In this document: piece by piece, positions 1-64,000 of the stretch | How the letters are laid out: each line of letters begins with the position of its first letter | How positions within the stretch are numbered: position 1 is the stretch's first letter | Source of the DNA: Gemmatimonadales bacterium | GTDB taxonomy: Bacteria > Gemmatimonadota > Gemmatimonadetes > Gemmatimonadales > GWC2-71-9 | Direction: 5' to 3' | DNA length: 64,000 nt | Assembly: GCA_965248285.1 (NCBI GenBank) | Contig: CBDFJJ010000013.1 | Coordinates: forward strand, 1,800,384-1,864,383 | Program-made: the position numbers and the translations under genes | Notes under the pieces: model-generated | What the model was told of the DNA's origin: nothing | What the model saw: the letters and a program-made list of their open reading frames with translations, nothing else | Database searches by the model: none

Positions 1-443
1 TCGGACGGCGAGATCATCCGCGCGATCCGGGAAGGTATTCATAGAAGCGGTCGGTCACTCGTAATCATGCCGTCCAGTTTTTTCCGGAACCTCAGTGATG
101 CCGACGTGCACGCCATCGTTGCGTACTTGCGCTCGCAACCGCCGATCGAGCCTGACACGCCGCCCAACAGATTGAACGTGCTGGGCGCCATCTTTGTCAA
201 CGTGTTCCCCATGCGCGAAGCCCAAGCGCCGGTGACCGAACCCCAGGTGGCGCCCCCGGCAGGCCCGACCGCCGAATACGGTGAGTACATGACGTCAATA
301 GCATGTGCGATCTGCCACGGTAGAGATTTGGGTGGCAATGCAGAATTCAATGCACCGGGTCTGATAGGCGCGGGCCTTACCTGGACCGAGGATCAGTTCA
401 TCGTGTTCATGCGTACGGGAGTCCGACCAGATGGCGGGGCTCC
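1..443 (+). pseudogene. c-type cytochrome, 5'-partial at window edge, cut by an IS3-family insertion
   Basis: Frame 1 is open from nt 1. SDADVHAIVAYLRS...CAICHGRDLGG...TGVRPDG aligns colinearly with the C-terminal half of the cytochrome at 10555-12788. The frame then runs into the IS end and stops at 451-453. Confidence 0.7.
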
Positions 444-472
444 TGCGCCCTAGGGTTTTCTTGGACACTTGA

Positions 473-865
473 TTGCGAGAGAGTTCTCGCAGGAGGAGTG
501 TCGAGATGAGGAAGCACGTTGAGGAATCGGTGGCGACCGGCGCGGCCGCCGGGCGCGGCCGTGGGGGTCGGTTCTCGGCCGGGCGGAAGCGTGAGGTGGT
601 GCTGCGTCTGTTGCGCGGGGAGGATCTCGAGTCGGTGTCGCGGGCGGTGGGGATCACGGCGGCGCGGGCGTCGCACTGGCGGGCTCAGTTTCTGGCTGCG
701 GGGCAGGCGGGCCTAAAGAGCCGCGCACCGGATGCTCGGGACGAAGACCATCGTCGGCTGCAGGCCAAGATCGGCGAGCTGCTGATGGAGACCGAGTTAC
801 TGTACGCGAAGGTGGATCAGCTGGAGGCCGGCGGCCCTTTGGCCCGGCGGAGGTCGACGCGATGA
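473..865 (+). CDS. IS3-family transposase OrfA (HTH plus leucine-zipper-like region)
   Basis: GRKREVVLRLLRGEDLESVSRAVGITAARASHWR is an HTH. A coiled LQAKIGELLMETELL tail follows. The stop overlaps the OrfB start. Confidence 0.8.
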   Translation: MRESSRRRSVEMRKHVEESVATGAAAGRGRGGRFSAGRKREVVLRLLRGEDLESVSRAVGITAARASHWRAQFLAAGQAGLKSRAPDARDEDHRRLQAKIGELLMETELLYAKVDQLEAGGPLARRRSTR

Positions 866-1755
866 GTGGCGCCCAGTCGATCTCCACCCGTCGGGCGTAT
901 GGCGTGCAGCGGGTCTGCCGCGTGTGGCACCGCGCCCGCTCCAGTGTGTATGCGCGGCGGCAGGCGACACGGTCCCCTGCGCCGTGTCGTCGCCGCGGGC
1001 CGATCGGCGCTGCCCCGGACGACGTCCTGGTGGCCCACATTCGCCGGGTGCTCGAAGCCTCGCCGTTTCATGGCGAGGGGTACCGGAAGGCCTGGGCGAA
1101 GCTGCGGGTCGACGGGATTCGGACCTCGCAGGAACGGGTGCGGCGGTTGATGCGGGAGTCCGGCCTCCAGGCCCCGCAGCGCGCGGGCCACGCGCACGGG
1201 CCAAAGGCGCACGACGGGACCATCACCACCGAGGCGCCCGACGTGATGTGGGGCACGGACATGACGGCCACCGTGACCGTCGCCGAGGGGGCAGCCTTCG
1301 TCTTCGTGGCCGTCGATCACTGCGCGACCGAGTGCATCGGGCTCCATGCCGCCAAGCGCGGGAACCGCTTCGAGGCCCTGGAGCCGATTCGCCAGGGCAT
1401 CCGGGAACGCTTCGGGGGCATCGGCGAAGGCGTGGCCCGCGGGCTGCGGCTGCGTCACGACCACGGGTCGAACTATTTGGCCGACGATTTCCAACAGGAG
1501 GTCGCGTTCTTCGGCATCGAAAGCTCTCCGAGCTTCGTGCGGGAGCCCGAAGGCAACGGTGTCGCTGAGCGCTTCATCCGCACGCTGAAGGAAAACGTCT
1601 TGTGGGTACGGAGCTTCGAGACGATCGAGGAGCTCCGCCTGGCCTTGCTCGAGTTCAAGCGGACGTACAACGAGCAGTGGATGCTGGAGAAGTACGACTA
1701 TCGCAGCCCGGCTCAAGTGCGACGCGACTTCGTCGGCCTGGACGCGGCTGCGTAG
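862..1755 (+). CDS. IS3-family transposase OrfB (DDE / rve integrase core)
   Basis: DDE-type spacing: WGTDMT ... RHDHGSNY ... EGNGVAERF, then a typical YNEQW...YRSP tail. Confidence 0.85.
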   Translation: MSGAQSISTRRAYGVQRVCRVWHRARSSVYARRQATRSPAPCRRRGPIGAAPDDVLVAHIRRVLEASPFHGEGYRKAWAKLRVDGIRTSQERVRRLMRESGLQAPQRAGHAHGPKAHDGTITTEAPDVMWGTDMTATVTVAEGAAFVFVAVDHCATECIGLHAAKRGNRFEALEPIRQGIRERFGGIGEGVARGLRLRHDHGSNYLADDFQQEVAFFGIESSPSFVREPEGNGVAERFIRTLKENVLWVRSFETIEELRLALLEFKRTYNEQWMLEKYDYRSPAQVRRDFVGLDAAA

Positions 1756-1800
1756 AAATGATTACCTTCAAATCACTGTCCAAGAACCCTGGGGCGATAC

Positions 1801-1908
1801 AGGGCCGTTGACGGCCTAGCGATGCCGTGGGAAAGCCTTAGCGAGTTGCTATCGGACGACGACGAACTCAAGGCCGTTTTCGCGCGGCTGGCAGCCCTCG
1901 GGGGATAG
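1801..1908 (+). pseudogene. 3' remnant of the same cytochrome c gene, downstream of the IS3
   Basis: Frame 1 reads RAVDGLAMPWESLSELLSDDDELKAVFARLAALGG*. This matches the paralogue tail KELNQEFMPWNIYANMTDDELAAMWRYIASLNSE in length and motif. Removing 436-1800 (1365 nt) restores the frame. Confidence 0.6.
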
Positions 1909-1909
1909 A

Positions 1910-1939
1910 CCCCCGACCTTTGGATCCGGAGGACTGTAG
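1910..1939 (-). repeat. Short degenerate copy of the tRNA-Arg(CCG) 3' half with the shared actgtag junction
   Basis: cccccgacctttggatccggagg+actgtag compared with acccacgacctttggctccggagg in the tRNA gene at 56387-56460. Confidence 0.5.
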
Positions 1940-1964
1940 GTAGCCTGCCGTGGCAAGTCGACCG

Positions 1965-3362
1965 TCAATACGGGGAGTCGGGCAAGATGATCTTGGGTCC
2001 TTCGCCTCGCTCCATAGCGTCGAGGTGAAGGAAATATTTGCCGATTCCGGCGGCGCCCTGCATGTAACCCGTTTGCGCCACCAACAGTTCGGGCTGCACG
2101 CGGTGTTCCGACTGTACCCACTTGAGACCATCACCCGATTTCGTCGAGCGGTCGAGGAGATCGCTCGTCAGTCGGTCGGCGTACGCGCGGTACTCTGACC
2201 TCTTCGTAAGGCGTTCGATGGTGAGAAAATAGTCGCCAATACCGGCCGATCCCCCGCACTGGCTGACGTTTTCCCAGAACCCGGGTGTCCGGACCTCGGG
2301 CGTGCCGGTCCCCATGATACCCCGCGCACCCATGTGCACCCAACGCATCCACTCATCGTCGCCTGTTGCCACGGCAAGTTGGTGAAACAGCCTGTTGGTC
2401 CCCACGGGCCCGTGACACCACGCCAGATAATAAAGATCCTCCCCTAGCGGAGAGTTGTGGTAAATGAGATAGGTGTCGTCCTTCACCGTAGCGATCGATT
2501 TGAGGTACGCGGCACCGGCAAGAGCAGCGTCGAGAAACTCAGATTTTCGCGTGCGCGAGTACAACGCTGCCAAGAAATAGCAAATGCCGGCGGTGCCGTG
2601 CGAAAAGTTTGGCATCTCGCGTGCGTAGCCGGGATAGATGTCCCATTTGAGACCGGCGTCCGTGGGAATCGCTCGCTCGACCAGACGTTGTCCCGCCAGT
2701 TCCGCTAGCTCGACGGCTTCAGGATCACCCATCATCCGATCGGCATACAGGAGGCCAAGACCCGTTCCAGCCGTACCGCTTACGATATCATTGACTTCTC
2801 TGCTCGCTCCGTCACCGTTGCCGACCGGCCACGCCCTGCCCGCTCCGGCCGGTCGTGCGTTCCGCTTGAGGAGGGACAGGCACCGCACGGCGTGGCGACG
2901 GTATTGGTCGCGCCCCGAAGCCCTATACGTCTCCTCCATGACAAACGCCAAACCCGCCAGACCCGTGTACAAACCTGCCGAAGAGTCTCGCTCGCGACCG
3001 ACCTCGTCGGCGAGGTGATCCGCCCCGGCCATGGCATCGGTCAACACCGCGGTGTCGCCGGTGGTATGGAACAGTTCGAGTAGAAACGTCACCACTCCCG
3101 GACTATGGGTGTAAAGCGTATTGCCCAACGAGTTCGGGTCATTTGGATCCGCCGGCCACGTTACACCGTGATCGGTGGTGGCTCGCGAAAGCTCGATCCA
3201 CTTGGCGGCTTGCAAGGCGGCCTCGAGGTAGGGGCGTTCCGAACTCCGCCTGAGATCGCTAAGGCGCGGTAGGCGGAATGCGGGAAAACCAGCGACGGCC
3301 ATTGCTGCACCAACGCCACCCTTCACGAAATCACGTCGTGGTAGCGACGTTTCGTAGCACAT
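1965..3362 (-). CDS. LanC-like (lanthionine synthetase C-like fold) protein with a Tat-type signal
   Basis: LanC-type motifs FSHGTAGICYFL, WCHGPVGT and SQCGGSAGIGDYF. Start chosen at MCYETSLPRRDFVKGGVGAAMAVAG (an RR-x-F-V-K Tat motif). The longer track ORF to 3614 reads through the hairpin repeat. Confidence 0.65.
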   Translation of the reverse strand: MCYETSLPRRDFVKGGVGAAMAVAGFPAFRLPRLSDLRRSSERPYLEAALQAAKWIELSRATTDHGVTWPADPNDPNSLGNTLYTHSPGVVTFLLELFHTTGDTAVLTDAMAGADHLADEVGRERDSSAGLYTGLAGLAFVMEETYRASGRDQYRRHAVRCLSLLKRNARPAGAGRAWPVGNGDGASREVNDIVSGTAGTGLGLLYADRMMGDPEAVELAELAGQRLVERAIPTDAGLKWDIYPGYAREMPNFSHGTAGICYFLAALYSRTRKSEFLDAALAGAAYLKSIATVKDDTYLIYHNSPLGEDLYYLAWCHGPVGTNRLFHQLAVATGDDEWMRWVHMGARGIMGTGTPEVRTPGFWENVSQCGGSAGIGDYFLTIERLTKRSEYRAYADRLTSDLLDRSTKSGDGLKWVQSEHRVQPELLVAQTGYMQGAAGIGKYFLHLDAMERGEGPKIILPDSPY

Positions 3363-3489
3363 GTGTTGTCTCCATGAACGTGCCCCAATGTTTAGTAACT
3401 TTAGCCGCCGAGGGGTCAGGATGCCACAGCCTACGGGGCATTTCCGGGGAAGGCCGCGTGGCAGTACCGCCCGTAGCGCTGAATTGAAT

Positions 3490-3663
3490 AGCCACGGAAA
3501 GCACGGAAACCACGGACCCCCGCACCCCTCCCTGAATTTGGGTTCCCCTCCCCCCACCATGTGAAAAGCCAACACCGAGGATGAACAGCAGGAGGGTTGG
3601 GGGAGGGGAACCACAATCCGGGTGTGGGGCGGGGTTTCCGTGCTTTCCGTGCTTTCCGTGGCT
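3490..3663. repeat. Nested imperfect hairpin: tandem cacggaaag arms plus a C-run/G-run inner stem
   Basis: The left arm is agccacggaaagcacggaaaccacggacccccgcacccctccc...cccctcccccc. The right arm is ggggaggggaacc...ggggcggggtttccgtgctttccgtgctttccgtggct. The arms are reverse-complementary apart from a few mismatches. Confidence 0.8.
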
Positions 3664-3848
3664 CATCTGGGGTCGGGTGGGATGGTCTTCGTCGACCGAG
3701 ATGGATTGCGGGAGAACAGGAACTGTGGTTGTCCCTTCAATCACTTACCCCGAAATTCCCGGAAGACCATAAAAAAGCGGGGGCGTTGCCGCCCCCGCCG
3801 TGTGCTGTCCTGCCCAACGCCTCGTTGGTTTAGAGCGGCTCTCGACAG

Positions 3849-4502
3849 CTAGATGGCGAAGGCGAGTACGACGACACCGGTCACGCCCACCGTGACCCCG
3901 GCCGCCCGAATCGCCATGTTGCGCCACGGTAAGGATCGACCGTCGAGCCGCTTGACAACTGTAAACGCCCCCATCGCCACCGCATACTGGATCACGACTA
4001 GCCCCAGCAGATAGGCCCCGAGCGGCGCGGGCTCCGCTCCCACAACCGACTCGCCATAGGCGTACCCGTGAAAGGCTCCGGCGAGCGCGAATCCGACGCC
4101 GAGCAGCAACGGGCGGACCTTCTTGTCCGCGGCGAGGAACGCACCGGCGCCGACGACTGAAACGGCGACCGCGATCTCGCCGCCCGGAACGGTGACGCCC
4201 ATCAGGTGAATCACCAAGCCTACTAGGGACGCGACCAGAAAAACCAACGGAAAGATGCGCCCTTGTCCGAAAGCCGCCGCGATGATGCCGACCGCGAGGA
4301 TGAACGCGAGATGGTCGGGGCCGATGACTGGATGGGCAAGACCGGAGAGGAGTCCGGCGAAAAAGGTCCGAGGCACCTCACCACCGGTCATGTGATGTGC
4401 CATGGCTGCCTTGGGCAGACACAAGAGCACGAGCGTGAGCGTCGCGAGGACTTTGCGAACTCCAGCGGTTCGCCCCAACCATGTGTGATAGTGAGAACCC
4501 AT
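3849..4502 (-). CDS. hupE: HupE/UreJ-family Ni/Co transporter
   Basis: Signal peptide, then HHMTGG and GLAHPVIGPDHLAFILAVG motifs and multiple glycine-rich TM segments. It lies last in the nitrile hydratase gene string. Confidence 0.8.
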   Translation of the reverse strand: MGSHYHTWLGRTAGVRKVLATLTLVLLCLPKAAMAHHMTGGEVPRTFFAGLLSGLAHPVIGPDHLAFILAVGIIAAAFGQGRIFPLVFLVASLVGLVIHLMGVTVPGGEIAVAVSVVGAGAFLAADKKVRPLLLGVGFALAGAFHGYAYGESVVGAEPAPLGAYLLGLVVIQYAVAMGAFTVVKRLDGRSLPWRNMAIRAAGVTVGVTGVVVLAFAI

Positions 4503-4598
4503 GTTTTTCCTCTCCCTCGTGACCTAGTTAACTACAACCTCGCACGATCGTGTAAGCACAGATGAACTCCGTTCGGCTTGGAAGGCGCGTTGACGCGG

Positions 4599-5003
4599 TC
4601 AGTGCGACTGACGGAGTACGATGGGCTTTCCGTGAGGCGTGTGCCGGTAGGCGTCGGCCCAGGCTTCCTTGCGCACCAGGAGCTCCGGAGAATCGGCCAT
4701 GCCCTTTTCCGTAACGAGGCGCTCGAGGGCGGCCACCCAGTGATGGTAGTACTGCGAGCCATCGTCCGGTTCGCCGCGGGCCGCGGCCGCCGCGAGCTCG
4801 TCGGCGAGCGCGCTCGCCCACTCCTTCCAGGTGAAGCGTCCCTGCTCCGACAGTTTGACGGCGAGGGCGAACGCCTGCGCCTGCCACGGCTCGGCGAACA
4901 CCGGTCCCTCCTCATCGCGAGGGAGCGGCGGCAGCGCCTCGAGTCGTTCGGCCTCGACGCGTCCGTCAGGCCGGCTCAAGGTAATCCTCCCACATGTCGA
5001 CAT
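4599..5003 (-). CDS. Nitrile hydratase accessory/activator protein (beta-subunit-like)
   Basis: PVFAEPWQAQAFALAVKLSEQGRFTWKEWASAL...YYHHWVAALERLV is typical of Co-NHase activators. The start is uncertain: ATG at 5003 or TTG about 20 nt downstream. It overlaps the nthB stop. Confidence 0.75.
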   Translation of the reverse strand: MSTCGRITLSRPDGRVEAERLEALPPLPRDEEGPVFAEPWQAQAFALAVKLSEQGRFTWKEWASALADELAAAAARGEPDDGSQYYHHWVAALERLVTEKGMADSPELLVRKEAWADAYRHTPHGKPIVLRQSH

Positions 5004-5616
5004 ATACCGCGTCGCGCGCGGCGGCCCGGTCGCCCCATAGCTCCCGCCCGGCGAAGTGCACGGTGTACACGTGCTGTGGCCGGTCGCCGAGTCTCTGGCC
5101 GTTCTCGTCGGTGTCCTGCAGGGAAAAGATGCCGTGGTCCCGGACCACCGTGCCGTACTTGCCGCGCGTGTAGCGTGGTAGCCGTGTGTGACCACGCGGA
5201 TGCATGTTGCGCGCGCGCACGCGCTGCTCGGGGCGGAACCCCGGGTTCGCCGGGGGGTCCCGCCGGTCGGACCGAGGCGACTCCGGGAGCAGTGTCGGGT
5301 GCGGGCGGTTGGGGTCGGCCTTACCGCTCTCGAGCTCGGCGGTCGTGACGAGGTCGCTCTTGAGCAGCCGGTCCACGAGCAGCTTTTCCAACCAACGCTC
5401 GTAGTAGGACATGCGCAGGTAGTCGTCGGCCTGGATGCTTTCGAGCGCGAAGCGGAAGCTTCCCCAGTTGCGGCCTCTGCTCCAGGGGCCGAACCAGGTC
5501 TTCAGGAGGAGCCCGAGGACGCGGCCTTCCCACGGCTCGTGAAACACAGGCTCGTTTGGCTCGGCCTCGATGGGGCCCATGCCGTCCATCCCGCCCATAT
5601 CGTGAATGGTGTTCAT
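4966..5616 (-). CDS. nthB: Nitrile hydratase beta subunit
   Basis: [16 protein letters not shown]...[15 protein letters not shown] is the canonical NHase-beta N-terminus. ATGA overlap with nthA. Confidence 0.9.
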
Positions 5617-6344
5617 GCGTCGCCTCCCGCTTGCGGCGCTGCAACCTTCGCCACGCCAATCATCGAGTCGCGCGTAACGATTTCGGCGAGATCGGCTTCG
5701 GTCATGTTCTCGGTGCCGGCCGGTCGTTGCGGTAACACGAGGTAGCGGATCTCGGCCGTGCTATCCCACACGCGTAGCTCGACGTCGTCGGGGATCTCGA
5801 GTCCGAACTCGCGACACACCCCGCGCGGATCGATCACCGCGCGCGAGCGGTACGGCGCGGACTTGTACCACACCGGTGGTAGCCCGAGCGTCGACCACGG
5901 ATAGCAGGAGCAGAGCGTGCACACCACGAGGTGGTGGACCTCCGGCGTGTTCTCCAGAACCACCATGTGGTCGCTCTGGGCGCTGCCGTATCCGAGCTCT
6001 GCGATCGCCTCGGTGGAGTCGGTCAGGAGGCGCGCCTTGTAGGCCGGATCGACCCAGGCGCGCGCGACGACCTGGGCGCCGTTGCGGGGACCGACCTTGT
6101 TCTCGTAGCGATCGACCACCTGATCGAGCTCTGCTGGGTCGACCATCTCCTTCTCGACGAGCAGGGATTCGAGGGCTCTGACCCGCAGTGCGATATCGGA
6201 CGGCACCGCCTGGTGCTCGTGATCGTGGGTGGATGGTTGCTCTGCGGCCACGGCTTCCCCCTCTGCGGCGAGCGCCGCGGCGGTCACGGCGGCACCTTTC
6301 AGGAACTTGCGCCGGCCAAGCCCGCCTTCTTCGGATTTTGCCAT
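5613..6344 (-). CDS. nthA: Nitrile hydratase alpha subunit, cobalt type, with an N-terminal twin-arginine signal-like extension
   Basis: Active-site [10 protein letters not shown] (Thr indicates Co type). The N-terminus is [29 protein letters not shown]. The conserved body begins at about [15 protein letters not shown]. Confidence 0.9.
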
Positions 6345-6447
6345 GTCTGAGACTCCGGACCGGAAAGAGTCGAGTATACATCTCTACCGGCCGGGCGCAA
6401 CAACACCTGATGTGCGAGCCGCAACTAAACGATCTTCACTTCCTCTA

Positions 6448-7860
6448 GAGGTATTGTCAAATGTTGTGGATCGGTGAGTGATCAAGCGGCGACCTTCCGA
6501 TCCGTGTTCTCTTTGTCAGTTTCCTGCATACCATCTTTGAATTGTTCTCCTGCCAACACCAGGGGGAGAAGTTCTGGAGCGTTGAGTTTCCGCCAACGTT
6601 GCTGCGCCATCTCCAACAGCTTGAACGCCATCGTCAGCCCTTTGCTCCGCGAGCCCGCTCCCTTGGTCACGCGCTGTCGTAACCGGACCGTCGCGAAGGC
6701 AGACTCGATCACGTTCGTCGAACGGATATGTTTCCAATGCTCGGCCGGAAAATCAAAATGGCTGTACAGGTGCTCCTGGTCCCGCGTGAGCGAGGCGACC
6801 GCCTTGGGATACTTGGCCGCATACGCGGTGGCGAAACGCTCGACCAGCGCCTCGGCCTCCGCACGCGACTCCGCATACATCATCTCGCGCAACACCCGCT
6901 TCGCCGCCGGCTGCAAACGTTTCGGAAGCTTGTCCAACACGTTGGCCATCCGGTGCACCCAGTCGCGCTGCTGCCGCGTCGCCGGCCACACCTCCCGCAC
7001 CGCTGCCCAGAACCCCAACGCGCCATCCCCAATCGCCAGCACCGGGGCCCGCATCCCCCGACGCTTCAGATCGCGCAACACCGCCAACCAGCTCTCCGTG
7101 CTCTCCCGATAGCCGTCCTCCACCGCGATCAGCTCTTTCGTCCCATCCGCCCGGGCGCCCAGCATCACCAGCGTACACAGCCGGTCGGCCTCGAGGCGAA
7201 TGTTGAAGTGGATCCCGTCGACCCAGACGTACACATACTCCCGATCACGCAGATCACGCTGGCGAAACGCCTGGTATTCCCCCTCCCACGCCGCCGTCAA
7301 TCGCGTGATCGTCGTCGGGGACAAGCCTGATGCGTCCTCACCCAACAAGATCGGCAACGCCTCGCGAAAATCTCCCGTCGACAGACCGCGCAGATACAAC
7401 ACCGGCAAGACCTCCGCCACCTTCGGCGACCGCCGCATATAGGGAGGCAAAATCTTGCTCGTGAACTGCGCCCGCATACGACGGTCATGCACCCGTGGCG
7501 CGGTCACCGTGACCGTACCAGCACCCAGCGTCACCTTGCGGGGACGGGCTTTGCCATTGCGCACCACCAGGGCGCGGCCCTCTCCGTCTCGCTCAATCCG
7601 ATATCGCTCGACATACTCGGTCACTTCCGCGTCCAACGCACTCACCAGCATCCGCCGAGCTCCCTCTCTGGCAAGCTCGTCCAGGTCTGCGAACAGTCCG
7701 TTCCCTTTGCTCTCAGACGCATTCTCTATTATCCTCAACATCGGTGGCGTGTCCTTTCTCCGGTCGTCACAACCGGATCTCGTGTACGTTTCAACTGACT
7801 ACACGAAAGGATACGCCGCCTTTCTCATTCCTCCAATCCACAACTTTCGAAAATAACTCC
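6448..7860 (-). mobile_element. IS256-family insertion sequence, copy 1
   Basis: The terminal IRs are gaggtattgtcaaatgttgtggat and the reverse complement of atccacaactttcgaaaataactcc. A perfect 8-bp direct repeat TTCCTCTA lies at 6440-6447 and 7861-7868. Confidence 0.85.
6482..7741 (-). CDS. IS256-family (Mutator-type) transposase
   Basis: 419 aa with WVDGIHFNIR...AIGDGALGFW...STNVIESAF, the characteristic Mutator/IS256 blocks. Confidence 0.9.
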   Translation of the reverse strand: MLRIIENASESKGNGLFADLDELAREGARRMLVSALDAEVTEYVERYRIERDGEGRALVVRNGKARPRKVTLGAGTVTVTAPRVHDRRMRAQFTSKILPPYMRRSPKVAEVLPVLYLRGLSTGDFREALPILLGEDASGLSPTTITRLTAAWEGEYQAFRQRDLRDREYVYVWVDGIHFNIRLEADRLCTLVMLGARADGTKELIAVEDGYRESTESWLAVLRDLKRRGMRAPVLAIGDGALGFWAAVREVWPATRQQRDWVHRMANVLDKLPKRLQPAAKRVLREMMYAESRAEAEALVERFATAYAAKYPKAVASLTRDQEHLYSHFDFPAEHWKHIRSTNVIESAFATVRLRQRVTKGAGSRSKGLTMAFKLLEMAQQRWRKLNAPELLPLVLAGEQFKDGMQETDKENTDRKVAA

Positions 7861-8166
7861 TTCCTCTACGCTGAACGTCTGAATCCTCTCCACATCGAGA
7901 AAGTTGTCTCCGTCCGCCACGGCAGCCTGACCCTCCGCTGACGCCATCGATTGCTCCATCGCCTCTGCGTCGTCCCACCACAGCTCCGCGAAGCCATCAT
8001 ACATGGGAGGCGTCCCGTCCGGAGCCGCGGCGAAGTGGTTCAGAACGTATTTTCTAAGTAAGGGGAGTTTTGCCGCTATCGGTGCATGAGTCTCCCTCCA
8101 ATATCGATGGAACTCTTCCGCGTCCATACCGGGTCGCCGACTAATGAGAAACACTATCTTGAGCAT
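7825..8166 (-). CDS. EthD-domain protein; last residues replaced by IS-derived sequence
   Basis: MLKIVFLISRRPGMDAEEFHRYWRETHAPI is an EthD N-terminus. The ORF crosses the IS boundary at 7860. Deleting the IS plus one TSD copy gives ...FSVEEVKIV* with its stop at 6425-6427. Confidence 0.7.
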   Translation of the reverse strand: MLKIVFLISRRPGMDAEEFHRYWRETHAPIAAKLPLLRKYVLNHFAAAPDGTPPMYDGFAELWWDDAEAMEQSMASAEGQAAVADGDNFLDVERIQTFSVEEGVIFESCGLEE

Positions 8167-8201
8167 CTTCTGCCCCTTTCCTTGACGGTCTAGCTACAAA
8201 A

Positions 8202-9536
8202 TCAGAGCTGAGACGGAGAGCGGACTAGTCTTCCGCCCCTTATCACGTAGATCGGGTGACGCAAGTTGCTGATGTCGACAGTGGGGTCAGATGGATACAC
8301 GACCAGATCCGCGACCTTACCCTGCTGGACAGTGCCCAATCGGTCCCCGATGCCAAGCGCCTCTGCACCAGTCGATGTGGCTGCGGTCAGAGCTTCCAGC
8401 GGGGTGAGCCCCACCACTTCGACCAGCATTTCGAGCTCGCCGAATAGTGCGAGGCGTCCTCCCGACGGATGGTCGGTTCCAGCCGCAATCGCTATACCCA
8501 TGCGGTGGGCCAACCTCGTCACCTGGATCGCCCACTCAGACGCCTCATCACTTACGGCGCCTGCTATTGTCGAGACCGTCGCATCGAGGATGATGCGGCG
8601 GTCACGGATCGCTTCAAGGACGCCGACAACCGCAGGCTGGTCCGGCGACACCGCCGAGTATGGTGCAGGCGGACCGAACGGGTTGAAGGGTTCCACGGCA
8701 TTGTAGCGTTCTGGCAGCTGCTCGACACCCTCCCATACGAGCAGAGCGGCGTGAGAAATCACGTCTATGCCCGACGAGACGACGATGGAAGGGCGGGTTG
8801 GGAACACCACGGGGTGACTCCAAACACGCATACCCTGGCGATGCGCCTCTGTCGCGATATCGCGAATCACTTCAGCCGATAGATTGGAGTAGATCTTGAT
8901 CCCGCTGGCACCGCTGTTCTTGGCGTTACGAACCGCGGACTCGAGGTCGGTTGAGTCAGTCACGGCTAGGAACCAAGGGAGGCTGCCAGTCCCAGGAACC
9001 CCCATGACGCGAGGGTCACTCGCGAAGAAGACCGGATCGGCCCAAAACGCGGACGAGAACAGCCGTGGGACCTGTGCCGAGTCAGCCCCGGCTCTGAGTT
9101 GGCCGTGGAGGTCGGCGCAACACGCCATGTCGCGGACCGAGGTTATGCCGACACCCAGGAGTGAATCGAGGTGAACGCGAAGTGTGCCCTCGTCCGTGGG
9201 AAGATGCACATGGGAATCGATGAGGCCCGGAGTGACGTAATGACCGGCGACGTCTAGAGCTTGGCTGTCCCCAGGACCCGATGCGCGAACAGCGGTGATG
9301 ATCCCGTCGCGTATCTCGATCGTCTGCCCCGATACGGGAGCCCCCCCGAGCCCGTTGATGATCGTAACGTTCGACAGGACTAGGTCCGGTAGGCCCGTAG
9401 CTACGCGCTCGGCAGAGGAACACCCGCCGATCCACGCGCTAAGTAGTGCGATCCACGCGCTGACTAGCAGTGCGATCCACGCGGACGACCAAGTCGGACG
9501 TCTCATGTTTGCTTGCCAATGTGTGTAACGATCCAC
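8202..9536 (-). CDS. Amidohydrolase-family protein (metal-dependent hydrolase), probable lipoprotein
   Basis: GLIDSHVHLP metal motif, a C-terminal GKVADLVV block and an IGGC lipobox after the hydrophobic N-terminus. The exact start is uncertain. Confidence 0.8.
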   Translation of the reverse strand: MDRYTHWQANMRRPTWSSAWIALLVSAWIALLSAWIGGCSSAERVATGLPDLVLSNVTIINGLGGAPVSGQTIEIRDGIITAVRASGPGDSQALDVAGHYVTPGLIDSHVHLPTDEGTLRVHLDSLLGVGITSVRDMACCADLHGQLRAGADSAQVPRLFSSAFWADPVFFASDPRVMGVPGTGSLPWFLAVTDSTDLESAVRNAKNSGASGIKIYSNLSAEVIRDIATEAHRQGMRVWSHPVVFPTRPSIVVSSGIDVISHAALLVWEGVEQLPERYNAVEPFNPFGPPAPYSAVSPDQPAVVGVLEAIRDRRIILDATVSTIAGAVSDEASEWAIQVTRLAHRMGIAIAAGTDHPSGGRLALFGELEMLVEVVGLTPLEALTAATSTGAEALGIGDRLGTVQQGKVADLVVYPSDPTVDISNLRHPIYVIRGGRLVRSPSQL

Positions 9537-9901
9537 CAGACGTTTCCAACGGGATCTTTGACGCCACCATAGCGATCACCGTGCGGATAATTGTCAGGCT
9601 TCAGTACTGAGGTGGCACCTGCTGCTAGGGCTTTGTTGTAGGTGACATCGCAATCGTTTACATAGAGATACATCATGGCAGGCATTGGCCCGATCTCATC
9701 CATCGGCTCGCCCATCATCACGACCGAATCACCGATCTTCACTTCTGCATGCTTGACGCTCCCATCCTCCCGATATTGCGGATCGCCTCTCGACTCGGCG
9801 TCGAACACTTGCTGAAGGAACTGGATAAGGGTTGAAACGCTTTCTACCACCAAGTAGGGCGTGATCGTGTTGAGCCCAAAGGGATTCCGTTCTTCTGTCA
9901 T
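9503..9901 (-). CDS. VOC/glyoxalase-family protein (PhnB-like)
   Basis: ITPYLVV...HAEVKIGDSVVMMGE...GGVKDPVGNVWWI pattern. Confidence 0.7.
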   Translation of the reverse strand: MTEERNPFGLNTITPYLVVESVSTLIQFLQQVFDAESRGDPQYREDGSVKHAEVKIGDSVVMMGEPMDEIGPMPAMMYLYVNDCDVTYNKALAAGATSVLKPDNYPHGDRYGGVKDPVGNVWWIVTHIGKQT

Positions 9902-9912
9902 GCTAGTCTACC

Positions 9913-10125
9913 TCACACGGTGATGACGACTTTTCCCTTCGCGTGTCCGTCCTGCAGATAGCGGATTGCGTCGGGGACCTCGCTCAGCGGGTAGGTTCTG
10001 TCGATGGGCGGCGTGAGCTTTCCGGATTCGAGGAGCTCCCTCAAGAGAGCCATCGATTCCTTGTGTTCTCCAGAACTGTCGCGCCTTAGTGGGAGCCTGA
10101 CCCGATGATCTCTACTGCTGCCCAC
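9913..10125 (-). pseudogene. C-terminal remnant of a zinc-type alcohol dehydrogenase/quinone oxidoreductase
   Basis: Only the tail LLESGKLTPPIDRTYPLSEVPDAIRYLQDGHAKGKVVITV* is present. No Rossmann or catalytic domain lies upstream. Confidence 0.6.
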
Positions 10126-10153
10126 CGCCGCTCGGGTTCAACCGTTTATTATG

Positions 10154-10525
10154 CTAGACGTGCTGATCGACAAGTATTGGGTTCCCATCGGGGTCGACTG
10201 CGACAAAACTCGCTGGCCCTGTGGTTGTCTCGTCGGCTTCGGTCATTAGCTGCACACCTTGTGCTTTCAACTGGCGCTGTAGATCACGAACGTCGGTGAA
10301 TGTCTCGAGGTTGCTTGCGTTGCTGTCCCAGCCCGGATTGAAGGTCATGGTGTTTTTTTCGATCATGCCCTGAAAAAGGCCGATTGCGTGATCGCCGTTC
10401 TTTAGAATTAACCAGTTCTGCGAGGCATCTCCGGCGAAGACTTTGAAACCAAACTTTTCGTAGAAAACCCTCGAGGCTTTAATGTCTTTGACAGCCAAGC
10501 TGATTGAAAACGCGCCGAGTTCCAT
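10154..10525 (-). CDS. VOC/glyoxalase-family protein
   Basis: MELGAFSISLAVKDIKASRVFYEKFGFKV...VAVDPDGNPILVDQH. Start taken at the internal Met. Confidence 0.7.
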   Translation of the reverse strand: MELGAFSISLAVKDIKASRVFYEKFGFKVFAGDASQNWLILKNGDHAIGLFQGMIEKNTMTFNPGWDSNASNLETFTDVRDLQRQLKAQGVQLMTEADETTTGPASFVAVDPDGNPILVDQHV

Positions 10526-11212
10526 GATTCGCTCCTTTAGAAGTAACACTGCCGCTATTCACTGTTAAGCGACGCGATGTATCGCCACATAGCTGCCAGT
10601 TCATCATCCGTCATGTTGGCGTAGATATTCCAGGGCATGAACTCCTGGTTGAGCTCTTTGCCGTAGGGGGTGACGCCGGTGCGTATGGTGGTGACGAACT
10701 GCTCCTCCGACCACCCTCCGGGAGCTGCGTAACCCGCTATGGCGGGACCAGGAGGCATACTTGGGTCAAGCGGGGGACCACCTTTCAGGTCAGATCCATG
10801 GCACATCGAGCATAGCGTGATGGACATCAGGTACTGTCCGTATTTGGCCGTTGCTTCCATTTCAGGCATCTCGACAAAAGGCGCACCATGGTCAATCGCC
10901 TCAGCTGGGATAAACGGAATGGCCTCACTGTCAAAGAGGCCGAGGGCAAAGAGGATCCGCCCCAACGGCAATAACCTTCGGTTCGGGATCTCCTTATCTA
11001 CAGGCGGTACGCTCTTGACGTAGGCAATGACCGCGCCAAGGTCTTCCTCGCTTAGGTTGTTGAAGACGTCCGAATGCATGATCATCAATCCTCGACCCTC
11101 CGGGTTGACGCCATGGCGGATGGCGCTGACATAATCGGCGTCGGTGTAAGTGGTAGCCACTCCACCCTGACCAGAAGTCAAGTTAGGTGCGTAAACAATT
11201 GCCATCATGGGT

Positions 11213-12529
11213 GGGAGTATCAGGAATTTTGTGTTTGTGAGCCATACTATGTACCTGCACTTTGGAGGCACGTATGGCGCGACACAAACGGTCGATCCCC
11301 CCGGAGTTGGTGGACCAACTGCTCGATGGCATCGACCCCCAGAAGGTCTTTGAATCAGACGGGCTCGTTGACGAGCTGAAGCGGGCGTTGGCTGAGCGGA
11401 TTCTGGACGCCGAGATGGACGTGCATCTCGGCGGTGAGGAGGAGCACGCTCGAGGGAACCACCGTAACGGCCACAGCAAGAAGACGGTCCTGACCGACTC
11501 GAGCGCTCTCGAACTTTCAATTCCCCGCGACCGTCATGGCCGGTTTGCGCCCCAATTCATCGAGAAGTACCGACGTCGGTTCCCCGGCTTCGACGAGAAG
11601 ATCATCGCGTTGTACGCCCGCGGCATGAGTACGCGCGACATCCAAGCTCACGTCCGGGAACTCTATGGCTTGGAGATTTCTCCCGACCTGGTCTCCGCGG
11701 TCACCGATTCGGTACTTGACGAGGTCAAGGCGTGGCAGAGCCGGCCGCTGGAGAGCGTCTACGCCGTTGTCTATTTCGACGCGCTGCGCGTGAAGATCCG
11801 CGACGAGGGGACGGTGCGCAACAAGGCCGTCTATCTGGCGATCGGCATTCGGTGTTCGGGCTACAAGGAGATCCTGGGGCTGTGGATCGAGCAGACCGAG
11901 GGCGCGAAGTTCTGGCTCAAGGTCATGACGGAGCTGCGCACCCGTGGCACCCAGGACATCCTGGTAGCCGTCGTGGACGGACTCCGAGGCTTTCCGGAGG
12001 CCATCGAGTCGGTGTTCCCCAACGCTCGCGTCCAGACGTGCATCGTGCACCTGATTCGCCACTCCCTGCAGTTTGCCGGATGGAAGGAGCGCAAACCGCT
12101 AGCGGCAGCCCTCAAACAGATCTACCGCGCCGACACCGCGGAGGCGGCCCTTCACCAACTCGAGGAATTCGAGCAGGGCCCCTGGGGTCGCAAGTATCCG
12201 ACCGTCGCGCAGAGTTGGCGGCGGCAATGGGAGCAGGTGATTCCGTTTCTTGCATTCGCCCCTGAGATCCGGAAGATCATCTACACGACCAACGCGATCG
12301 AGAGTCTACACAGCCAGGTCCGCAAGTCGGTACGCACCCGCGGGCACTTCCCTAGCGATCAAGCCGCTACGAAGCTAATCTGGCTCGTATTACGAAACAT
12401 CGAAGCTACGTGGAAACGCCCACCGGTATCATGGGCGAAAGCTCGAAGCCAGTTCGCCATACTTTTCGGCGACCGTTTCAAGATTACTGACTGATGGAGA
12501 GGCTCACACACAAAATTTCCTACACGCCC
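11213..12529 (+). mobile_element. IS256-family insertion sequence, copy 2 (different sequence from copy 1)
   Basis: Imperfect ~30-bp IRs: gggagtatcaggaattttgtgtttgtgagcc and the reverse complement of ggctcacacacaaaatttcctacacgccc. A perfect 8-bp TSD TCATGGGT lies at 11205-11212 and 12530-12537. Confidence 0.9.
11262..12494 (+). CDS. IS256-family (Mutator-type) transposase
   Basis: 410 aa with LDAEMDVHLG...YFDALRVKIR...VVDGLRGFPEAI...TTNAIESLH blocks. Confidence 0.9.
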   Translation: MEARMARHKRSIPPELVDQLLDGIDPQKVFESDGLVDELKRALAERILDAEMDVHLGGEEEHARGNHRNGHSKKTVLTDSSALELSIPRDRHGRFAPQFIEKYRRRFPGFDEKIIALYARGMSTRDIQAHVRELYGLEISPDLVSAVTDSVLDEVKAWQSRPLESVYAVVYFDALRVKIRDEGTVRNKAVYLAIGIRCSGYKEILGLWIEQTEGAKFWLKVMTELRTRGTQDILVAVVDGLRGFPEAIESVFPNARVQTCIVHLIRHSLQFAGWKERKPLAAALKQIYRADTAEAALHQLEEFEQGPWGRKYPTVAQSWRRQWEQVIPFLAFAPEIRKIIYTTNAIESLHSQVRKSVRTRGHFPSDQAATKLIWLVLRNIEATWKRPPVSWAKARSQFAILFGDRFKITD

Positions 12530-13054
12530 TCATGGGTTCGTCGATGAAAACTTCGCCTTCCAGGTTGTCACCGTGGCATTCCTGACAAAAGGTCAACGCC
12601 CCCACAAGATGCTGGCCCCGGGCGATGGCCGATTCGCTTGTCGGGATGGCGATGTTCTCGAGTTGGATGTCGTGCGTCTTGTTGAGCCGCGCGGAGCCAA
12701 TGACATACAGTACTACGCTCGCGAGGACCAGCAGCCCCACCAATCCACCTAACGCAATGCCAGTCCATTTCAGGACATTCTTCATCAATTAATCCTCCTT
12801 CAGCGAGTCAACTAATATGCATCTCGCCGGGCGCCCCGCTAGCCGGGCCGTCCTACGTTTGCGCTGATGCTGCTGGATTGTGCTTTCGCCCGAATTCATG
12901 AGTTGGAAGGCAACACGGAGGCAGCAATCGACTCCAACGTGGTTGCGTTATCCAAGGCGGTTGCTCCGCATGAGAAGGAGTTGCTGGAAAGAAAACTTCG
13001 CAAGCTTGCTGATTAGGGAATGGGACAATACACGCTCGTAGCGCCGCCGAGTAG

Positions 13055-13732
13055 TTAGGTGCCAACGACCCTGTATAGATTGGCCCGCCCCCGCCTACCT
13101 ATCAACTTGATTACCCCCCCTTTTCGTAGAGAATACGACATCTTCTGTGCCAACGCTCTCCTAATATCTATCGCTTCCGCCAGATCTCTCGCGGTAAATG
13201 ACTCCAGTCCGTCCGGAAGAAACGCTAGCCAATCTGCCGGCTCCTCAAACAACCTCTGGTCTGCAACTTCCAGCAACCGACGTTCCTCAGTGACCCATCC
13301 TCTCGTGCGCCATTTCCGCTTCGCCTCGTACCGCCTTGCCTCCTCTTCCTTAATCATCAATACTTCCAGCGAGAAATTACGGTTCGACAACAACTGGGGA
13401 AAACTCACCATTTCCCAGAACAGATCCTCCATCCGCCCTCTCTTGGGTGATTTGCGGCGAGTGACTCCACTACTATCATTCGCCGGCTTAACAATCCACT
13501 TCTCTCGGGCTATCGGGTAGATCAATCGTACCTGATGTGAACGCACCAGGTTTGTCAACTTCGACTTGATGGATGCGAAATTGCCGGTCTGGATTTCCAG
13601 CAACAGATCATCTCGAACAATGTCAATCACAAACCCATCAACTGCGACTTCAAATCGATCGCCCGGCTGTACGTACCACTCCTTCAGCGATGCGTGGAGC
13701 GGCTTTTCATTCAGCAACCCAATACCTGACAT
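13055..13732 (-). CDS. Hypothetical protein: N-terminal PD-(D/E)XK-like nuclease motif plus a C-terminal wHTH-like region
   Basis: GDRFEVAVDGFVIDIVRDDLLLEIQTGN resembles a D...(D/E)xK-type core, with Q at the K position. It lies in a visibly AT-richer stretch. The family was not identified. Confidence 0.45.
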   Translation of the reverse strand: MSGIGLLNEKPLHASLKEWYVQPGDRFEVAVDGFVIDIVRDDLLLEIQTGNFASIKSKLTNLVRSHQVRLIYPIAREKWIVKPANDSSGVTRRKSPKRGRMEDLFWEMVSFPQLLSNRNFSLEVLMIKEEEARRYEAKRKWRTRGWVTEERRLLEVADQRLFEEPADWLAFLPDGLESFTARDLAEAIDIRRALAQKMSYSLRKGGVIKLIGRRGRANLYRVVGT

Positions 13733-13796
13733 TTCAATCCAATTCCGTGTCGATTCTGCTGGCGCCTAACTAATAAAGGGATTGACCAGTCTAGTT

Positions 13797-13935
13797 CCCA
13801 TCTCCAGCGCCCCCGCTACGCCATCGAGCGGGAAATCGGCAGTGGCGACATGGACACGGTCTACCTCGCCGAGGACTTGAAACACCATCGCAAGGTGGCG
13901 GTAAAGGTCCTCCGGCCCGACTCACGGGGGCAGCG
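13797..13935 (+). pseudogene. N-terminal fragment of a Ser/Thr protein kinase
   Basis: Translates RYAIEREIGSGDMDTVYLAEDLKHHRKVAVKVLRPD, near-identical to the start of the kinase at 37991. There is no start codon context and no remaining kinase lobes. Confidence 0.6.
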
Positions 13936-13940
13936 TTTCG

Positions 13941-14513
13941 CTAGGGACGCATCTCACAGGCGGGGAGCTCCACTGGCGTCGAGGTGACTCTCGTGACCGC
14001 TGAGTCACGCCGGCAACGAATCCGATAGGCCGTGCCGGACCCCCCAGCCAAGCAGCAGGTACTATCCGCGGCCCATTGAGCGCGCCAGCTAGCTCGTGCG
14101 GAGTCGTAAGGGATGTACGCCCACCGCTTCTCGCACGTCGGACCAGCGCCCGTGTCGACAGGCGCTTGGCTCGTGCGTCGGACCGACATCGCACAGGCAC
14201 GGGTAATCTCACCGTGCGAGGCCGTCGCGCTCCAGCCGGTGCTGTCAGCCCGTTCAACCCTGACCGTAACTCTGGCGGAGGTCCAATAATCGTATCCAGG
14301 GATGATATCGACCAGGACCGCGAGGTCGGCCGTGTAGGTACGGTGTGTCGCGTAATATGCGCTCTCAAACGCCGCCAGGTTGCGCAGGTCCGAACGCATC
14401 GCAGACGTGTATGTGGTGTATTTCCCATCCCACGGAGTGAGGAACGACCATGCTACCAAACCCGCGATGATGAGGGCTGCACCAGTTAAGACGAGGGTGC
14501 GGAGTCGAGGCAT
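13941..14513 (-). CDS. Membrane-anchored hypothetical protein, pilin-like globular region
   Basis: N-terminal TM LVLTGAALIIAGLVAW. MRSDLRNLAAFESAYYATHRTYTADL resembles the post-helix region of type IV pilins, but no G-F-T-L-I-E prepilin motif is present. Confidence 0.4.
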   Translation of the reverse strand: MPRLRTLVLTGAALIIAGLVAWSFLTPWDGKYTTYTSAMRSDLRNLAAFESAYYATHRTYTADLAVLVDIIPGYDYWTSARVTVRVERADSTGWSATASHGEITRACAMSVRRTSQAPVDTGAGPTCEKRWAYIPYDSARASWRAQWAADSTCCLAGGSGTAYRIRCRRDSAVTRVTSTPVELPACEMRP

Positions 14514-14808
14514 CGTCCCTCCGGGGTCCGGTGTGGTCTAAGTGCAACTGGACTGATGAGTCTCCCCTACGCGTGCTGATAAGAGCGCTTGATAACGTCC
14601 GCACCGCTCGCAGCACATGTCGTCTAGGCGGTTCCACCGCCCATCATACAATATATCAAACGGCGCTCGCAAATCTCGGCGTGCGGCAATGGAGCCCGGG
14701 TCTCCGTGCCAATCGGCCGCCGCGTCGACCTACCTTCAGCGGCCCGGTCTGGGCTGGGGACGGTTGCGACGAAAGGGCGTCTCCCGCCCCCCGGCCTCCC
14801 GTCTCCCG

Positions 14809-16371
14809 TCACATGACCAGCCTCTCCGCCAACGCATACAGCAGATCGACGTAGGCTCGTTCAATATCTCCCAGCCCCGCAATCCCCGACCCCGGCCGCG
14901 GCTCCACCACCATGTACTCGTTCGGCGCGTGCGCGCCGGAGCCGTGACCAAGTCCCGAGAAAACGAGCGGAAGCCGCAACCGCTCGGTGAACTGATAGAA
15001 CGGCGCGCTTCCCGCCAACCGCGGAGAGACGGTGGGTGTCTTACCATATTTATTGAATACGCTGATGGCGGCTTGCACCACGGGGGCGTCGACCGCCGTC
15101 TGCGCGGCGGGGTAGCCGGAGAGCTTCCTTATCACGATGTCCTGAAAACCCCGCTCGTCGAGATGGCGGCGGATCTTGGCGAGGGCGGCGTCGGGGGTGA
15201 GGCCGTAGGGCAGTCGTGAATCCACCTTTGCCGTGGCCCGGTGGGGCAAGATGGTCTTTACCCCTTCCTCTGTATAGCCACTCCAGATGCCGTCGATGTT
15301 GAGCGTGGGGTGATAAAGATACCGCAGGATGGCGTCGCGTCCGGTGATGCCGTCGATCCAGCGCTCGACCCTCAGCAGGCGCTGCCTCCCTTCGTCGTTC
15401 CAGCCGGTGACCAGGCCGTTGATGAGGCGTTGTTCCTCGATGGTCGGCGGCCGTACGTCGTCGTAGTATCCGTCGATGGTGATGGTGTTGCCATCGGTCG
15501 AGGTAAGCGTTGCCAGCGCCTGCACCAGCCGCCACGCCGGCGCGTCGACGATGGCTTTGTACGAGCCGTGTATCTCCGCTTGGGTCGGGCCGCCCCACGC
15601 ACCGCCGGTCGACTCCATCTCGGTGTACAGGATGCCCTTCACACCGAGGCTCATGCTCACGTCACCACTTGGCGATTGCGCATTGAACGGGAACATCACG
15701 CCGTCGGCCGTCCGCAGGCGATCCACGAACCGATCCACCAACTCGTGATAATGCGGCGATCCCAACTCCTCTTCGCCTTCGGCGAGCACCATGAGGTTGA
15801 CCGGCAACGTACCGTTCACGGCGATGATCGATTCGATGGCGTTGAGAAAGGCGCGCTCGGGCCCTTTTTGATTCGTCGCTCCCCGCGCCATCAACACCCT
15901 GCCGAGTTCGTGGTCGATCACTCGCGCCTCGAACGGTGGGGATTCCCAGTCCTCGGGATTCACGGGCTGCACGTCGTACATGAGGTAGACCATCAACGTG
16001 CGTTCGGCGCCGGCGTCGTAGTATCCCCACACACCGGGATGCCCCGATGTCGGCACCAACTGAGTCTCGCTGAACCCCAACGCCTCGAGGTCACTGCGTA
16101 GTAGTTCGGCCATCTCGGTAATCCCGATGTTCTGCGCGCTCACCGAAGGCTGCCGCAACCACCGCTGCAGGTTCGCGAGGTGCACGTCGGCATGATCGGC
16201 GATGTGGCGGTAGATGGCGTCGTGGTCCCCGGCGTAAGCCCGGATCGTGGACGCGTCGAATTGCTCGTCGGTGGTGAAACGGAAAGATTTTTGGGCGGAG
16301 ATCGCGGAGGGAGATGCTGCTAACCCCGCGGCTAGCGTCAATGCCATAGTGATGCCCGTAGTGTTTGTCAT
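14809..16371 (-). CDS. M20-family metallopeptidase (dipeptidase-like), secreted
   Basis: YDVQPVNPEDWESPPF, ARGATNQKGP and LAEGEEELGSP blocks. Start taken at MTNTTGITMALTLAAGLAASPSAISA (signal peptide). Confidence 0.8.
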   Translation of the reverse strand: MTNTTGITMALTLAAGLAASPSAISAQKSFRFTTDEQFDASTIRAYAGDHDAIYRHIADHADVHLANLQRWLRQPSVSAQNIGITEMAELLRSDLEALGFSETQLVPTSGHPGVWGYYDAGAERTLMVYLMYDVQPVNPEDWESPPFEARVIDHELGRVLMARGATNQKGPERAFLNAIESIIAVNGTLPVNLMVLAEGEEELGSPHYHELVDRFVDRLRTADGVMFPFNAQSPSGDVSMSLGVKGILYTEMESTGGAWGGPTQAEIHGSYKAIVDAPAWRLVQALATLTSTDGNTITIDGYYDDVRPPTIEEQRLINGLVTGWNDEGRQRLLRVERWIDGITGRDAILRYLYHPTLNIDGIWSGYTEEGVKTILPHRATAKVDSRLPYGLTPDAALAKIRRHLDERGFQDIVIRKLSGYPAAQTAVDAPVVQAAISVFNKYGKTPTVSPRLAGSAPFYQFTERLRLPLVFSGLGHGSGAHAPNEYMVVEPRPGSGIAGLGDIERAYVDLLYALAERLVM

Positions 16372-16507
16372 GGGGCTGCCTTCATGGATGGTGGTTGGGG
16401 TTGAAGGTAATCGCGGATTATGGGACGTACTAGGACGAACCAAGACGGTCGAAGACGGTCTGGAACGGGGGACACGGGGCACACGTTGACCAGAGATTGA
16501 TATGATA

Positions 16508-16523
16508 TTATATTAATTAATAT
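16508..16523. promoter_or_regulatory. Perfect 16-bp AT palindrome upstream of the TA operon (candidate operator/promoter)
   Basis: tatattaattaatata is its own reverse complement. It sits 25 nt upstream of the antitoxin ATG, inside an AT-rich patch in GC-rich DNA. Confidence 0.45.
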
Positions 16524-16547
16524 AAGATACTAGCAAGCAGGTGGGGA

Positions 16548-16772
16548 ATGACGACCGTACAGATCAATGCCCGTATCGACGTGGCCCTCAAGAAAGCCCT
16601 CGAGGAATACTGCCGCTCCCGTGGGATTGTCATGAATCATTTCATCCAGGAAGCGATTCTTGATCGGCTCGAAGAAATGGAGGACGTCGAAGATCTCAAG
16701 GCTCTCCGCCATGAGCCGACTCGGCCACTATCGGAGGTACTCGCCGAGTTGAAGCTTGATGGCTCGTCATAG
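16548..16772 (+). CDS. Type II antitoxin (ribbon-helix-helix, RelB/DinJ/ParD-like)
   Basis: The N-terminal beta-strand/helix pattern is MTTVQINARIDVALKKALEEYC. The ORF overlaps the downstream toxin start. Confidence 0.75.
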   Translation: MTTVQINARIDVALKKALEEYCRSRGIVMNHFIQEAILDRLEEMEDVEDLKALRHEPTRPLSEVLAELKLDGSS

Positions 16773-17019
16773 CATCGAGATCAGTCGGACGGCCGAGAAA
16801 CAACTCAAGAAGCTCAACCGCGACAACCAAAGGCGAGTCGTCAAAGCCATAGTTGCCCTTGCCGACGACCCACGCCCGCAGGGATCACGAAAGCTGGCAG
16901 GTTACGATGACGTCTTTCGAATTCGAGTTGGTCCGTATCGTGTTCTCTACAGCGTCTCGGGGAAGAAGCTCGTCATTATCATCCTGAAGATCGGTCACCG
17001 GAAAGACGTTTATAGGTAA
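16756..17019 (+). CDS. RelE/ParE-family type II toxin
   Basis: AEKQLKKL...VVKAIVALADDPRPQGSRKLAGYDDVFRIRVGPYRVLYSV...LVIIILKIGHRKDVY is the canonical RelE/ParE pattern. Confidence 0.85.
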   Translation: MMARHSIEISRTAEKQLKKLNRDNQRRVVKAIVALADDPRPQGSRKLAGYDDVFRIRVGPYRVLYSVSGKKLVIIILKIGHRKDVYR

Positions 17020-17110
17020 CGCCGTTGGTCGAGGCCTCCGGAAAGGTTGGCTCCTGGCCACTCTGGCACACGCGGCGCATCGACTGCTCAGCGCTGCAAA
17101 TGGTGGGCGA

Positions 17111-18694
17111 TCATTGCTGGGTGACGCCCCGAACTTTCAACTCCTCCTCGAACGCGACGACCTCGTAGTCGTCCTCGAAGCCCACTAGGTCGGGGGACGG
17201 AAGGTAGCCGCTCAAGTCTAGGTCTCCAGCTTCCAGCTCCCGGTCGAAGGCCTCCATGGGCGAGTCCGCGCTCGAGTACACGACCTCGCCGAGCGTGCGA
17301 TCCTCCAGTTTGACATGCTGGCGTATCGCCTCGCTGGCGGCGAACTGTCGTCTGACGGCGCGGAAGGTGAACACTAGCGCGCCGTCGTTGTCCGACACGT
17401 CGGCGTCGAACTCCGAGGCCAGTTGGTGCAGCACCGCTTCCACCGCGGAGCGATCCACATCTTGTTCCTTCAACCGAGGTTTGGCGTGCCCGAGCGCTTG
17501 GTCCACCGTCACCTTGCCTTTCCCGGCCAACGCCTCGCGGTAGACGAGTCCCATGACCGAGCGTCTCAGATTGCGGGCCTCGCGCGCGCGATTCTCCCGC
17601 CGGACTCCGAGGACGCGGAGAAGAGGGACGGAGAAGAAGAGGACGCTGAAGACGACCGGGATCAGCACAAGACCCACGAACGCGGCGGTTCCGCCGAGGC
17701 CGAGCTGTGGGAAGATGAACCAGGGAGCGGTCGCGCCCGCCGCCAGGGTGAAGCCGTTCATACCGATGATCACGGCGTCGTGCTTCTTCTCGTTGCCTGT
17801 GATCTCCAGCGGGTACTCCATGCGCAGCCACGCCGGGTTGGGCTCTCGATCCGTCACCACACCGTGCGCGCTCATCATGAGCTCCGGGAACGTGTAGACC
17901 AACTCCCCGTCTCGTGAGACCGTGGGCTCGCCCGAGTAGGATCCGAGCAGGCGGCTCATCTCCTCCTCGGCGGCGGGCATGGGCAGCGCGTTGTGCTCCA
18001 TGAGCTCCGCCGTGGTCAGCACGCCCTTACGGGCTCGGATCAGCCGGATCGTGCTGCGGTCGAGTTGCTTCTGCGTGGGTTTGGGTCGGTCGGGCCCGAA
18101 GACGAATGCGAAGACTTTCTTGTAGAAGGGTGGCCGACTGTCCTTCTCCAGCGTGGCCTCCCATCGTCGACCGTAGTATGGCCGTCCCAGGCGCCAGCGT
18201 GGCGTCCAGATGTAGTACCAGAGCCAGAAGCTCGGGAAGTGGAAATGGCCGGCGTGCCGATGGCCGCGTCCCCGACCCCAGCTTCCGCCCCCGCCCCCGC
18301 CCCCGCCGCGGCGTTCTCCACCCCGGGACATTATGGCCACGATCGCCGCGACCACGAGCACCACGAACACGACGAAGTAGACCACCAGCATGGTGACGAT
18401 CCAGGCCTTGAACGCCCCCGTGAGGAACCTCTTGGCCGCCCTCTTGAGGCGCTCCATCGCGGGAACCGCGTCGCGACGGATGAGCTTGCGGTCGAAGAGG
18501 TAGACCATCTCTCCGGACTGGGCGACCTCGAGGTGACCCTGGTGCGACTCCAGGAGACCCTTCAGGGCGGACTCCACCTGGTCGCGGGGCAGCCCGGCGC
18601 TGGAGACTACGTCACCGATGGTGCCTCTGCCCTTCAGGGATCGTAGGGCCCGGAGGACGTCGGGATGATGTTCTGCGTTAGCGATGGTGCTCAA
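17111..18694 (-). CDS. Hypothetical membrane protein with three wHTH-like modules and a poly-Gly/Arg/His linker
   Basis: Modules end ...GEMVYLFD, ...GELVYTFPEL and ...GALVFTFRAV. There are two TM regions and the run RGGERRGGGGGGGGSWGRGRGHRH. No family was recognised. Confidence 0.5.
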   Translation of the reverse strand: MSTIANAEHHPDVLRALRSLKGRGTIGDVVSSAGLPRDQVESALKGLLESHQGHLEVAQSGEMVYLFDRKLIRRDAVPAMERLKRAAKRFLTGAFKAWIVTMLVVYFVVFVVLVVAAIVAIMSRGGERRGGGGGGGGSWGRGRGHRHAGHFHFPSFWLWYYIWTPRWRLGRPYYGRRWEATLEKDSRPPFYKKVFAFVFGPDRPKPTQKQLDRSTIRLIRARKGVLTTAELMEHNALPMPAAEEEMSRLLGSYSGEPTVSRDGELVYTFPELMMSAHGVVTDREPNPAWLRMEYPLEITGNEKKHDAVIIGMNGFTLAAGATAPWFIFPQLGLGGTAAFVGLVLIPVVFSVLFFSVPLLRVLGVRRENRAREARNLRRSVMGLVYREALAGKGKVTVDQALGHAKPRLKEQDVDRSAVEAVLHQLASEFDADVSDNDGALVFTFRAVRRQFAASEAIRQHVKLEDRTLGEVVYSSADSPMEAFDRELEAGDLDLSGYLPSPDLVGFEDDYEVVAFEEELKVRGVTQQ

Positions 18695-19177
18695 GAGACG
18701 ACCTCAGTGATTGTTGTCCAGGCAGGGGCGCCGGTTGAGCCGGACTACGGGATAAGATGGCGGTTTCATCGAGGAGAGGGCAGGGGGACCCGGGCGGAGC
18801 CAACTCCACAGGCACAGTCGGCACCAGCGCGCCTCGGGTGGTGAGCGTGCGACTGGGGAGACTCGCGGCTAGTTCTCAATCGCCGTCTTCGTCAGTCCTT
18901 GCTCCAGATGATGTTGTACCAGCACACGTTGCTCCCATCCGTACATCGCTGCTTCTCCGACCAGTGACAGGGGAGACGCAAGTTCATGGATCGGCCCGAG
19001 GCCCGCCTCCGGGCCTCCAGCCGCGGCAAATATGTGCAATTTTGCCCGCCGATTATGTGCAATCTGGAGCCGCCGTTAACTGTAGAGCTGTGTCACGGGA
19101 TTGACTCGCGCCGGGACGGTACTTAACGCATGTTGTAGTCGAGTCTCAGGCCGCGGTGTCTTTGATCGTTCACCTTA

Positions 19178-19759
19178 TTGGAGGGGCAAATGTCTGTGTT
19201 GAACACACGAAACCTTGCGGGAGCGGTGCTTTGCGCGCTCTGGGCCGTACCGCTCCAGTCCGCGACCGCGCAGGAGCCAACGGGCGTTCGGGCGGAACTG
19301 ATCGCGGACCTCGACCAAACCGAAGAGAAATGGGTGGGGCTGGCCGATGCCATGAGCGCCGACCTCTACGCGTGGCGGCCCATGGAGGGCGTCCGCTCGG
19401 TTGGCGAAGTCTTCATGCACATCGCGGGGGCCAACGTCTTCTTTGCGAGGTTCGTCGGCTACACACCCACCGATCTCCCCGAGGCGCTGAAGAATTTCGC
19501 TCCAGGGGTGGAGCGGTCACCCAGCGACATGGCGCAGACCAAAGTGCTGCTCCAGGCGAGCTTTGAGACGGCGAGAGCAGCTATCCGAAGTATTCCGGAC
19601 GCCGACTTGGAACAGACTATGGAGTTCTTCGGTCAAGACATGTCCAAACGCGCGATGATCTTGCTGTTGTGCACCCACGCGCACGAGCATCTGGGCCAGC
19701 AGGTCGCGTATGCCCGCTCGAATAGAGTGGTGCCACCGTGGAGCCAAGGAGGGCAGTAG
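19178..19759 (+). CDS. DinB-superfamily protein, secreted
   Basis: Signal peptide, then the His triad context EVFMHIAGAN ... CTHAHEHLGQQVAYARSN. Confidence 0.75.
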   Translation: MEGQMSVLNTRNLAGAVLCALWAVPLQSATAQEPTGVRAELIADLDQTEEKWVGLADAMSADLYAWRPMEGVRSVGEVFMHIAGANVFFARFVGYTPTDLPEALKNFAPGVERSPSDMAQTKVLLQASFETARAAIRSIPDADLEQTMEFFGQDMSKRAMILLLCTHAHEHLGQQVAYARSNRVVPPWSQGGQ

Positions 19760-19857
19760 GCAGGTAAGTACGGCCGCTTGGGGTCGGATCCAATTGAGGA
19801 CCGCAATGTCCAGATAGAGAGCTCCGTCTTAGGCAGCGACTCGGAATCGATACTCGA

Positions 19858-20752
19858 CTACCTCACCCTTCTCCCCTCACGGCTACGGCATCGGCTCTGG
19901 TCGGTTGGTACGCACTCGTGCACGCTGAATCCTGTCGCACGGCCGTCCTCAATCAGGAACACAATGCGCGCGAAGTCATTGATTTGTGGTACGAAGACGT
20001 CGTCGCCCTGTGATCGTAGCCGCGACGGCTGACGCCCGTCGATCTCCAAGAACAGCCATCCCCCTCGCCGAACCACCACCCACTCCTGATCAGGTGCGGA
20101 GACCTGATATCGACCCACGTACGGCTCCAACTCTCGGACCGACAGCTGCGCGTCGAGGACTGTGGGCATCGGGATGCCCAGCGCCCACCTCGCTATAGCG
20201 TCCGCCATCCGAACCACGTGGCGTCCGTAGGTGTTAGAAGTGACGGCGATCACAAGATCAGCGTCAGGGAAGTAGTCGAGCTGAGACGAGAAGCCGAAGA
20301 TGCCGCCGCCGTGAGAGACGGAGAAGCGCCCCTCCAGTCGTGCGCGCGGCCGCAGACCAAACCCGTAGGGCACCTCAGTACCGTCGTCGAGGACCGCCGG
20401 CGTGACCATCGTCTCATAACCAGCCGTGGTGACCACCCGGCCGCTCGTTAGCGCAGATGTCCAAGAGATCAGGTCGAACACGGACGAGCACAGCGCCCCG
20501 GCGGCTCCGGCATGGGTCATCGACATGAAGGACGCGTGACGGAGTTCGTCGTCTTCGAGCTCATAGCCACGGGCGGCTCCCGGCGTGACGCGCTGCGTAT
20601 CGCACACCGACGTCCGACTCAGACCGATCGGATCGAAGATGTGATTCTGCAGGTATCCCTCGTAGGTCTCGCCGCTCGACGATCGCCGGGGTCTGTGCCG
20701 ACGCCGATGCAGCCAGGGCAAATAGAAAACTGAAGAGGATAGCGATTGACAT
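19858..20752 (-). pseudogene. Beta-lactamase-related serine hydrolase with an internal deletion/frameshift
   Basis: A signal peptide (MSIAILFSFLFALAASASAQ) in one frame is joined out of frame to the mid-protein motif SGETYEGYLQNHIFDPIGL. The SxxK-bearing N-domain is absent. Confidence 0.55.
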
Positions 20753-20790
20753 TGCTTTTCCTTTCGCTCACCGGTGAAATCCGAGCCGAG

Positions 20791-21804
20791 TCAATCGGCG
20801 CCGTCCGGTGGCGGCGTGGGTTCGCAGGCGCGCTCGTCGGTCAGCGCCAAGACGCAGCGCATGATGCGTTTTCGGGTTTCGGGTGCGGTTTGGCCTGCAT
20901 GACCACCGGTGGTCAGATGCAGCCCGGCATTGGGAAGCTTGTCGACCCAAACCTCGTTGTACGGCGTGCCGACCTCGTGAAGTCCGGTGAAGAACTCGAC
21001 TCGCGGTTGGATGTCGAACACGTCGAAACCCCAGCCGCTCTTCTCGAGGATGAACTGCACCTCCTGCTCCAACACCTCGGCCGGGGTAAGCTCGATCGCC
21101 GCAAAGTAGATCGCCACGATCTCCGGTTCGGTATCCTCGGGGAACTGCCGGAAGGGATCGCTCGACCGCGCTTCCTCCGGGTTTTCTCCGAATTGAAGCA
21201 TGGCGGCGCGCATGCCACCAACGATGTCAGAGGCCTCTTGTTCCGCCAGCCCATGGTAGATAGGCGTGAGCTCCCACGCCGCGGGATCGTCGAAGACTGG
21301 GGTCGCTGGATTCATCGGGATCGCGCCTACCACCCGGTCAGGCATCGCATGCGCAAGGGCGACTGAGAACATCCCTCCGTTCGAGTTCCCCATGACGACG
21401 AACTCTCCGAGATCCAGATGATCGGCGAGCTGCCGAATGTCCTCGTGGTACGTGGCGACGGCGAAAGCCGGATCCGCGGTCGATCCGCCCGCGCCCGGGC
21501 GGTCGACCGCGATGACGCGTACCCCGGCCGCCAGCGCATCCCGGTGATACACGAGCCCCGAGAGATGCGAAGCGCCGCCGCCGTGAAGTTCGAGGACCGG
21601 TACGCCATTGGGGTCTCCATATTCCGCCCACGCGAGAGCTCGCCCATCACGGAGCTCGATCGAACGGAGCCGGCTCTCATCGCCGGCGATCTCGGCCAGC
21701 GGTAGCGTCGCGTCGCGGTCAGCGGAGTCGCTCCCGGAACAGCCGGCAGCCGTCAAGGCGGCAAGAAGGACCTTCGGGCCCACACTGGTCATCCACGGTG
21801 TCAT
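20791..21804 (-). CDS. Alpha/beta hydrolase, probable lipoprotein
   Basis: Oxyanion motif HGGGAS, nucleophile elbow GNSNGG and lipobox LTAAGC. Start taken at MTPWMTSVG. Confidence 0.75.
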   Translation of the reverse strand: MTPWMTSVGPKVLLAALTAAGCSGSDSADRDATLPLAEIAGDESRLRSIELRDGRALAWAEYGDPNGVPVLELHGGGASHLSGLVYHRDALAAGVRVIAVDRPGAGGSTADPAFAVATYHEDIRQLADHLDLGEFVVMGNSNGGMFSVALAHAMPDRVVGAIPMNPATPVFDDPAAWELTPIYHGLAEQEASDIVGGMRAAMLQFGENPEEARSSDPFRQFPEDTEPEIVAIYFAAIELTPAEVLEQEVQFILEKSGWGFDVFDIQPRVEFFTGLHEVGTPYNEVWVDKLPNAGLHLTTGGHAGQTAPETRKRIMRCVLALTDERACEPTPPPDGAD

Positions 21805-21839
21805 GAGGTGTTCCGCTCGAGAGGGAATTGACCTTACGT

Positions 21840-22991
21840 TTATCCGGGGAGGCACGATCGGTCAAGCACCCGCTCGTCCACACGGAATCGGGTGTCGTAG
21901 ATCTCCTTCGCCAGGGCGTCGGCTTCCAGATCGACGCGTAGCGCCTGGTCGGCGGGCATGGGATCGATCGTCTCGTTTTGGAAGATGAAGTTGGCCAAGC
22001 TGTAGAAGATCGGTCGGCCGTTGTAGATCTCGATGCCCCTGAGCTGGTGCGGTCCGTGAATGACCATCGTGTTGGCCCCGGCGTCGATGACCTCGCGGGC
22101 GAACTCCTCCATCCACTCGGGCGGTGTGACGCTGGCGTTGCCCGGCTCGTGGGAGTGTGAGTTCACCACCACGTAGTCGGCCTGGTCGGCGGCGTTGCGG
22201 ACTTCGCGGAGGATGCGCGCACGGTCCACGGGATTCAGCGTCGTGACCACCCGATCGGCCGGGCCGGGGAACACGGTTCTGCTCAGCACGCGGACGGAAC
22301 TGTCCGGATCGCTCGGCGGGTCCGTACCGTAGGCTCTCGCGATCTGGCGGAGGCTCTCCATCGTCTCGGGCGTGGCCTCGCGCCTCCGGTTCAGCCTCAG
22401 CGGGTTGAGTCCCGGACGGCCCTGCACTTCGGTGGACGCGCTCCCCGCCCGCGACATCGGCGTGTGCGAAGAGGCCATCCCGATCAGGGCCACCCGACCC
22501 TTGGGCGTATCCAGGTATCCCGGTCGGCTGGCCCAGCCGAGGTTCATCCCCGAGCCGGCGTGCACCAGTCCCATCTCGTCGAGGAGGCGATCGGTGGCGA
22601 TCATGCCGGCCACGCCGTAGTCGGTCGTGTGGTTGTTGGCGCGGTTGAAGAGGTTGAAGCCCATATCGACCAGATCGACCAGGATCGCCGGCGAGCCTAC
22701 CTCGTAGTTTCCACCATTCTCGGCGGCCGGCCACCCCGTGAACTCCTGCAGTCTGAAGACCGACTGCTCCAGGTTCATGAAGGCCGCGTCGGCCGCCCGA
22801 ATCAGTTCGGCGAGACGATGGAAACCCGGATCGCCGGGATGATCGAACTGGGTGATGCGACGGTTCATGATCACGTCGCCCACCGCCGCGAGGGTCCAGG
22901 TGGTTTCCGGTCCGATTGGCGACGTGGATTGGGCGAGGAGTGGACTCCCGAACAACGAGAGTAGTGCGGTGAAGGTCAGGACGCGGCGCAT
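21840..22991 (-). CDS. CapA-family (PGA_cap metallophosphatase-like) protein, secreted
   Basis: AAVGDVIMNR and ANNHTTDYG motifs, plus a signal peptide. Confidence 0.75.
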   Translation of the reverse strand: MRRVLTFTALLSLFGSPLLAQSTSPIGPETTWTLAAVGDVIMNRRITQFDHPGDPGFHRLAELIRAADAAFMNLEQSVFRLQEFTGWPAAENGGNYEVGSPAILVDLVDMGFNLFNRANNHTTDYGVAGMIATDRLLDEMGLVHAGSGMNLGWASRPGYLDTPKGRVALIGMASSHTPMSRAGSASTEVQGRPGLNPLRLNRRREATPETMESLRQIARAYGTDPPSDPDSSVRVLSRTVFPGPADRVVTTLNPVDRARILREVRNAADQADYVVVNSHSHEPGNASVTPPEWMEEFAREVIDAGANTMVIHGPHQLRGIEIYNGRPIFYSLANFIFQNETIDPMPADQALRVDLEADALAKEIYDTRFRVDERVLDRSCLPG

Positions 22992-23343
22992 GGAAATCCT
23001 CCAACTCGAAACGACGGGAGTCTAGCAACTACGGACAGGGTCTAAGATGGACCGTCGATGGGGGGGTGGCGAGGTTTCGGGCCACAGATTGCACGGAAAC
23101 GCTCCGATCCACCCGGAGCGCGCAGTACCCGCGACGGCGGAGGCGACCGCTCTGGCCGCCCGCTGTACCGACCCCCATTATTAATGGATTAGCCGAAACC
23201 GCCCGAGGCGTCACCATGGCCCTCTCCGCTCGCACGCGCCGCACACTTCCGTTTCTCCTGCCAGCACTGGTCGCGATCTTGCTGGTCCCCCCGCCACTGC
23301 GCAGGACGACGGCTGGCGTACCATCGACAAGGGATATCGAACG

Positions 23344-26300
23344 ATGAAGAATCGCATGATCGTAATCCGCTCTCTTCTCGCCGGGGTTTTCGCGCTTTCT
23401 ATCGGTGCGGTGGGCGGAGGGGCCGTGGCGTCAGCGCAAGAGGAGCCATCGAAGCCCGAGGCAGGGCTCCCGCTCGAAACCACGCGCGTCATTGAGTTCG
23501 ACACCGACGAGGGGACGTGGATGAGCGTGGACGTCTCCCCGGACGGTACGCAACTGGTCTTCGATCTGTTGGGCGATCTGTATATGCTGCCCATCACCGG
23601 GGGCACGGCCCAGCGCATCACTCAAGGCCCGGCATTCGATTTCCAACCTCGTTTTTCTCCCGACGGCAGGCACATCGCATTCGTGAGCGACCGGAACGGT
23701 GACGAAAGTCTGTGGTTGGCGAATGCCGACGGGAGCGATCCGCGCGTCATTGTGACCGACACGCGCAGCCTAGTGGGTTCCCCGGCCTGGTCGCCGGACG
23801 GGGAGTTTCTGGCGGTGCGCAAGGGCGTGTCGAGCCTGGCCCTGAACGAGCTGTGGCTGTACCACAAGGACGGCGGAACGGGGATCCAGATCACGGAGGG
23901 AATAGCACCCATGCGGTCCGTGGCCGGACCCGAGTTCTCACCGGATGGAGCGTACATCTATTTCTCGAGCAGCCCGCAGGGACACCGCTACAACGCAGAC
24001 CTCGGACATTACCAGGTCAGCCGCTACCATCGCGACACCGGCGATATCGAGACGATTACCGGGAACTATGGCGGTGGCTTGAGGCCGGTGCTCTCGCCCG
24101 ACGGTCGCACGCTCGCGTACGTCGCCCGAGACGAAACCCACTCGGCCCTGCGCATCCGTGACCTCGAGACGGGGCGCGAAAAGCGGCTGGCCTATCCGCT
24201 CGACCTCGACGAGCAAGAGGGCTTCGCGTGCCGTGATCTCTTTCCCGGTTACAGCTTCACGCCGGACGGCCGGGGAATCGTGATCTCGTTCGGTGGGAAG
24301 CTTCACCGCGTCGACGTCACTACTGGTGAAGCGGCACCGATTCCGTTCAACGCGCACGTCCGCCAAGAGCTGGGGCCGCTCGTCCACTTCGAGCGGGAGA
24401 TCGACACCGGACCGGTGCGCGTCCGCCAGCTCCGCTGGGCGAACCAGTCTCCAGACGGAACGCGTCTGACGTTCAGTGCTGTTGGGCAAGTCTGGGGCAT
24501 GGACCTGCCGGGCGGCACACCCCGCCGATTGACTGAGACGAGTGAAAGGGAGTACGCGCCCAGCTTCTCGCCCGACGGCAACTGGATCGTTTACGTCAGC
24601 TGGACCGACGAGGTGGGCGGGCACGTGTGGAAAGTGCCGGCCGACGGAGGAGCTCCGGTCCAGCTGACTCGGGTGTCGGCTTTCTATCATCGTCCCACCT
24701 GGGCCCCGGATGGAAGCAAGATCGCGTTTGTCCAGGGGTCGGCCCGGGCCTGGCTCGCTGAGGATCCCAGCGATGTGTTGCAGATCCGTTGGGTCGATGC
24801 CAATGGCGGTGAAACGCACCACGTCATGAATTCGCCGCTATCGGCGCAAGCCCGCGTTCCGTGGCAGCAACTCACTTTCAGCGGCAATGGGCAGCGGATT
24901 TACTATCTGGACTACGAGTCGCCCCCGCCGGGGCTGGACTATCCTCCGGGGACGCTGACCCTTCACTCTGTTCAGCTGGATGGCGGAGATCGGCGCCAGC
25001 ATGCCCAGCTGGTCGGCGCCGACCAAGCGGCTCCTTCTCCCGACGGGAAGTGGGTGACATTCATCGTTAGGGGTGACGCGTACTTAGCGCCGCTGCCCCG
25101 CGTCGGCGACGTCGTCACCCTGGACCTGCGAACGCCCGTGGTGAACATCCGGCGGCTGACGAACGAGGGGGCGGGGGATGCTCGGTGGGAAGACGGTGGA
25201 CGGACCCTCACGTGGCGCTTTGCGAACCGCTTCTATCGCATCGGGCGGGAGGACGCCTTACTCGCAAAGAGCGTGGATGAGGTTAATGCCACCGAGTTCG
25301 TGATCGACTTGCAAATCCCCCGTCCCCGGCCCCGAGGGACGATCGCCCTGCGCAACGCCCGCATCGTCACGATGCGCGGCGACGAGGTTATCCCACGTGG
25401 CGACATCTTGGTGGAGAACAACCGCATTCAGGCGGTCGGGGCAAGCGGTTCCGTGTCAATCCCTGATGACGCCCAAGTGATCGACGTCAGTGGTAAGACG
25501 ATCGTTCCTGGGTTCATCGACATGCACGACCACCTCCGCTTGCCCGGTGAGGTCATTCCGGAAAGAAGCTGGACCTTGGCCGCACATCTCGCCTACGGGG
25601 TGACCACGGGTTTCGATCCCGGAGCCGACACGAAGGCTATTTTCGCCAACGCCGAGATGGTCGAGGCCGGCCGGCTGCGCGGCCATCGGGTCTACAGTAC
25701 GGGCGTGCCGCTACACCCGGGCACCGCGAAGATCGAAAGTTTGGAGGACGCCCGCCACGTTACCCGGCAATTCAGCCGCCATGGGGCCATCTTCCTCAAG
25801 GAGTACTTGCAGCCGCGTCGCATTCAGCGACAGTGGCTGGCCATGGCCGCACGCGAGGAGGGTGTCTCGATCACGGCTGACGGAGGCGGCGATCTCTTCT
25901 TCGACATCACGCATATTCTCGACGGCTACACGGGATACGAGCACAGCATGCCCACCGTGCCGCTCTACCGCGACGTCATCGAGCTGATGGCGCGAAGCCA
26001 GACGTACTACAGCCCCACTCTCGGGGTAGAGCTAGTCGGTCCGTGGGGTCAGCACTACTTCCGGCAGCACACCAACCTCCACGACGACCCCAAGCTGCGT
26101 CGCTTTACGCCCAGGGAGGTCCTCGACCGACGGACCCATCGTGGGCTGCGGGTTCGGGATGAGGACTTCCGAGTCGTTCAGGTAGCCGCGCAGGCGGCAA
26201 AGCTCGTCCGTAGCGGCGGCTATGCGGTGCCTGGAGGACACGGTGAGCAGCAGGGCATCGCGACTCACTGGGACATCTGGTTCCTCGCCATGGGTGGACT

Positions 26301-26592
26301 GACGGCCCATGAGGCGTTGAGGGCAGCGACGCGTCATCCGGCAGAGCGGCTCGGGCTGGAAGCGGATCTGGGCTCCTTGGAGTCCGGAAAGCTCGCCGAC
26401 CTCGTCGTTCTCAACAGTAATCCGCTCGATGACATTCAGCGGACCACCGACATCCTCTACGTCATGACGAACGGTGAGCTTTTTGAAGGAGAGACCCTCG
26501 ATCAGATCTGGCCCGAGCGGAGAAAATTCGGCGAGTTCTATTGGGAGACCGAGGCGAAGGCGCTCGACGAACGAAGAGACACTCGCCGGTAG
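23344..26592 (+). CDS. TolB-like beta-propeller / amidohydrolase fusion protein, secreted
   Basis: Repeated SPDG(x)xxAF(V) PD40-type blades, then the C-terminal amidohydrolase blocks PGFIDMHDH and GKLADLVVLNSNPLDDI. Confidence 0.85.
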   Translation: MKNRMIVIRSLLAGVFALSIGAVGGGAVASAQEEPSKPEAGLPLETTRVIEFDTDEGTWMSVDVSPDGTQLVFDLLGDLYMLPITGGTAQRITQGPAFDFQPRFSPDGRHIAFVSDRNGDESLWLANADGSDPRVIVTDTRSLVGSPAWSPDGEFLAVRKGVSSLALNELWLYHKDGGTGIQITEGIAPMRSVAGPEFSPDGAYIYFSSSPQGHRYNADLGHYQVSRYHRDTGDIETITGNYGGGLRPVLSPDGRTLAYVARDETHSALRIRDLETGREKRLAYPLDLDEQEGFACRDLFPGYSFTPDGRGIVISFGGKLHRVDVTTGEAAPIPFNAHVRQELGPLVHFEREIDTGPVRVRQLRWANQSPDGTRLTFSAVGQVWGMDLPGGTPRRLTETSEREYAPSFSPDGNWIVYVSWTDEVGGHVWKVPADGGAPVQLTRVSAFYHRPTWAPDGSKIAFVQGSARAWLAEDPSDVLQIRWVDANGGETHHVMNSPLSAQARVPWQQLTFSGNGQRIYYLDYESPPPGLDYPPGTLTLHSVQLDGGDRRQHAQLVGADQAAPSPDGKWVTFIVRGDAYLAPLPRVGDVVTLDLRTPVVNIRRLTNEGAGDARWEDGGRTLTWRFANRFYRIGREDALLAKSVDEVNATEFVIDLQIPRPRPRGTIALRNARIVTMRGDEVIPRGDILVENNRIQAVGASGSVSIPDDAQVIDVSGKTIVPGFIDMHDHLRLPGEVIPERSWTLAAHLAYGVTTGFDPGADTKAIFANAEMVEAGRLRGHRVYSTGVPLHPGTAKIESLEDARHVTRQFSRHGAIFLKEYLQPRRIQRQWLAMAAREEGVSITADGGGDLFFDITHILDGYTGYEHSMPTVPLYRDVIELMARSQTYYSPTLGVELVGPWGQHYFRQHTNLHDDPKLRRFTPREVLDRRTHRGLRVRDEDFRVVQVAAQAAKLVRSGGYAVPGGHGEQQGIATHWDIWFLAMGGLTAHEALRAATRHPAERLGLEADLGSLESGKLADLVVLNSNPLDDIQRTTDILYVMTNGELFEGETLDQIWPERRKFGEFYWETEAKALDERRDTRR

Positions 26593-26695
26593 CGCGTCGG
26601 ACTCGCCTTGCTGGGCCCCAGGTGCGAGGACTGCGCGCTCAAGCCTTCCCCGAGTCTGCGGCCACGCAGCGCATGACTCGCGCCGCAGCGCATGT

Positions 26696-26731
26696 GAATA
26701 TTGAATATTCGGTATTGGATATTGGATATTC
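26696..26731. repeat. AT-rich heptamer hairpin (gaatatt/ggatatt), left copy
   Basis: gaatattgaatattcggtattggatattggatattc. Its reverse complement matches 28926-28961 at 33 of 36 positions. Confidence 0.8.
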
Positions 26732-26732
26732 T

Positions 26733-28820
26733 TCAGTTCCCTCCCTGCGTCGTCGTGGTCACCGCGCGCCCGTCGTCGTGGGTACCCCAGCGCTCGAACC
26801 ATTTCCGCAAAAACATCTGCGTGCGAAGGAAATTGGAGGGCTTGCGAGACGTGCCGTGCCACTCCCCTTCGAAACGGATCATGGCCGTCGGTTTGTTTTG
26901 CGCCTTGAGCGCCTGGTAGAACTGCTCGGTCTGCGAGATCGGCGTGCGCAAATCGAGTACGCCGGTCATCAACATCGTGGGCGTTGTGACGTTACCGACA
27001 TACATGAGGGACGAACGGCGGAGGTGTTCGCTGGGATCCTCCCACGGAAACTTTTCGAAGTCTGCATACCAGCGCAGGTAGTTGCCGTCCACCTGCCCGG
27101 GGAAACTCAACCAGTTAGTGACCGGACAATTCGCCGATGCTGCGCGGAACCGATCCGTGTGGCCGACCACCCACGATGTGAGCACGCCCCCACCGGAGCA
27201 GCCGTACACGAACATGTTGTCGTCATCCACATACCCGCGGGAGACGACCTGGTCCACGCCGGCCATCAAGTCGTGGAAGTCGTCGCCGGGGTAGTTGTAC
27301 TGGATGGCGTTGCCGAACTCGCTCCCGTAGCCAGAGCTGCCGCGCGGATTGGTATAGAGCACCACGTAGCCGTGTGCCGCGTGGTCCTGCCAACCGAAGT
27401 TGAACCCGCCGTGGTACATCCCGTGGGGTCCGCCGTGAATGACGAGCATGAGCGGATATTTCCGCGACGGATCGAAGTCAGGCGGCTTGATAATCCATCC
27501 GTGGATGTCCAGTCCGTCGAACGATTCGTACCAGAGCTCTTCGACGTCCCCCAACGTCTTCCCGGCGAGGATGTCGGCGTTGACGCGCGTGAGGCGCGTG
27601 AGCCGGTCGGGGCGGTCGAGCGCGAACGCGACCACGTCTCCCGGCTCGTGCGCGTCCTGCTGCATGCCGACTGCGACACCTCCGCTCACGTCATTGATCG
27701 CGAGTAGTTGCTTGCCGCTCGTGACTTGTCTGGTCTCGCCGGACAGCGTGGCGTGGAACACGTTCTCGTATCCGTCAGCCCGGATGTTGAAGTAGACACC
27801 ACGGCTGTCGGGGCTCCAGAAGACCGCGCCGGGAGTCCGGTCCATCTGCGCCGTCAGTGCACGCGGATTCGATCCGTCCGCGTCCATGACGTATAGTGTG
27901 GATTCGATGTAATCCATGCCGGTTGTGTCGTAGCCGATGTAGGCGATGTAGCGCCCGTTCGGCGACGGGACAGGCCGACGATCGGGGCCGCGGCGTGTGG
28001 TGATCTGCTCGACGGCGCGCGTCGAGAGATCGACCCGGTAAATCTCGGATTCCTGCCAGTGATAGCCGGCGTCCTCTCTCCTCAAGCCACTGAACAGCAC
28101 GCTCCCTCCATCGCGGTCCCAGGCCGGGGCCCCGTGGTCGAAATCCCCGCTAGTGAGCTGGCGGGGCGTGCCGCCGTCCGCAACTATCACGAAGATGTGT
28201 TGGAAACCTTCGTCGAGATACCCGACCCGGTCCTGCCGGTAGACGAGGCTCTCGACGATGTTTGGGCTCTTGGTCCAAGTTGCACCCTCCGGCCGTGGGA
28301 GATCGATACGCCAGTGGCGGGACGACGGGTTTTCGGCCGGTACCCGCATGGTGAACGCGAGCTGCGAGCCGTCGGGTGACCACGCTAGGTTGGAGGGTGT
28401 TTGCTGGAGGCGCGTCACCGGCGATGCGGCTCCTTCGTCGTCCATCCAACGCACGAAGATCTGGGCGGGGCCGTTCTCGACGGGAGCGAGAAACGCTATG
28501 CGCGATCCGTCTGGAGACCAGCGGGGCGACGAGCCGTCGATCAGGTGGCGGTTTTTGGAGCCATCAACACCAACCATCCAGATGGCGGATTCCCACGCGT
28601 CGTTCATCTTGTCGATCCAACCTCGCGTGTACACCACACGCGCGCCGTCCGGAGAGACGCGGGGGTCGCTCACCCGCTCCCAGTCGAGCCAGTGCTCTAC
28701 CGAGAGGTGGGCTTGTGGATCGGGGGATTGGGCGTGGACGGGGCGGGGGCGCACGCTGGCAACGGTCTGAAGCGCGGCCATGACAACGTAGATCACGAGG
28801 ACGAGGGGCCGATAACGCAT
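26733..28820 (-). CDS. S9-family serine peptidase (prolyl oligopeptidase / acylaminoacyl-peptidase type), secreted
   Basis: N-terminal propeller with SPDG repeats. Catalytic elbow GCSGGG with downstream D and H regions. Start taken at MRYRPLVLVIYVVMAAL. Confidence 0.85.
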   Translation of the reverse strand: MRYRPLVLVIYVVMAALQTVASVRPRPVHAQSPDPQAHLSVEHWLDWERVSDPRVSPDGARVVYTRGWIDKMNDAWESAIWMVGVDGSKNRHLIDGSSPRWSPDGSRIAFLAPVENGPAQIFVRWMDDEGAASPVTRLQQTPSNLAWSPDGSQLAFTMRVPAENPSSRHWRIDLPRPEGATWTKSPNIVESLVYRQDRVGYLDEGFQHIFVIVADGGTPRQLTSGDFDHGAPAWDRDGGSVLFSGLRREDAGYHWQESEIYRVDLSTRAVEQITTRRGPDRRPVPSPNGRYIAYIGYDTTGMDYIESTLYVMDADGSNPRALTAQMDRTPGAVFWSPDSRGVYFNIRADGYENVFHATLSGETRQVTSGKQLLAINDVSGGVAVGMQQDAHEPGDVVAFALDRPDRLTRLTRVNADILAGKTLGDVEELWYESFDGLDIHGWIIKPPDFDPSRKYPLMLVIHGGPHGMYHGGFNFGWQDHAAHGYVVLYTNPRGSSGYGSEFGNAIQYNYPGDDFHDLMAGVDQVVSRGYVDDDNMFVYGCSGGGVLTSWVVGHTDRFRAASANCPVTNWLSFPGQVDGNYLRWYADFEKFPWEDPSEHLRRSSLMYVGNVTTPTMLMTGVLDLRTPISQTEQFYQALKAQNKPTAMIRFEGEWHGTSRKPSNFLRTQMFLRKWFERWGTHDDGRAVTTTTQGGN

Positions 28821-28925
28821 GAGTGCCTCCGGTTGGTCGTCATTTGCTGGTTGGCGTAGATGATAATGATAGACCGCGGGGTCGGACGACTGCAAATCGG
28901 CGTGAGAAGGGAGAAGGCCCTAGAC

Positions 28926-28961
28926 GAATATCCAATATCCAATATTGAATATTGAATATTC
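28926..28961. repeat. AT-rich heptamer hairpin, right (inverted) copy
   Basis: gaatatccaatatccaatattgaatattgaatattc. Confidence 0.8.
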
Positions 28962-29036
28962 AAGATTGGAGGGCCCTCTTGACGCCCTAAGTCGGTGGTG
29001 AATCTTCACGGAGTGGGCCACCAAACGGGGCGGCCT

Positions 29037-29125
29037 GGAATACTCTACGACGGTGAGACACTGGACGAGATTTGGCCGGAATCGAAGCCGTTCGGCGACT
29101 TTTACTGGCGCCAGGACGACGCGCG
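29037..29125 (+). pseudogene. 3'-terminal remnant of a TolB/amidohydrolase paralogue
   Basis: Translates ILYDGETLDEIWPESKPFGDFYW, matching the C-termini of 23344-26592 (ELFEGETLDQIWPERRKFGEFYW) and 30155-33481. No upstream body is present. Confidence 0.6.
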
Positions 29126-29227
29126 GCCGGTAAACGCCCCCGACGGACGGGTGGGGTGTAACCGAAGTTCGTGCACGCTCCGCGCGGCTACATTGAGGGG
29201 CCGGAGCTGAAATGGAGTCCTGAGGCA

Positions 29228-30019
29228 ATGAAAATCTCTTATCTCATCCCGGGGCCGATGGGACGCGGCAGCGAAGGCATGGCCGAGCTGGCACGACGCC
29301 GCGACTTTCTCGAACGACATGCGGCGCCGGGGACCGAAGTCAGCGTATACGACGTCTCCGAGGGCCCGGCCTCCATCGAGAGCATGACCGAGGAATATCT
29401 CTCAATCCCCGCTGCGCTGCGGCGGGCGGTGGAGTTGGAAGAAGAAGGATGGGACGCCGTGATCCTCGGCTGTTATGGCGACCCGGGGCTCGATGCGTTC
29501 CGCGAGTTGATCGCCATTCCCATTGTAGGTCCGTGCGAAAACACTGCGCTAGTGGCGGCGTCGTTGGGACATAGGTTCTCAATCATCACCGTTACCGAAA
29601 GCATCGTGGCGCCGATCGAAAAGCTCGTGCGAAGCGCCGGAGTAAGCGAGAAGCTGGCGAGCGTACGCGCCATAGACATTCCGGTGATGGATCTGCACGG
29701 GGACCGTGCGCGTGCCATCGAGGCCACCGTTCGTGAAGGTAGGCTCGCTATTTCAGAAAATCGGGCCGATACGCTCATCGTCGGCTGTATGACGATGGGC
29801 TTTATGGGGATCGCTGAGGCCGCGTCGGCGGAACTCGGCGTGCCCGTCGTGAATCCGGTCACAATGGCTCTCAAATACGCGGAGGCCTTGACCGGCGCGG
29901 GGCTCACCCACTCGCGGCGTGCCTACCACCTGCCGCCGAAGTTGGCGTCAGGCGAGGTTGCTTCTGCACGAGATCTTTTGCGGGCCGAGGTGTGGATCGA
30001 AGTGAGAGGTGAGAGGTGA
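29228..30019 (+). CDS. Asp/Glu/hydantoin racemase-family protein
   Basis: ILGCYGDPGL and LIVGCMTMG, the two catalytic-Cys blocks of hydantoin/Asp-Glu racemases. Start taken at MKISYLIPGP. Confidence 0.8.
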   Translation: MKISYLIPGPMGRGSEGMAELARRRDFLERHAAPGTEVSVYDVSEGPASIESMTEEYLSIPAALRRAVELEEEGWDAVILGCYGDPGLDAFRELIAIPIVGPCENTALVAASLGHRFSIITVTESIVAPIEKLVRSAGVSEKLASVRAIDIPVMDLHGDRARAIEATVREGRLAISENRADTLIVGCMTMGFMGIAEAASAELGVPVVNPVTMALKYAEALTGAGLTHSRRAYHLPPKLASGEVASARDLLRAEVWIEVRGER

Positions 30020-30102
30020 GAGGTGAGACGTGAGACGGCCCCACCCCACCCCATAAGGGTGGAGAGGGGTGGCCCTCTCACGTCTCACCTCTCACCTCTC
30101 AC
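30002..30102. repeat. Nested hairpin: gtgagag/gtgagac heptamer arms plus a ccccacccc/ggggtgg core
   Basis: gtgagaggtgagaggtgagaggtgagacgtgagacggccccaccccaccccataagggtggagaggggtggccctctcacgtctcacctctcacctctcac. Confidence 0.85.
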
Positions 30103-30154
30103 TGTACGATATCCTACACCGGTTTGAAGGCGACCCGCAGAATGGAGGGTTCCA

Positions 30155-33100
30155 ATGCCCAGTCGAGCTAAAGTCTTTGTCGTCTGCCTCGGAGTCGCCG
30201 CGATCGGCTCCGCCGCCACGGGCGATCTTTTGCAAGCCCAGGCCGGACAAGCGGCCTGGGACGTCACGAAGCCCCGGGGCGAGACGGTGGAGATTGATTT
30301 TACCACCCAGGAAGGCACATGGATGTCGGTGGATATCTCGCCCGACGGCCGCTGGATTGTCTTCGATCTCCTGGCACACATCTATCGCGTTCCCGCCGAA
30401 GGGGGCGAGGCCGAAGTACTGACACAGAACAGTGGCGTCGCTATCAACGTGCACCCGCGGTACTCGCCGGACGGCCAACACATCGCATTCGTCTCGGATC
30501 GGGGCGGTCAGAACAACCTGTGGGTGATGGAGGCCGACGGCTCCAACCCCAGGGCGGTGTTCGAGGACCCGGACGTGCGCATCTTCGAGCCGACGTGGAC
30601 CCCCGATGGCCAGTATATCCTCGCTCGTCGCCGTGCCTTCACTGGACAGCGCGAGACTGGGATCTGGATGTACCACAGGGACGGCGGCGAGGGAGTGCAA
30701 CTAATAGGCCCGGATGTGGCTGGCGCCTCCTGGCCCTCCGCATCCGCCGATGGGAGGTATGTGTACTTCCACATGAGTACACCGGGCCAGGAAGTCTACC
30801 ATATCGCCCGTAACCCGCTCCAAGGAGCGTACAACATTCGGCGCATGGAGCTCGCATCGGGAAAGATCACGGCCGTGACCAGCGGAGAGCCCTCTCGCCA
30901 GTATCGGCTGTCCAGTGGCGGCGCCTACGGCGGAGAGGTTTCGCCGGACGGCCGCTGGCTCGCGTTTGGCCGACGCATCCCCGATGGCACGATCACGTAC
31001 AAGGGACACGAATTTGGCCCGCGTACGGCACTGTGGCTTCGTGATCTGGAGACCGGGGCCGAGCGCGTCGTCATGGATCCTATTGAGATGGACATGACCG
31101 AGGGCGGGAAAAACCTCCGCGTGCTGCCGGGCTACAATTGGGCACCCGACGGACGGTCTCTCGTCTTGTCCCAGGGTGGCAGGCTGCGGCGCGTGGATGT
31201 TGCGAGCGGGCGCGTAACTAGAATCCCATTCACTGCCCGCGTGCACAGGGTCATTTCCGAGCAGGCATATGCTCCCTTCCGAATCTCCGATGAACCGTTC
31301 GAGGTGAAGTTCACTCGTTGGCAGACCGCCGCTTCCGACGGACGCAGCTTGGCGTTCCAGGCAGTGGGAAAGATCTGGATCATGAACCTGCCGGACGGCA
31401 AACCCCGGCGCCTCACGAACGACTCCTTCGAACCCTTCGAGTATGCGCCGGCCTGGTCACCGGATGGCCAGTGGCTCGCCTTCACCAGCGTGGATGAGAT
31501 CGGCGGCGGTCACCTTTGGAAAGTCCCAGCCACAGGTGGCACACCGGAGCAATTGACGAGCGAGTACGGCGAGTACATGCACACCATCTGGAGTCCCGAC
31601 GGCCGCGAGATCATGGTGGTCAAGGGAGCGGGAGCCACGGCCCGCACCCGGACGATGGCCCACAACCCCTGGTATGACATCGTGGTGTTTCCTGCGGCGG
31701 GTGGGCCAGGCGACGTCGTCACGAGAGTGTCCGTCCCCACGCTCCCTACCCGCACGCAGTTCGTTCGCCCGTCTTACGGCCCGGACGGCAGGATCTTTTA
31801 CCCGCAGCTGGGTGAGGCCCGGGGCGATTCCACCACATTGATCTCGGTGCGACGGGACGGGAGCGACCTCCGAGAACACCTCGTCTTTCTCCATGCCGAC
31901 GAGGTGGTTCCCTCTCCCGACGGGAAGTGGGTCGCCTTCAACGAGGGAGACAACGTCTACCTGGCGCCGCTCCCGCTGTGGGGAACAGGAGCCGAAGCGG
32001 TTTACGTGAACAGGAAGCAGGGGAAGGTCCCGGTCAAGCAGCTCTCCCGGGAAGGAGGAATCTTCCCGGGTTGGCGGGACTCGAATACGGCGGAGTTCGG
32101 GAGCGGGGCCCGGTATTTCGCGCATGACGTCGAGAGCGGGAAAACGGATACGGTTCATATCGACCTGCGGTTGCCGCGGGACCTGGCCCAGGGGACCATC
32201 GCCCTGACCGGCGCCCGCATCCTTACTATGGAGCACCGCGAGGTACTGGAGAGCGGGTCGATTGTCGCCCGGAACGGCCGCATCACCTGTGTGGGGAATT
32301 GTGATACGTCGGGTGCCGATCGGGTGGTGGAGCTAAGGGGCAAGACCATCACCCCCGGCTTCATCGATATGCACAACCATCACTATCGGGAATATCGGGG
32401 CATCATTCCCCAGAAGGCATTCGAAGCGTCGGTACCGTTGGCGTTCGGCGTGACCACCAGTATGGACAACTCGATGTGGTCGCAGGACGTGTTCCCCGGA
32501 GCCGAGTTGATCGAAGCGGGGATGCTGATCGGGCCCCGGACGTTCAGCACGGGTGATCCCCTATACGGCGGAGACGCTCCCCGCCAGAACGACCTCACCA
32601 GCTACCAGGTCGCCGAAGAGAATGTGAACCGCCTGGCTTCTTGGGGTGCGGTGTCCATTAAGCAGTACTTGCAGCGGCGCCGGGATCAGCGCCAATGGGT
32701 CGCCGAGGCGTCTCGCAAGCGTGGACTCATGGTAACCGCGCAGGGAAACGATCTGGCCTTCAACCTCAGCATGATCATGGACGGGCAGACGGGGTGGGAG
32801 CACGAGATGCACTACCTGCCGATCTACAGCGATGTGGCGAAGTTCTTCGGAAAGGCGAAGGCGGTGTACGGCCAGACCTTCGTGACCGGACCGGGGCCGT
32901 GGAATGATGAGTACTGGTTTCAGGAAAGTGATGTGTGGAAGAACGAGAAGCTGCGGCGTTGGTTCCCGTGGCAACAGCTCGTGCCCCACACGCGTCGGCG
33001 CATGCTCAGACCAAAGACCGATTATAGCTTCGCCGTCGCCGCCCAAGGGCTTGCCGACATCATCGCGGAAGGCGGGCACGGATCGATCGGCGGCCACGGG

Positions 33101-33481
33101 CAGCAGCACGGACTCTCCAGCCACTGGGAGATCTGGATGGCGGCTTCGGCCCTGGGGGCCATGGGTGCATTAGAGCTCGCCACGACTGCGGGCGCGTATT
33201 TCCTGGGCACCGAGCCGGACATAGGCTCCGTCTCGGTGGGGAAGCTTGCGGATCTCGTGGTCCTGAACTCCAACCCGCTGGAGAACATCCGCAACACGAC
33301 CGACATCCTCTACGTCATGAAGAGTGGACGGCTGTACGACGGGGACACACTCGACGAGATCTGGCCCCGCCAGAAGCCGTACGGCGACCGGCCATGGGTT
33401 AATGCAGACGCGCTGAGAGCCGGGCCTCGGCCCATAGACTACTGGGATCGCGAGGAAAAGGCGTCAGGGAATGGCCGATAG
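30155..33481 (+). CDS. TolB-like beta-propeller / amidohydrolase fusion protein, secreted (paralogue)
   Basis: Colinear with 23344-26592. Has PGFIDMHNHH and GKLADLVVLNSNPLENI. Confidence 0.85.
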   Translation: MPSRAKVFVVCLGVAAIGSAATGDLLQAQAGQAAWDVTKPRGETVEIDFTTQEGTWMSVDISPDGRWIVFDLLAHIYRVPAEGGEAEVLTQNSGVAINVHPRYSPDGQHIAFVSDRGGQNNLWVMEADGSNPRAVFEDPDVRIFEPTWTPDGQYILARRRAFTGQRETGIWMYHRDGGEGVQLIGPDVAGASWPSASADGRYVYFHMSTPGQEVYHIARNPLQGAYNIRRMELASGKITAVTSGEPSRQYRLSSGGAYGGEVSPDGRWLAFGRRIPDGTITYKGHEFGPRTALWLRDLETGAERVVMDPIEMDMTEGGKNLRVLPGYNWAPDGRSLVLSQGGRLRRVDVASGRVTRIPFTARVHRVISEQAYAPFRISDEPFEVKFTRWQTAASDGRSLAFQAVGKIWIMNLPDGKPRRLTNDSFEPFEYAPAWSPDGQWLAFTSVDEIGGGHLWKVPATGGTPEQLTSEYGEYMHTIWSPDGREIMVVKGAGATARTRTMAHNPWYDIVVFPAAGGPGDVVTRVSVPTLPTRTQFVRPSYGPDGRIFYPQLGEARGDSTTLISVRRDGSDLREHLVFLHADEVVPSPDGKWVAFNEGDNVYLAPLPLWGTGAEAVYVNRKQGKVPVKQLSREGGIFPGWRDSNTAEFGSGARYFAHDVESGKTDTVHIDLRLPRDLAQGTIALTGARILTMEHREVLESGSIVARNGRITCVGNCDTSGADRVVELRGKTITPGFIDMHNHHYREYRGIIPQKAFEASVPLAFGVTTSMDNSMWSQDVFPGAELIEAGMLIGPRTFSTGDPLYGGDAPRQNDLTSYQVAEENVNRLASWGAVSIKQYLQRRRDQRQWVAEASRKRGLMVTAQGNDLAFNLSMIMDGQTGWEHEMHYLPIYSDVAKFFGKAKAVYGQTFVTGPGPWNDEYWFQESDVWKNEKLRRWFPWQQLVPHTRRRMLRPKTDYSFAVAAQGLADIIAEGGHGSIGGHGQQHGLSSHWEIWMAASALGAMGALELATTAGAYFLGTEPDIGSVSVGKLADLVVLNSNPLENIRNTTDILYVMKSGRLYDGDTLDEIWPRQKPYGDRPWVNADALRAGPRPIDYWDREEKASGNGR

Positions 33482-33510
33482 AACGACTGTCAATACATGT
33501 ACTTACGAAA

Positions 33511-33595
33511 TACGCCCGGCGGGATTCGATGAACCCACGACCTTTCGCTCCGGAGGACTGTAGTTGCGTCGATGAGCGTCCGTGGGCGTCAATAA
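33511..33595 (-). repeat. Degenerate copy of the tRNA-Arg(CCG) 3' half plus the shared arm sequence (att-like)
   Basis: tacgcccggcgggattcgatgaacccacgacctttcgctccggagg, then actgtagttgcgtcgatgagcgtccgtgggcgtcaataa. Confidence 0.7.
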
Positions 33596-33689
33596 ACCGG
33601 GGCCAGGTTCACAACTCAACGCTTCCTTGTCTGCACGTCGTTCGGCTTGGAGAGGCATTGTTATTCAAGAATGTTGCCTGGAGATCGAC

Positions 33690-34145
33690 TCATCGTCTGT
33701 CATGAGCAGCCTGCGACTCGAGGTACCGCTTGAGTTTTCGTAGCTCGATCTCTGAGTGTTTTTTGTGCGATTGCCATCTGAGCGGCTCCAGGAACCTTAA
33801 CACTCCATTGAGGGACCACTCGTTTGCGAGTACAAGCCGAGTACATTCACCGCTCGCTTCGAGCGCATAGGAACCTCGACCCGAAGCGATCTTCCCTATA
33901 GTGAAAGTCCATGCCATACGTGACGGAAGATTAAACTCAACGATCTTGTACTTCCAAACTGCGCCCATGCCCCTTCCTTTCAGCATTAAATGGTAGACTG
34001 AGCCAAGGCGTGGCCCCCCTTCGGGCGCCTTGATCACCTCCGGCGCGACATACCACCAAACCGGATCGTTCCGCATCTCGCTGACAAAGCTGAAGATCTC
34101 GTCGACAGGTCGATCGATGGTTATCTCAACTTTCCAGTGCATCAT
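33690..34145 (-). CDS. SRPBCC-superfamily (polyketide cyclase/dehydrase-like) protein
   Basis: MMHWKVEITIDRPVDEIFSFVSEMRNDPVWW is a typical SRPBCC N-terminus. It is AT-richer than its surroundings. The track ORF extension to 34295 reads through the repeat arm. Confidence 0.7.
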   Translation of the reverse strand: MMHWKVEITIDRPVDEIFSFVSEMRNDPVWWYVAPEVIKAPEGGPRLGSVYHLMLKGRGMGAVWKYKIVEFNLPSRMAWTFTIGKIASGRGSYALEASGECTRLVLANEWSLNGVLRFLEPLRWQSHKKHSEIELRKLKRYLESQAAHDRR

Positions 34146-34449
34146 GCTGATTCTCTCCCACCCACGAAAGTGCCGTATTGGGAATTCCCCCGATTCAGTT
34201 CTTGCGTCATTTGCGTCGGTGGGCGTTGTGACAATGTTTGTGACAATTCTGACGTGAACGTTCAATGACGTTGCCGGGCTCGCGCTCCATCCCACCAGGC
34301 CACATCTTTCTCTTTATAATCGGGGAGACTTGACTCGACTTTCTGCCGGTGGCCCCCGGCCCCGCTGCCTGACCGACGCCCCCTAGGACGCCCGCCCGAC
34401 GACGAGATGCCGGCGCCGGACTGTCGGGCCTGCTTCAACGAAAAGAGGA

Positions 34450-34640
34450 TAGGTCTATCCTGCATCGTGCGTCTAACCCCGCTGCAGCGGACGCGTCCGC
34501 TGGCGCGTCCGGCGACGGCCTCGGTACGCTGGAGTGGGCAAACTCGCCGACATCGTGTTGCTCGATGCTAATCCTCAAATAGAGGACATCAAGAACACGC
34601 AGGCGAGTGCTGTCATCTCCCGTGACACTCGGCCGTCGAA
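34450..34640 (+). pseudogene. 3'-terminal remnant of an amidohydrolase
   Basis: Translates ...NPAAADASAGASGDGLGTLEWGKLADIVLLDANPQIEDIKNTQ, the C-terminal amidohydrolase block only. Confidence 0.55.
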
Positions 34641-34668
34641 CGAATACAATCCCTCGAGGAGGATAACA

Positions 34669-35328
34669 ATGACGTTGCGAATCAACGACACAGCCCCGGA
34701 TTTCTCCGCCGAAACGTCGGAGGGGACCATCAACTTCCACGAGTGGATCGGCGACGGATGGGCGATGCTGTTTTCGCATCCGAAGGATTTCACGCCGGTC
34801 TGTACCACCGAGCTAGGCGCCGTAGCCGGTCTCAAGAACGAGTTCGACCAACGCAATTGTAAGATCGTGGGCATCAGCGTCGATGGCGTAAGCGACCATA
34901 AGGCCTGGTCAAAGGACATCGAGGCGTCACAGGGAAACGCCCTCAACTACCCGCTGATAGGGGATCCCGAGTTGAAGGTGGTCAAGCTCTATGACATGTT
35001 GCCTGCAGATGCGGGCGACACGTCCGAGGGAAGAACGCCGGCTGACAACGCCACCGCCAGGTCGGTATTCCTGATCGGCCCCGACAAGAAGATCAAGGCG
35101 ACGCTGACGTATCCGATGAGCACCGGCCGCAGCTTCGCTGAGATCCTACGGTTACTGGACTCCTGCCAGTTAACGGCGAAGGAAAAGGTAGCGACACCGG
35201 CGAACTGGAAGCAGGGCGAGGACGTGATCATCCTTCCGGCGGTGTCAAACGAGGACGCCAAGGCGAAATACCCTGACGGCTGGAAGCAACCGTTGCCCTA
35301 CATCCGGATCGTACCACAGCCGAAGTAG
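34669..35328 (+). CDS. 1-Cys peroxiredoxin (Prx6-type)
   Basis: MTLRINDTAPDFSAET...FSHPKDFTPVCTTELG. A GAGGAGGA RBS lies 6-8 nt upstream of the ATG. Confidence 0.9.
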   Translation: MTLRINDTAPDFSAETSEGTINFHEWIGDGWAMLFSHPKDFTPVCTTELGAVAGLKNEFDQRNCKIVGISVDGVSDHKAWSKDIEASQGNALNYPLIGDPELKVVKLYDMLPADAGDTSEGRTPADNATARSVFLIGPDKKIKATLTYPMSTGRSFAEILRLLDSCQLTAKEKVATPANWKQGEDVIILPAVSNEDAKAKYPDGWKQPLPYIRIVPQPK

Positions 35329-35443
35329 GCGGTTAGTCGTCCGCACGCACGCCGAAGAGGAGAAGCTGCGGGTGCGAAGGCGAGACCTTGCCGCCAAGGT
35401 CAGCGACGTCTGGGTTCTACTTCGTTACACGTAGTTACAAAAA

Positions 35444-35486
35444 TACGCCAGGCGGGATTCGACGCCAAGGCCTTTGGCTCCGGAGG
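35444..35486 (-). repeat. Degenerate copy of the tRNA-Arg(CCG) 3' half (att-like)
   Basis: tacgccaggcgggattcgacgccaaggcctttggctccggagg, then actgtaa. A ttgtgacaattctggtgacaa motif follows at 35579-35606. Confidence 0.7.
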
Positions 35487-35802
35487 ACTGTAACGGGCGT
35501 TCATACGCGATCATGAGCGCTCAAATCGCCCGAGTTCTCTGGTTTGATGATCACTGACGCCCATGGGCGATCATCCGTATTGTGACAATTCTGGTGACAA
35601 GTGCGCATTGATTCGCTGGTCTCTCTGTCACGCTAATTCCGTGGGGGATGATGTCCCAACGCTAGTTGAAACTTGAGGGAGGTAAGAAAAAGCTGGCGGC
35701 TTTCAGGGAGCCCGATCGAGGTTAAAATCGAGTCGTCGATCAACCCCTTCTACTCGGCATACAGTTCCTGCGGGCGTGTACACGGCAAGCCTGTTTTCGC
35801 GC

Positions 35803-37991
35803 CTAGTGCCCCACCTTCGCCTTCAACTCCTCGAAGAAGTTTTCGACCACGATCAAAGTGCCCGCGGCCGCTTCGGGGCTGCTCCTCTCGCGCGCCATGA
35901 TGAACCGGCCGTCGGCGGCCACGTCCCACGGCGTGTAATACAGGCTCTCGACCCTGAGCAGCACGTCGGGCACCCGGAAGAGCGGCTCGGGACTGCCGAG
36001 GTCGATCCGGCGGCCCTCAGCCGTCACCTGGACCGCCGTCATGACCTTGTCACTGCTGAGGTAGAATAGCTCCCGCCCGTCCCGGCTCCAGAGCGGCGCT
36101 TCGCCCCCGCGGTTCGACACCGGCCATTTGTCCCGATCGGTGTCGGGAAACGGCTTGACGAACACTTCGCGGCGTCCGGTTTCGTCGGACACGTACGCCA
36201 GCCAGCGGCCGTCGGGCGACAGGGTGAACGCCTGCTCGTCGAACCGGGTGACCACGACCGGCACTGGCGCCGTGTCGACGCCGAGCCGAAGGCCGGTGAT
36301 GTCGCGTCCCCCCGCCATGCTACTGACGGCACCATAGCGGAGGAGCAGCCAGGTGCCGTCGGGTGACAGGGCGCCTTCCTGCGGGGGGCCGGAACCACTC
36401 GCGAAAAGCAACGTGTCCGATCCAGTGCCGTCCGCCCGCCGCTGGTAGATTCCGGCCGGGGCCGGGGCCCGGTTCGACGCGTAGGTGATGGACTGGCCTT
36501 CTGGTGTCCAGCGTGGGCGGAAGTGCCGGCCCAGTTCGAAGGAGATTCTGGAGAACGCCCCCCCCGGCAACTGCTTCACATAGATGTTTGGGGCGTCGGT
36601 GTTGACTCCAATGGCCAGGCGCGTTCCGTCGGGAGACAAGGCCCAGCCGTGGTTCCCGTTAGCGATCACCGGGTCGAATGTCCACGTCGTGTCCACGGGC
36701 GTGGGGTGCCCGGAACGATCCACCCAGACCATGTCGAAGACCTGGCCCAAACTGGCTCCGCCGGACAGCATCACCAGCGTGCCGGACCTGGAGATCCGTA
36801 CGGGGAAATTGATCCCTGATGCGAGGCTGTCCACGAGGGGGACCTCGGGTCCACGCAGCTCGAGGGCCTCCGGGTCGAACCGTGCGGCGTGCAGGCTGTT
36901 CCCCACCACGAACAGGAGATGTCCGGAGGCGGCCACCTGCCCCGATTCGGCCCCGCGGACCAGGATCCGCGCCGAGTCCGCCCCGAGATCGAGGGCCCGC
37001 AAGTCGCACCCCCCCACGGGGTCGCAACTCGTAAACAGCACCGCGCTCCGTCCCGGAATCCGTTCCGGAAAAAGACCGGCCAGGCCGTCCGCCTGCCACA
37101 CGCTGGACGGCTCGCCGCCCGCGGCCGGTACTCGCCCAAGCGCTGGAAGCCCCTCGCCTCCGACCCTCACGAACACGATCGTTCCGTCGTCGAGCCACGT
37201 CAGGCCGAAAGAACCGACGTCGGCCTCCACCAGTGTCACCGCCGCCCCACCGACGACGGGCACCTTCCGGAGCTGGCCGCCGCCTTCGAAGGCGATCCAG
37301 TCCCCCTCGGGTGAGATCGTGAAGGCCCCGGCGCTCCCGTGTGCGGCGGCTCGCCCGTCAACATCTCGTAGAGCACACAACCCAAGGAGTAGATGTCCGA
37401 GCGGTTGGTGACGTCCTTCTCCGCCGTCGCCTGCTCGGGACTCATGTAGTGCGGCGTGCCGAGGCTGAGGCCGGTCTCGGTCATGCGCCCACCCGCCGCT
37501 GCGCTCACCGCCAAGGCAATCCCGAAGTCGGCCACCATGGGGCGCCCGTTGTGGAGCAAGATGTTCTCGGGTTTGATGTCCCGGTGGATGACGTTCTCGC
37601 CATGGGCATAGTGGAGCGCGTCGGCGACTTCGGTCGTGATCTTCACCGCCTCTTCGATCCCGAATTGCGTTTCGCGGTTCAGCTTGTCGCGCACCGTCTC
37701 GCCGTCGATGAGCGGCATGACGTAGTAAAGGAATGAATCCGCCTCTCCCGAATCGAACAGCGGGAGGATGTGCGGGTGTTGGAGATTAGCGGTCGTCTCT
37801 ATTTCCTTGACGAACCGCTCGGCACCCAAGACAGCTGCTAATTCCGGGCGCAAGACCTTCACCGCCACCTTGCGGTGGTGTTTCAGGTCTTCGGCGAGGT
37901 AGACCGTCGCCATACCGCCGGCACCCAACTCTTCCTGGATGGCGTAGCGGTCGGCGAGGGCGGTCTTGAGGCGATCGAAGGTGTCAGTCAC
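35803..37991 (-). pseudogene. Ser/Thr protein kinase with a C-terminal TolB-like propeller; kinase and propeller parts are out of frame
   Basis: The kinase ORF (37236-37991) reaches ...YEMLTGEPPHTG and then reads nonsense. The propeller ORF (35803-37380) is in another frame. No remaining C-lobe, linker or TM is visible in any frame. Confidence 0.65.
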
Positions 37992-38120
37992 CCAACGCTC
38001 CGGTTGTTACCACGAGTAAACTCGCGGCTCGGCCAAACCGACTGTCGCTGAAGCGACCCCGAGCAAACGTCGGTTTACCGACAGATAGCCGAGCCGCGGC
38101 TTCAGCCGTGGTTACGTTCA

Positions 38121-38560
38121 CTAGTTCCCCACCTTCGCCTTCAACTCGGATAAGAACCCACGCACGAGCTTCCAGCTCAGCTCTCCACCAGAGACGGGCT
38201 CGATGAACAAGAACCGCTGATCGTCGGGCGCGACGTCGTACAGCGCGGCATTGCGGTCGTTGAGGAATCGCGTGGCGGAGAAGAGCACGCGGCGGTCGCC
38301 GATGGAGACGTCCGCCCCCGCCCCCGCCCCGATGCGGACCTCCGCGGCAACGAGGTTGCCGGCGCGGTCACGATAAAACAGCTCGCGCCCGGAATGCGCC
38401 CACCGTGGCTCGAAACCGCCGTCGAGGGACACCCGTGTCCGTGGCCCCGCGCCCGGAAACGGCTGCACCATGATCTCCTCTGAAGCCGCGCGTCCATACT
38501 CGCCCGATACGTACGTCCGTCCGGCGAGAGCGCGGGCGCGAACTCGAGAGCCGGGCGGTG
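38121..38560 (-). pseudogene. C-terminal remnant of a paralogous kinase/propeller protein (frameshifted)
   Basis: It ends ...FLSELKAKVGN*, compared with ...FFEELKAKVGH* in the gene above. SPDGRTY lies in one frame and VSGEYGRAASEEIMVQPFPG in another. Confidence 0.6.
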
Positions 38561-38627
38561 ATGTCGGTCATAGGGGACTAAGATGGACCGTCTATGGGGG
38601 TTTGGCGAGGCTTTGAGAGGGACATGC

Positions 38628-38651
38628 GTATACGCCCCACCGGGCGTATAC
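38628..38651 (-). terminator. Perfect 10-bp stem / 4-nt loop hairpin downstream of the PQQ dehydrogenase
   Basis: gtatacgccc-cacc-gggcgtatac. There is no clear U-tract, so terminator function is uncertain. Confidence 0.3.
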
Positions 38652-38736
38652 ACTCACCCACGCTTCGTGCGCGGACCCATCAGTGTGCAGATCAACTATC
38701 CGCGGCAGCCGAGTCCGAAGGGTCAGCCGCGGCGTG

Positions 38737-41121
38737 CTAACGATCCACAGCCGTGAGTGTGCGTAGCGACTCGAGCAGTTCCGGCGTGAACGGATTCTCC
38801 CCGGCGCGGAGGGCGTCGATCCACTCTCGGCGCTGCCTCCGAGCCCGACCGCTTGTCGTCCAGGCCACGTACGCTTCAAAGTCTGCTATAGCTCCCTCAG
38901 AATCGCCGGTGAGCGCCCTCGCGACCCCGCGGGCACCCCTGAAGAACCCGTGAGCAGCAGGCGCACGCGCCACCGCCTGTTCACAGGCCGTCATGACGTC
39001 GGCCGCATACCCCCACAGGCTTCCGTACCAACACAACGTGTTCAGAGACCAAGCAGAAATCGTCCGCGCCGGATCGAGGGTCTGCGCGTTTGCATAGGCG
39101 GCCAGCGCGTCCGGTATGCGACCGTCCCTTGCCACGTGCTCGCCTTCTATCTGCGTAGCGATCGCCTCGAGCGACGGATCCTTTTCCCGTTGGGGTTGCG
39201 GGAGCGCGAAGGCCATGAGTGTTGCCTCTCGCGACCCGGTCGCAATGACAACAAATTGGCGACCCGAGCGCGTTTGATAGGTCATCGGATTGCCATAGCC
39301 GCGGCGCCTTACATAGGCTTCCCAGAGGGTTTCCCCATTCGTCTTGTCGATGGCATAGAACTTGGCCCCTGCGCTGATGAACAGCAGCCCACCGCGGGTG
39401 AGGACCGGTCCCGAACGGCCGCCGCCCCCGAGCGGCGGGAGATCCAGGTCCTTCAACAAAGGATGGTTTCTGATCCCGGGCCAGTGCCAATCCCCCAAGC
39501 TGACCTGCCACACATGCTCACCTCGATTGAGATCGATGGCGGTGAGAACATTATACGGCGGTTTGTGGATCGGGAGGCCGTCGGCGACTTCCAAACGGGT
39601 ATTCTCGTAGACGTAATCGAATTCGGCGTCGCCCGGCTCAGGCTCCGCGAGCTTGATCAGGTCGGGCCAGTTCATCGCCTTGACGTAGAGCACTCCCGTT
39701 TCTGGATCGAACGCCGCGCCGCCCCAATTGGCTCCACCAACAATACCCGGCATGATTACGGTCCCCTCCAGCGAGGGGGGTGTGAAGAGGGGACCCAGGC
39801 GGTAGTTGTTCGTGTCTAATTGCTCAAGCGCCATGGCCCGCAATTCGGGCGTGAAGTCGATCACGTCGTCCTCGGTGAAGCCCTGTTTGGCAAACGGCGG
39901 GGGCTTGGTCGGGAACGGCTGGGTTAGAGACGTCCGTTCGCCTGGCATATCGCTCTGCGGTACCGGCCGCTCTTCGATCGGCCAGACGGGTGCCCCAGTG
40001 ACGCGATCGAAGACGTAGGCGAACCCGGTCTTGCCGAGGACCACGACCGCGTCGATCGTGTTCCCCTCGACGCGGATCGTAACCAGGTTTGGGGGCGCGG
40101 CCAGATCGTAATCCCAGACGCCGTGACGGATCGTTTGGAAGTGCCAGATGCGCTCGCCGGTGTTCGCGTCCAGACAGACGATCGATTCGGCAAACAGGTT
40201 ATCGCCTTTCCGATGTCCGCCATAGAAGTCTTGGCTGGGCGTTTCCACGGGGAGGTAGACCAACCCGCGCTCCTCGTCGAGCGTGAAGGGGGCCCAGACG
40301 CCCGTGTGACCGGTGTACGACCACGAGCTGTCTTCCCAGGTCTCGTTCCCGAACTCGCCTTCCTGCGGGATGGTGTGGAAGCTCCAGACGCGCTTGCCCG
40401 TGCGGACATCGAACGCCTGGACATCACCGGGCGGATCCTGTTTGTACCAAAAAACGGAAACACTCCCGACCATGACCAGGTCTTTGTAGACGACGGGTGG
40501 GGAGGTGTTGGCGTAGTGGAGCCGGTTCACCGGCCAAATCAGATCTTCAGTTAGATCGAGCTCTCCGCCCGTACCGAACGTGGGGATGGGCTTTCCGGTG
40601 CTGGCATCGAGGGCAATCAAACTCCAGCGGGTGTTGAGGAAGATCCGCCGCTCTTTGCCGTCCGTCCACGTCGCGACGCCGCGATGATGGAACGGCGTCG
40701 TGCCCCACTCGTAGGCGCGGGGATCGTAGCTCCATAGCTCCCTGCCCGTGTTCGCGTCCAGCGCCACCACGCGGTGGTACGGCGTGCTCAGATACAGGGT
40801 GTCGTTGATCATCAGCGGTGTCACTTGGAACTGTCCCGGCGTGACGGGCTGGTCCCGGAACGGCCGTCTGGGCACCGGAATCGGCTGTTCGCCGGTTTCC
40901 CAGGTCCAGGCCAGCTCCAGCTCGTCCACGTTACTGCGGTTGATCTGGGTCAAGGGGGAATACTTCATCCCACCCGGATCGCCCCCATACACCGGCCACT
41001 CGACTCCCTGCTCATCAGCTTCCGGTGTGGCTCGGCAGCTGAGCAGGAGTGACAGGGACGCGGCGAATAGAACAGATCGCTGAGGGAGCATCATCCTGCG
41101 CCTTCCAGTAGTGAGTACCAA
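38737..41121 (-). CDS. PQQ-dependent dehydrogenase (quinoprotein, glucose/alcohol DH family) with a C-terminal TPR-like extension
   Basis: WPVYGGDPGGMKYSPLTQINRSNV..LAWTW and repeated propeller W-motifs. Lipobox LLLSC; the real start may be the MMLPQRS Met at 41094. Confidence 0.85.
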   Translation of the reverse strand: MVLTTGRRRMMLPQRSVLFAASLSLLLSCRATPEADEQGVEWPVYGGDPGGMKYSPLTQINRSNVDELELAWTWETGEQPIPVPRRPFRDQPVTPGQFQVTPLMINDTLYLSTPYHRVVALDANTGRELWSYDPRAYEWGTTPFHHRGVATWTDGKERRIFLNTRWSLIALDASTGKPIPTFGTGGELDLTEDLIWPVNRLHYANTSPPVVYKDLVMVGSVSVFWYKQDPPGDVQAFDVRTGKRVWSFHTIPQEGEFGNETWEDSSWSYTGHTGVWAPFTLDEERGLVYLPVETPSQDFYGGHRKGDNLFAESIVCLDANTGERIWHFQTIRHGVWDYDLAAPPNLVTIRVEGNTIDAVVVLGKTGFAYVFDRVTGAPVWPIEERPVPQSDMPGERTSLTQPFPTKPPPFAKQGFTEDDVIDFTPELRAMALEQLDTNNYRLGPLFTPPSLEGTVIMPGIVGGANWGGAAFDPETGVLYVKAMNWPDLIKLAEPEPGDAEFDYVYENTRLEVADGLPIHKPPYNVLTAIDLNRGEHVWQVSLGDWHWPGIRNHPLLKDLDLPPLGGGGRSGPVLTRGGLLFISAGAKFYAIDKTNGETLWEAYVRRRGYGNPMTYQTRSGRQFVVIATGSREATLMAFALPQPQREKDPSLEAIATQIEGEHVARDGRIPDALAAYANAQTLDPARTISAWSLNTLCWYGSLWGYAADVMTACEQAVARAPAAHGFFRGARGVARALTGDSEGAIADFEAYVAWTTSGRARRQRREWIDALRAGENPFTPELLESLRTLTAVDR

Positions 41122-41454
41122 GGATCGTTGGTTTTTTGAACCCTCGCGGGCGCTCGCCCGCCAACACCCCTAACACTACCCCGTCGAACGCCCTGTCCGC
41201 CATTCGGAGGCTGCCAAGCTCGCCGCATAATCCCTCATCGGTTGGGCTGGGAAGCTCCTTGGGAAGGTCTCGCTGTAAGCGAATCGAAAAGGATGCAAAC
41301 AGACGCAAAGGGTCGGCGGTCCAAGTACCGAAAGCGTCAAACGCAAAAGGTCTGACAGAACTGCAAAACCTCTATTCGGATTGAACTACTGTAGCAACCG
41401 GGGACACCGGACCCGCCTCGTCCGGGGCAGCGTCGCATCACCTACCCTCACAAA

Positions 41455-41626
41455 TACGACAGGCGGGATGAACCCACGACCTTTGGCTCCGGAGGACTGT
41501 AGTTGCGTCGATGAGCGTCGGTGGGCGTCAATAACCCCCCCATTCTGGCCGATTCTGCGTCATTTGCGTCGGTGAGCGCCGGTGGGCGTTGTGACAATGT
41601 TTGTGACAATTCTGCCGTGAACGTTC
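41455..41626 (-). repeat. Degenerate copy of the tRNA-Arg(CCG) 3' half plus the complete contiguous arm (att-like)
   Basis: tacgacaggcgggatgaacccacgacctttggctccggagg + actgtagttgcgtcgatgagcgtcggtgggcgtcaataa ... gcgtcatttgcgtcggtgagcgccggtgggcgttgtgacaatgtttgtgacaattctgccgtgaacgttc. Confidence 0.75.
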
Positions 41627-41735
41627 CGAGCTGCCTCGAGGTGATCAAAGGCCGAGGTAGACGTCCCCCACACCTCGTGCTGCCACAAGCTCGCCCAACG
41701 CTCACTGCCCGCTTGCGCCCCAGCGAACCACGCGC

Positions 41736-43262
41736 ATGTTCGGAAGGGGCCTCGATCCGGGACCTCCAAGAGAGTGCGATGTGAAAACCCCGAAGAACCG
41801 ATGGCTTGTTGCGCGCCGAGTGGCGGGGGCGCTCCTGATCCTGTACGGGCTGCTCCTCATCCCTGAACCCACTCCTGCCCCACCACCAACCCCCACCACC
41901 GGACAGCCCTTCGCCTGGAACCAGAACGAGGTGTGGCTCGCCCTGGAACAGCAGTTCCGCGAAGCACGCGCGTCCGGGTGCGAGCAGATCATCGAGCAGA
42001 CTGACACCCGGCTGGCCCACGGCGAGAGTCTGGTAGATGCGTTGACCGAGCGGCACATCACTTCCAACGACCCGGTGCTGGACACGATCGAGGTCAACAT
42101 CTTTCACCTTGGCCCGCTGATCGGCGTCTGTCAGCAACGTCTTCCGGATTATGTGCGCCTCATAACTCGTACCCGCTCGGCCGTCAAACGGCAGTCCGAA
42201 CGGTGGGACATGAATAGGAGCAAGGATCGCCTCTACCGGCTACTCTTCGGCGGCCGCGCGGCACTGGAGCAAGTGATGCTCCAGGGGCCCACCGACGCCC
42301 TGCCCGTCCTGGTGGAGGGGGAGAACGTCCCGTCGGTCACGCCTTCCACCCGCATTCTCCAAGCGACCATCCACAGCGGCGACATGCTCGTCTCGCGCGG
42401 CGGCGCCGCCTCATCCGGACTCATCGCCGTGGGCAACGACTACGCCGGGAACTTCTCGCACGTAGGCATCGTGCACGTGGACGAACACACGAGCCTCCCC
42501 ACGGTGATTCACTCAAACGGAGATTACGGACTCCACACGGCGACACTCCAGGACTACCTGGAGGACGTGAAACTCAGGGTGATGATCCTCCGGTTGCGGC
42601 CGGACCTCGAGATGATGGTAGCCGATCCCGAGCTGCCTCATAAAGCGGCGGCGGCGGTGCTCGCCCGGGCGCGAAACAGCCATACCCCCTACGACTTCGA
42701 GATCGACCACCGCGATGACTCCAAGATGTACTGCTCGGAGGTGGTCGCGTGGGCGTACGAGGCCGTCGGCGTCAAGTTGTGGATGGAGATCTCCAGGGTT
42801 TCCGCGCCGGGGACGCGCCGGTGGCTGGCCGACCTCGGCGTGAGGCACTTCGAGATGCAGGAACCCTCGGACCTGGAGTACGACCCGCAACTTCGTGTCG
42901 TCGCCGAATGGCGGAACCGTGACCAGCTCTTCCTCGCCCACATCGACAACGCAGTGACCGAGGCGCTTCTGGACGCCGCCGCCAACGGAGACCGCCTGAC
43001 ACACGTGTGGTACCGGCTTCCGTTCGTGCGGCTGATGAAGGGGTACAGCGCTGTGCTCAATGCTTTTGGGAGGACGGGGCCGGTGCCCGAAGGGCTAAGT
43101 GCCACACAAGCGGACCGATACCTGACGTTCAAGGCCCGGCACACGGCGATCAAGGAACGGTTGTTGGTGCTGACCGAAGAGTTTCAAACTCGGGAGGGGT
43201 ACCGAGCTCCTGAGTGGCAGATCGTCAAAATGGCAAAGCTCGCCCGCACCGAGCTCGAATGA
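41736..43262 (+). CDS. YiiX/YaeF-like permuted papain-fold (NlpC/P60 superfamily, C92) protein with an N-terminal TM
   Basis: GDMLVSRGG...NFSHVGIVHVDE then YDFEIDHRDDSKMYCSEVVAWAYE, i.e. the permuted His...Cys order. The start is uncertain. Confidence 0.6.
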   Translation: MFGRGLDPGPPRECDVKTPKNRWLVARRVAGALLILYGLLLIPEPTPAPPPTPTTGQPFAWNQNEVWLALEQQFREARASGCEQIIEQTDTRLAHGESLVDALTERHITSNDPVLDTIEVNIFHLGPLIGVCQQRLPDYVRLITRTRSAVKRQSERWDMNRSKDRLYRLLFGGRAALEQVMLQGPTDALPVLVEGENVPSVTPSTRILQATIHSGDMLVSRGGAASSGLIAVGNDYAGNFSHVGIVHVDEHTSLPTVIHSNGDYGLHTATLQDYLEDVKLRVMILRLRPDLEMMVADPELPHKAAAAVLARARNSHTPYDFEIDHRDDSKMYCSEVVAWAYEAVGVKLWMEISRVSAPGTRRWLADLGVRHFEMQEPSDLEYDPQLRVVAEWRNRDQLFLAHIDNAVTEALLDAAANGDRLTHVWYRLPFVRLMKGYSAVLNAFGRTGPVPEGLSATQADRYLTFKARHTAIKERLLVLTEEFQTREGYRAPEWQIVKMAKLARTELE

Positions 43263-43362
43263 ACTGTCTGATCGGGAAGTCTTGACGACTGCTTGACGGA
43301 GCGGGGATACGATTGGTTTCGCCACACGCCACGATCGTTCGTCCACGTCGGGAGGTCCGAGC

Positions 43363-46300
43363 TTGTTAATCAGCGAGCATCACACCGCACGCCACCGGTT
43401 CTTCGGGTGGCTCCTCGAGCATCGGTGGCTCGTCATGACCGTCGCCGCCTTCGGGACGGCAGTCGGTATGGCGGGCGCCGCCCGCGTTCGCATCGACGTG
43501 GACGTCGAGCAGTTCATCCCCACCCGGGGCACCGCGCGCGCCACCTACGACGAGTACAAGAGCGCCTTCTCCAAGGAGGACTCCCGGTACTCCGTGTTCT
43601 GGCAGAGCCGCGAGGAGCCCGGCGCCGAGCTGTTCATTGAGCTGGAGCGCATCGCCGCCAGCATGGAGGCCGTAGGTCTGGAGGATGTGCAGTGGATCGG
43701 GGGCATCGACGTGGCCGACCACATCGAGTACGACGGGGAACGCACACTCCAGATGCGGCCGCTCGTCGAGCCAGACAGTGTGACCGACGAATACGTCGCC
43801 CGCGTGCTCGACGAATACCGCAGTGACGCGTTGTACAGCGGGTATCTCTGGAACGCGGATCAGAGCGTGTTCGCCGTACACGGACACCTACCCGATTCGT
43901 GGAACCACGACACGAAGCGTCAGGAGGTTGACGACGCGTTGACGGCGAGCCTCGACTCGCTCTCCGGAGCCGGCGCGCGCATGGCGCTCAGTGGGATTCC
44001 AGTGTTCCGGTCCCGTTCGCCGCGCCTGCTTCAGCAGGATATCACGGTGTTGCTGGGTGGCGGGCTCGTCATCGCGTTCGGCCTGCTCTGGCTGGCGTTG
44101 GGCCGCGTGCGATTGGTCTGGTTGTGCCTCGCGTCCGTCGTTCCAGGCTATCTCTGCACCCTCGGCGTGATGGGTCTGGTGGGAAAGCCCATCACGATGC
44201 TCACGAGCTTCATCCCGATCATTATCCTCGTCGTGGGCGTCAGCGACTCCATCCACATCGTACAGCGCTTTCAACGCACGCCCCAGAAATCTTCGGGCCC
44301 AGACACGGTCATCGCAACGTTCGCCGACCTGGCTGGCCCGTGCCTCTTCACATCGCTCACGACTGCCGTCGGGTTCGCCAGCCTGATGGGAACCCGCATC
44401 GGGATCATGGTCGATTTCGGCCTGTTCACCGCGCTCGCCATTCTCCTGACGTACGCGTTCAGTATGACGTTGCTCCCCACCCTCCTCGCCATGTTCGGAT
44501 CGGGCGCACTCACCTCATCGCCGCGCGTGCTGTTCGGCGGAGTCGTCGCAACTGCAGTGCGGACCGCCGCGAGATCCACACCGGTCCTCACCGCTTCCTT
44601 TGCCATCGTGGCGTTGCTCTGCGTGTTCGCCGCGGCCGGTATCCGCTCGAACACGTTCATGGTGGACGATTACAAGGAGAGTTCTCCGCTCATCCGCGAC
44701 CTGCGGTGGATCGAAGAGGCTGGGTTCGGGCTCTTTCAGCTCAACGTCTTCCTCCAACAGGAAGATGATAACCTCCTTCATCACCCGGACGCACTCCGCT
44801 GGATGGAGGCATTCCAGCTGTTCGTGGGCACCGACTCGATCGTGACGGCGAGTGTGGGGCCGCCCGACGTCTTCAAGCAGCTGCGCGCGGCGTTTCTCGA
44901 CGGGGCTCTGGAGGACCGCCGGCTTCCCGAAACGCAAGAAGAGGCCAGTCAACTCTTCCTGCTGGCTGAACTCGAGGACGAGTCCTTTGCAGAAGACGTC
45001 TACCGGAACGCCGACGGCGTGGCGCAGCTCGTGTTCACGGTACACGACGCAGGATCAGTGCACCTGCAGCCGCTCCTCGAGCGAGTTGATCGGTACTTGC
45101 AAGATACACCGCCGCCAGTGGGACGGGCGACATCGACCGGCATCGTGTCCCTGGTAAACATGTTCACCGCCCGCCTGCTGAGCAGCTTTGGCCCGAGTCT
45201 CCTCATCGCGGGCGTGCTCATCTTCGGCATCATGGCCGTGATGCTCCGGTCGGTCACCCGCGCGCTGTGGGCTCTGGTCCCGAATGTATTTCCGCTTCTT
45301 GTCCTGCTTGGCGTGATGCGACTCGGAGGGTTTGAGATGAAACCGTCCACGATCCTGGTTTTTTCGATTGCATTCGGCCTGGCCGTCGACGACACCATTC
45401 ATGTTCTGGGCCGGTTTCGCACAGCTATGGACAGAGGCCTGGACGTTGCGGCCGCGCTCGAGGAAAGCCTGAGGGATGCCGGCTCCGCGGTGATACTCAC
45501 CAGCATCCTGGTGGTGGCCGGGTTTGGACTGCTGTTGGCATCACAGTTCGAGGTGTTGTTTCTGATCGGGATGCTGACAGCGGTGAGCGCCGTAGCGGCC
45601 GTTGCCGCGGATTTGTTCTTGCTCCCGATTGTCGTGCGCGCGGCATATCGACCGTCCCGCAGCGGTAAGACGGCGGCGGTCTCTACGGCAACCATCGTAT
45701 TGTTCGTGGCGACGGCAGCTGCTCCGGCAGCCGCTCGCGCACAGGATCAGACGGCAGAGGAGCGCGGCCAAGCCATCGTCGAGGAATCGGAGCGCCGCGA
45801 CCGGGGTTGGCACGACCAGACCGCCCAACTCACTATGGTGCTCGTGCGGAACGATCGCGAGCGCATTCGCGAACTTCGCACGATGACACTCGAGGGCACC
45901 GGGGACGGCGACAAGACCCTCGTGGTGTTCGAAGGGCCGGCGGACCTTCGCGGAACGGCGTTCTTGACGCACGCGCACCAGGATGCGCCCGACGATCAAT
46001 GGATCTATCTGCCGGCGCTGCGACGCGTGAGGCGCATCGCGTCGAGCAACCAATCGTCGTCGTTTATGGGAAGCGAGTTCGCCTACGAAGATATCGGGTC
46101 GCAGGAAGTGGAAAAGTACCGCCACCGGTATCTCCGCGCCGAAACGACCGACGGTGTGGAGATGCACGTCGTCGAGCGGATCCCTATCGACGAGGGGTCC
46201 GGATACACTCGCCAGGTGATGTGGTTGGATCAGGGCGAGTATCGCGTTCACCGCATCGACTACTACGACAGCAACGACGAGTTGCTCAAGACACTCACTG

Positions 46301-46467
46301 TGCGGGGTTACCAGCGGTATCTCGACAGGGTCTGGCGCCCCGACGAGATGCTGATGACGAACCATCAGACCGGCAAGAGTACGATCCTCCGTTGGCAGAA
46401 TATTCGATTTGGGACCGGTTTGCGGGAGGCGGATTTTGACCGCAGGGCACTCAGTCGGCTGCAATGA
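43363..46467 (+). CDS. MMPL/RND-superfamily transporter fused in frame to a LolA-like outer-membrane lipoprotein-sorting domain
   Basis: TTG start 8 nt after GGGAGG. Two 6-TM bundles are separated by periplasmic loops. From 45742 the sequence is QDQTAEERG...DQWIYLPALRRVRRIASSNQSSSFMGSEFAYEDIG, the LolA-like family. No stop lies between the two parts. Confidence 0.75.
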   Translation: MLISEHHTARHRFFGWLLEHRWLVMTVAAFGTAVGMAGAARVRIDVDVEQFIPTRGTARATYDEYKSAFSKEDSRYSVFWQSREEPGAELFIELERIAASMEAVGLEDVQWIGGIDVADHIEYDGERTLQMRPLVEPDSVTDEYVARVLDEYRSDALYSGYLWNADQSVFAVHGHLPDSWNHDTKRQEVDDALTASLDSLSGAGARMALSGIPVFRSRSPRLLQQDITVLLGGGLVIAFGLLWLALGRVRLVWLCLASVVPGYLCTLGVMGLVGKPITMLTSFIPIIILVVGVSDSIHIVQRFQRTPQKSSGPDTVIATFADLAGPCLFTSLTTAVGFASLMGTRIGIMVDFGLFTALAILLTYAFSMTLLPTLLAMFGSGALTSSPRVLFGGVVATAVRTAARSTPVLTASFAIVALLCVFAAAGIRSNTFMVDDYKESSPLIRDLRWIEEAGFGLFQLNVFLQQEDDNLLHHPDALRWMEAFQLFVGTDSIVTASVGPPDVFKQLRAAFLDGALEDRRLPETQEEASQLFLLAELEDESFAEDVYRNADGVAQLVFTVHDAGSVHLQPLLERVDRYLQDTPPPVGRATSTGIVSLVNMFTARLLSSFGPSLLIAGVLIFGIMAVMLRSVTRALWALVPNVFPLLVLLGVMRLGGFEMKPSTILVFSIAFGLAVDDTIHVLGRFRTAMDRGLDVAAALEESLRDAGSAVILTSILVVAGFGLLLASQFEVLFLIGMLTAVSAVAAVAADLFLLPIVVRAAYRPSRSGKTAAVSTATIVLFVATAAAPAAARAQDQTAEERGQAIVEESERRDRGWHDQTAQLTMVLVRNDRERIRELRTMTLEGTGDGDKTLVVFEGPADLRGTAFLTHAHQDAPDDQWIYLPALRRVRRIASSNQSSSFMGSEFAYEDIGSQEVEKYRHRYLRAETTDGVEMHVVERIPIDEGSGYTRQVMWLDQGEYRVHRIDYYDSNDELLKTLTVRGYQRYLDRVWRPDEMLMTNHQTGKSTILRWQNIRFGTGLREADFDRRALSRLQ

Positions 46468-47625
46468 GATGCAGCTCGTCGATGCGAAGCGCGTTTGTGG
46501 CTCTCGGGTTGGCGGCGACGACGCCCGCGCTTGGGGTTGCGCAGCGAAGCACCGGCGAGGTGATGGTGGAGATGGGGACCTACCGCGGGCAACTCCAAAA
46601 CCCGTCGACGCAAGGAGAGATGGGCGTCGCCGCTCGCACTCGCATTACCTGGGAATCGGCCGATCGCCGACACCGCCTCACCGTGGAGCCGTTTCTGCGA
46701 TGGGACATCCTAAACGCCGACCGGACGCGGTTCGACGTCCGGGACCTGAGCTGGCAGATGACGACGGGAATCTGGGAGGTGACGGTTGGCGTGCGGGAGA
46801 TCTTCTGGGGAGTTGCGGAGTCGCAACATCTCATTGACGAGATCAATCAACGGAACCCGATTGGTGGCGTTCGATTGTACGAGAAGTTGGGGCAGCCGCT
46901 GGCGATGGTCGCTGCCACGTCGGACTGGGGAACAGTAGAGTTGCTGGCCCTTCCAATCTTCCGGCCGAGACCGTTCGATGGCCGGTCAGGCCGCCTCTGG
47001 TCGCCGCGTCCCGTTGGCACGCGACGCCGTCGTGCGGGGCGGTTCAAGGCGAGTGCACGCCGATTGGGCCCTTCGGTATTCGCACAGCGTGGGCGCGTGG
47101 GACGTGGGCGCCGCCTTCTTCTCCGGTACGGCGCGCGACCCCTACTTCGCCCCCTCGGGCGACTCTGCGTGGATTCCCCATCACGATCTCATCGACCGGA
47201 CGAGCGTGGAGATTGGGTGGACCACTGGGTTCTGGCTGTTCAGGGGCGAGGGGGCAACGCAGGGGTCGGCGCTGCGAAGATTCGAGTCTGCCGTGGGTGG
47301 AGTCGAGTTTGCCCCCGTCGATTTCTTTGCCGGCATCCTCGAGTACTCCTACGACAGTCGGGGCTCGGCTGCGACCACGTCGTACGAGAACGACGTATTC
47401 CTCGGCGGCCGGCTGTTGACGGAGGACGGCCCGGTTCGGGCAGGCGCTTTCGTGGACACGCGCTCCGGGGCCGTCCTGGCGTCCGTCGAGGCAAGCCGTC
47501 GCCTGGGTACCCGTATCGTCTTCACCCTCGAGGCCCGCGCGTTTTTGGGAGACGAGGCCAGGCAGCCGCGGCACGCCTTCCGGCAGGATACGTTCTTGGG
47601 GCTCCTGGCGACGTACCACTGGTAG
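46464..47625 (+). pseudogene. Outer-membrane beta-barrel protein, apparent +/-1 frameshift near 47000
   Basis: Signal peptide and first strands are in the 46464 frame. The remainder, ending ...LGLLATYHW* with a C-terminal aromatic, is in the 46978 frame. ATGA overlap with the upstream transporter. Confidence 0.55.
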
Positions 47626-47705
47626 CTTGACGGGCGCTTTGACGGGCGCTTGACGGCCACAGTGCATGGTGATCCTATGCAAACGAACACCGACACCTCG
47701 GATGG

Positions 47706-48827
47706 ATGGCCATGAGCGGATTGAGTCTGGTAGAACGGGATTTTGACGCGTTTTTCTCCGTTCCGTTTCACGTCTACGGTACGGAGACACCATTCGTCTC
47801 CATCATGCGCTCGGATCTTCGGCGTATCCTGAGTGACAAGAATCCGCTGTTCCCCCGCTTCGGACAGTTCACATTCTTCACGGCCCGTCGGGATGGGAAG
47901 GCCGTGGGGCGAATCGTGGCGCACATTCACGAGGAGTCGAATCGCCTCCATGGGCTGAAGCTCGGGTACTTCGGCTTCTTCGATTGCGCGAACGACCAGG
48001 ACGTCGCAAAGCTCTTGTTGGAAGCGGCGGAATCCTGGGTGGCCGAGCGAGGCTGCGACAAGATTGCCGGCAACTTCAATCTCACGGCGATGCAACAGAT
48101 CGGGGTCGTGACCGAAGGCTTCGAGCACGCGCCGTACACGGACATGCATTACAATCCTGCGCATATTCCGGAGCTGCTTGAAGCTTGCGGATACCACGCG
48201 TCCTTCCCGATGCAGACGTGGGAGACGGACGTACCCTCAAGGATGCCGGACACCGGCCTCGGCCAACGTCAGCAAGCGGCTGTGGACTCGGGCGAGTTGC
48301 GGTGGGCAAGAGTCCGGCGCCGCGGATTCTGGACGACGCTGGAGCAAATCCGGCAGCTGCTCAACGGGAGCTTTGCCAACAACCAGATGTTCGTGCCGCT
48401 TACCCGGGAGGAGTTCAAGTTCCAGGCGGGAGAGATGATGTGGATCATCGATCACCGGATCACCCAGCTCGTGTATCGCGGTGACGATCTCGTCGGCGCC
48501 GTGCTGTGCATCCCAGATCTGAACCCGTTTCTCCGGAGCACGAAATCCCGGTTGGGCCTGACCACGCCGTGGCAATATCTTCAACACCGGCGCAAAGGCA
48601 CGCGCGCCGTGATCCTGTTCCTCAGCGTCAAGCCATCGCGGCAGAGCGAGGGACTTTGCCGCGCCATGTTGCAGCGCCTTGGCGTCGATCTCAGTCGCAG
48701 CGGTTACACGCACGTAGGGGGCACCTGGGTCTCCGACGAGAATCCGGCAAGTCTCAAGCAGGTCGAGCGCTTCGCTTCGCGCCGCCTGCACCGTTTGCAC
48801 TTGTTCGGGAAACTGCTGGCCCGTTGA
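47706..48827 (+). CDS. GNAT-like N-acyltransferase-family protein (hypothetical)
   Basis: A 373-aa two-lobed protein. GRIVAHIHEE...GYFGFFDC...AKLLLEAAESWVAERGCDKIAGNFN resembles long GNAT-fold proteins. Assignment is tentative. Confidence 0.5.
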   Translation: MAMSGLSLVERDFDAFFSVPFHVYGTETPFVSIMRSDLRRILSDKNPLFPRFGQFTFFTARRDGKAVGRIVAHIHEESNRLHGLKLGYFGFFDCANDQDVAKLLLEAAESWVAERGCDKIAGNFNLTAMQQIGVVTEGFEHAPYTDMHYNPAHIPELLEACGYHASFPMQTWETDVPSRMPDTGLGQRQQAAVDSGELRWARVRRRGFWTTLEQIRQLLNGSFANNQMFVPLTREEFKFQAGEMMWIIDHRITQLVYRGDDLVGAVLCIPDLNPFLRSTKSRLGLTTPWQYLQHRRKGTRAVILFLSVKPSRQSEGLCRAMLQRLGVDLSRSGYTHVGGTWVSDENPASLKQVERFASRRLHRLHLFGKLLAR

Positions 48828-49825
48828 ACGTCCTGAGTCGAGAGCAGCAGCTCGCGTTGGCGGCCGAAGCCAACCGGGCGCCCAGCGCACACAACACGCA
48901 GCAGGCCCGGTGGCGGTTTCTCCCCAACGGCAGCGTGCGGCTCTACGAAGACCTCTCCGGGCGGCTCACCATTGAAGATCCCACAGGCCGCGACGCGCTC
49001 GTCGGGTTGGGCGCGGCATTCGAAGGCATGCATATTGCCCTCACGGCGCGAGGATTGGGTCTCAGCGATGCCGAGCCGCCTACGAGTGACGATGCTCCTG
49101 CAGGCTTGTTTCGCGTCGCGGACGCAGCGTTGCGGCACGTCGACCAACCAGACGAATTCGCCGATGTCGTGAAGCTGCGACACACGTATCGGGGCAAGTT
49201 CAAGCAGGTCGCAACGGCGTTGCCGCGTTTGCGGAAGCTGCTGGACAACATGCCGGACATTGCTCCGGTGTATGAGGCGAATGTGATCCCGGCGATTGCG
49301 CGTCTCCATGACGATTGCAGCATCGAGTTCCTGAAACGGATGGACTATCAGTCCGAGCTGCGAGAGTGGATCCGCTTCTCTCCAAAGGACGTCCGGTGGG
49401 CGCGTGACGGCCTTACGGCGGAATGCCTGGGCCTATCACGCATAGAGCGGCGGTTCGCCAGGGTCCTGCTCACTCCATACATTTTTCATGTGCTGGCGCA
49501 CTGCGGCCTGGGTCGACCTCTCACGTCGGAGGCGCCCATGGTGCGATCGTCCACCGCGATCGCGGTGCTCCACGCAGGCCCCGGCGGGTGGGCATTGGAC
49601 TCGGGGAGGAGGTTTTACAAGTTCCTTCTCGAACTGTGTCGAGCGGGGTTCTCTGCCTGCCCCATGTCAGCGCTCGTCGATTCCGAGCGAGGAACACAAT
49701 GGCTCCGTGAAACGCTGCACATCGCAGGCGACCGACGGCTCGTAAACGTCTTCAGGATCGGACCAGCCCCCCCCATTCAGCAGTGCACCAGTCCCCGGCG
49801 GCCGCCCGAGGAGTTGTTGGTGTAA
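48824..49825 (+). CDS. Nitroreductase-superfamily (Acg-like) protein
   Basis: APSAHNTQQARWRF is a nitroreductase N-motif. An in-frame TTG start overlaps the upstream stop (TTGA). The track ORF's upstream extension overlaps the previous gene. Confidence 0.55.
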   Translation: MNVLSREQQLALAAEANRAPSAHNTQQARWRFLPNGSVRLYEDLSGRLTIEDPTGRDALVGLGAAFEGMHIALTARGLGLSDAEPPTSDDAPAGLFRVADAALRHVDQPDEFADVVKLRHTYRGKFKQVATALPRLRKLLDNMPDIAPVYEANVIPAIARLHDDCSIEFLKRMDYQSELREWIRFSPKDVRWARDGLTAECLGLSRIERRFARVLLTPYIFHVLAHCGLGRPLTSEAPMVRSSTAIAVLHAGPGGWALDSGRRFYKFLLELCRAGFSACPMSALVDSERGTQWLRETLHIAGDRRLVNVFRIGPAPPIQQCTSPRRPPEELLV

Positions 49826-49831
49826 GAACCC

Positions 49832-51520
49832 CTAAAAAAGTTTGAGGTATTCGATGAGCGCGCGCTTTTCCTCTTCCGTGAGCAAAGCAAACTCGCGCTC
49901 GTGTCCGAGGTTTCTCAGCCCTGGCCGTGTGGCATCGTAAAGCGCTGGCGTGGACCAAGGCTCGTAGCCTTCACGGTACCGATACACACCGTCGGCGTCG
50001 AGCACTCCATCGATCCCCACCGTCTCGAAGTTGAGGCGATGCCCGCCCATGTAGAACCGATCGGGCCGCTGGGCCGGGTGCATCAGGTGCCAGAGCGTCG
50101 GGACGGATCCGTTGTGCAAGTACGGCGCAGTGGCCCACAGTGCCGTGAGCGGCGTGGCCACGTAGCCACCAGTCGACGCCGCATCGATGTGCTTGCCGAA
50201 CTCGGTCTTGCGGAGCACCGGGATGAGGCTCGAGTCGGGTTGCCACCGCGCGGAATCGGTATTCATCTCCGCCTGGGTCACGTGCCGGTTAGGGAAGCTT
50301 ACCAGGCGAACCGATTGAATACCTGGGCTGTACTCACCGTGACACTGCGCGCACTGCGACTGATAGATCTCGCGGCCTCGCGCCGCACGCGCCGAGTCAA
50401 TCGGACCGGGAAACGGAGGTGGCTCGTAGGCTCTGACGAAGTCGAGAATCTGCACGGCTTGCGGGATGTGTTCCTCGGCGATCGCCGGAGTGGTGCCCAT
50501 TGCCGGAACGGTGAAGAAGGTCACGATCCCCGCGAGTCCGCGCGCGTGGCCTTCGGTGACACCCGACAACTCCATGCGAGCAAAGCGCGGCAAACCCGGA
50601 ACGGCGTACGTTCCGTCGTACAACAGGGACGTGCGGAGCAACGTGCCGCCGAGGTCCGGAATCGACGTGAAGCTCACCTCGCGTTGCGTTACGTCTTCGC
50701 GGAGTAACCCCATCGTCCATTTGAGGGCTGCCACCCCGTTGGTGATGCCCGGGAAGCCGTTCGAGTAGGGAATCGCTCGACCAAACGTTGCTTCGAGCTC
50801 CTGTAACCGCTCGTCAATCAGCGGGAGAAGCACGCCCTCGATAGTAGCGATCTCGCGTTCCGAAACTTGCGGATAGAGCGTGCGTACGCCAGCGACGAGC
50901 CGATCCCGGCCTGGGAGTGCGGCTTTCAAGCTTTCGTAGACGTCCGTCGTGAAGGCTTCGAGGTTGAGTGAGGTGTTGGGAAGACCGAGCCAGACGTCGC
51001 GCGTAGCATAACCATCCGCGTCATACGTGACGCCCGCGTGGCACGCGGCGCATCCGATGTTCGCTGCCTCGATTTCGATCGATGGCACGGAGCGGCGGAG
51101 CTGGCTGGTCAAGATGCCAATGGGGCGCCGAAACGGCTCGGGTGGAACGTTACCTCTCCAGTTCGCAATGGTATCCGGAACGACAAACCCAAATTCACGT
51201 AATAAAGCGTTTAGACGCTCGAGGGTGAGTTCCTCCGCGTCTCTGTGCTGTAGGAGTGCGGTGCTCACGACCTTCCACGGGGTGGCATGCGTCTGGAGCG
51301 CATCGGTGTTGAGGCTGCCGAGGTCGTCGTACGTGAAGCGGATCAGGCCGATCACGTCCGTGGACGGCGCCTTGGCCTGCATCGCCAGGAGTTCCAGGGA
51401 GGGCGCTCGCGCGTATCCACGCAGGAAGTCCAACTGCCATCGCGCGAGCAAAACCCCCGCCACAATCGCCAGCAAGCTGTAGCCTACCAGCCTCTTCACG
51501 TTCAATGGTCTACGAGTCAT
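49832..51520 (-). CDS. Membrane-anchored di-haem c-type cytochrome (MauG/CCP-like superfamily)
   Basis: Two CxxCH motifs (CAACH, CAQCH), APYLHNGSVPTLWHL and an N-terminal TM. The start is ATG 51520 or GTG 51532, directly after the P450 stop. Confidence 0.7.
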   Translation of the reverse strand: MTRRPLNVKRLVGYSLLAIVAGVLLARWQLDFLRGYARAPSLELLAMQAKAPSTDVIGLIRFTYDDLGSLNTDALQTHATPWKVVSTALLQHRDAEELTLERLNALLREFGFVVPDTIANWRGNVPPEPFRRPIGILTSQLRRSVPSIEIEAANIGCAACHAGVTYDADGYATRDVWLGLPNTSLNLEAFTTDVYESLKAALPGRDRLVAGVRTLYPQVSEREIATIEGVLLPLIDERLQELEATFGRAIPYSNGFPGITNGVAALKWTMGLLREDVTQREVSFTSIPDLGGTLLRTSLLYDGTYAVPGLPRFARMELSGVTEGHARGLAGIVTFFTVPAMGTTPAIAEEHIPQAVQILDFVRAYEPPPFPGPIDSARAARGREIYQSQCAQCHGEYSPGIQSVRLVSFPNRHVTQAEMNTDSARWQPDSSLIPVLRKTEFGKHIDAASTGGYVATPLTALWATAPYLHNGSVPTLWHLMHPAQRPDRFYMGGHRLNFETVGIDGVLDADGVYRYREGYEPWSTPALYDATRPGLRNLGHEREFALLTEEEKRALIEYLKLF

Positions 51521-51532
51521 GGCGTCACCCAC

Positions 51533-52855
51533 TCACACTCGACGGATGGTGGCTTTGATGCCGAAACGCGGCCGCAGGGTTACCGTTGGTTGAAGCTCGA
51601 CCGGGTGATCCGGCACCAGATCGAAGCGCCAGCGCCGCGCGATCATCGCCAACAACATCATCGCTTCCATCATCGCGAAGTTGCTTCCCACGCAATACCG
51701 CGGGCCGCCCCCGAAGGGAAAGTACGCGTACTTGGGCGGCTTCCAGTCTCCCTCCCACCTTGACGGCAGGAAGGTCATCGGATCGTCGTAAAAACGGCCG
51801 TCACGATGTGTAATGAAGGGCAGCAACAGAATCTGCGTCCCCTTCTTGATGCGGTACCCTCCCACTTCGATGTCGCGACGTGCCTCGCGGCCCATGGCCC
51901 ACGCCGGCGGGTAGAGCCGCATGGATTCCTGCACGACGGCGCGCAGGAACGGCGCGCGAGCGAGGGTGTCCGGCGTCATCGCGCCTCCGTTTGCTGCGGC
52001 CTCGACCTCGTTGCGCAACTGTTCGGCGATGTCCGGATGCTGCGCGAGCAGGTAAAGCGTCCACGATAGCGTGATGGCGGTCGTCTCGTGTCCCGCTGTC
52101 AGAAGTGTCACCACCTCGTCGCGCACCTGGCGGGTGCTCATGGCGCTTCCGTCTTCGTCCCGCGTTTCCAGCAGCCAACTCAGCAGGTTGTCTCCGCCGG
52201 GCGACTGTAACCGCGCGTCGATGATCTCGTGCACGACGCGGTCCAAGCGGGCGCGTGCCGCTCGCGTGCCGAGATTCCTCGGCGTCGGGATAGCCAGGGG
52301 CGTGGGAAACCAACCGGTCATCAGTTTCTCGAAATAGTGCATTACTCGGTCGAGGGACTCGCTGACGTCATGAACGCGGTTCGACAGATCGGTGCCGAAC
52401 AGGGTCTCCGCCACCACTTCCAGGGTCAGGGCCATCATGTCGGCGTGCAGATCCCTCACCTCTCCGTCCTGCCACGCATTTATCATGGCCTCGGTCCGCC
52501 GCACCATCACATCGGCGTATAACTTGACGCGGGAATTGTGGAAGCCGGGTTGGATGAGCCGACGTTGCTTCTGCCACGTCTCGCCCTCGCTCGTGAGCAG
52601 GCCGTTCCCCAACGCGAATTTGAGTTGCCGAAGGTCCCAATGCTTGATCAGTGCGTCGGCGCGATGCACCAGCACTTCTTCGATGAGGTCTGGCTCGTTC
52701 ACCACGCAGCACCGGAACGGCCCGAGACGAAAACCGCAGACATCGCCGTGCTCTCGCACCACACTCTGTAAAAAGCCAAGCATGTCCCGGCGGAATGCCG
52801 GAAAGCTTCCCCAGGGAAGCCACGTCTGCGGGCCGGGGAGTGAACGGGCGGTCAT
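51533..52855 (-). CDS. Cytochrome P450
   Basis: Haem loop FGGGPRYCVGSNFA, ExxR ESMRLYPP and I-helix LTAGHETT. Start at MTARSLPGP, in ATGA overlap with the upstream gene. Confidence 0.9.
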   Translation of the reverse strand: MTARSLPGPQTWLPWGSFPAFRRDMLGFLQSVVREHGDVCGFRLGPFRCCVVNEPDLIEEVLVHRADALIKHWDLRQLKFALGNGLLTSEGETWQKQRRLIQPGFHNSRVKLYADVMVRRTEAMINAWQDGEVRDLHADMMALTLEVVAETLFGTDLSNRVHDVSESLDRVMHYFEKLMTGWFPTPLAIPTPRNLGTRAARARLDRVVHEIIDARLQSPGGDNLLSWLLETRDEDGSAMSTRQVRDEVVTLLTAGHETTAITLSWTLYLLAQHPDIAEQLRNEVEAAANGGAMTPDTLARAPFLRAVVQESMRLYPPAWAMGREARRDIEVGGYRIKKGTQILLLPFITHRDGRFYDDPMTFLPSRWEGDWKPPKYAYFPFGGGPRYCVGSNFAMMEAMMLLAMIARRWRFDLVPDHPVELQPTVTLRPRFGIKATIRRV

Positions 52856-54126
52856 GCGTGGAAGCCGGGTTGTGTGTGAACGGCCTCGTGCGCGCTCCTC
52901 GTCATCGGCATGCTCTCCGCGTCCTCTGGACCCAGGAGCATGGAATACTTGTGGAGGAGTGCCAGCTCGTGCGCGGGGTCGAGCGACCCGGCGAACTGCG
53001 GTGCGTTGAGGAGGAGAAACGCGGGCGGCGCGCCACCCAGCAGCGTCACGTGCGTCATCTGATTCTCCCCGAGGAGTTCGATGAGCTGTTCGCTCGGCCC
53101 CGGGTCGGGCTCGCCGGTTACCAGCCCGCTTTGCAGCGCGGCAATCGTCCACACGGGATGATCCCCTGCGAACGCGCGGGTCATGATTTCGGGGTCGTAC
53201 CCCTGGAGCGCATTCCCTCGCAGCACGATGTGGTCATCAGCGAGCGGCAGACTACTCAGGGACTCGATGAACTCCTCGAGCGAGCCGGTCGGCGCTTTCA
53301 GAAGCCACTGGTAAAAGGATGCGCGGCGGTGCCGGATGCGCAGGGCCCGCAATCTACCGAGGATCGTATACAGCAGGATGAACGAGAGCAAGACGACGAA
53401 GGCCGCAATGTAGAAGTCCCTCGGCGCATCGCTCATCAACAACGTCAGGGTTGCCGTAGCAGCCAGAGCCATCAGCCCAACGAGCGCGACCTCGTACACG
53501 ATGGCCATCGGAGACTCTGCCAGGCTCGTGAGCCGCACGCAGGTGTAGACGAAAATCAGTCCTCCGACGCTCCCAAGCCGGAACGGGAGCCATTCGGGTC
53601 GCAATTGTACGTCGGTCATGATGAGAAAGAACCCGATCGCCAGGACGGCTGTGAAGCCGTCGATGAGTTGGTTCTCGATGGGAGCGTGGTCCTTCCGTCG
53701 CCGGGTGACCAGCATGAGACCCAGCCAGCCGAACGTCAGTAGGGCGTACGTTCGGAAGCCGATGAAGAACACGCTTCGATCCCCGAAGTCCAATACGTTC
53801 CACGGCACGAACACAACGGCGCCGGCAGCCGCAAACACCTTGAGCGCGAGGCCGGCGTGCCGCCGCATCATCGCTTCCACAAACAGCGTCATCACCAGCG
53901 GTAGGAACGTCGCGGGAACGAAGGTCAGCATGGCGAGGACCGGACGATCGGAGAGCCACGAGAACCCACGGACAAGGAACAGCGCTCCCAGGGTGTACAG
54001 GAGGAGGAGAATCTTTCCTTCCAGGTTGCTGCGCATGCGCTGTTGATGGATGTACACGATGTAGCTGAACACCCCGACTGCGCCCAGCCATGTCAGGATC
54101 GAATCTGTCCACGTCTCAAACCCCAT
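52852..54126 (-). CDS. Polytopic membrane protein (about 8 TM) with a C-terminal soluble domain, unknown function
   Basis: Hydrophobic segments run through about residue 280, then a domain LKAPTGSLEEFIESL... with no recognised motif. The start overlaps the ThiF-like stop. Confidence 0.6.
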   Translation of the reverse strand: MGFETWTDSILTWLGAVGVFSYIVYIHQQRMRSNLEGKILLLLYTLGALFLVRGFSWLSDRPVLAMLTFVPATFLPLVMTLFVEAMMRRHAGLALKVFAAAGAVVFVPWNVLDFGDRSVFFIGFRTYALLTFGWLGLMLVTRRRKDHAPIENQLIDGFTAVLAIGFFLIMTDVQLRPEWLPFRLGSVGGLIFVYTCVRLTSLAESPMAIVYEVALVGLMALAATATLTLLMSDAPRDFYIAAFVVLLSFILLYTILGRLRALRIRHRRASFYQWLLKAPTGSLEEFIESLSSLPLADDHIVLRGNALQGYDPEIMTRAFAGDHPVWTIAALQSGLVTGEPDPGPSEQLIELLGENQMTHVTLLGGAPPAFLLLNAPQFAGSLDPAHELALLHKYSMLLGPEDAESMPMTRSAHEAVHTQPGFHA

Positions 54127-55015
54127 GGGCCATCCTCTCGAGCCGGCGGCGTACCGCCCTGCGAACGATCCAGGCGACCAACGGGTGTCTCGGACGCTCG
54201 ACTTGTCCGGTCCACGGATTGAAGAAATAGCCACGGCAATCCGTCGTGGAGGGGCGGCCGATCGCCAGCTTGACGGCCTCGAAGCACATCAAGTTGCCAG
54301 CGGTGATCACCATCGGGGCGAACGCCATGCGGTCTCGCTTTCCGGCAATCACGTCCGCGGCAATTGTCATGTCCACGTGGCGTGGCGACGACGAGTGAGT
54401 CATCACGTGCTCGATCTCGCGGATTTTGCATTCGTCGCATGCCGCATCAGAGATCTCTCGCCAGTCCACGCCGACGGTGGGGTAACCCAGGCGCTCTTCG
54501 GGCCTCGGGTCTTCCGGCCTTACGACGGTCACAGACGGCAGCGGCGACGCGTACGCATCCACCACCGTGGCGCCATGCTCCTTGGCTTTGCGATAGAGCT
54601 GCACGCCGGCCCGCACGTCGTCCATCCCGTTGATCACGATACGGTAGCGGGGCAGGATGGCGTCGAGCTGTTCCAACCATTCGGCGCCGTACGTTTCGAG
54701 CCGTGCCCCGGGATTGATATTGAGGATCTGCTGCCGGACGACGCCTGCCTTGTCCCTGCCCAGCGTGTCGATGAAGGCAAACACCTGGCGGTTGAGATTG
54801 GACACCTCGAACGTATCGATGTCCGCAAAGGCCAGATTGGAGAATCCCGAGCGTACGAGCGACAGGATGCACGCCCCACCCATCCCGCCCACGCCGCAGA
54901 CGAAGACGCCGGCATCCCGCATGCGCTCCTGCTCCTGCCCGCTCACGAAGCCGATGTTTCGCTGCACGAACTCCGCGTAGTCGAACGGGTTCACCGCCGC
55001 GCTCACCCCTTCCAT
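54116..55015 (-). CDS. ThiF/MoeB/HesA-family E1-like adenylyltransferase
   Basis: VFVCGVGGMGGACILSLVRSG...DIDTFEVSNLNRQ is the nucleotide-binding signature. The start overlaps the upstream stop. Confidence 0.85.
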   Translation of the reverse strand: MEGVSAAVNPFDYAEFVQRNIGFVSGQEQERMRDAGVFVCGVGGMGGACILSLVRSGFSNLAFADIDTFEVSNLNRQVFAFIDTLGRDKAGVVRQQILNINPGARLETYGAEWLEQLDAILPRYRIVINGMDDVRAGVQLYRKAKEHGATVVDAYASPLPSVTVVRPEDPRPEERLGYPTVGVDWREISDAACDECKIREIEHVMTHSSSPRHVDMTIAADVIAGKRDRMAFAPMVITAGNLMCFEAVKLAIGRPSTTDCRGYFFNPWTGQVERPRHPLVAWIVRRAVRRRLERMAHGV

Positions 55016-56049
55016 GGCCTCAACTCTCCGAGCTGCTGGTCCGGCGTGAACCAGTGGACCACGGGCAGGAGGACGGAACCCAACACCAAGAAGCCCGCCC
55101 ACGACAGAATCGATCCGAGCGAGTACTTTGGCACCGAGCGCATGAGATACTTCTGGGCGGTGGAGAGTGTCCACCGGCCGATCTGGAGAAAGTCGTCCCC
55201 GCGATCGTAATCGAGTTGTTCCAGACACATGCGATTGTACTCATCTCGGCGATGCTTGGGAGCTTCGTCGTAACTCTTTTTCAAGTTGTCGGAGCCGCCG
55301 GTATACGAGTTCACGATGACGAATTGTCCGGTGTGGAAGAGAGCTTCCTCGCCCACTCCGAACGCGTTGCGATGACGCTCCATGATCTGCCTTGCGATGC
55401 CGATGTGCGCCCGGGTGGGTCGGCGGCTGGGATCCGGGACCGGAAACACGTTATCGAAGCTCTCGGCGACCATCCCAAAGACGGACGGCACTTGCGTGAC
55501 GTTGCTGATCCAGATGGGCCGGAGCTGGCGGTGACAGAAGATCAGCATGACCGTGAGTCCGTACAGCACCCACGACAATCCCTTGCCTCGGAACGTCGGG
55601 TCCACCATAGCCAATCCGGTATGGAGCACCTCCTCTTCTCTGCCGCGGAGCGTCACTCGCAGCACGGAGAGCGCGTTGAACGCGACGGGCTCATCGGTCT
55701 CCCGATCGTACAGGACGGTCAGGATAGCGTCCTTCAGCCGTTCCGGGTCGCCCGACACCGCGCCGTAGTTCAGCGCACCCTGGTCGAGGGTTGCCACCAC
55801 GACAGACTGAAGATCAGCCACGATCCGCTGCAACGGTTCCGGCTCCATCCACATGCCTGGGCGCTCAACGATGCGGACGCGCAGATTGCCGACCCGGTGC
55901 ATCTCCAGGTCGAGATACCGGGACGTAATCAGGTGGCGGAACTGAAACATGACGTCCAAGGTGTGCTGGCGGACGGTGTCCCGATAGACCGGGCAGCGCA
56001 GCCTCGGGAGCCTGCCGTGGCTGACCGGGGGGCCCGCCCGTGACTCCAT
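55003..56049 (-). CDS. GNAT-fold-like acyltransferase with a C-terminal TM helix (hypothetical)
   Basis: VDPTFRGKGLSWVLYGL resembles GNAT motif A. The C-terminal hydrophobic segment is ILSWAGFLVLGSVLLPVV. It is the first gene of the five-gene string. Confidence 0.5.
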   Translation of the reverse strand: MESRAGPPVSHGRLPRLRCPVYRDTVRQHTLDVMFQFRHLITSRYLDLEMHRVGNLRVRIVERPGMWMEPEPLQRIVADLQSVVVATLDQGALNYGAVSGDPERLKDAILTVLYDRETDEPVAFNALSVLRVTLRGREEEVLHTGLAMVDPTFRGKGLSWVLYGLTVMLIFCHRQLRPIWISNVTQVPSVFGMVAESFDNVFPVPDPSRRPTRAHIGIARQIMERHRNAFGVGEEALFHTGQFVIVNSYTGGSDNLKKSYDEAPKHRRDEYNRMCLEQLDYDRGDDFLQIGRWTLSTAQKYLMRSVPKYSLGSILSWAGFLVLGSVLLPVVHWFTPDQQLGELRPWKG

Positions 56050-56295
56050 CCTCCGGCCTTACGATCATGCGACCCGGGCAATCGCGCTGTGTACTCCATC
56101 GTTTTCCCCAATGCTCAAAAGGCCACCGTGGACGGCAATCGAATCTGCTTGAGGGGCGTCAAGAGAACGTCAAGAACACCGCCGCCTGGCGGCGCAGGTA
56201 GTTGGGCTGCAGCGTTCTGCTCAAGGGCGGGTTCGTGTTCGATCCGGAGGAGTTGCGGCCTTCGCGGAACTAAAAAGATCTTGGCCGCTAAGTTT

Positions 56296-56338
56296 CTTGT
56301 GACGTTTTTTGTTACAACACTCAGAACGTCCTTCGAAC
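56296..56338. repeat. ttgtgac...tttgttacaa motif next to the intact tRNA-Arg, related to the arm motif of the att-like copies
   Basis: cttgtgacgttttttgttacaacactcagaacgtccttcgaac compared with gttgtgacaatgtttgtgacaattctgacgtgaacgttc. Confidence 0.5.
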
Positions 56339-56386
56339 AGCGCACTTCGCAACGCGTAAGTCACTGTCCGGTTTTCACTTCCCCAA

Positions 56387-56460
<74 letters not shown>

Positions 56461-56472
56461 GCGTCCAGCAAA

Positions 56473-56546
56473 TCGGGGCGGCCGGACTTGAACCGGCGAC
56501 CTCCTGCTCCCGAAGCAGGCGCGCTACCGGGCTGCGCTACGCCCCG
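56473..56546 (-). tRNA. tRNA-Pro (anticodon CGG)
   Basis: CGGGGCG/CGCCCCG acceptor, anticodon loop TTCGGGA, T-arm GCCGG-TTCAAGT-CCGGC. Confidence 0.9.
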
Positions 56547-56559
56547 TTCTAGACGACCT

Positions 56560-56735
56560 TCAAAGTAGTCGCCCTGTGGGCCTGCTGGTAGCGTGGCCTC
56601 CCCGGGTTTTTTCCGCCCTCGCCGGACTGGACGCCTGGCGATCGCCCTCCTTGCCGACCGTTCCGCTGCGAATGTGAAGATCGCGTTGCGGAAACGGGAT
56701 CTCAATGTCGCTTTCCTTTGAGGATGCTGGTCTCC
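56560..56735 (-). pseudogene. 3' remnant of an MscS paralogue
   Basis: Translates ...SDIEIPFPQRDLHIRSGTVGKEGD..., matching the tail of the MscS gene at 58681-59562. 56638-56730 is about 90% identical to 58652-58782. Confidence 0.6.
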
Positions 56736-56824
56736 GTCTAGCCTCCGGCTGAAGTGCATCATTTGTAAAGCATTAGCGTATAACCATTTGACCCCTTGAA
56801 CCAATAACCGAAAAGAAAACTATC

Positions 56825-57283
56825 GTGAAACACCTTCATACATTGATTCTCGTACTTAGCCTCAGTCTCGGTGGCGTGGGTTGTGGCGATGATGATCCAA
56901 CCGATGCTGGCCAGATCGTTCCTGCAGAGTTGGTAGGGACCTGGAATGCCACTTCGCTCGAGTTCACACGGATTAGTGATCCGAGCCAGGTGGTCGAAGC
57001 AGTTTCAGATCGTGGCTATACTGCTCAAATCGTCATCAATGCAGACGGTAGTAGCGTTACCACAGAAACTATCCCGGACTTTCCCGCCTTCGTAAGCACC
57101 GCTTCCATTAGAGTTACAGGGAATACCATTGTGAGCACCGAGGCAGACGGTTCCACACAGACATTCACCTACTCAGTCGATGGAAACACTCTTACCCTGT
57201 TGAGTGATAATATCGGGTTCGACTTCGAGGAAGCGGTCATCGACGTGCCCGCTACCTTCGTAGGCATCTTCGAGAGACTCTAG
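56825..57283 (+). CDS. Small lipoprotein, unknown function
   Basis: MKHLHTLILVLSLSLGGVGCGDDD is a lipobox. It is AT-richer than the flanks. GTG start. Confidence 0.6.
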   Translation: MKHLHTLILVLSLSLGGVGCGDDDPTDAGQIVPAELVGTWNATSLEFTRISDPSQVVEAVSDRGYTAQIVINADGSSVTTETIPDFPAFVSTASIRVTGNTIVSTEADGSTQTFTYSVDGNTLTLLSDNIGFDFEEAVIDVPATFVGIFERL

Positions 57284-58596
57284 CAGGTTGCGGAAAAAGT
57301 CGGGTAATGGACGATAGCATCGCGAGCCGGAAGTTCTTATCGTAGAGGGACCTCGATGGGAGTGCCACGATGCGCGGGAACAAGACGAATCAGTCGGCGC
57401 TGTTCAGCTATATCAGTGCGGAGGATCGGGTGCCCTCCGACCATCCGTTGCGCGCCCTGCGGGCGCTGGTGGACCCGGTGTTAGCCCGGCTCTCGCCGCA
57501 GTTGGACCGGCTGTACGCGCGGCGGGGCCGGCCGTCGATTCCCCCGGAACATTTGTTACGCGCGTTATTGCTGCAGGTGGTGTATACGATCCGGAGCGAG
57601 CGGCAGCTGATGGAGCAGCTCGATTACAACATCCTGTACCGATGGTTTGTGGGGTTGAATCTGGACGACGCGGTGTGGGTGCCGACGGTCTTTACGAAGA
57701 ATCGGACGCGGCTGGTCGAGGGGGGCATCGCGGATGCGTTTCTGGCCGAAGTGTTACAGGAGGCGGAGCGGCGGGCGTTGTTGTCGAATGAGCATTTCAC
57801 CGTCGACGGGACCTTGCTGGACGCGTGGGCGAGTCAGAAGAGTTTTCAGCCGAAGGCCGGCACCCGCCCGCCAACGGACGATGATCCGGGGAATCCGAGC
57901 GTGACGTTTCGCCAGGAGAAACGGACGAATGCGACGCATGCGTCGCGGACGGACCCGGAGGCGCGGTTGACGCGGAAGAGTGGGGGGCAAGGCGCGCAAT
58001 TGGCGTACTTGGCGAGTGTGTTGATGGATAATCGGCACGGGCTCGTGGTGGCGACCGACGTGACGCAGCCCGGCTACGAGGCGGAGTGTGCGAGTGCGCT
58101 GGCGATGGTGGGGAGCTTACCGCCGACGGCCCGGCGACGGACGTTGGGGGCGGACAAGGGTTATGATCGGTGCGGGTTTGTCGACACGCTGCGGGCGTTG
58201 GGCTGGACGCCCCACGTCACGCCGAACGTGCACCGCACGCGGTTGCGGAGCGCGGTGGATGGCCGGACGACGCGCCATCCCAGCTATGCGATCAGTCAAC
58301 GGCAGCGCAAAAAAGTGGAAGAGATCTACGGGTGGGGCAAGACGATTGGGTTGTTACGCAAACTCCGACATCGCGGGACCCCGCGGGTCGGGTGGGTGTT
58401 TACGTTCACGGCCGCGGTCTACAATCTGATGCGGATACGCACCCTGACCCTGGCCGGAGGCAGCCCCTGATGGGGCAGTGTGGGCCGCATTCGTCACGCC
58501 GACCGCACCGCGGGGGCGGTAATAGGGGACCGCACGCTGGTACACCGTCGTGTTACCCGGACAAACGCGGCTCACCATGAATTTTTCCGCAACCTG
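57284..58596 (+). mobile_element. IS5-family (IS1182-like transposase) insertion sequence
   Basis: Perfect 15-bp IRs (caggttgcggaaaaa / tttttccgcaacctg), each abutted by CTAG (57280-57283 and 58597-58600). The left CTAG contains the lipoprotein stop codon. Confidence 0.85.
57370..58470 (+). CDS. IS5/IS1182-family DDE transposase
   Basis: N-terminal SALFSYISAEDRVPSDHPLR...RGRPSIPPEHLLRALLLQVVY..SERQLMEQLDYNILYRWFVGL is the typical family block. Confidence 0.9.
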   Translation: MRGNKTNQSALFSYISAEDRVPSDHPLRALRALVDPVLARLSPQLDRLYARRGRPSIPPEHLLRALLLQVVYTIRSERQLMEQLDYNILYRWFVGLNLDDAVWVPTVFTKNRTRLVEGGIADAFLAEVLQEAERRALLSNEHFTVDGTLLDAWASQKSFQPKAGTRPPTDDDPGNPSVTFRQEKRTNATHASRTDPEARLTRKSGGQGAQLAYLASVLMDNRHGLVVATDVTQPGYEAECASALAMVGSLPPTARRRTLGADKGYDRCGFVDTLRALGWTPHVTPNVHRTRLRSAVDGRTTRHPSYAISQRQRKKVEEIYGWGKTIGLLRKLRHRGTPRVGWVFTFTAAVYNLMRIRTLTLAGGSP

Positions 58597-58680
58597 CTAG
58601 ACTTCGGAAACAAACTGAAGCCAGCCCTCAGTCTTTTGACTTGGGGCTGTGGCCATGCGATCGCCCTCCATGCCGACCGT

Positions 58681-59562
58681 TCATGGCGTTTGCGACGGCG
58701 CGCCGAGCGTTCCGCTGCGAATGTGAAGATCGCGCTGCGGAAACGGGATCTCGATGTCGTTTTCCTTGAAAATCCGGGCGATGGCGTAGTTCAGTTCGCT
58801 CTTCAGGACTCGCGGTTTCGCCGAATAATCCTTGGTCCACACCTGTAGCGCAAAATTCAAGGAACTGTCCCCAAATTCCTCGAACAACACTTCGGAAGGT
58901 GGGGTGGCCAACACGCCCTTGTGGGTGCTCGCTACCTCCAGGAGAAGCCGCGTCACGACCTCCGGGTCGGACGAGTAAGAAACACCGACGGGAACATCGA
59001 AGCGCACCTTGCGATCGGTGTAGCTCCAGTTGGTGACCTTACCGGAAATGAAATCCGCGTTGGGAACGATGATGGCGATGTTGTCGTTGGTGACGATCGT
59101 TGTGGCGCGGGCGGAGATGTTCACCACATCGCCATGGACGCTGCCGACGTCAACACGATCGCCAACCTTGATCGGCCGCTCGAACAGAATGATCAGGCCG
59201 CTGACGAAATTGTTGATGATGTTCTGTAGACCGAAGCCGATTCCCAGACCGGCGGCACCGGCCAAGACGGTGAGAGTGCTGAGGTCGATCCCGGCTGATT
59301 GGATGATGATCACGAGGCCGACGGCGATGACGACGTACCGCACGATCGTTGCGATCGATTGGCGCATCCCAATCTCGACGTCCCCAAGCGCCAGCGACCG
59401 CGCAACCCACCGTTTGATTTGGCCCGCAACAAAAAATAGTATGGTGAGGAGCACGCTCACGTAGACGAGCGTCCACAGCGTCACCTCGGTATCGCCGAGC
59501 TGAAACAAGGAGTAGTTCAGCGCGTTGCGAATCGTTTGGAAGAAGTCCGTGAGCTGTTCCAT
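58681..59562 (-). CDS. MscS-family mechanosensitive channel
   Basis: Three TM segments, then PIKVGDRVDVGSVHGDVVNISARATTI, the MscS beta-domain signature. Start taken at MEQLTDFF. Confidence 0.85.
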   Translation of the reverse strand: MEQLTDFFQTIRNALNYSLFQLGDTEVTLWTLVYVSVLLTILFFVAGQIKRWVARSLALGDVEIGMRQSIATIVRYVVIAVGLVIIIQSAGIDLSTLTVLAGAAGLGIGFGLQNIINNFVSGLIILFERPIKVGDRVDVGSVHGDVVNISARATTIVTNDNIAIIVPNADFISGKVTNWSYTDRKVRFDVPVGVSYSSDPEVVTRLLLEVASTHKGVLATPPSEVLFEEFGDSSLNFALQVWTKDYSAKPRVLKSELNYAIARIFKENDIEIPFPQRDLHIRSGTLGAPSQTP

Positions 59563-59575
59563 GGCCGATTCCAGA

Positions 59576-59732
59576 GGCGACGGACGGTAAGACGGTACGA
59601 CGGTAAGCGTGAGACGTGAGACGTGAGACGTGAGAGGACCCCTCCCCAACCCCTGAGGGGTGGCTGGGCGGGGCCGTCTTACGTCTTACGTCTCACGTCT
59701 CACGCAGTACCGCCACTACCGCCTTACCGCCC
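59576..59732. repeat. Nested hairpin: gacggta and gtgagac heptamer arms plus a cccctcccc/ggggtgg core
   Basis: ...gacggtaagacggtacgacggtaagcgtgagacgtgagacgtgagacgtgagaggacccctccccaacccctgaggggtggctgggcggggccgtcttacgtcttacgtctcacgtctcacgcagtaccgccactaccgccttaccgcc. Confidence 0.85.
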
Positions 59733-59738
59733 TACGAG

Positions 59739-59812
59739 TGCGCCCAGGAGGACTCGAACCCCCAACCTCTTGGTCCGTAGCCAAACGCTCTATCCAATTG
59801 AGCTATGGGCGC
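59739..59812 (-). tRNA. tRNA-Arg (anticodon ACG)
   Basis: GCGCCCA/TGGGCGC acceptor, anticodon loop CTACGGA. Confidence 0.9.
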
Positions 59813-59889
<77 letters not shown>

Positions 59890-59991
59890 GAACTTTCGCC
59901 ACCCTGAATCACCTAGGGTGGGCGAACAAATGTATCCACCGCCCATTCTGGATGGTAGTTCCCCCCCGGCCTCGGACCGCGGGCGGTGGAT

Positions 59992-60133
59992 TTCAGATTG
60001 CAGATTGCAGACTGCAAATTTCAGATTGGCGGAGGCCTCTGACTGCCCCCGCGCCCCCGTGCCCCCGTGCCCCCGTGCCCCCGTGCCCCCGTGCCCCCGT
60101 GCCCCCGTCCCCCCGTGCCCCTGTGCCCCTGTC
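59992..60133. repeat. Two adjacent short tandem arrays: about 5 x heptamer (tgcagat) and about 9 x nonamer (cccccgtgc)
   Basis: ttcagattgcagattgcagactgcaaatttcagattgg, then cccccgcgcccccgtgcccccgtgcccccgtgcccccgtgcccccgtgcccccgtccccccgtgcccctgtgcccctgtcc. Confidence 0.85.
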
Positions 60134-60179
60134 CATCTCTGCCCCTCGCTGCCCCCAGCTGAATCCCGCATTCCTATTA

Positions 60180-61634
60180 TTAGGCCGCCTCCTCCTCCCC
60201 CAAATACCGCAACGCCGCAAACGCCGCCTTCCGACCCGAACGAATGCAATCCGAAATCCCCACGCCGCGGTACGAATTGCCGGCCAGAAAAACGCCCGGG
60301 GTTTCGCTGGCGAGCTTCTCGATTCGGTCGACACGTTCCAGGTGTCCGAGGGTGTACTGTGGCATCCCCTGGGAGTAGCGGTCCACGCGGGCGAACACGG
60401 GCTGTTGCACGACGCCGAGTGTGGATTGCAGTTCGGCTCGGGCAAGATCGATCAGCTCATCGTCCGCCGTCGCGTCGGCGATGTCTTGTCCCGACCGTCC
60501 CAGGAATACCCGTGTGAGCACGTGGCCGGCCGGCGCTCGCCCCGGGAGCTTGGATGTCGCCCAGGAGCACGCCAGCGTCTGGCTACCCACTCGTCGGGGG
60601 ACGACGTAGCCATATCCGTTCAAGTCCCTCGGCACGTCGGCCTGCCGGAATCCCAAGGACACGGCCGCGTTCGACACAAAGGGGATGGACCGCAGGTTCG
60701 CAGCGAGGTCGGCGTTTACCGAATCGACCAGGTTGGCGGCGACATTCGCCGGCGTGGCCAAGATGGCGGCCGCCGTTGTGATCGACTCCCCGTTGCTCAG
60801 CTCGAGTGTGAACCCGCCCCCGCCGCCGCCGCCGCCCTCGTCCCCCACTCGGCGAAAGCCGACGACGTCGGTGTACAGCAGGACGCGGACGCGATCGCCG
60901 AGGGGACGCTCGAGTGCGTCCACGAGTTCTTGCATCCCGGACTCGAGCGAGATGAACGGGGTGGGATATGGGGGAACCTCCTGCACCGACCCGCGGCGGG
61001 AGAGGCGCATGCCGCGCAGGATGCTCCCGTGTTCTTGCTCCATGGCTTTGAGATCGGGCGCGACAGCGTCGAGACTGAGTTGGTCGCCATCACCGCCGTA
61101 GATGCCGCACAGCAACGGCTCGATGAGATAATCGTACGCTTCACTTCCCAATCGTCGTCGCACGAACCCAGCGACCGTCTCATCCATCTCCCCCTCGCGC
61201 CGGGGCACGAACCACTCCCCCGCGGCCCGCAGCCGCCCGAGCGGCGACAGCATGCTGCTGAAGAACAACGGCGCGATGCGCGACGGGATGAGGCCGCTCA
61301 TACCTTCCGGCAGCTTGTGCAGTTTACCGCTTCGGGAAACGAAGGCTCCGCGGGTTTCCGGGTTGGTGGGGATGATCTGTTCTTCCAGGCCCAGCTCTTT
61401 GCACAAGGCGGCCGCTTCGGGTTTGCGCGCGAGCCACGTGTCCGGACCACCTTCGACGAGAAACCCATCGACACGATGCGTCACGATCTTGCCGCCGAGA
61501 CGTTGGTCGCTCTCGATGAGATCGACTCGAAGCTTCGCGTCCTTCCCAACTGCTTCTGCGAGACGGTACGCGGCCGTGAGACCGGTGATGCCCCCCCCCA
61601 CGACGACGACGTCGCGCGAAGCGTTGTCGGTCAA
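60180..61634 (-). CDS. hemY: Protoporphyrinogen/coproporphyrinogen III oxidase (HemY type, FAD)
   Basis: DVVVVGGGITGLTAAYRL is a dinucleotide fold. The length and C-terminal GNSYRGVGISDCI block fit. It overlaps the hemH stop. Confidence 0.85.
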   Translation of the reverse strand: MTDNASRDVVVVGGGITGLTAAYRLAEAVGKDAKLRVDLIESDQRLGGKIVTHRVDGFLVEGGPDTWLARKPEAAALCKELGLEEQIIPTNPETRGAFVSRSGKLHKLPEGMSGLIPSRIAPLFFSSMLSPLGRLRAAGEWFVPRREGEMDETVAGFVRRRLGSEAYDYLIEPLLCGIYGGDGDQLSLDAVAPDLKAMEQEHGSILRGMRLSRRGSVQEVPPYPTPFISLESGMQELVDALERPLGDRVRVLLYTDVVGFRRVGDEGGGGGGGGFTLELSNGESITTAAAILATPANVAANLVDSVNADLAANLRSIPFVSNAAVSLGFRQADVPRDLNGYGYVVPRRVGSQTLACSWATSKLPGRAPAGHVLTRVFLGRSGQDIADATADDELIDLARAELQSTLGVVQQPVFARVDRYSQGMPQYTLGHLERVDRIEKLASETPGVFLAGNSYRGVGISDCIRSGRKAAFAALRYLGEEEAA

Positions 61635-62578
61635 CCGCGCACCCAGCCTCGGTCGCCTGCGGCTTGTCGGACCAGGCGTGCGAGACCGGACATCGTGTGT
61701 GTGTCGTCACTGAGCATGGAGATGCGTTGGAGTGCGAATCCCATGCTCGCCGCGGCTTGGGCGAGTTCGACATCGATGTCGTAGAGAATCTCTACGTGCT
61801 CACTCGTGAAGCCCACCGGGACGATCAACGCACCCGGCACGTCTTCCTCGTGGAGTCGGGTGATGACGTCTCCGGCGTCCGGGCCCAGCCACGGGTCAGG
61901 CGTCATCGGGGCCGATTGATACGCGAACTCGTGCGTGTTGCCGATACCCTCGGCTGTGAGCAGGCGAACGACCCCTTCCATGGTGGCACGCAGCTCGTCG
62001 GGGTAGGGATCGTTCCACTCGAGAATCCGCTCGGGCAAGCTGTGCGCAGTGAAAACGATCTGCACGCGGTCGCGGATATCTACGGCGAATTTGTCCAAAC
62101 CGTCCGCGACGCGGGTGGCGAGCGTGTCCAACAACTCGGGCAGCACGTGCCAGCGCTCGATGGGCGCCACTTCCACCGGCGAATCGGCTTCGGCCACTTT
62201 CTCGAAGTATGCGCCGATGCTCATGCGCGAGTAGTGCGGTGCCATCACGAGGCCGACGGCCTTGGAGATCCCAGCCTCGTGCATTTCGGAAAGCGCGGTC
62301 TCGATGCGCGGCGTCCAATGCCGCATGCCCACGACGCAGCGGTACGGCGGACTGCCGTTTGAGGCGTTGAGCGACTGTTCGAGTTGTTCGGCCTGGGCGA
62401 CGGTGCGCTCGCGGATCGGCGAACGCCCACCGATGATCCGATACCGCTCCGTCATCTCGTCGATCATCTCCGGACGCATCGGTCGCCCACCGCGCACGTC
62501 GAGCAGGTAGGGCTCGACGTCGTCCAGGGAGTCGGGGCCGCCGTAGGCCATGACGAGGACGCCGATGGGCTTGGTCAT
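61631..62578 (-). CDS. hemH: Ferrochelatase
   Basis: GVLVMAYGGPDSLDDVEPYL, HYSRMS and FTAHSLP...GFTSEHVE motifs. Confidence 0.9.
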   Translation of the reverse strand: MTKPIGVLVMAYGGPDSLDDVEPYLLDVRGGRPMRPEMIDEMTERYRIIGGRSPIRERTVAQAEQLEQSLNASNGSPPYRCVVGMRHWTPRIETALSEMHEAGISKAVGLVMAPHYSRMSIGAYFEKVAEADSPVEVAPIERWHVLPELLDTLATRVADGLDKFAVDIRDRVQIVFTAHSLPERILEWNDPYPDELRATMEGVVRLLTAEGIGNTHEFAYQSAPMTPDPWLGPDAGDVITRLHEEDVPGALIVPVGFTSEHVEILYDIDVELAQAAASMGFALQRISMLSDDTHTMSGLARLVRQAAGDRGWVRG

Positions 62579-62585
62579 CAGTGTT

Positions 62586-62804
62586 GACGGAAAGACGGAA
62601 GGACGGAAAGACGGAAAGGACGGAATGTCATTTTTTTCTCGGCCTGGAACCGCATTACGGAGGCGAATAATACCCCGATCAACCGGCTAGCCTAAGAGGG
62701 GGTCTTTTTGGCGGAGCCGATAGGCAAAAAAAAGCCGTCCGGCCACCCGACCGTCCGGCCCGTCGATCTTTCCGTCCTTCCGTCCTTCCGTCTTTCCGTC
62801 CGTC
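62586..62804. repeat. Inverted blocks of the octamer gacggaaa/ggacggaa flanking a ~140-nt spacer
   Basis: The left block (62586-62627) is gacggaaagacggaaggacggaaagacggaaaggacggaatg. The right block (62767-62804) is tctttccgtccttccgtccttccgtctttccgtccgtc. Confidence 0.8.
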
Positions 62805-62887
62805 TGTGGACAACCGTATGTTGTTTATCCCCAAGGAGTTAGGCCAAGAAAACGGCGCCGCAACCAAAGCAGTCACGGCGCCAGGAG

Positions 62888-62961
62888 TAGCGGGGGCGGG
62901 ATTTGAACCCGCGACCTCCGGGTTATGAGCCCGGCGAGCTACCAGACTGCTCCACCCCGCG
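62888..62961 (-). tRNA. Initiator tRNA-fMet (anticodon CAT)
   Basis: CGCGGGGTGGAGCAG..., a 1:72 mismatch, three G:C pairs closing the anticodon stem (CCGGG-CTCATAA-CCCGG). Closely parallels the E. coli tRNA-fMet layout. Confidence 0.9.
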
Positions 62962-62970
62962 ACGTTGTTG

Positions 62971-63287
62971 GTCGGAAGGACGGAAAGACGGAAAGACGGA
63001 AAGTTGGTCCCTCTCGCACGACCGACATCCAAGATTCTGGATCAATTTTATGGGCATTGCATCGTTTGGCAAAGCCCGGATCTGGGCGGAAAACTTAAGG
63101 CGGCCTTAAGCCGCCCGTTTCTCAACCAATGCGTACCGTCCTACCGTCCTTCCGTCCTTCCGTCCTTCCGTCTTTCCGCCTTCCGTCCTTCCGTCCTTCC
63201 GTCCTTCCGTCCTTCCGTCCTTCCGTCTTTCCGTCCTTCCGTCCTTCCGTCCTTCCGTCCTTCCGTCCGTCTGTCCTTCGTCCGCCC
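62971..63287. repeat. Octamer array pair: 4 x ggacggaa (62971-63003) and about 19 x ccgtcctt (63136-63287) in inverted orientation
   Basis: A long run ccgtccttccgtccttccgtcc... with occasional variants (ccgtctttc, ccgccttc). It explains the PSFRPSVL-type track ORFs. Confidence 0.85.
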
Positions 63288-63292
63288 TTCGA

Positions 63293-63366
63293 GAGCGGGA
63301 AACGGGACTCGAACCCGCGACCCCAACCTTGGCAAGGTTGTGCTCTACCAACTGAGCTATTCCCGC
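63293..63366 (-). tRNA. tRNA-Gly (anticodon GCC)
   Basis: GCGGGAA/TTCCCGC acceptor, anticodon loop TTGCCAA. Confidence 0.9.
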
Positions 63367-63422
63367 CGGTTTGCCGTGCTACGTACCCGCAGGTGCTGTT
63401 ATTGCAAGGGTTTACCCCGGAG

Positions 63423-63495
63423 TGGAGGCGAGGGGAATCGAACCCCTGACCTCGTGAATGCCATTCACGCGCTCTCCCAACTGAGCTACGCCCCC
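63423..63495 (-). tRNA. tRNA-Ala (anticodon GGC)
   Basis: GGGGGCG/CGCCTCC acceptor with the G3:U70 identity pair. Anticodon loop ATGGCAT. Confidence 0.9.
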
Positions 63496-63706
63496 GTTAT
63501 ATTGGACGCGGATAAAAAATCCGGTGGGAACACGGCAAGCTAGCCGAGGCCCCTGAGGGTGTCAACCGATCGGCCATCCCTCGCGCAACAATCGGATTGG
63601 GTGCAGTGTACGTCAGGAGTGGGGTGTTCCCTGCTGGCGAAACCAGAGAACAGCATGCCCGTGATGGCCGTTGGATGGCTGACGGTGCAGGAATACAAGG
63701 ACGATT

Positions 63707-64000
63707 ATGAGCAAAACGAAAAAGGTAAAGGCCACACGGAAGCCCACGCTGCGGAGAAAGCGCGCACGGCGGCCTGCGCCGGCGATCGCGGTCAACGAGG
63801 CCGATCGCGATCTGCTGGACCAGTACCTCTTTGAGGTGAGCAAAACGCCGTTGCTCACGCCTCAGGAGGAGATCGCCCTGGCCAAAAAGGTCAGGTCCGG
63901 CGATCAGGAGGCGATGCAGGAGCTGGCAAAGCGCAACCTGCGGTTTGTCATCTCCGTCGCGAAGAAATACCAGAACCGCGGGCTGCCGCTGACGGACCTC
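63707..64000 (+). CDS. RNA polymerase sigma-70 family factor (RpoD-like), 3'-partial at window end
   Basis: The ATG at 63707 opens a frame running off the window (not in the ORF track because it has no stop). LLDQYLFEVSKTPLLTPQEEIALAKKV...NLRFVISVAKKYQNRGLPLTDL corresponds to regions 1.2/2.1-2.2. Confidence 0.85.
   Translation, partial: MSKTKKVKATRKPTLRRKRARRPAPAIAVNEADRDLLDQYLFEVSKTPLLTPQEEIALAKKVRSGDQEAMQELAKRNLRFVISVAKKYQNRGLPLTDL

Follow-up and report, generated by a model that had tools for sequence, protein, structure and literature searches.

In the window, the whole stretch of 64,000 nt that was analysed, a 486-bp spacer (3363-3848, minus strand) separates hupE (3849-4502, minus strand) from a LanC-like gene (1965-3362, minus strand) and contains a large foldback, here named E1 (3490-3663). 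Its outer arms are tandem arrays with a period of 9 (2.8 and 2.9 copies according to TRF). Read directly, the left outer arm (3490-3516), purine-rich on the plus strand, is composed of three 9-mers of the CACGGAAAG type, namely AGCCACGGA, AAGCACGGA and AACCACGGA, and the right outer arm (3630-3663), pyrimidine-rich on the plus strand, of three tandem copies of the 9-mer TTTCCGTGC. Between them lie a C-rich left inner stem (3517-3558, CCCCCGCACCCCTCCC...TTCCCCTCCCCCC), a loop of about 36 nt (3559-3594), within which the fold prediction places a small hairpin, and a G-rich right inner stem (3595-3629, GGGTTGGGGGAGGGGAACC...GGGTGTGGGG). The C-run/G-run pair of the inner stem corresponds to CCCCTCCCCCC at 3547-3557 and GGGGGAGGGG at 3600-3609, and five runs of three or more G are present in the right half (3597-3634). 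An inverted-repeat search delimited two arms of 69 nt (3490-3558 and 3595-3663) that are 80% complementary, with 36 nt between them. An ordinary intrinsic terminator, composed of a 10-bp GC stem and TTTTTTAT, is located after hupE (3776-3799, minus strand), about 110 nt ahead of E1 on the transcribed strand.

Two other foldbacks, E2 (30002-30102) and E3 (59576-59735), contain arms of the GTGAGAC type. The left arm of E2 (30002-30037), (GTGAGAG)x3 (GTGAGAC)x2, includes the TGA stop codon (30017-30019) of a racemase gene, whose last six codons and stop are encoded by the array. It is followed by a core hairpin (30038-30073, GGCCCCACCCCACCCCA-TAAGGG-TGGAGAGGGGTGGCC) and by a right arm of (CTCTCAC/GTCTCAC)x4 (30074-30102), with an ATG (30155) 52 nt further on. 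E3 is a nested structure, in which an outer left arm of (GACGGTAA)x3 (59576-59607), 13 nt from the MscS ATG (59562, minus strand), and an outer right arm of the TACCGCC type (59705-59735), which stops 3 nt short of the tRNA-Arg 3' end (59738-59812, minus strand), enclose an inner unit (59608-59704) composed of (CGTGAGA)x4, a C-run/G-run core and (CGTCTYA)x4. E2 and the inner unit of E3, which lie 29.6 kb apart, are 80% identical across arms and core, a value that may overstate their homology because the cores are of low complexity.

The predicted folds were very stable in the three cases: -125.2 kcal/mol for E1 (z = -11.4), -83.9 kcal/mol for E2 (z = -10.9) and -121.0 kcal/mol for E3 (z = -11.6), with none of 200 dinucleotide shuffles of any copy reaching the same stability. 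These values (-84 to -125 kcal/mol, z about -11) confirm the three hairpins with arms of tandem 7-9-mers described by the initial annotation, and its expectation that they fold better than shuffled controls. The arm words had also been described as related; this is true for CACGGAAA, GACGGAAA and GACGGTAA, which differ by one or two bases, but GTGAGAC is a separate word.

A census of the window revealed 18 tandem arrays of period 6-11, compared with 0-2 in ten dinucleotide shuffles. TRF and our own scan gave periods of 7, 8 and 9, with 2.8 to 19 copies, and roughly one in six or seven of the window spacers carries an array. At least two further inverted pairs, unremarked earlier, and several arrays with no inverted partner were found. 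In the first pair, E4, the left arm (62586-62625), (GACGGAAR)x5, lies 7 nt from the ferrochelatase ATG (62578, minus strand) and constitutes, on the mRNA strand, a pyrimidine-rich 5' UTR of this gene. The E4 core (62626-62766, minus strand) contains a -10 box (TATTAT, then TCGCC) that is conserved in the hemH upstream regions of relatives, and the right arm (62767-62801), (TTCCGTCY)x4, lies about 50 nt past the terminator of tRNA-Met (62853-62883, minus strand), detected by the hairpin and T-run scan. In the second pair, E5, the left arm (62970-63003), (GGAAAGAC)x4, is within the 5' leader of tRNA-Met (62887-62961, minus strand), the core (63004-63131, minus strand) includes a canonical terminator (63098-63116) and a sigma-70-like promoter, TTGCCA-16-TAAAAT (63045-63072), and the right arm (63132-63283), with about 19 units of CCGTCCTT, begins 10 nt after tRNA-Gly (63293-63366, minus strand). 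Since there is a promoter between the arms, and ordinary terminators are present, the E4 and E5 arm pairs probably never fold as one RNA.

Unpaired arrays include (GATTGCA)x5.7 and (TGCCCCCG)x11 at 59989-60161, in the spacer between the PPO stop (60180) and tRNA-Val, which conform to the orientation rule of the paired arrays described below, and (CGTCTCC)x4.6 at 14778-14810, flush with the stop of a minus-strand gene (14809-16482) and purine-rich on its coding strand. The words in use in this genome include GACGG[A/T]AR, CACGGAAAG, GTGAGAS, TGCCCCCG, GATTGCA and CGTCTCC. Within the window, C-run/G-run cores were found in E1-E3 only. The scan of the window for canonical intrinsic terminators detected those at 3776-3799, 62853-62883 and 63098-63116, which adjoin or lie inside E1, E4 and E5; none was formed by tandem-word arms. 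Rfam searches of the window elements, at the gathering threshold and at E <= 1, returned no family, as the initial annotation would have it, apart from sub-threshold matches to microRNA precursors at about half the threshold, as any long hairpin gives. Only tRNAs passed the gathering threshold in the window, and RNase P was the sole match in six related loci.

The initial annotation had proposed a family of intergenic elements specific to this genome. The family is real, but it is not genome-specific: at least 39 Gemmatimonadota genomes share the same word and architecture, and E1 represents a group of foldback simple-sequence repeats that occupy spacers throughout the phylum Gemmatimonadota. 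For tandem GACGG[A/T]AR, 91 of the 118 matches listed were from Gemmatimonadota, belonging to at least 39 assemblies; the counts are a sample, formed by the matches listed, and the number of genomes is a lower bound. The dominant unit is 8 nt long (range 7-9) and the dominant word family is GACGG[A/T]AR. The usual layout, observed in about 37 inverted pairs, runs 5' to 3' from tandem copies of a purine-rich word, through a variable hairpin core, to tandem copies of a pyrimidine-rich word; the cores are short, GC-rich and locus-specific, with no conservation between loci. No further copies were found when the spacer of E1 and the cores of E1, E2 and E3 were compared by BLAST with the window and every other locus retrieved. 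A palindrome from the soil lineage (TGTCATCCCGAGC...) was found 14 times, in nine cases exactly between inverted arrays of differing words.

The arrays are mainly intergenic (219/294), although 87% of the sequence is coding, and the distance of their arms from a stop or start codon ranges from -11 to +20 nt, with the reservation that genes were called with a crude caller of our own, which makes the start codons uncertain. Ten of the 31 elements were in convergent spacers, against a baseline of 13% (p = 0.005), and one of the 31 lay between divergent genes, a depletion that is not significant (p = 0.09); the related loci in these positional statistics were chosen by the search word itself. In many of the co-directional cases, the next start codon follows 2-14 nt beyond the element. 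Canonical hairpin and T-run terminators were detected in 12 of the 281 spacers of the soil Gemmatimonadales loci, and because of this rarity the foldback hairpins are often the sole structure after a stop codon there.

Orientation follows a strict rule. The purine-rich arm comes first in nearly all pairs (36:1 and 25:2), and an A-rich 5' arm with a U-containing 3' arm is found on both strands (35:1). Unpaired arrays follow the same rule, being purine-rich on the stop side (50:4) and pyrimidine-rich on the start side (30:3), so the rule cannot be explained by the hairpin alone. Avoidance of Rho was considered as the sole cause of this polarity and rejected, given that all 10 convergent cases are purine-first too. 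Folding of the transcribed strand was better than that of its complement in 12 cases against 8, with a mean difference of -1.1 kcal/mol, which lends no support to selection at the RNA level. The order of variant units was not significantly mirrored between arms when compared with permuted orders (mean z 0.14, p = 0.15), and mirroring was seen for whole word-blocks only (E3, L034, L026, L110 and L168). The unmirrored unit order gives no sign of selection for exact pairing, or of its fine-scale copying.

Comparison with related loci revealed a high turnover of the arrays at stable positions. Arrays with differing cores and copy numbers occupy orthologous positions across species (L005/L032, L078/L093 and L015/L059/L117), and in the hemH series of relatives the position of the array is kept while its length and sequence vary. 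The Pu arm of E4 was found only in the window and in L247 among the relatives compared. In the relative L254, the Py arm of E5 (62970-63003) is absent and the Pu arm has about 5 units instead of about 19, and partner arms appear singly at E4 and E5. The elements are gained and lost even where the flanking proteins of relatives share 90% identity or more, and E1 with its entire 486-bp spacer is missing in the close relatives L001 and L253, where about 30 nt are found instead. An orthologous site is also empty in L095 and filled in L079. No target-site duplication was seen at the L079/L095 junctions or at those between the window and L001/L253, a weak test given that the flanks have diverged.

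Several known repeats resemble these elements. Knowledge of tandem 7-mer arrays dates from 1990 in cyanobacteria and from 2015 in Xanthomonas; such arrays usually hold 3-20 head-to-tail copies of a unit of the 7-nt class. REP/BIME elements are known both for stabilising the mRNA upstream and for attenuating transcription. Like REP/BIME of enterobacteria and pseudomonads, the Gemmatimonadota elements are abundant intergenic hairpin repeats, which occur chiefly behind the 3' ends of genes and in convergent spacers; however, a REP is a single imperfect palindrome of 20-40 nt, with a conserved sequence and a RAYT transposase, whereas the arms described here are tandem words in variable number. A REP/BIME assignment was rejected, given that no conserved palindromic unit of 20-40 nt was found, the cores differ by locus and the core BLAST was empty. 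A CRISPR array, in which direct repeats of 25-40 nt alternate with unique spacers of similar length, was rejected too, as the units are 7-9 nt long and abutting, with no spacers, and the two arrays are inverted. The initial annotation was right in setting the elements apart from both of these, and from canonical terminators. Bidirectional intrinsic terminators share with them a GC-rich hairpin between convergent genes and A-rich 5' and U-rich 3' flanks on both strands, but the elements have no continuous U-tract, their stems are of 30-70 bp rather than 5-15 bp, and ordinary terminators coexist with them in the window. Drosophila FB transposons have inverted arms of short tandem repeats, unequal arm lengths and variable cores. 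The likeness of the present elements to these and to MITEs extends to the same three traits, with long inverted arms; FB elements are, however, eukaryotic, kilobase-sized and associated with target-site duplications, while the present elements showed neither a duplication nor a transposase nor sharp termini.

The closest counterparts are the GGGAATC heptamer arrays of Xanthomonas, which are lineage-specific, about 90% intergenic and near ORF ends (Rehm et al. 2015, PLoS One, PMC4692102). They form 70-75 convergent pairs per genome, G-rich first and capable of forming stem-loops, are under-represented between divergent genes, and in two species occupy the same spacers while varying in length and sequence (PMC4692102). 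They share with the Gemmatimonadota arrays the short tandem word, the intergenic bias, the proximity to ORF ends, the inverted pairs, the orientation rule and the retained positions. The differences are the phylum, the dominant unit (8 nt, range 7-9, versus 7), words that are not of the G4 type, the use of several words in one genome, and arms that can nest different word blocks around a palindromic core. The STRR heptamers (GGGGAYT) of Nostoc, Anabaena and other heterocystous cyanobacteria are likewise lineage-specific tandem spacer arrays with an identical orientation rule, but their words and phylum differ and in Anabaena few arrays are paired (PMC4692102). The same inverted-array layout was seen in a metagenome contig with the cyanobacterial HIP1 motif (L234). 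Both the Xanthomonas and the Nostoc heptamers form G4 structures in vitro, and their function has been described as unknown (PMC4692102). Inverted tandem 7-mer arrays had thus been reported, and the new kind of element that the initial annotation implied is in fact a kind already described, of which Gemmatimonadota represents a new lineage; no description of the Gemmatimonadota family was found in the literature on the words or on Gemmatimonadota repeats.

On the sequence evidence, the explanation that we favour, with about an even chance of being correct, is that the elements are slippage-driven simple-sequence DNA around intergenic hairpins, which could act as a leaky barrier at transcript ends where both arms are co-transcribed. 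Arrays would grow and shrink by replication slippage at spacer edges until they reach coding sequence, the inverted partner would come and go independently, through inverted copying or when a palindromic unit lands at the centre of another, and orientation would then be filtered by selection. Transcription of both arms into one RNA, which must be the case for E2 and E3 and is probable for E1, would produce an RNA hairpin of 30-70 bp directly behind the upstream gene or tRNA. Hybrids of the r(pyrimidine):d(purine) type are known to be weaker than those of the r(purine):d(pyrimidine) type, and a weak hybrid is needed, together with a hairpin, for intrinsic termination. As the second-transcribed arm is always pyrimidine-rich, the polymerase would rest on a weak rPy:dPu hybrid just as a very strong hairpin closes behind it, so pausing or termination would be favoured in either direction. 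The 3' end left would be shielded from exonucleases, and the long duplex could be a substrate for RNase III. Such a role would be modulatory and dispensable rather than essential. Points against this explanation are that unpaired arrays obey the rule, that E4 and E5 have a promoter between their arms, that E1 follows an ordinary terminator, that there is no strand-specific folding advantage and that unit order is unmirrored between arms. The maintenance of one word across the phylum is likewise not explained by slippage alone.

The role of structured terminator or insulator, a candidate of the initial annotation, is compatible with the position and polarity of the elements as read from sequence. 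In its strongest form, which we regard as possible but unlikely, they would be dedicated, selected bidirectional terminators or insulators kept in genomes that lack T-run terminators, with each unit of the 3' arm offering an extra chance of termination through a closed hairpin followed by UUUCC or UUCC. The excess of elements between convergent genes, where they abut both stop codons, the A-rich 5' and U-containing 3' arms on both strands (35:1), as in bidirectional terminators, the scarcity of canonical terminators in the soil loci and the retention of positions across species agree with this, and so does the single element among 31 in divergent spacers, although that depletion is not significant (p = 0.09). 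Against it, the elements come and go among relatives with flanking proteins at least 90% identical, and E1, E4 and E5 lie beside or around ordinary terminators; moreover, a start codon 2-14 nt after many co-directional elements demands read-through, unpaired arrays share the orientation rule, and no G-U compensation specific to the transcribed strand was observed. It is less likely still that the family is mobile, as a non-autonomous, MITE-like foldback element akin to the Drosophila foldback transposons; the words would then offer a transposase or recombinase repeated sites to bind, and palindromic units would insert centrally to generate nesting. The MITE-like relic suggested in the initial annotation finds agreement in the filled and empty sites and in the 80% identity of E2 to the inner unit of E3, which lies inside a GACGGTAA foldback, although low-complexity cores may inflate that value. 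A fixed polarity is expected of terminal inverted repeats, the word is conserved across the phylum, and the soil palindrome recurs between arrays of differing words (9 of 14), but an identical core with different arm words also speaks against a mobile unit. So do the lack of target-site duplications at L079/L095 and at the E1 junctions, the very unequal arms (4 versus 19 units) and the partner arms arising singly; furthermore, arms 300-3500 nt apart enclose ordinary genes only, with no transposase, and the IS5 transposase of the window (57370-58470) has no such arms.

A further reading is that the words are binding-site arrays for a conserved Gemmatimonadota DNA- or RNA-binding protein, such as a polar roadblock or a boundary-marking nucleoid protein, the hairpin potential being a by-product of sites that point outward from both flanking genes. 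In its favour, the orientation rule holds for unpaired arrays and is set by the neighbouring gene and not by the partner arm, GACGG[A/T]AR persists in no fewer than 39 species although all else changes, and E4 and E5 flank promoters. We nevertheless consider it improbable, in view of the many unrelated words in one genome (GTGAGAC, CACGGAAAG, TGCCCCCG, GATTGCA and CGTCTCC), the variable unit length (7 to 9 nt), the same architecture with other words in other lineages, cyanobacteria included, and the fact that no candidate protein was identified. A G-quadruplex or i-motif switch formed by the inner-stem G-runs and C-runs, another candidate of the initial annotation, is the reading to which we give hardly any weight. 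The five G-runs of E1 would permit it and related heptamers form G4 in vitro (PMC4692102), but C-run/G-run cores are limited to E1-E3 in the window and the family-wide words (GGACGGAA and GACGGTAA) have GG runs only. In addition, every G-run of these cores has a complementary C-run in cis, so the hairpin (-84 to -125 kcal/mol) should prevail over the quadruplex.

Outward-pointing orientation is now documented in three phyla, in paired and unpaired arrays and at both stop and start codons. The occurrence of the same layout and rule in a third, deep-branching phylum, with wholly different words, argues for a common cause, whether mechanistic or selective, and the Gemmatimonadota arrays supply many natural variants with which to test it. 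The arrays overwrite gene ends, as in the racemase tail, and sit in 5' UTRs right against start codons; they also break metagenome assemblies and can be expected to misguide programs that call ORFs. Should the arrays terminate or insulate transcription, they would rank among the main types of terminator in a phylum where those with a hairpin and T-run are scarce. A bolder reading, to which we assign a low probability, is that the orientation rule and the phylum-wide 8-nt word reflect a sequence-directed system for marking gene boundaries, acting through a protein barrier or through self-extending palindromic DNA. It is conceivable that a conserved protein on the tandem word blocks RNA polymerase in a polar manner, as an insulator of bacteria would, and also conceivable that the arrays are transposase-free, self-extending palindromic DNA that spreads by hairpin-templated copying. 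If either form were true, the arrays would be an active part of genome organisation and not the debris of slippage.

The initial annotation described a nested hairpin at 3490-3663 (E1), with further copies near 30002-30102 (E2) and 59576 (E3, 59576-59735). By direct reading, the left side of E1 runs from 3490 as AGCCACGGA-AAGCACGGA-AACCACGGA into a C-rich stretch with CCCCTCCCCCC at its end; a loop of ~36 nt is followed by GGGGGAGGGG and a G-rich stretch, three copies of TTTCCGTGC and GGCT, ending at 3663. A repeat search found inverted arms of 69 nt with 80% complementarity (3490-3558 and 3595-3663), TRF reported period 9 in both arms, and the RNA fold reached -125.2 kcal/mol versus -74.7 +/- 4.4 for shuffles (z = -11.4), all in agreement with the nested hairpin. 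E2 (-83.9 kcal/mol, z = -10.9) and E3 (-121.0 kcal/mol, z = -11.6) are strong hairpins too, so that all three loci fold far more stably than shuffled controls (z = -10.9 to -11.6).

Two more inverted pairs of tandem-word arrays, which that annotation had not listed, were found in the window. E4 (62586-62801) places (GACGGAAR)x5 at 62586-62625 opposite (TTCCGTCY)x4 at 62767-62801, and E5 (62970-63283) places (GGAAAGAC)x4 at 62970-63003 opposite ~19 units of CCGTCCTT at 63132-63283. Their cores are more than simple hairpins: that of E5 contains a canonical terminator and a promoter (TTGCCA-16-TAAAAT), and that of E4 a -10 box (TATTAT, then TCGCC) that relatives also conserve upstream of hemH. 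The whole window holds 18 arrays, versus 0-2 in dinucleotide shuffles. Unpaired arrays lie at 14778-14810 and within 59989-60161, where (GATTGCA)x5.7 and (TGCCCCCG)x11 (59989-60028 and 60044-60161), adjacent but of unrelated words, lie in the spacer that separates tRNA-Val from the protoporphyrinogen oxidase stop (60180); although not inverted, both fit the orientation rule described below. AT-rich heptamers (GAATATT/GGATATT)n occur at 26697-26733 and 28925-28968 in this 62% GC genome, one array flush with the stop of an S9 peptidase gene (26733-28822, minus strand) and an inverted copy ~105 nt upstream of its start, together enclosing the whole 2.2-kb gene.

All five pairs (5/5) lie between co-directional genes. 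E1, on the minus strand, comes after hupE (3849-4502) and an ordinary terminator (3776-3799), 128 nt before the ATG of a LanC-like gene at 3362. E2 starts within the 3' end of the coding sequence of an Asp/Glu-racemase-family gene and stops 52 nt short of the next ATG. In the racemase gene, GTGAGAG units make up the final six codons and the stop (29996-30019), the TGA (30017-30019) being part of one, indicating that its 3' end was overwritten by the array; the protein ends in RAEVWIEVRGER, an 8-residue tail absent from most orthologues. E3 follows tRNA-Arg at a distance of 3 nt, and 13 nt separate its end from the start codon of MscS; an IS5-family transposase gene (57370-58470) ~1.1 kb away is not flanked by tandem-word arms. 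E4 stops 7 nt short of the ferrochelatase ATG, and E5 occupies the gap between tRNA-Gly and tRNA-Met. The pyrimidine-rich tandem array directly before the ferrochelatase start lacks a Shine-Dalgarno-like sequence (window 62578-62625; related loci L246 323-372 and L247 110-157). The tRNA-Met gene (62887-62961, minus strand) is flanked by complementary arrays, pyrimidine-rich in its 5' leader and purine-rich past its terminator (62767-63003), which, given read-through, could pair like an rRNA processing stem.

Elements are also nested within one another. E2 aligns at 80% with the inner unit of E3 over arms and core, and in E3 this E2-like unit is enclosed by a GACGGTAA foldback. In the loci collected from related genomes and metagenomes, a soil-lineage palindrome, TGTCATCCCGAGCGGAGCGAGGGATC...GATCCCTCGCTCCGCTCGGGATGACA, of 85-135 nt was found 14 times (in L008, L039, L050, L060, L069, L071, L077, L078, L095, L110, L112, L114 and L221), and 9/14 copies are exactly central between inverted arrays of differing words. 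No Rfam match was found for this palindrome, nor any known Rfam family for the elements themselves. Entire word-blocks are mirrored across the two sides in E3, L034, L026, L110 and L168, while the order of variant units within an array is not (mean z 0.14, p = 0.15). In L069 (5878-6112 and 6155-6527) the RNase P RNA gene is preceded, at a distance of 43 nt, by a foldback with a TGTCATCCCGAGC core; cyanobacterial STRR heptamers are known within that gene.

The family is not genome-specific, as had initially been supposed. Proteins encoded beside the elements indicate Gemmatimonadota for the window. A scan for GACGGWARGACGGWARGACGG, with one genome per GTDB species, matched at least 118 stretches; among the matches listed, 91/118 came from Gemmatimonadota MAGs, as assigned by record title, and the GACGG-type tandem word occurs in at least 39 Gemmatimonadota assemblies. 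About 37 inverted pairs from these listed Gemmatimonadota loci, located by script, share a single layout, 5'-(purine-rich word)n, a 12-170-nt core, (pyrimidine-rich complement)n-3'. In metagenomes, a search with (GTGAGAS)x3 added at least 33 inverted pairs (~28 after merging overlaps), the majority on 60-70% GC contigs, with words such as GTAGTCG, GTCGGTC, AACAGCT and GGGAGAC; one contig carrying the cyanobacterial HIP1 motif has the same layout. Only five viral contigs matched the GACGG pattern among the matches listed, one of which (L125, IMGVR_UViG_3300037493_003693) has an inverted pair at 819-959. Many metagenome-assembled contigs (L019, L023, L064, L070, L072, L075, L247) start or stop inside arrays, indicating that arrays break short-read assemblies of Gemmatimonadota.

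Placement was evaluated in the collected loci, which were picked by search word, using our own crude gene caller, so start codons are approximate. Arrays were intergenic in 219/294 cases, versus 87% of the DNA being coding, and the distance from an arm to the adjacent stop or start codon ranges from -11 to +20 nt. For 31 elements the genes on both sides could be called: 10 of these elements were in convergent spacers (baseline 13%, p = 0.005), 20 in co-directional and one in divergent spacers (baseline 12%, p = 0.09). The purine-rich arm came first in 36/37 Gemmatimonadota pairs (p = 5.5e-10) and 25/27 metagenome pairs (p = 5.6e-6), among the matches listed. Unpaired arrays were purine-rich on the coding strand at stop codons (50:4) and pyrimidine-rich at start codons (30:3), and the window's informative arrays (13/13) obey the rule without exception. 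Expressed geometrically, an array read 5' to 3' outward from a gene into the spacer is almost invariably purine-rich, at either gene end.

Orthologous spacers, found by BLAST among the collected loci, revealed rapid turnover. A 137-bp element between two convergent stops in L079 faces only 18 bp in its orthologue L095, and L078/L093, L005/L032 and L015/L059/L117 share both the word and the position of their arrays, with unrelated cores and differing copy numbers. The hupE to LanC-like gap is 486 nt in the window versus ~30 nt in L001 and L253, where the LanC-like protein is 90-95% identical; thus the ordinary terminator, E1 and its flanks are all lineage-specific. Arrays are missing altogether from the tRNA-Gly/tRNA-Met/hemH locus of L248 and L249 (71% identity). 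L254, from the same 90% cluster, has ~5 purine-rich units after tRNA-Gly without the partner before tRNA-Met, and a degenerate pyrimidine-rich array in the hemH 5' UTR with no counterpart upstream of the promoter. The pyrimidine-rich hemH array is present in L247 (85%), whose contig starts inside the purine-rich one, and L246 (93%) has another pyrimidine-rich word, (CTGCCCGN)x5, adjoining the hemH ATG.

Rehm et al. 2015 described arrays of heptamers, GGGAATC in Xanthomonas and GGGGAYT in Nostoc/Anabaena, with ~186 sites per Xanthomonas genome, 89-93% of them intergenic, and 70-75 convergently oriented pairs forming potential stem-loops (PMC4692102). Such arrays are under-represented between divergent genes, are kept between the same genes of two species while varying extensively in length and sequence, and are mostly transcribed; no function was found (PMC4692102). 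Since every defining property matches, the Gemmatimonadota elements belong to this kind. They differ in phylum, in a dominant unit of 8 nt, in words without G-tracts and several per genome, and in block-wise nesting around palindromic cores. Our literature search found no paper with these words or on repeats in Gemmatimonadota.

Regarding function, hairpin and T-run terminators were rare in a simple scan of soil Gemmatimonadales loci L003-L120 (12/281 non-divergent spacers), but the window has three ordinary ones beside or within elements. The transcribed strand folds no better than its complement (12 vs 8 cases); RNA-specific compensation is not visible. A dedicated terminator is unlikely. 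For a mobile foldback element, no transposase was found between distant arms, and comparison of filled with empty sites (including L079/L095 and the window versus its relatives), across flanks that have diverged, showed no target-site duplication, making this quite doubtful. Arrays serving to bind a protein seem more improbable still, and a role for G-quadruplexes very remote.

We give about an even chance to a reading in which arrays would lengthen by slippage up to the coding sequence and gain a partner through inverted copying, or through central insertion of one palindromic unit into another. In transcripts that span both arms (E2, E3 and probably E1), the RNA hairpin would then act as a leaky barrier: polymerase would be on a weak rPy:dPu hybrid at the second arm just as very strong pairing closes the hairpin behind it. 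The 3' end so produced would be protected, and RNase III could plausibly cut the long duplex. This leaves unexplained the orientation rule in unpaired arrays and the promoters bracketed by E4 and E5; the convergent-gene enrichment and the polarity agree with it. As the differences among the window's close relatives show, arms come and go singly over a short timescale, and the GACGG[A/T]AR word family nonetheless persists across the phylum.

Follow-up and report, generated by a model that had tools for sequence, protein, structure and literature searches.

A cobalt-type nitrile hydratase operon with a conserved, predicted twin-arginine signal peptide on the alpha subunit

The cobalt-type nitrile hydratases (NHases) of Rhodococcus rhodochrous J1 and P. 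putida are established cases of cobalt loading by an accessory protein, combined with subunit swapping; Fe-type NHases have a COG0523 GTPase in place of this beta-like accessory protein. The two types are also told apart by the metal-site motif, in which the Thr and Tyr of C-T-L-C-S-C-Y mark the Co type and the Fe type reads C-S-L-C-S-C-T. To our knowledge, every characterised NHase is cytoplasmic, including the industrial producers of acrylamide and nicotinamide, and, besides the enzyme proposed here, no exported cobalt enzyme of the non-corrin kind is known to us.

The closest solved enzyme to the alpha subunit studied here was found by PDB search (E 2e-93) to be the Co-NHase of P. putida NRRL-18668 (3QXE/3QZ5, activator P14K). 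Both loci share the gene order alpha-beta-accessory, the cobalt-site motif, a His-rich N-terminus of the mature alpha subunit, a beta subunit that can be aligned end to end, and a beta-like accessory protein of the self-subunit-swapping type (TIGR03889). The alpha subunit of P. putida starts with MGQSHTHDHHH and has no signal, whereas that encoded in the window (the whole stretch of 64,000 nucleotides that was analysed) is 34-35 residues longer and carries a predicted twin-arginine signal. The operon in the window also differs from that of P. putida in ending with a HupE permease gene.

Genes and boundaries of the operon

The alpha gene (5613..6344, minus strand) encodes a Co-type NHase alpha precursor of 243 aa. 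The protein scored 301.2 bits against TIGR01323 nitrile_alph (cutoff 249.85) in an NCBIfam profile search and matched PF02979 with E 4e-89 in a Pfam profile search; PDB matches agree with these assignments. The motif C-T-L-C-S-C-Y was present in it and in all of its best homologues (120/120). Profiles and motif together uphold the description given in an earlier note on this DNA, namely a Co-type alpha subunit with a complete catalytic motif. Counted from residue 36, the protein is 69 % identical to the alpha subunit of the P. putida Co-NHase. The mature subunit, with a predicted start at about A34/E35, opens with a His-rich THDHEHQ segment.

The beta subunit (216 aa; 4966..5616, minus strand) scored 189.2 bits against TIGR03888 (cutoff 152.2), and its residues 1-216 were aligned to residues 1-219 of the signal-less chain 3qxe_B. 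The segments FR…, YYE.WL and GHTR.PRYTRGK are conserved relative to that chain; the Arg- and Tyr-bearing segments presumably contact the oxidised cysteines. The third gene (4599..5003, minus strand) encodes a Co-NHase accessory protein of the self-subunit-swapping chaperone type, which scored 101.2 bits against TIGR03889 (cutoff 46) and has no hydrophobic N-terminus. Beta and activator had been described as signal-less, and for both the alignment to homologues without a signal indeed starts at residue 1. [quoted passage not shown] Alpha, beta and accessory protein all score above the NCBIfam trusted cutoffs, by which the enzyme is a Co-type NHase with predicted nitrile-hydrating activity.

Two starts are available to the accessory gene, TTG at 4979 (126 aa) and ATG at 5003 (134 aa). 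The former is probably used, to judge by the length of 126 aa called in relatives and by a GGGAGGA sequence 5 nt upstream. The overlap with the beta gene is 14 nt with the TTG start and 38 nt with the ATG start; of the ATGA overlaps that had been described at both junctions, the one between alpha and beta was found and the one between beta and accessory gene was not. The last gene (3849..4502, minus strand) encodes a HupE/UreJ-family Ni/Co permease of 217 aa (PF04955, 115 bits), just as had been claimed, and its product carries a Sec-type signal of its own (…LLCLPKAAMA↓HHMTGG).

Downstream, an intrinsic terminator with a GC-rich stem of 10 bp and a TTTTTT tail was located by a terminator scan (3776..3799, minus strand). 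Upstream, a promoter-like element (TTGCGC, 16 nt, TG-TATACT; 6373..6400, minus strand) lies about 30 nt before the alpha start and was recognised by its conservation: in the alignment, TGTATACT is conserved in the window and in six related loci (L081, L084, L089, L090, L091 and L092). The element is a putative promoter. A consensus sigma-70 scan called no promoter, because the -35 hexamer of the element matches at only 3/6 positions. The genes alpha-beta-accessory-hupE form a four-gene operon between the TATACT element and the terminator.

The N-terminal extension and its conservation

In the alignment to the alpha subunit of the P. putida Co-NHase (3qxe/3qz5), query residue 35-36 is the first to be matched and faces residue 3 of the 211-aa chain; 34-35 residues of the window protein are therefore additional. 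This agrees with the earlier description of the extension as extra to the conserved body. The predicted cleavage leaves the N-terminus of the mature subunit where the cytoplasmic homologues begin in the alignment.

Residues 1-34 (6243..6344, minus strand) were assigned as a predicted Tat signal peptide on the basis of TIGR01409, the invariance of the arginine pair, the AF2 model and their absence from 3qxe. The peptide is made up of an n-region, RRKFLK (RR codons at 6309-6314, minus strand), an h-region of 11 residues and a c-region EGEAVAA. In full, the motif is G10-R-R-K-F-L-K16. The match to (S/T)RRxFLK that had been proposed therefore stands for RRKFLK and not for the preceding position, which is Gly instead of Ser or Thr. 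Likewise, the h-region is Ala-rich as described, with an uncharged stretch of only 11 residues (mean Kyte-Doolittle 1.77). A TATFIND-type rule asks for an uncharged, moderately hydrophobic h-region of about 13 or more residues, and ten E. coli Tat signals have uncharged h-regions of 15-25 residues. The rule of about 13 residues is failed by the window protein and passed by most of the family: the median length among relatives is 18, and 86/118 have at least 13. The h-region of the window protein is followed by acidic residues (E28, E30, E35); basic residues are frequent in Tat c-regions. Candidate signal-peptidase sites are A31-V32-A33 and V32-A33-A34, with small residues at -3/-1, and AGA↓QQ is the commonest cleavage-site context among relatives.

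Profile searches gave a graded picture of the peptide. TIGR01409 matched residues 10-27 with 19.5 bits (cutoff 16.7) and was found at E≤0.01 in 36/65 family members; neither of two Tat-less NHase alpha subunits used as controls was matched. A formate_TAT model also matched residues 1-43, and PF10518, the Pfam TAT_signal model, reached 16.9 against a gathering score of 22.7. In the AF2 model, the signal peptide has pLDDT <50, and residues 1-50 are unstructured save for a helix at 14-27.

An extension of the type RRxF[LIM] was found in 117/120 of the best homologues. Across an alignment of 65 sequences with identities down to 61 %, the arginine pair R11-R12 never varies and F14 is conserved in at least 90 %, and the positions of the signal peptide beside them vary among orthologues. 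The check on homologues that had been proposed thus gave an RR pair and Phe that are invariant or nearly so, within a peptide whose remainder drifts. The 65 sequences come from Acidobacteriota, Chloroflexota, Steroidobacteraceae and Alphaproteobacteria, hence from at least four phyla or classes. In a neighbour-joining (NJ) tree of the catalytic body, all Tat+ sequences fall within one major NHase clade, which also contains close relatives that are Tat-less (L003, L006, L014, L031, L050 and P0008); export would then be dispensable for the enzyme as such. Among 150 listed representatives at 50 % identity, 40 had an intact N-terminus and 6 of these 40 were Tat-like, a rough frequency only, as the representatives are mostly fragments.

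Genomic neighbourhood, proposed export and alternatives

A hupE gene stands at the equivalent place in L089 and in L094 and lies nearby in L093, which makes four of about 20 Tat+ contexts with the window included. By tblastn with the window protein, HupE was absent from the remaining Tat+ loci and from every Tat- locus. The linkage emphasised in the earlier note is therefore recurrent and is not conserved across the family; as a family trait it was rejected, being patchy and not defining. Dehydrogenases dependent on PQQ were found beside the operon in five of roughly 20 independent Tat+ contexts, against none of roughly 68 Tat- contexts (Fisher p = 4e-4, with the kinship of loci ignored). They carry signal peptides of their own, and some lie close to the NHase genes: the PQQ gene of L087 ends 17 nt ahead of alpha, and that of L090 begins 3 nt after the accessory gene. 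Taxonomy, and not function, may lie behind the association.

Elsewhere in the window, a LanC-like gene is situated at 1965-3362, beyond the operon terminator, and was absent from all 94 related loci. The N-terminus of its product, RRDFVKGG, did not reach the threshold of TIGR01409. The window also contains a LolA-like/MMPL gene and many genes for proteins with signal peptides, a content that suggests a diderm host.

With a predicted Tat signal on the alpha subunit that is conserved across several soil phyla, the NHase probably assembles inside the cell and leaves it in the folded state. Starting from the gene identities, the extra N-terminal segment with its motif and conservation, and the conserved start, all of which are direct observations, the following route can be proposed. 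Co2+ would be imported into the cytoplasm by HupE, as its family suggests. There the alpha precursor would meet the accessory protein, receive cobalt and have two of its three metal-binding cysteines oxidised, before the matured subunit was swapped into an alpha2beta2 tetramer. The exposed signal (GRRKFLK and the Ala-rich helix) would target the folded, metal-loaded tetramer to TatBC, and the signal-less beta subunit would be carried along as a hitch-hiker. To judge by the alignment, signal peptidase I would cut after A31-V32-A33 or V32-A33-A34 and release a mature alpha subunit that begins with the His-rich segment, where cytoplasmic homologues start. Nitriles would then be converted to amides outside the cytoplasm, that is, in the periplasm of diderms and in the cell envelope or exterior of the Chloroflexota members. 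Tat would be a sensible route, given that the accessory protein and the Co(III) centre work in the cytoplasm. We regard cytoplasmic cobalt loading and assembly, followed by Tat export with beta as hitch-hiker, as the probable course of events. The earlier note had arrived at the same reading of a predicted Tat-exported NHase, and every proposed computational test that was run favoured it.

Translation might start further downstream, for example at the in-frame GTG of codon 32 (V32), in which case the product would begin like the Tat-less homologues, the enzyme would be an ordinary cytoplasmic NHase and the 'signal' an untranslated leader. Such a start, raised in the earlier note against its own reading, is very improbable, since codon 32 is GAC, GCA or GGG in relatives and the upstream signals are kept: a GGAG ribosome-binding site (6353..6356, minus strand), 8 nt before the ATG at 6344, is conserved in 10 related loci with invariant GG and A/G columns and fixed spacing to the start codon, which itself is conserved as ATG or GTG. 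Length differences in the extension preserve the reading frame among relatives, and in the protein sequences RR and F persist in relatives of as little as 61 % overall identity; codon-position counts over codons 1-35 pointed to weak constraint, which is usual for a signal peptide and decides nothing by itself. There is equally little probability that the protein has a function other than nitrile hydration, be it as a relative of thiocyanate hydrolase or as an NHLP-type RiPP precursor tied to the LanC-like gene near the operon. The alpha subunit does score 184.4 bits against TIGR03887 (thiocyanate hydrolase gamma), but this is far under the cutoff of 291.45, and with one full-length beta subunit of 216 aa and no split subunits an identity as thiocyanate hydrolase was rejected. 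Its 64.7 bits against TIGR03793 (NHLP leader) do exceed the cutoff of 50.9; however, the bona fide NHase of P. putida also exceeds it, so that the match reflects family cross-talk. Moreover, the alpha subunit has a whole catalytic domain, unlike a short precursor of leader and core, and the RiPP link was discarded because the LanC-like gene lies past the terminator and recurs in 0/94 related loci.

An enzyme that remains in the cytoplasm is unlikely, although several observations would suit it. The Tat-like peptide would then be vestigial, or re-purposed as a site at which an assembly or proof-reading factor docks (cf. NarG), or it would be a regulatory pro-peptide. The short h-region (11 uncharged residues) and acidic c-region of the window protein, the Pfam Tat score under threshold and the Tat-less relatives interleaved in the same clade all fit such a role, as does the known need of NHase maturation for a chaperone-like accessory protein. 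Vestigial Tat signals, however, as a rule lack one of the arginines as well as the cleavage site, whereas here all 65 sequences have both arginines and an AxA-type site stands at a fixed distance. No TorD/NarJ-type chaperone gene was found in about 12 Pfam-annotated neighbourhoods, and the neighbours that recur only with Tat+ operons, the PQQ dehydrogenases, are exported enzymes. Export by Tat with an uncleaved signal that serves as a membrane anchor, as in Rieske proteins, would place the enzyme on the outer face of the cytoplasmic membrane. Cleavage is a prediction, and the acidic residues near the putative site might disfavour signal peptidase; yet the h-regions are Ala-rich, 11-20 residues long and weakly hydrophobic (mean Kyte-Doolittle about 1.5-1.8), and would thus form no stable transmembrane helix, and small residues at -3/-1 (AGA↓QQ, AVA↓A) occur throughout the family. 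Anchoring is accordingly quite unlikely.

Export of the assembled enzyme by Tat, with cleavage of the signal, may have a wider setting, which we put forward tentatively. A large, so far unrecognised clade of soil NHases (Acidobacteriota, Chloroflexota, Steroidobacteraceae, Alphaproteobacteria and the lineage of the window) might be exported by Tat as cobalt-loaded alpha2beta2 tetramers with hitch-hiking beta subunits, and might act in a periplasmic pathway alongside PQQ-dependent dehydrogenases. Nitriles, for example hydroxynitriles of plant or microbial origin, would in this way be handled before they enter the cell.

Significance and comparison with described systems

No description of an exported NHase was found in full-text searches of the literature on nitrile hydratase and Tat or periplasmic export, which is consistent with the earlier statement that no described example was known. 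If the proposed reading is true, no exported nitrile hydratase would have been described before this one, as far as the literature searched shows, and soil microbes would transform nitriles outside the cytoplasm too. The Tat hitch-hiker complexes would gain both an enzyme class and a metal that are new to them. With cobalt loaded in the cytoplasm, away from periplasmic Cu and Zn, the system would also provide a natural test of Tat export as a means of securing correct metalation. Pairs of signal and enzyme would be ready-made for periplasmic or secreted whole-cell biocatalysts that make substrate uptake unnecessary. The Tat+ NHase family is large and has invariant features, and is hence open to direct testing.

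Thiocyanate hydrolase (2DD4) shares with the enzyme a gamma subunit that is homologous to alpha (E 5e-44) and a cobalt centre with oxidised cysteines, but differs in its three-subunit architecture. Residue 9 of its solved chain aligns to query residue 38, which lies in mature alpha and not in the signal region.

NarG is a cytoplasmic E. coli enzyme whose remnant Tat motif is bound by NarJ. Both have a peptide resembling a twin-arginine signal at the N-terminus of a metalloenzyme subunit that needs a chaperone for maturation. The motif of NarG is degenerate and has no cleavage site, whereas in the NHase both arginines are invariant and an AxA site is kept.

MncA of Synechocystis, reportedly described by Tottey et al. 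in 2008, is said to be a Tat-exported Mn cupin in which the folding compartment dictates the metal that is bound. The rationale would be shared: if the protein folds and takes up its metal in the cytoplasm before Tat exports it, a weakly competitive site would be shielded from periplasmic Cu and Zn. MncA has another fold, another metal and a single subunit, and the parallel is conceptual only.

The Tat hitch-hikers E. coli hydrogenase-2 HybO/HybC, DmsAB and PaoABC (PMC4273604) share with the NHase the arrangement of one signal-bearing subunit and partners without a signal. In these systems dedicated accessory proteins assist the insertion of the metal cofactor while the enzyme is still in the cytoplasm, and export of the folded oligomer follows; the same is proposed here. 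The known hitch-hikers usually have a dedicated proof-reading chaperone that binds the signal, whereas no TorD/HyaE-like gene was seen at this locus. They are, furthermore, redox enzymes with Fe-S, Mo or NiFe cofactors, whereas the passenger encoded in the window would be a non-redox, non-corrin cobalt hydratase, whose co-export is a prediction.

The nitrile hydratase operon and its surroundings

Four co-directional genes were identified on the minus strand (6344-3849). The first encodes the alpha subunit precursor of a Co-type nitrile hydratase (NHase; 5613-6344 (-), 243 aa), which matches PF02979 (E 4e-89), scores 301.2 bits against TIGR01323, an equivalog model with a cutoff of 249.85, and contains the cobalt-type metal site. 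It is followed by the genes for NHase beta (4966-5616 (-); TIGR03888 189.2, cutoff 152.2), the NHase accessory protein (minus strand; TIGR03889 101.2, cutoff 46) and a HupE/UreJ permease with its own Sec-type signal (3849-4502 (-); PF04955 115 bits); a strong intrinsic terminator (3799-3776 (-)) lies downstream of hupE. The ATGA overlap described in the earlier note for both junctions was found between alpha and beta; at the beta/accessory junction the overlap is 14 nt with TTG 4979 as the start of the accessory gene (GGGAGGA 5 nt upstream; product of 126 aa, matching the gene calls in relatives) and 38 nt with ATG 5003.

A GGAG ribosome-binding site with fixed spacing and an ATG or GTG at the annotated alpha start are common to ten related loci, most of which carry a TGTATACT element, resembling a -10 box, ~30 nt upstream of that start. 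In the window, the conserved TGTATACTCGAYTCC element is located at 6373-6400 (-), ~30 nt upstream of alpha; equivalents were found in loci L081, L084 and L089-L092, and TTGCGCCCGGCCGG precedes it in the window, L081 and L089. The element probably serves as promoter of the operon and may be a regulatory site as well.

The stretch holding the operon and a LanC-like gene has an IS3-family element (473-1755) on one side and an IS256-family transposase (6482-7741) on the other. Transposases or insertion sequences likewise flank the operon in L081, L083, L090, L091 and L092, which suggests that the region is mobile or plastic. Insertion sequences are abundant in the window (ORFs at 473-1755, 6482-7741, 11262-12494 and 57370-58470) and comprise an IS3-family pair (HTH + rve), two IS256/Mutator-family transposases and a DDE_Tnp_1 transposase. 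The LanC-like protein (1965-3362 (-); PF05147 114 bits; without dehydratase or kinase domain) is encoded beyond the operon terminator, and none of the related loci has it. If it starts with the Met at 3362, its N-terminus, MCYETSLPRRDFVKGGVGAAMAVAGFPAF, resembles a twin-arginine (Tat) signal, and TIGR01409, the twin-arginine signal domain model, scored below threshold on it; an exported stand-alone LanC-like protein would, if true, be unusual. Two cytochrome c-like ORFs (67-453 (+) and 10555-11520 (-)) were found, one just before the IS3 element and the other overlapped by the IS256-family ORF 11262-12494, which suggests an insertion-disrupted or duplicated gene. A cluster of large signal-peptide proteins, namely a ~1,100-aa PD40-propeller and amidohydrolase protein (23344-26592 (+); Pfam-checked), a second ~1,100-aa protein seen as an ORF only (30155-33481 (+)), an S9 peptidase (26733-28895 (-)), an amidohydrolase (8202-9536 (-)) and an M20 peptidase (14809-16482 (-)), suggests that the organism is invested in extracytoplasmic peptide/amide breakdown. 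Seven tRNA genes (Rfam RF00005) form three small clusters at 56387-63495 (-), with a transposase and unannotated ORFs between them.

The N-terminal extension of alpha

The closest solved structure is the Pseudomonas putida Co-type NHase (3qxe/3qz5; E 2e-93), whose alpha chain (starting MGQSHTHDHHH) aligns only from window residue 35-36, with 69% identity onward; residues 1-34/35 are therefore additional, in agreement with the earlier note. Homologues lacking a Tat-like extension in reference genomes (for example L003) begin at the same His-rich segment. The extension consists of a polar n-region, G-R-R-K-F-L-K and an Ala-rich stretch, with small residues at -3/-1 of a candidate cleavage site (A31-V32-A33 or V32-A33-A34). 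TIGR01409 scored 19.5 (cutoff 16.7), a formate-dehydrogenase Tat-region model matched residues 1-43, and PF10518 reached 16.9, below its gathering score of 22.7; two Tat-less NHase alphas used as controls gave no Tat match. By AlphaFold2 (26-sequence alignment) the catalytic body was folded and residues 1-50 had pLDDT <50 apart from a lone helix (14-27), as expected in such a model for a detachable signal peptide. The weak point of the Tat reading is the short h-region: 11 uncharged residues followed by Glu residues, against a family median of 18 and 15-25 residues in ten E. coli Tat signals. Its mean hydrophobicity (Kyte-Doolittle 1.77) is within the Tat range.

Conservation, distribution and linked genes

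An extension of the RRxF[LIM] type and of equal length was found in 117 of the best 120 homologues from a collection of 5.8 billion proteins; the exceptions are a mis-called upstream start, a protein without signal and one with HR for RR. The homologue P0102 (a cluster of seven sequences) reads GHREFL for GRREFL inside an otherwise RR-invariant subclade, either by natural loss of targeting or by sequencing error. Across 65 aligned sequences (down to 61% identity) both arginines, R11 and R12, never vary and conservation of F14 is at least 90%, while the remaining peptide drifts; 36 of the 65 match TIGR01409 at E<=0.01. Among 50%-identity representatives (best 150), 40 had an intact N-terminus, Tat-like in six.

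A GTDB scan (one genome per species) gave, among the matches listed, Tat-bearing alphas in Acidobacteriota (L005, L009, L010, L021), Bryobacterales (L004), Steroidobacteraceae (L002, L016), Anaerolineales/Chloroflexota (L001, L038) and an alphaproteobacterium (L008), all from metagenome-assembled genomes, and ~68 Tat-less loci. A neighbour-joining tree built on the catalytic body places all Tat-bearing sequences in one major clade that also holds some Tat-less members, so the signal either is ancestral to this clade and was lost in places or arose there a few times; the P. putida enzyme belongs to a different clade.

The alpha-beta-accessory core is invariant among related loci. Linkage to hupE, raised in the earlier note, extends to L089 and L094 (directly after the core, as in the window) and L093 (nearby); HupE is absent from the remaining related loci. 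Next to the operon, PQQ-dependent dehydrogenases that have signal peptides themselves are encoded in L008 (~10500-12200), L084-86 (4842-6602), L087-88 (L087:5915-7984), L090 (9761-11392) and L093 (11734-end). In L087, 17 nt separate the end of this gene from alpha, and in L090 it begins 3 nt downstream of the accessory gene, in both cases apparently within the same operon; since the two proteins are only 29% identical, independent recruitment is suggested. Such adjacency was seen in five of ~20 Tat-bearing loci and, within 8 kb, in none of ~68 Tat-less ones (Fisher p = 4e-4, kinship among loci ignored), an association qualified by the richness of the taxa concerned in PQQ-type dehydrogenases. 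The window's own PQQ dehydrogenase (38737-41121 (-)) is unlinked, 33 kb from the operon.

A Cys-rich protein (~145-185 aa, containing IRVQDGHVFVCQGCCCGN) adjoins the operon in five Tat-bearing loci (L009:9706-10146; L021:~9654-10043; L010:~7056-7424 (-); L092:5313-5870; L093:7802-8248 (-)) and in no Tat-less locus, and is absent from the window. Its matches to thioredoxin-like 2Fe-2S ferredoxin models (NF041613) are weak and below cutoff, and it has no Pfam family; it may act as an additional factor in maturation or redox reactions. One Tat-bearing lineage has a second full-length beta-like gene after the accessory gene (L087/L088:9898-10593; 231 aa; TIGR03888 210 bits).

Proposed export and comparison with known systems

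Genuine Tat export of the window alpha is considered the probable reading. Cobalt would be taken up, by HupE where present; the accessory protein would help to metal-load the alpha precursor and oxidise its cysteines, and alpha would be swapped into alpha2beta2. Metal loading and subunit swapping are established for the Rhodococcus and P. putida Co-NHases (outlined in PMC11672702; PMC3680314 summarises what the activator P14K does in P. putida). The Tat translocase would then recognise the folded tetramer through the alpha signal, beta would hitch-hike and the signal would be cleaved. The analysis shows the identity of the genes, the additional peptide with its conserved motif and the start of translation; for the window enzyme we infer export, cleavage and stoichiometry, as well as substrate.

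That the peptide is vestigial or serves chaperone docking on an enzyme that stays in the cytoplasm is unlikely, given that RR is invariant, the AxA site is kept and the neighbours are exported, and that the annotated neighbourhoods contain no NarJ/TorD-type gene. An uncleaved signal serving as membrane anchor seems less likely still, the helix being too short and its hydrophobicity too weak. We give very little credence to a wrong start codon: the in-frame GTG at codon 32, the alternative start named in the earlier note, is GAC, GCA or GGG in relatives. Membership of a different family is just as improbable, as the window alpha lacks the defining features of thiocyanate hydrolase and of NHLP precursors.

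A full-text literature search combining nitrile hydratase with Tat-related terms found no description of an exported NHase, in keeping with the earlier note. At least one database entry, P0076, carries an automatic Pfam TAT_signal match; annotation thus already shows the feature, which seems undiscussed. Co-NHases and Tat hitch-hiking are each well known, hydrogenase-2 being a further example of the latter; what is new is that they are combined, and how large and broad the clade is. The hitch-hiking model for the proposed export of NHase beta is PaoABC (PMC4273604).
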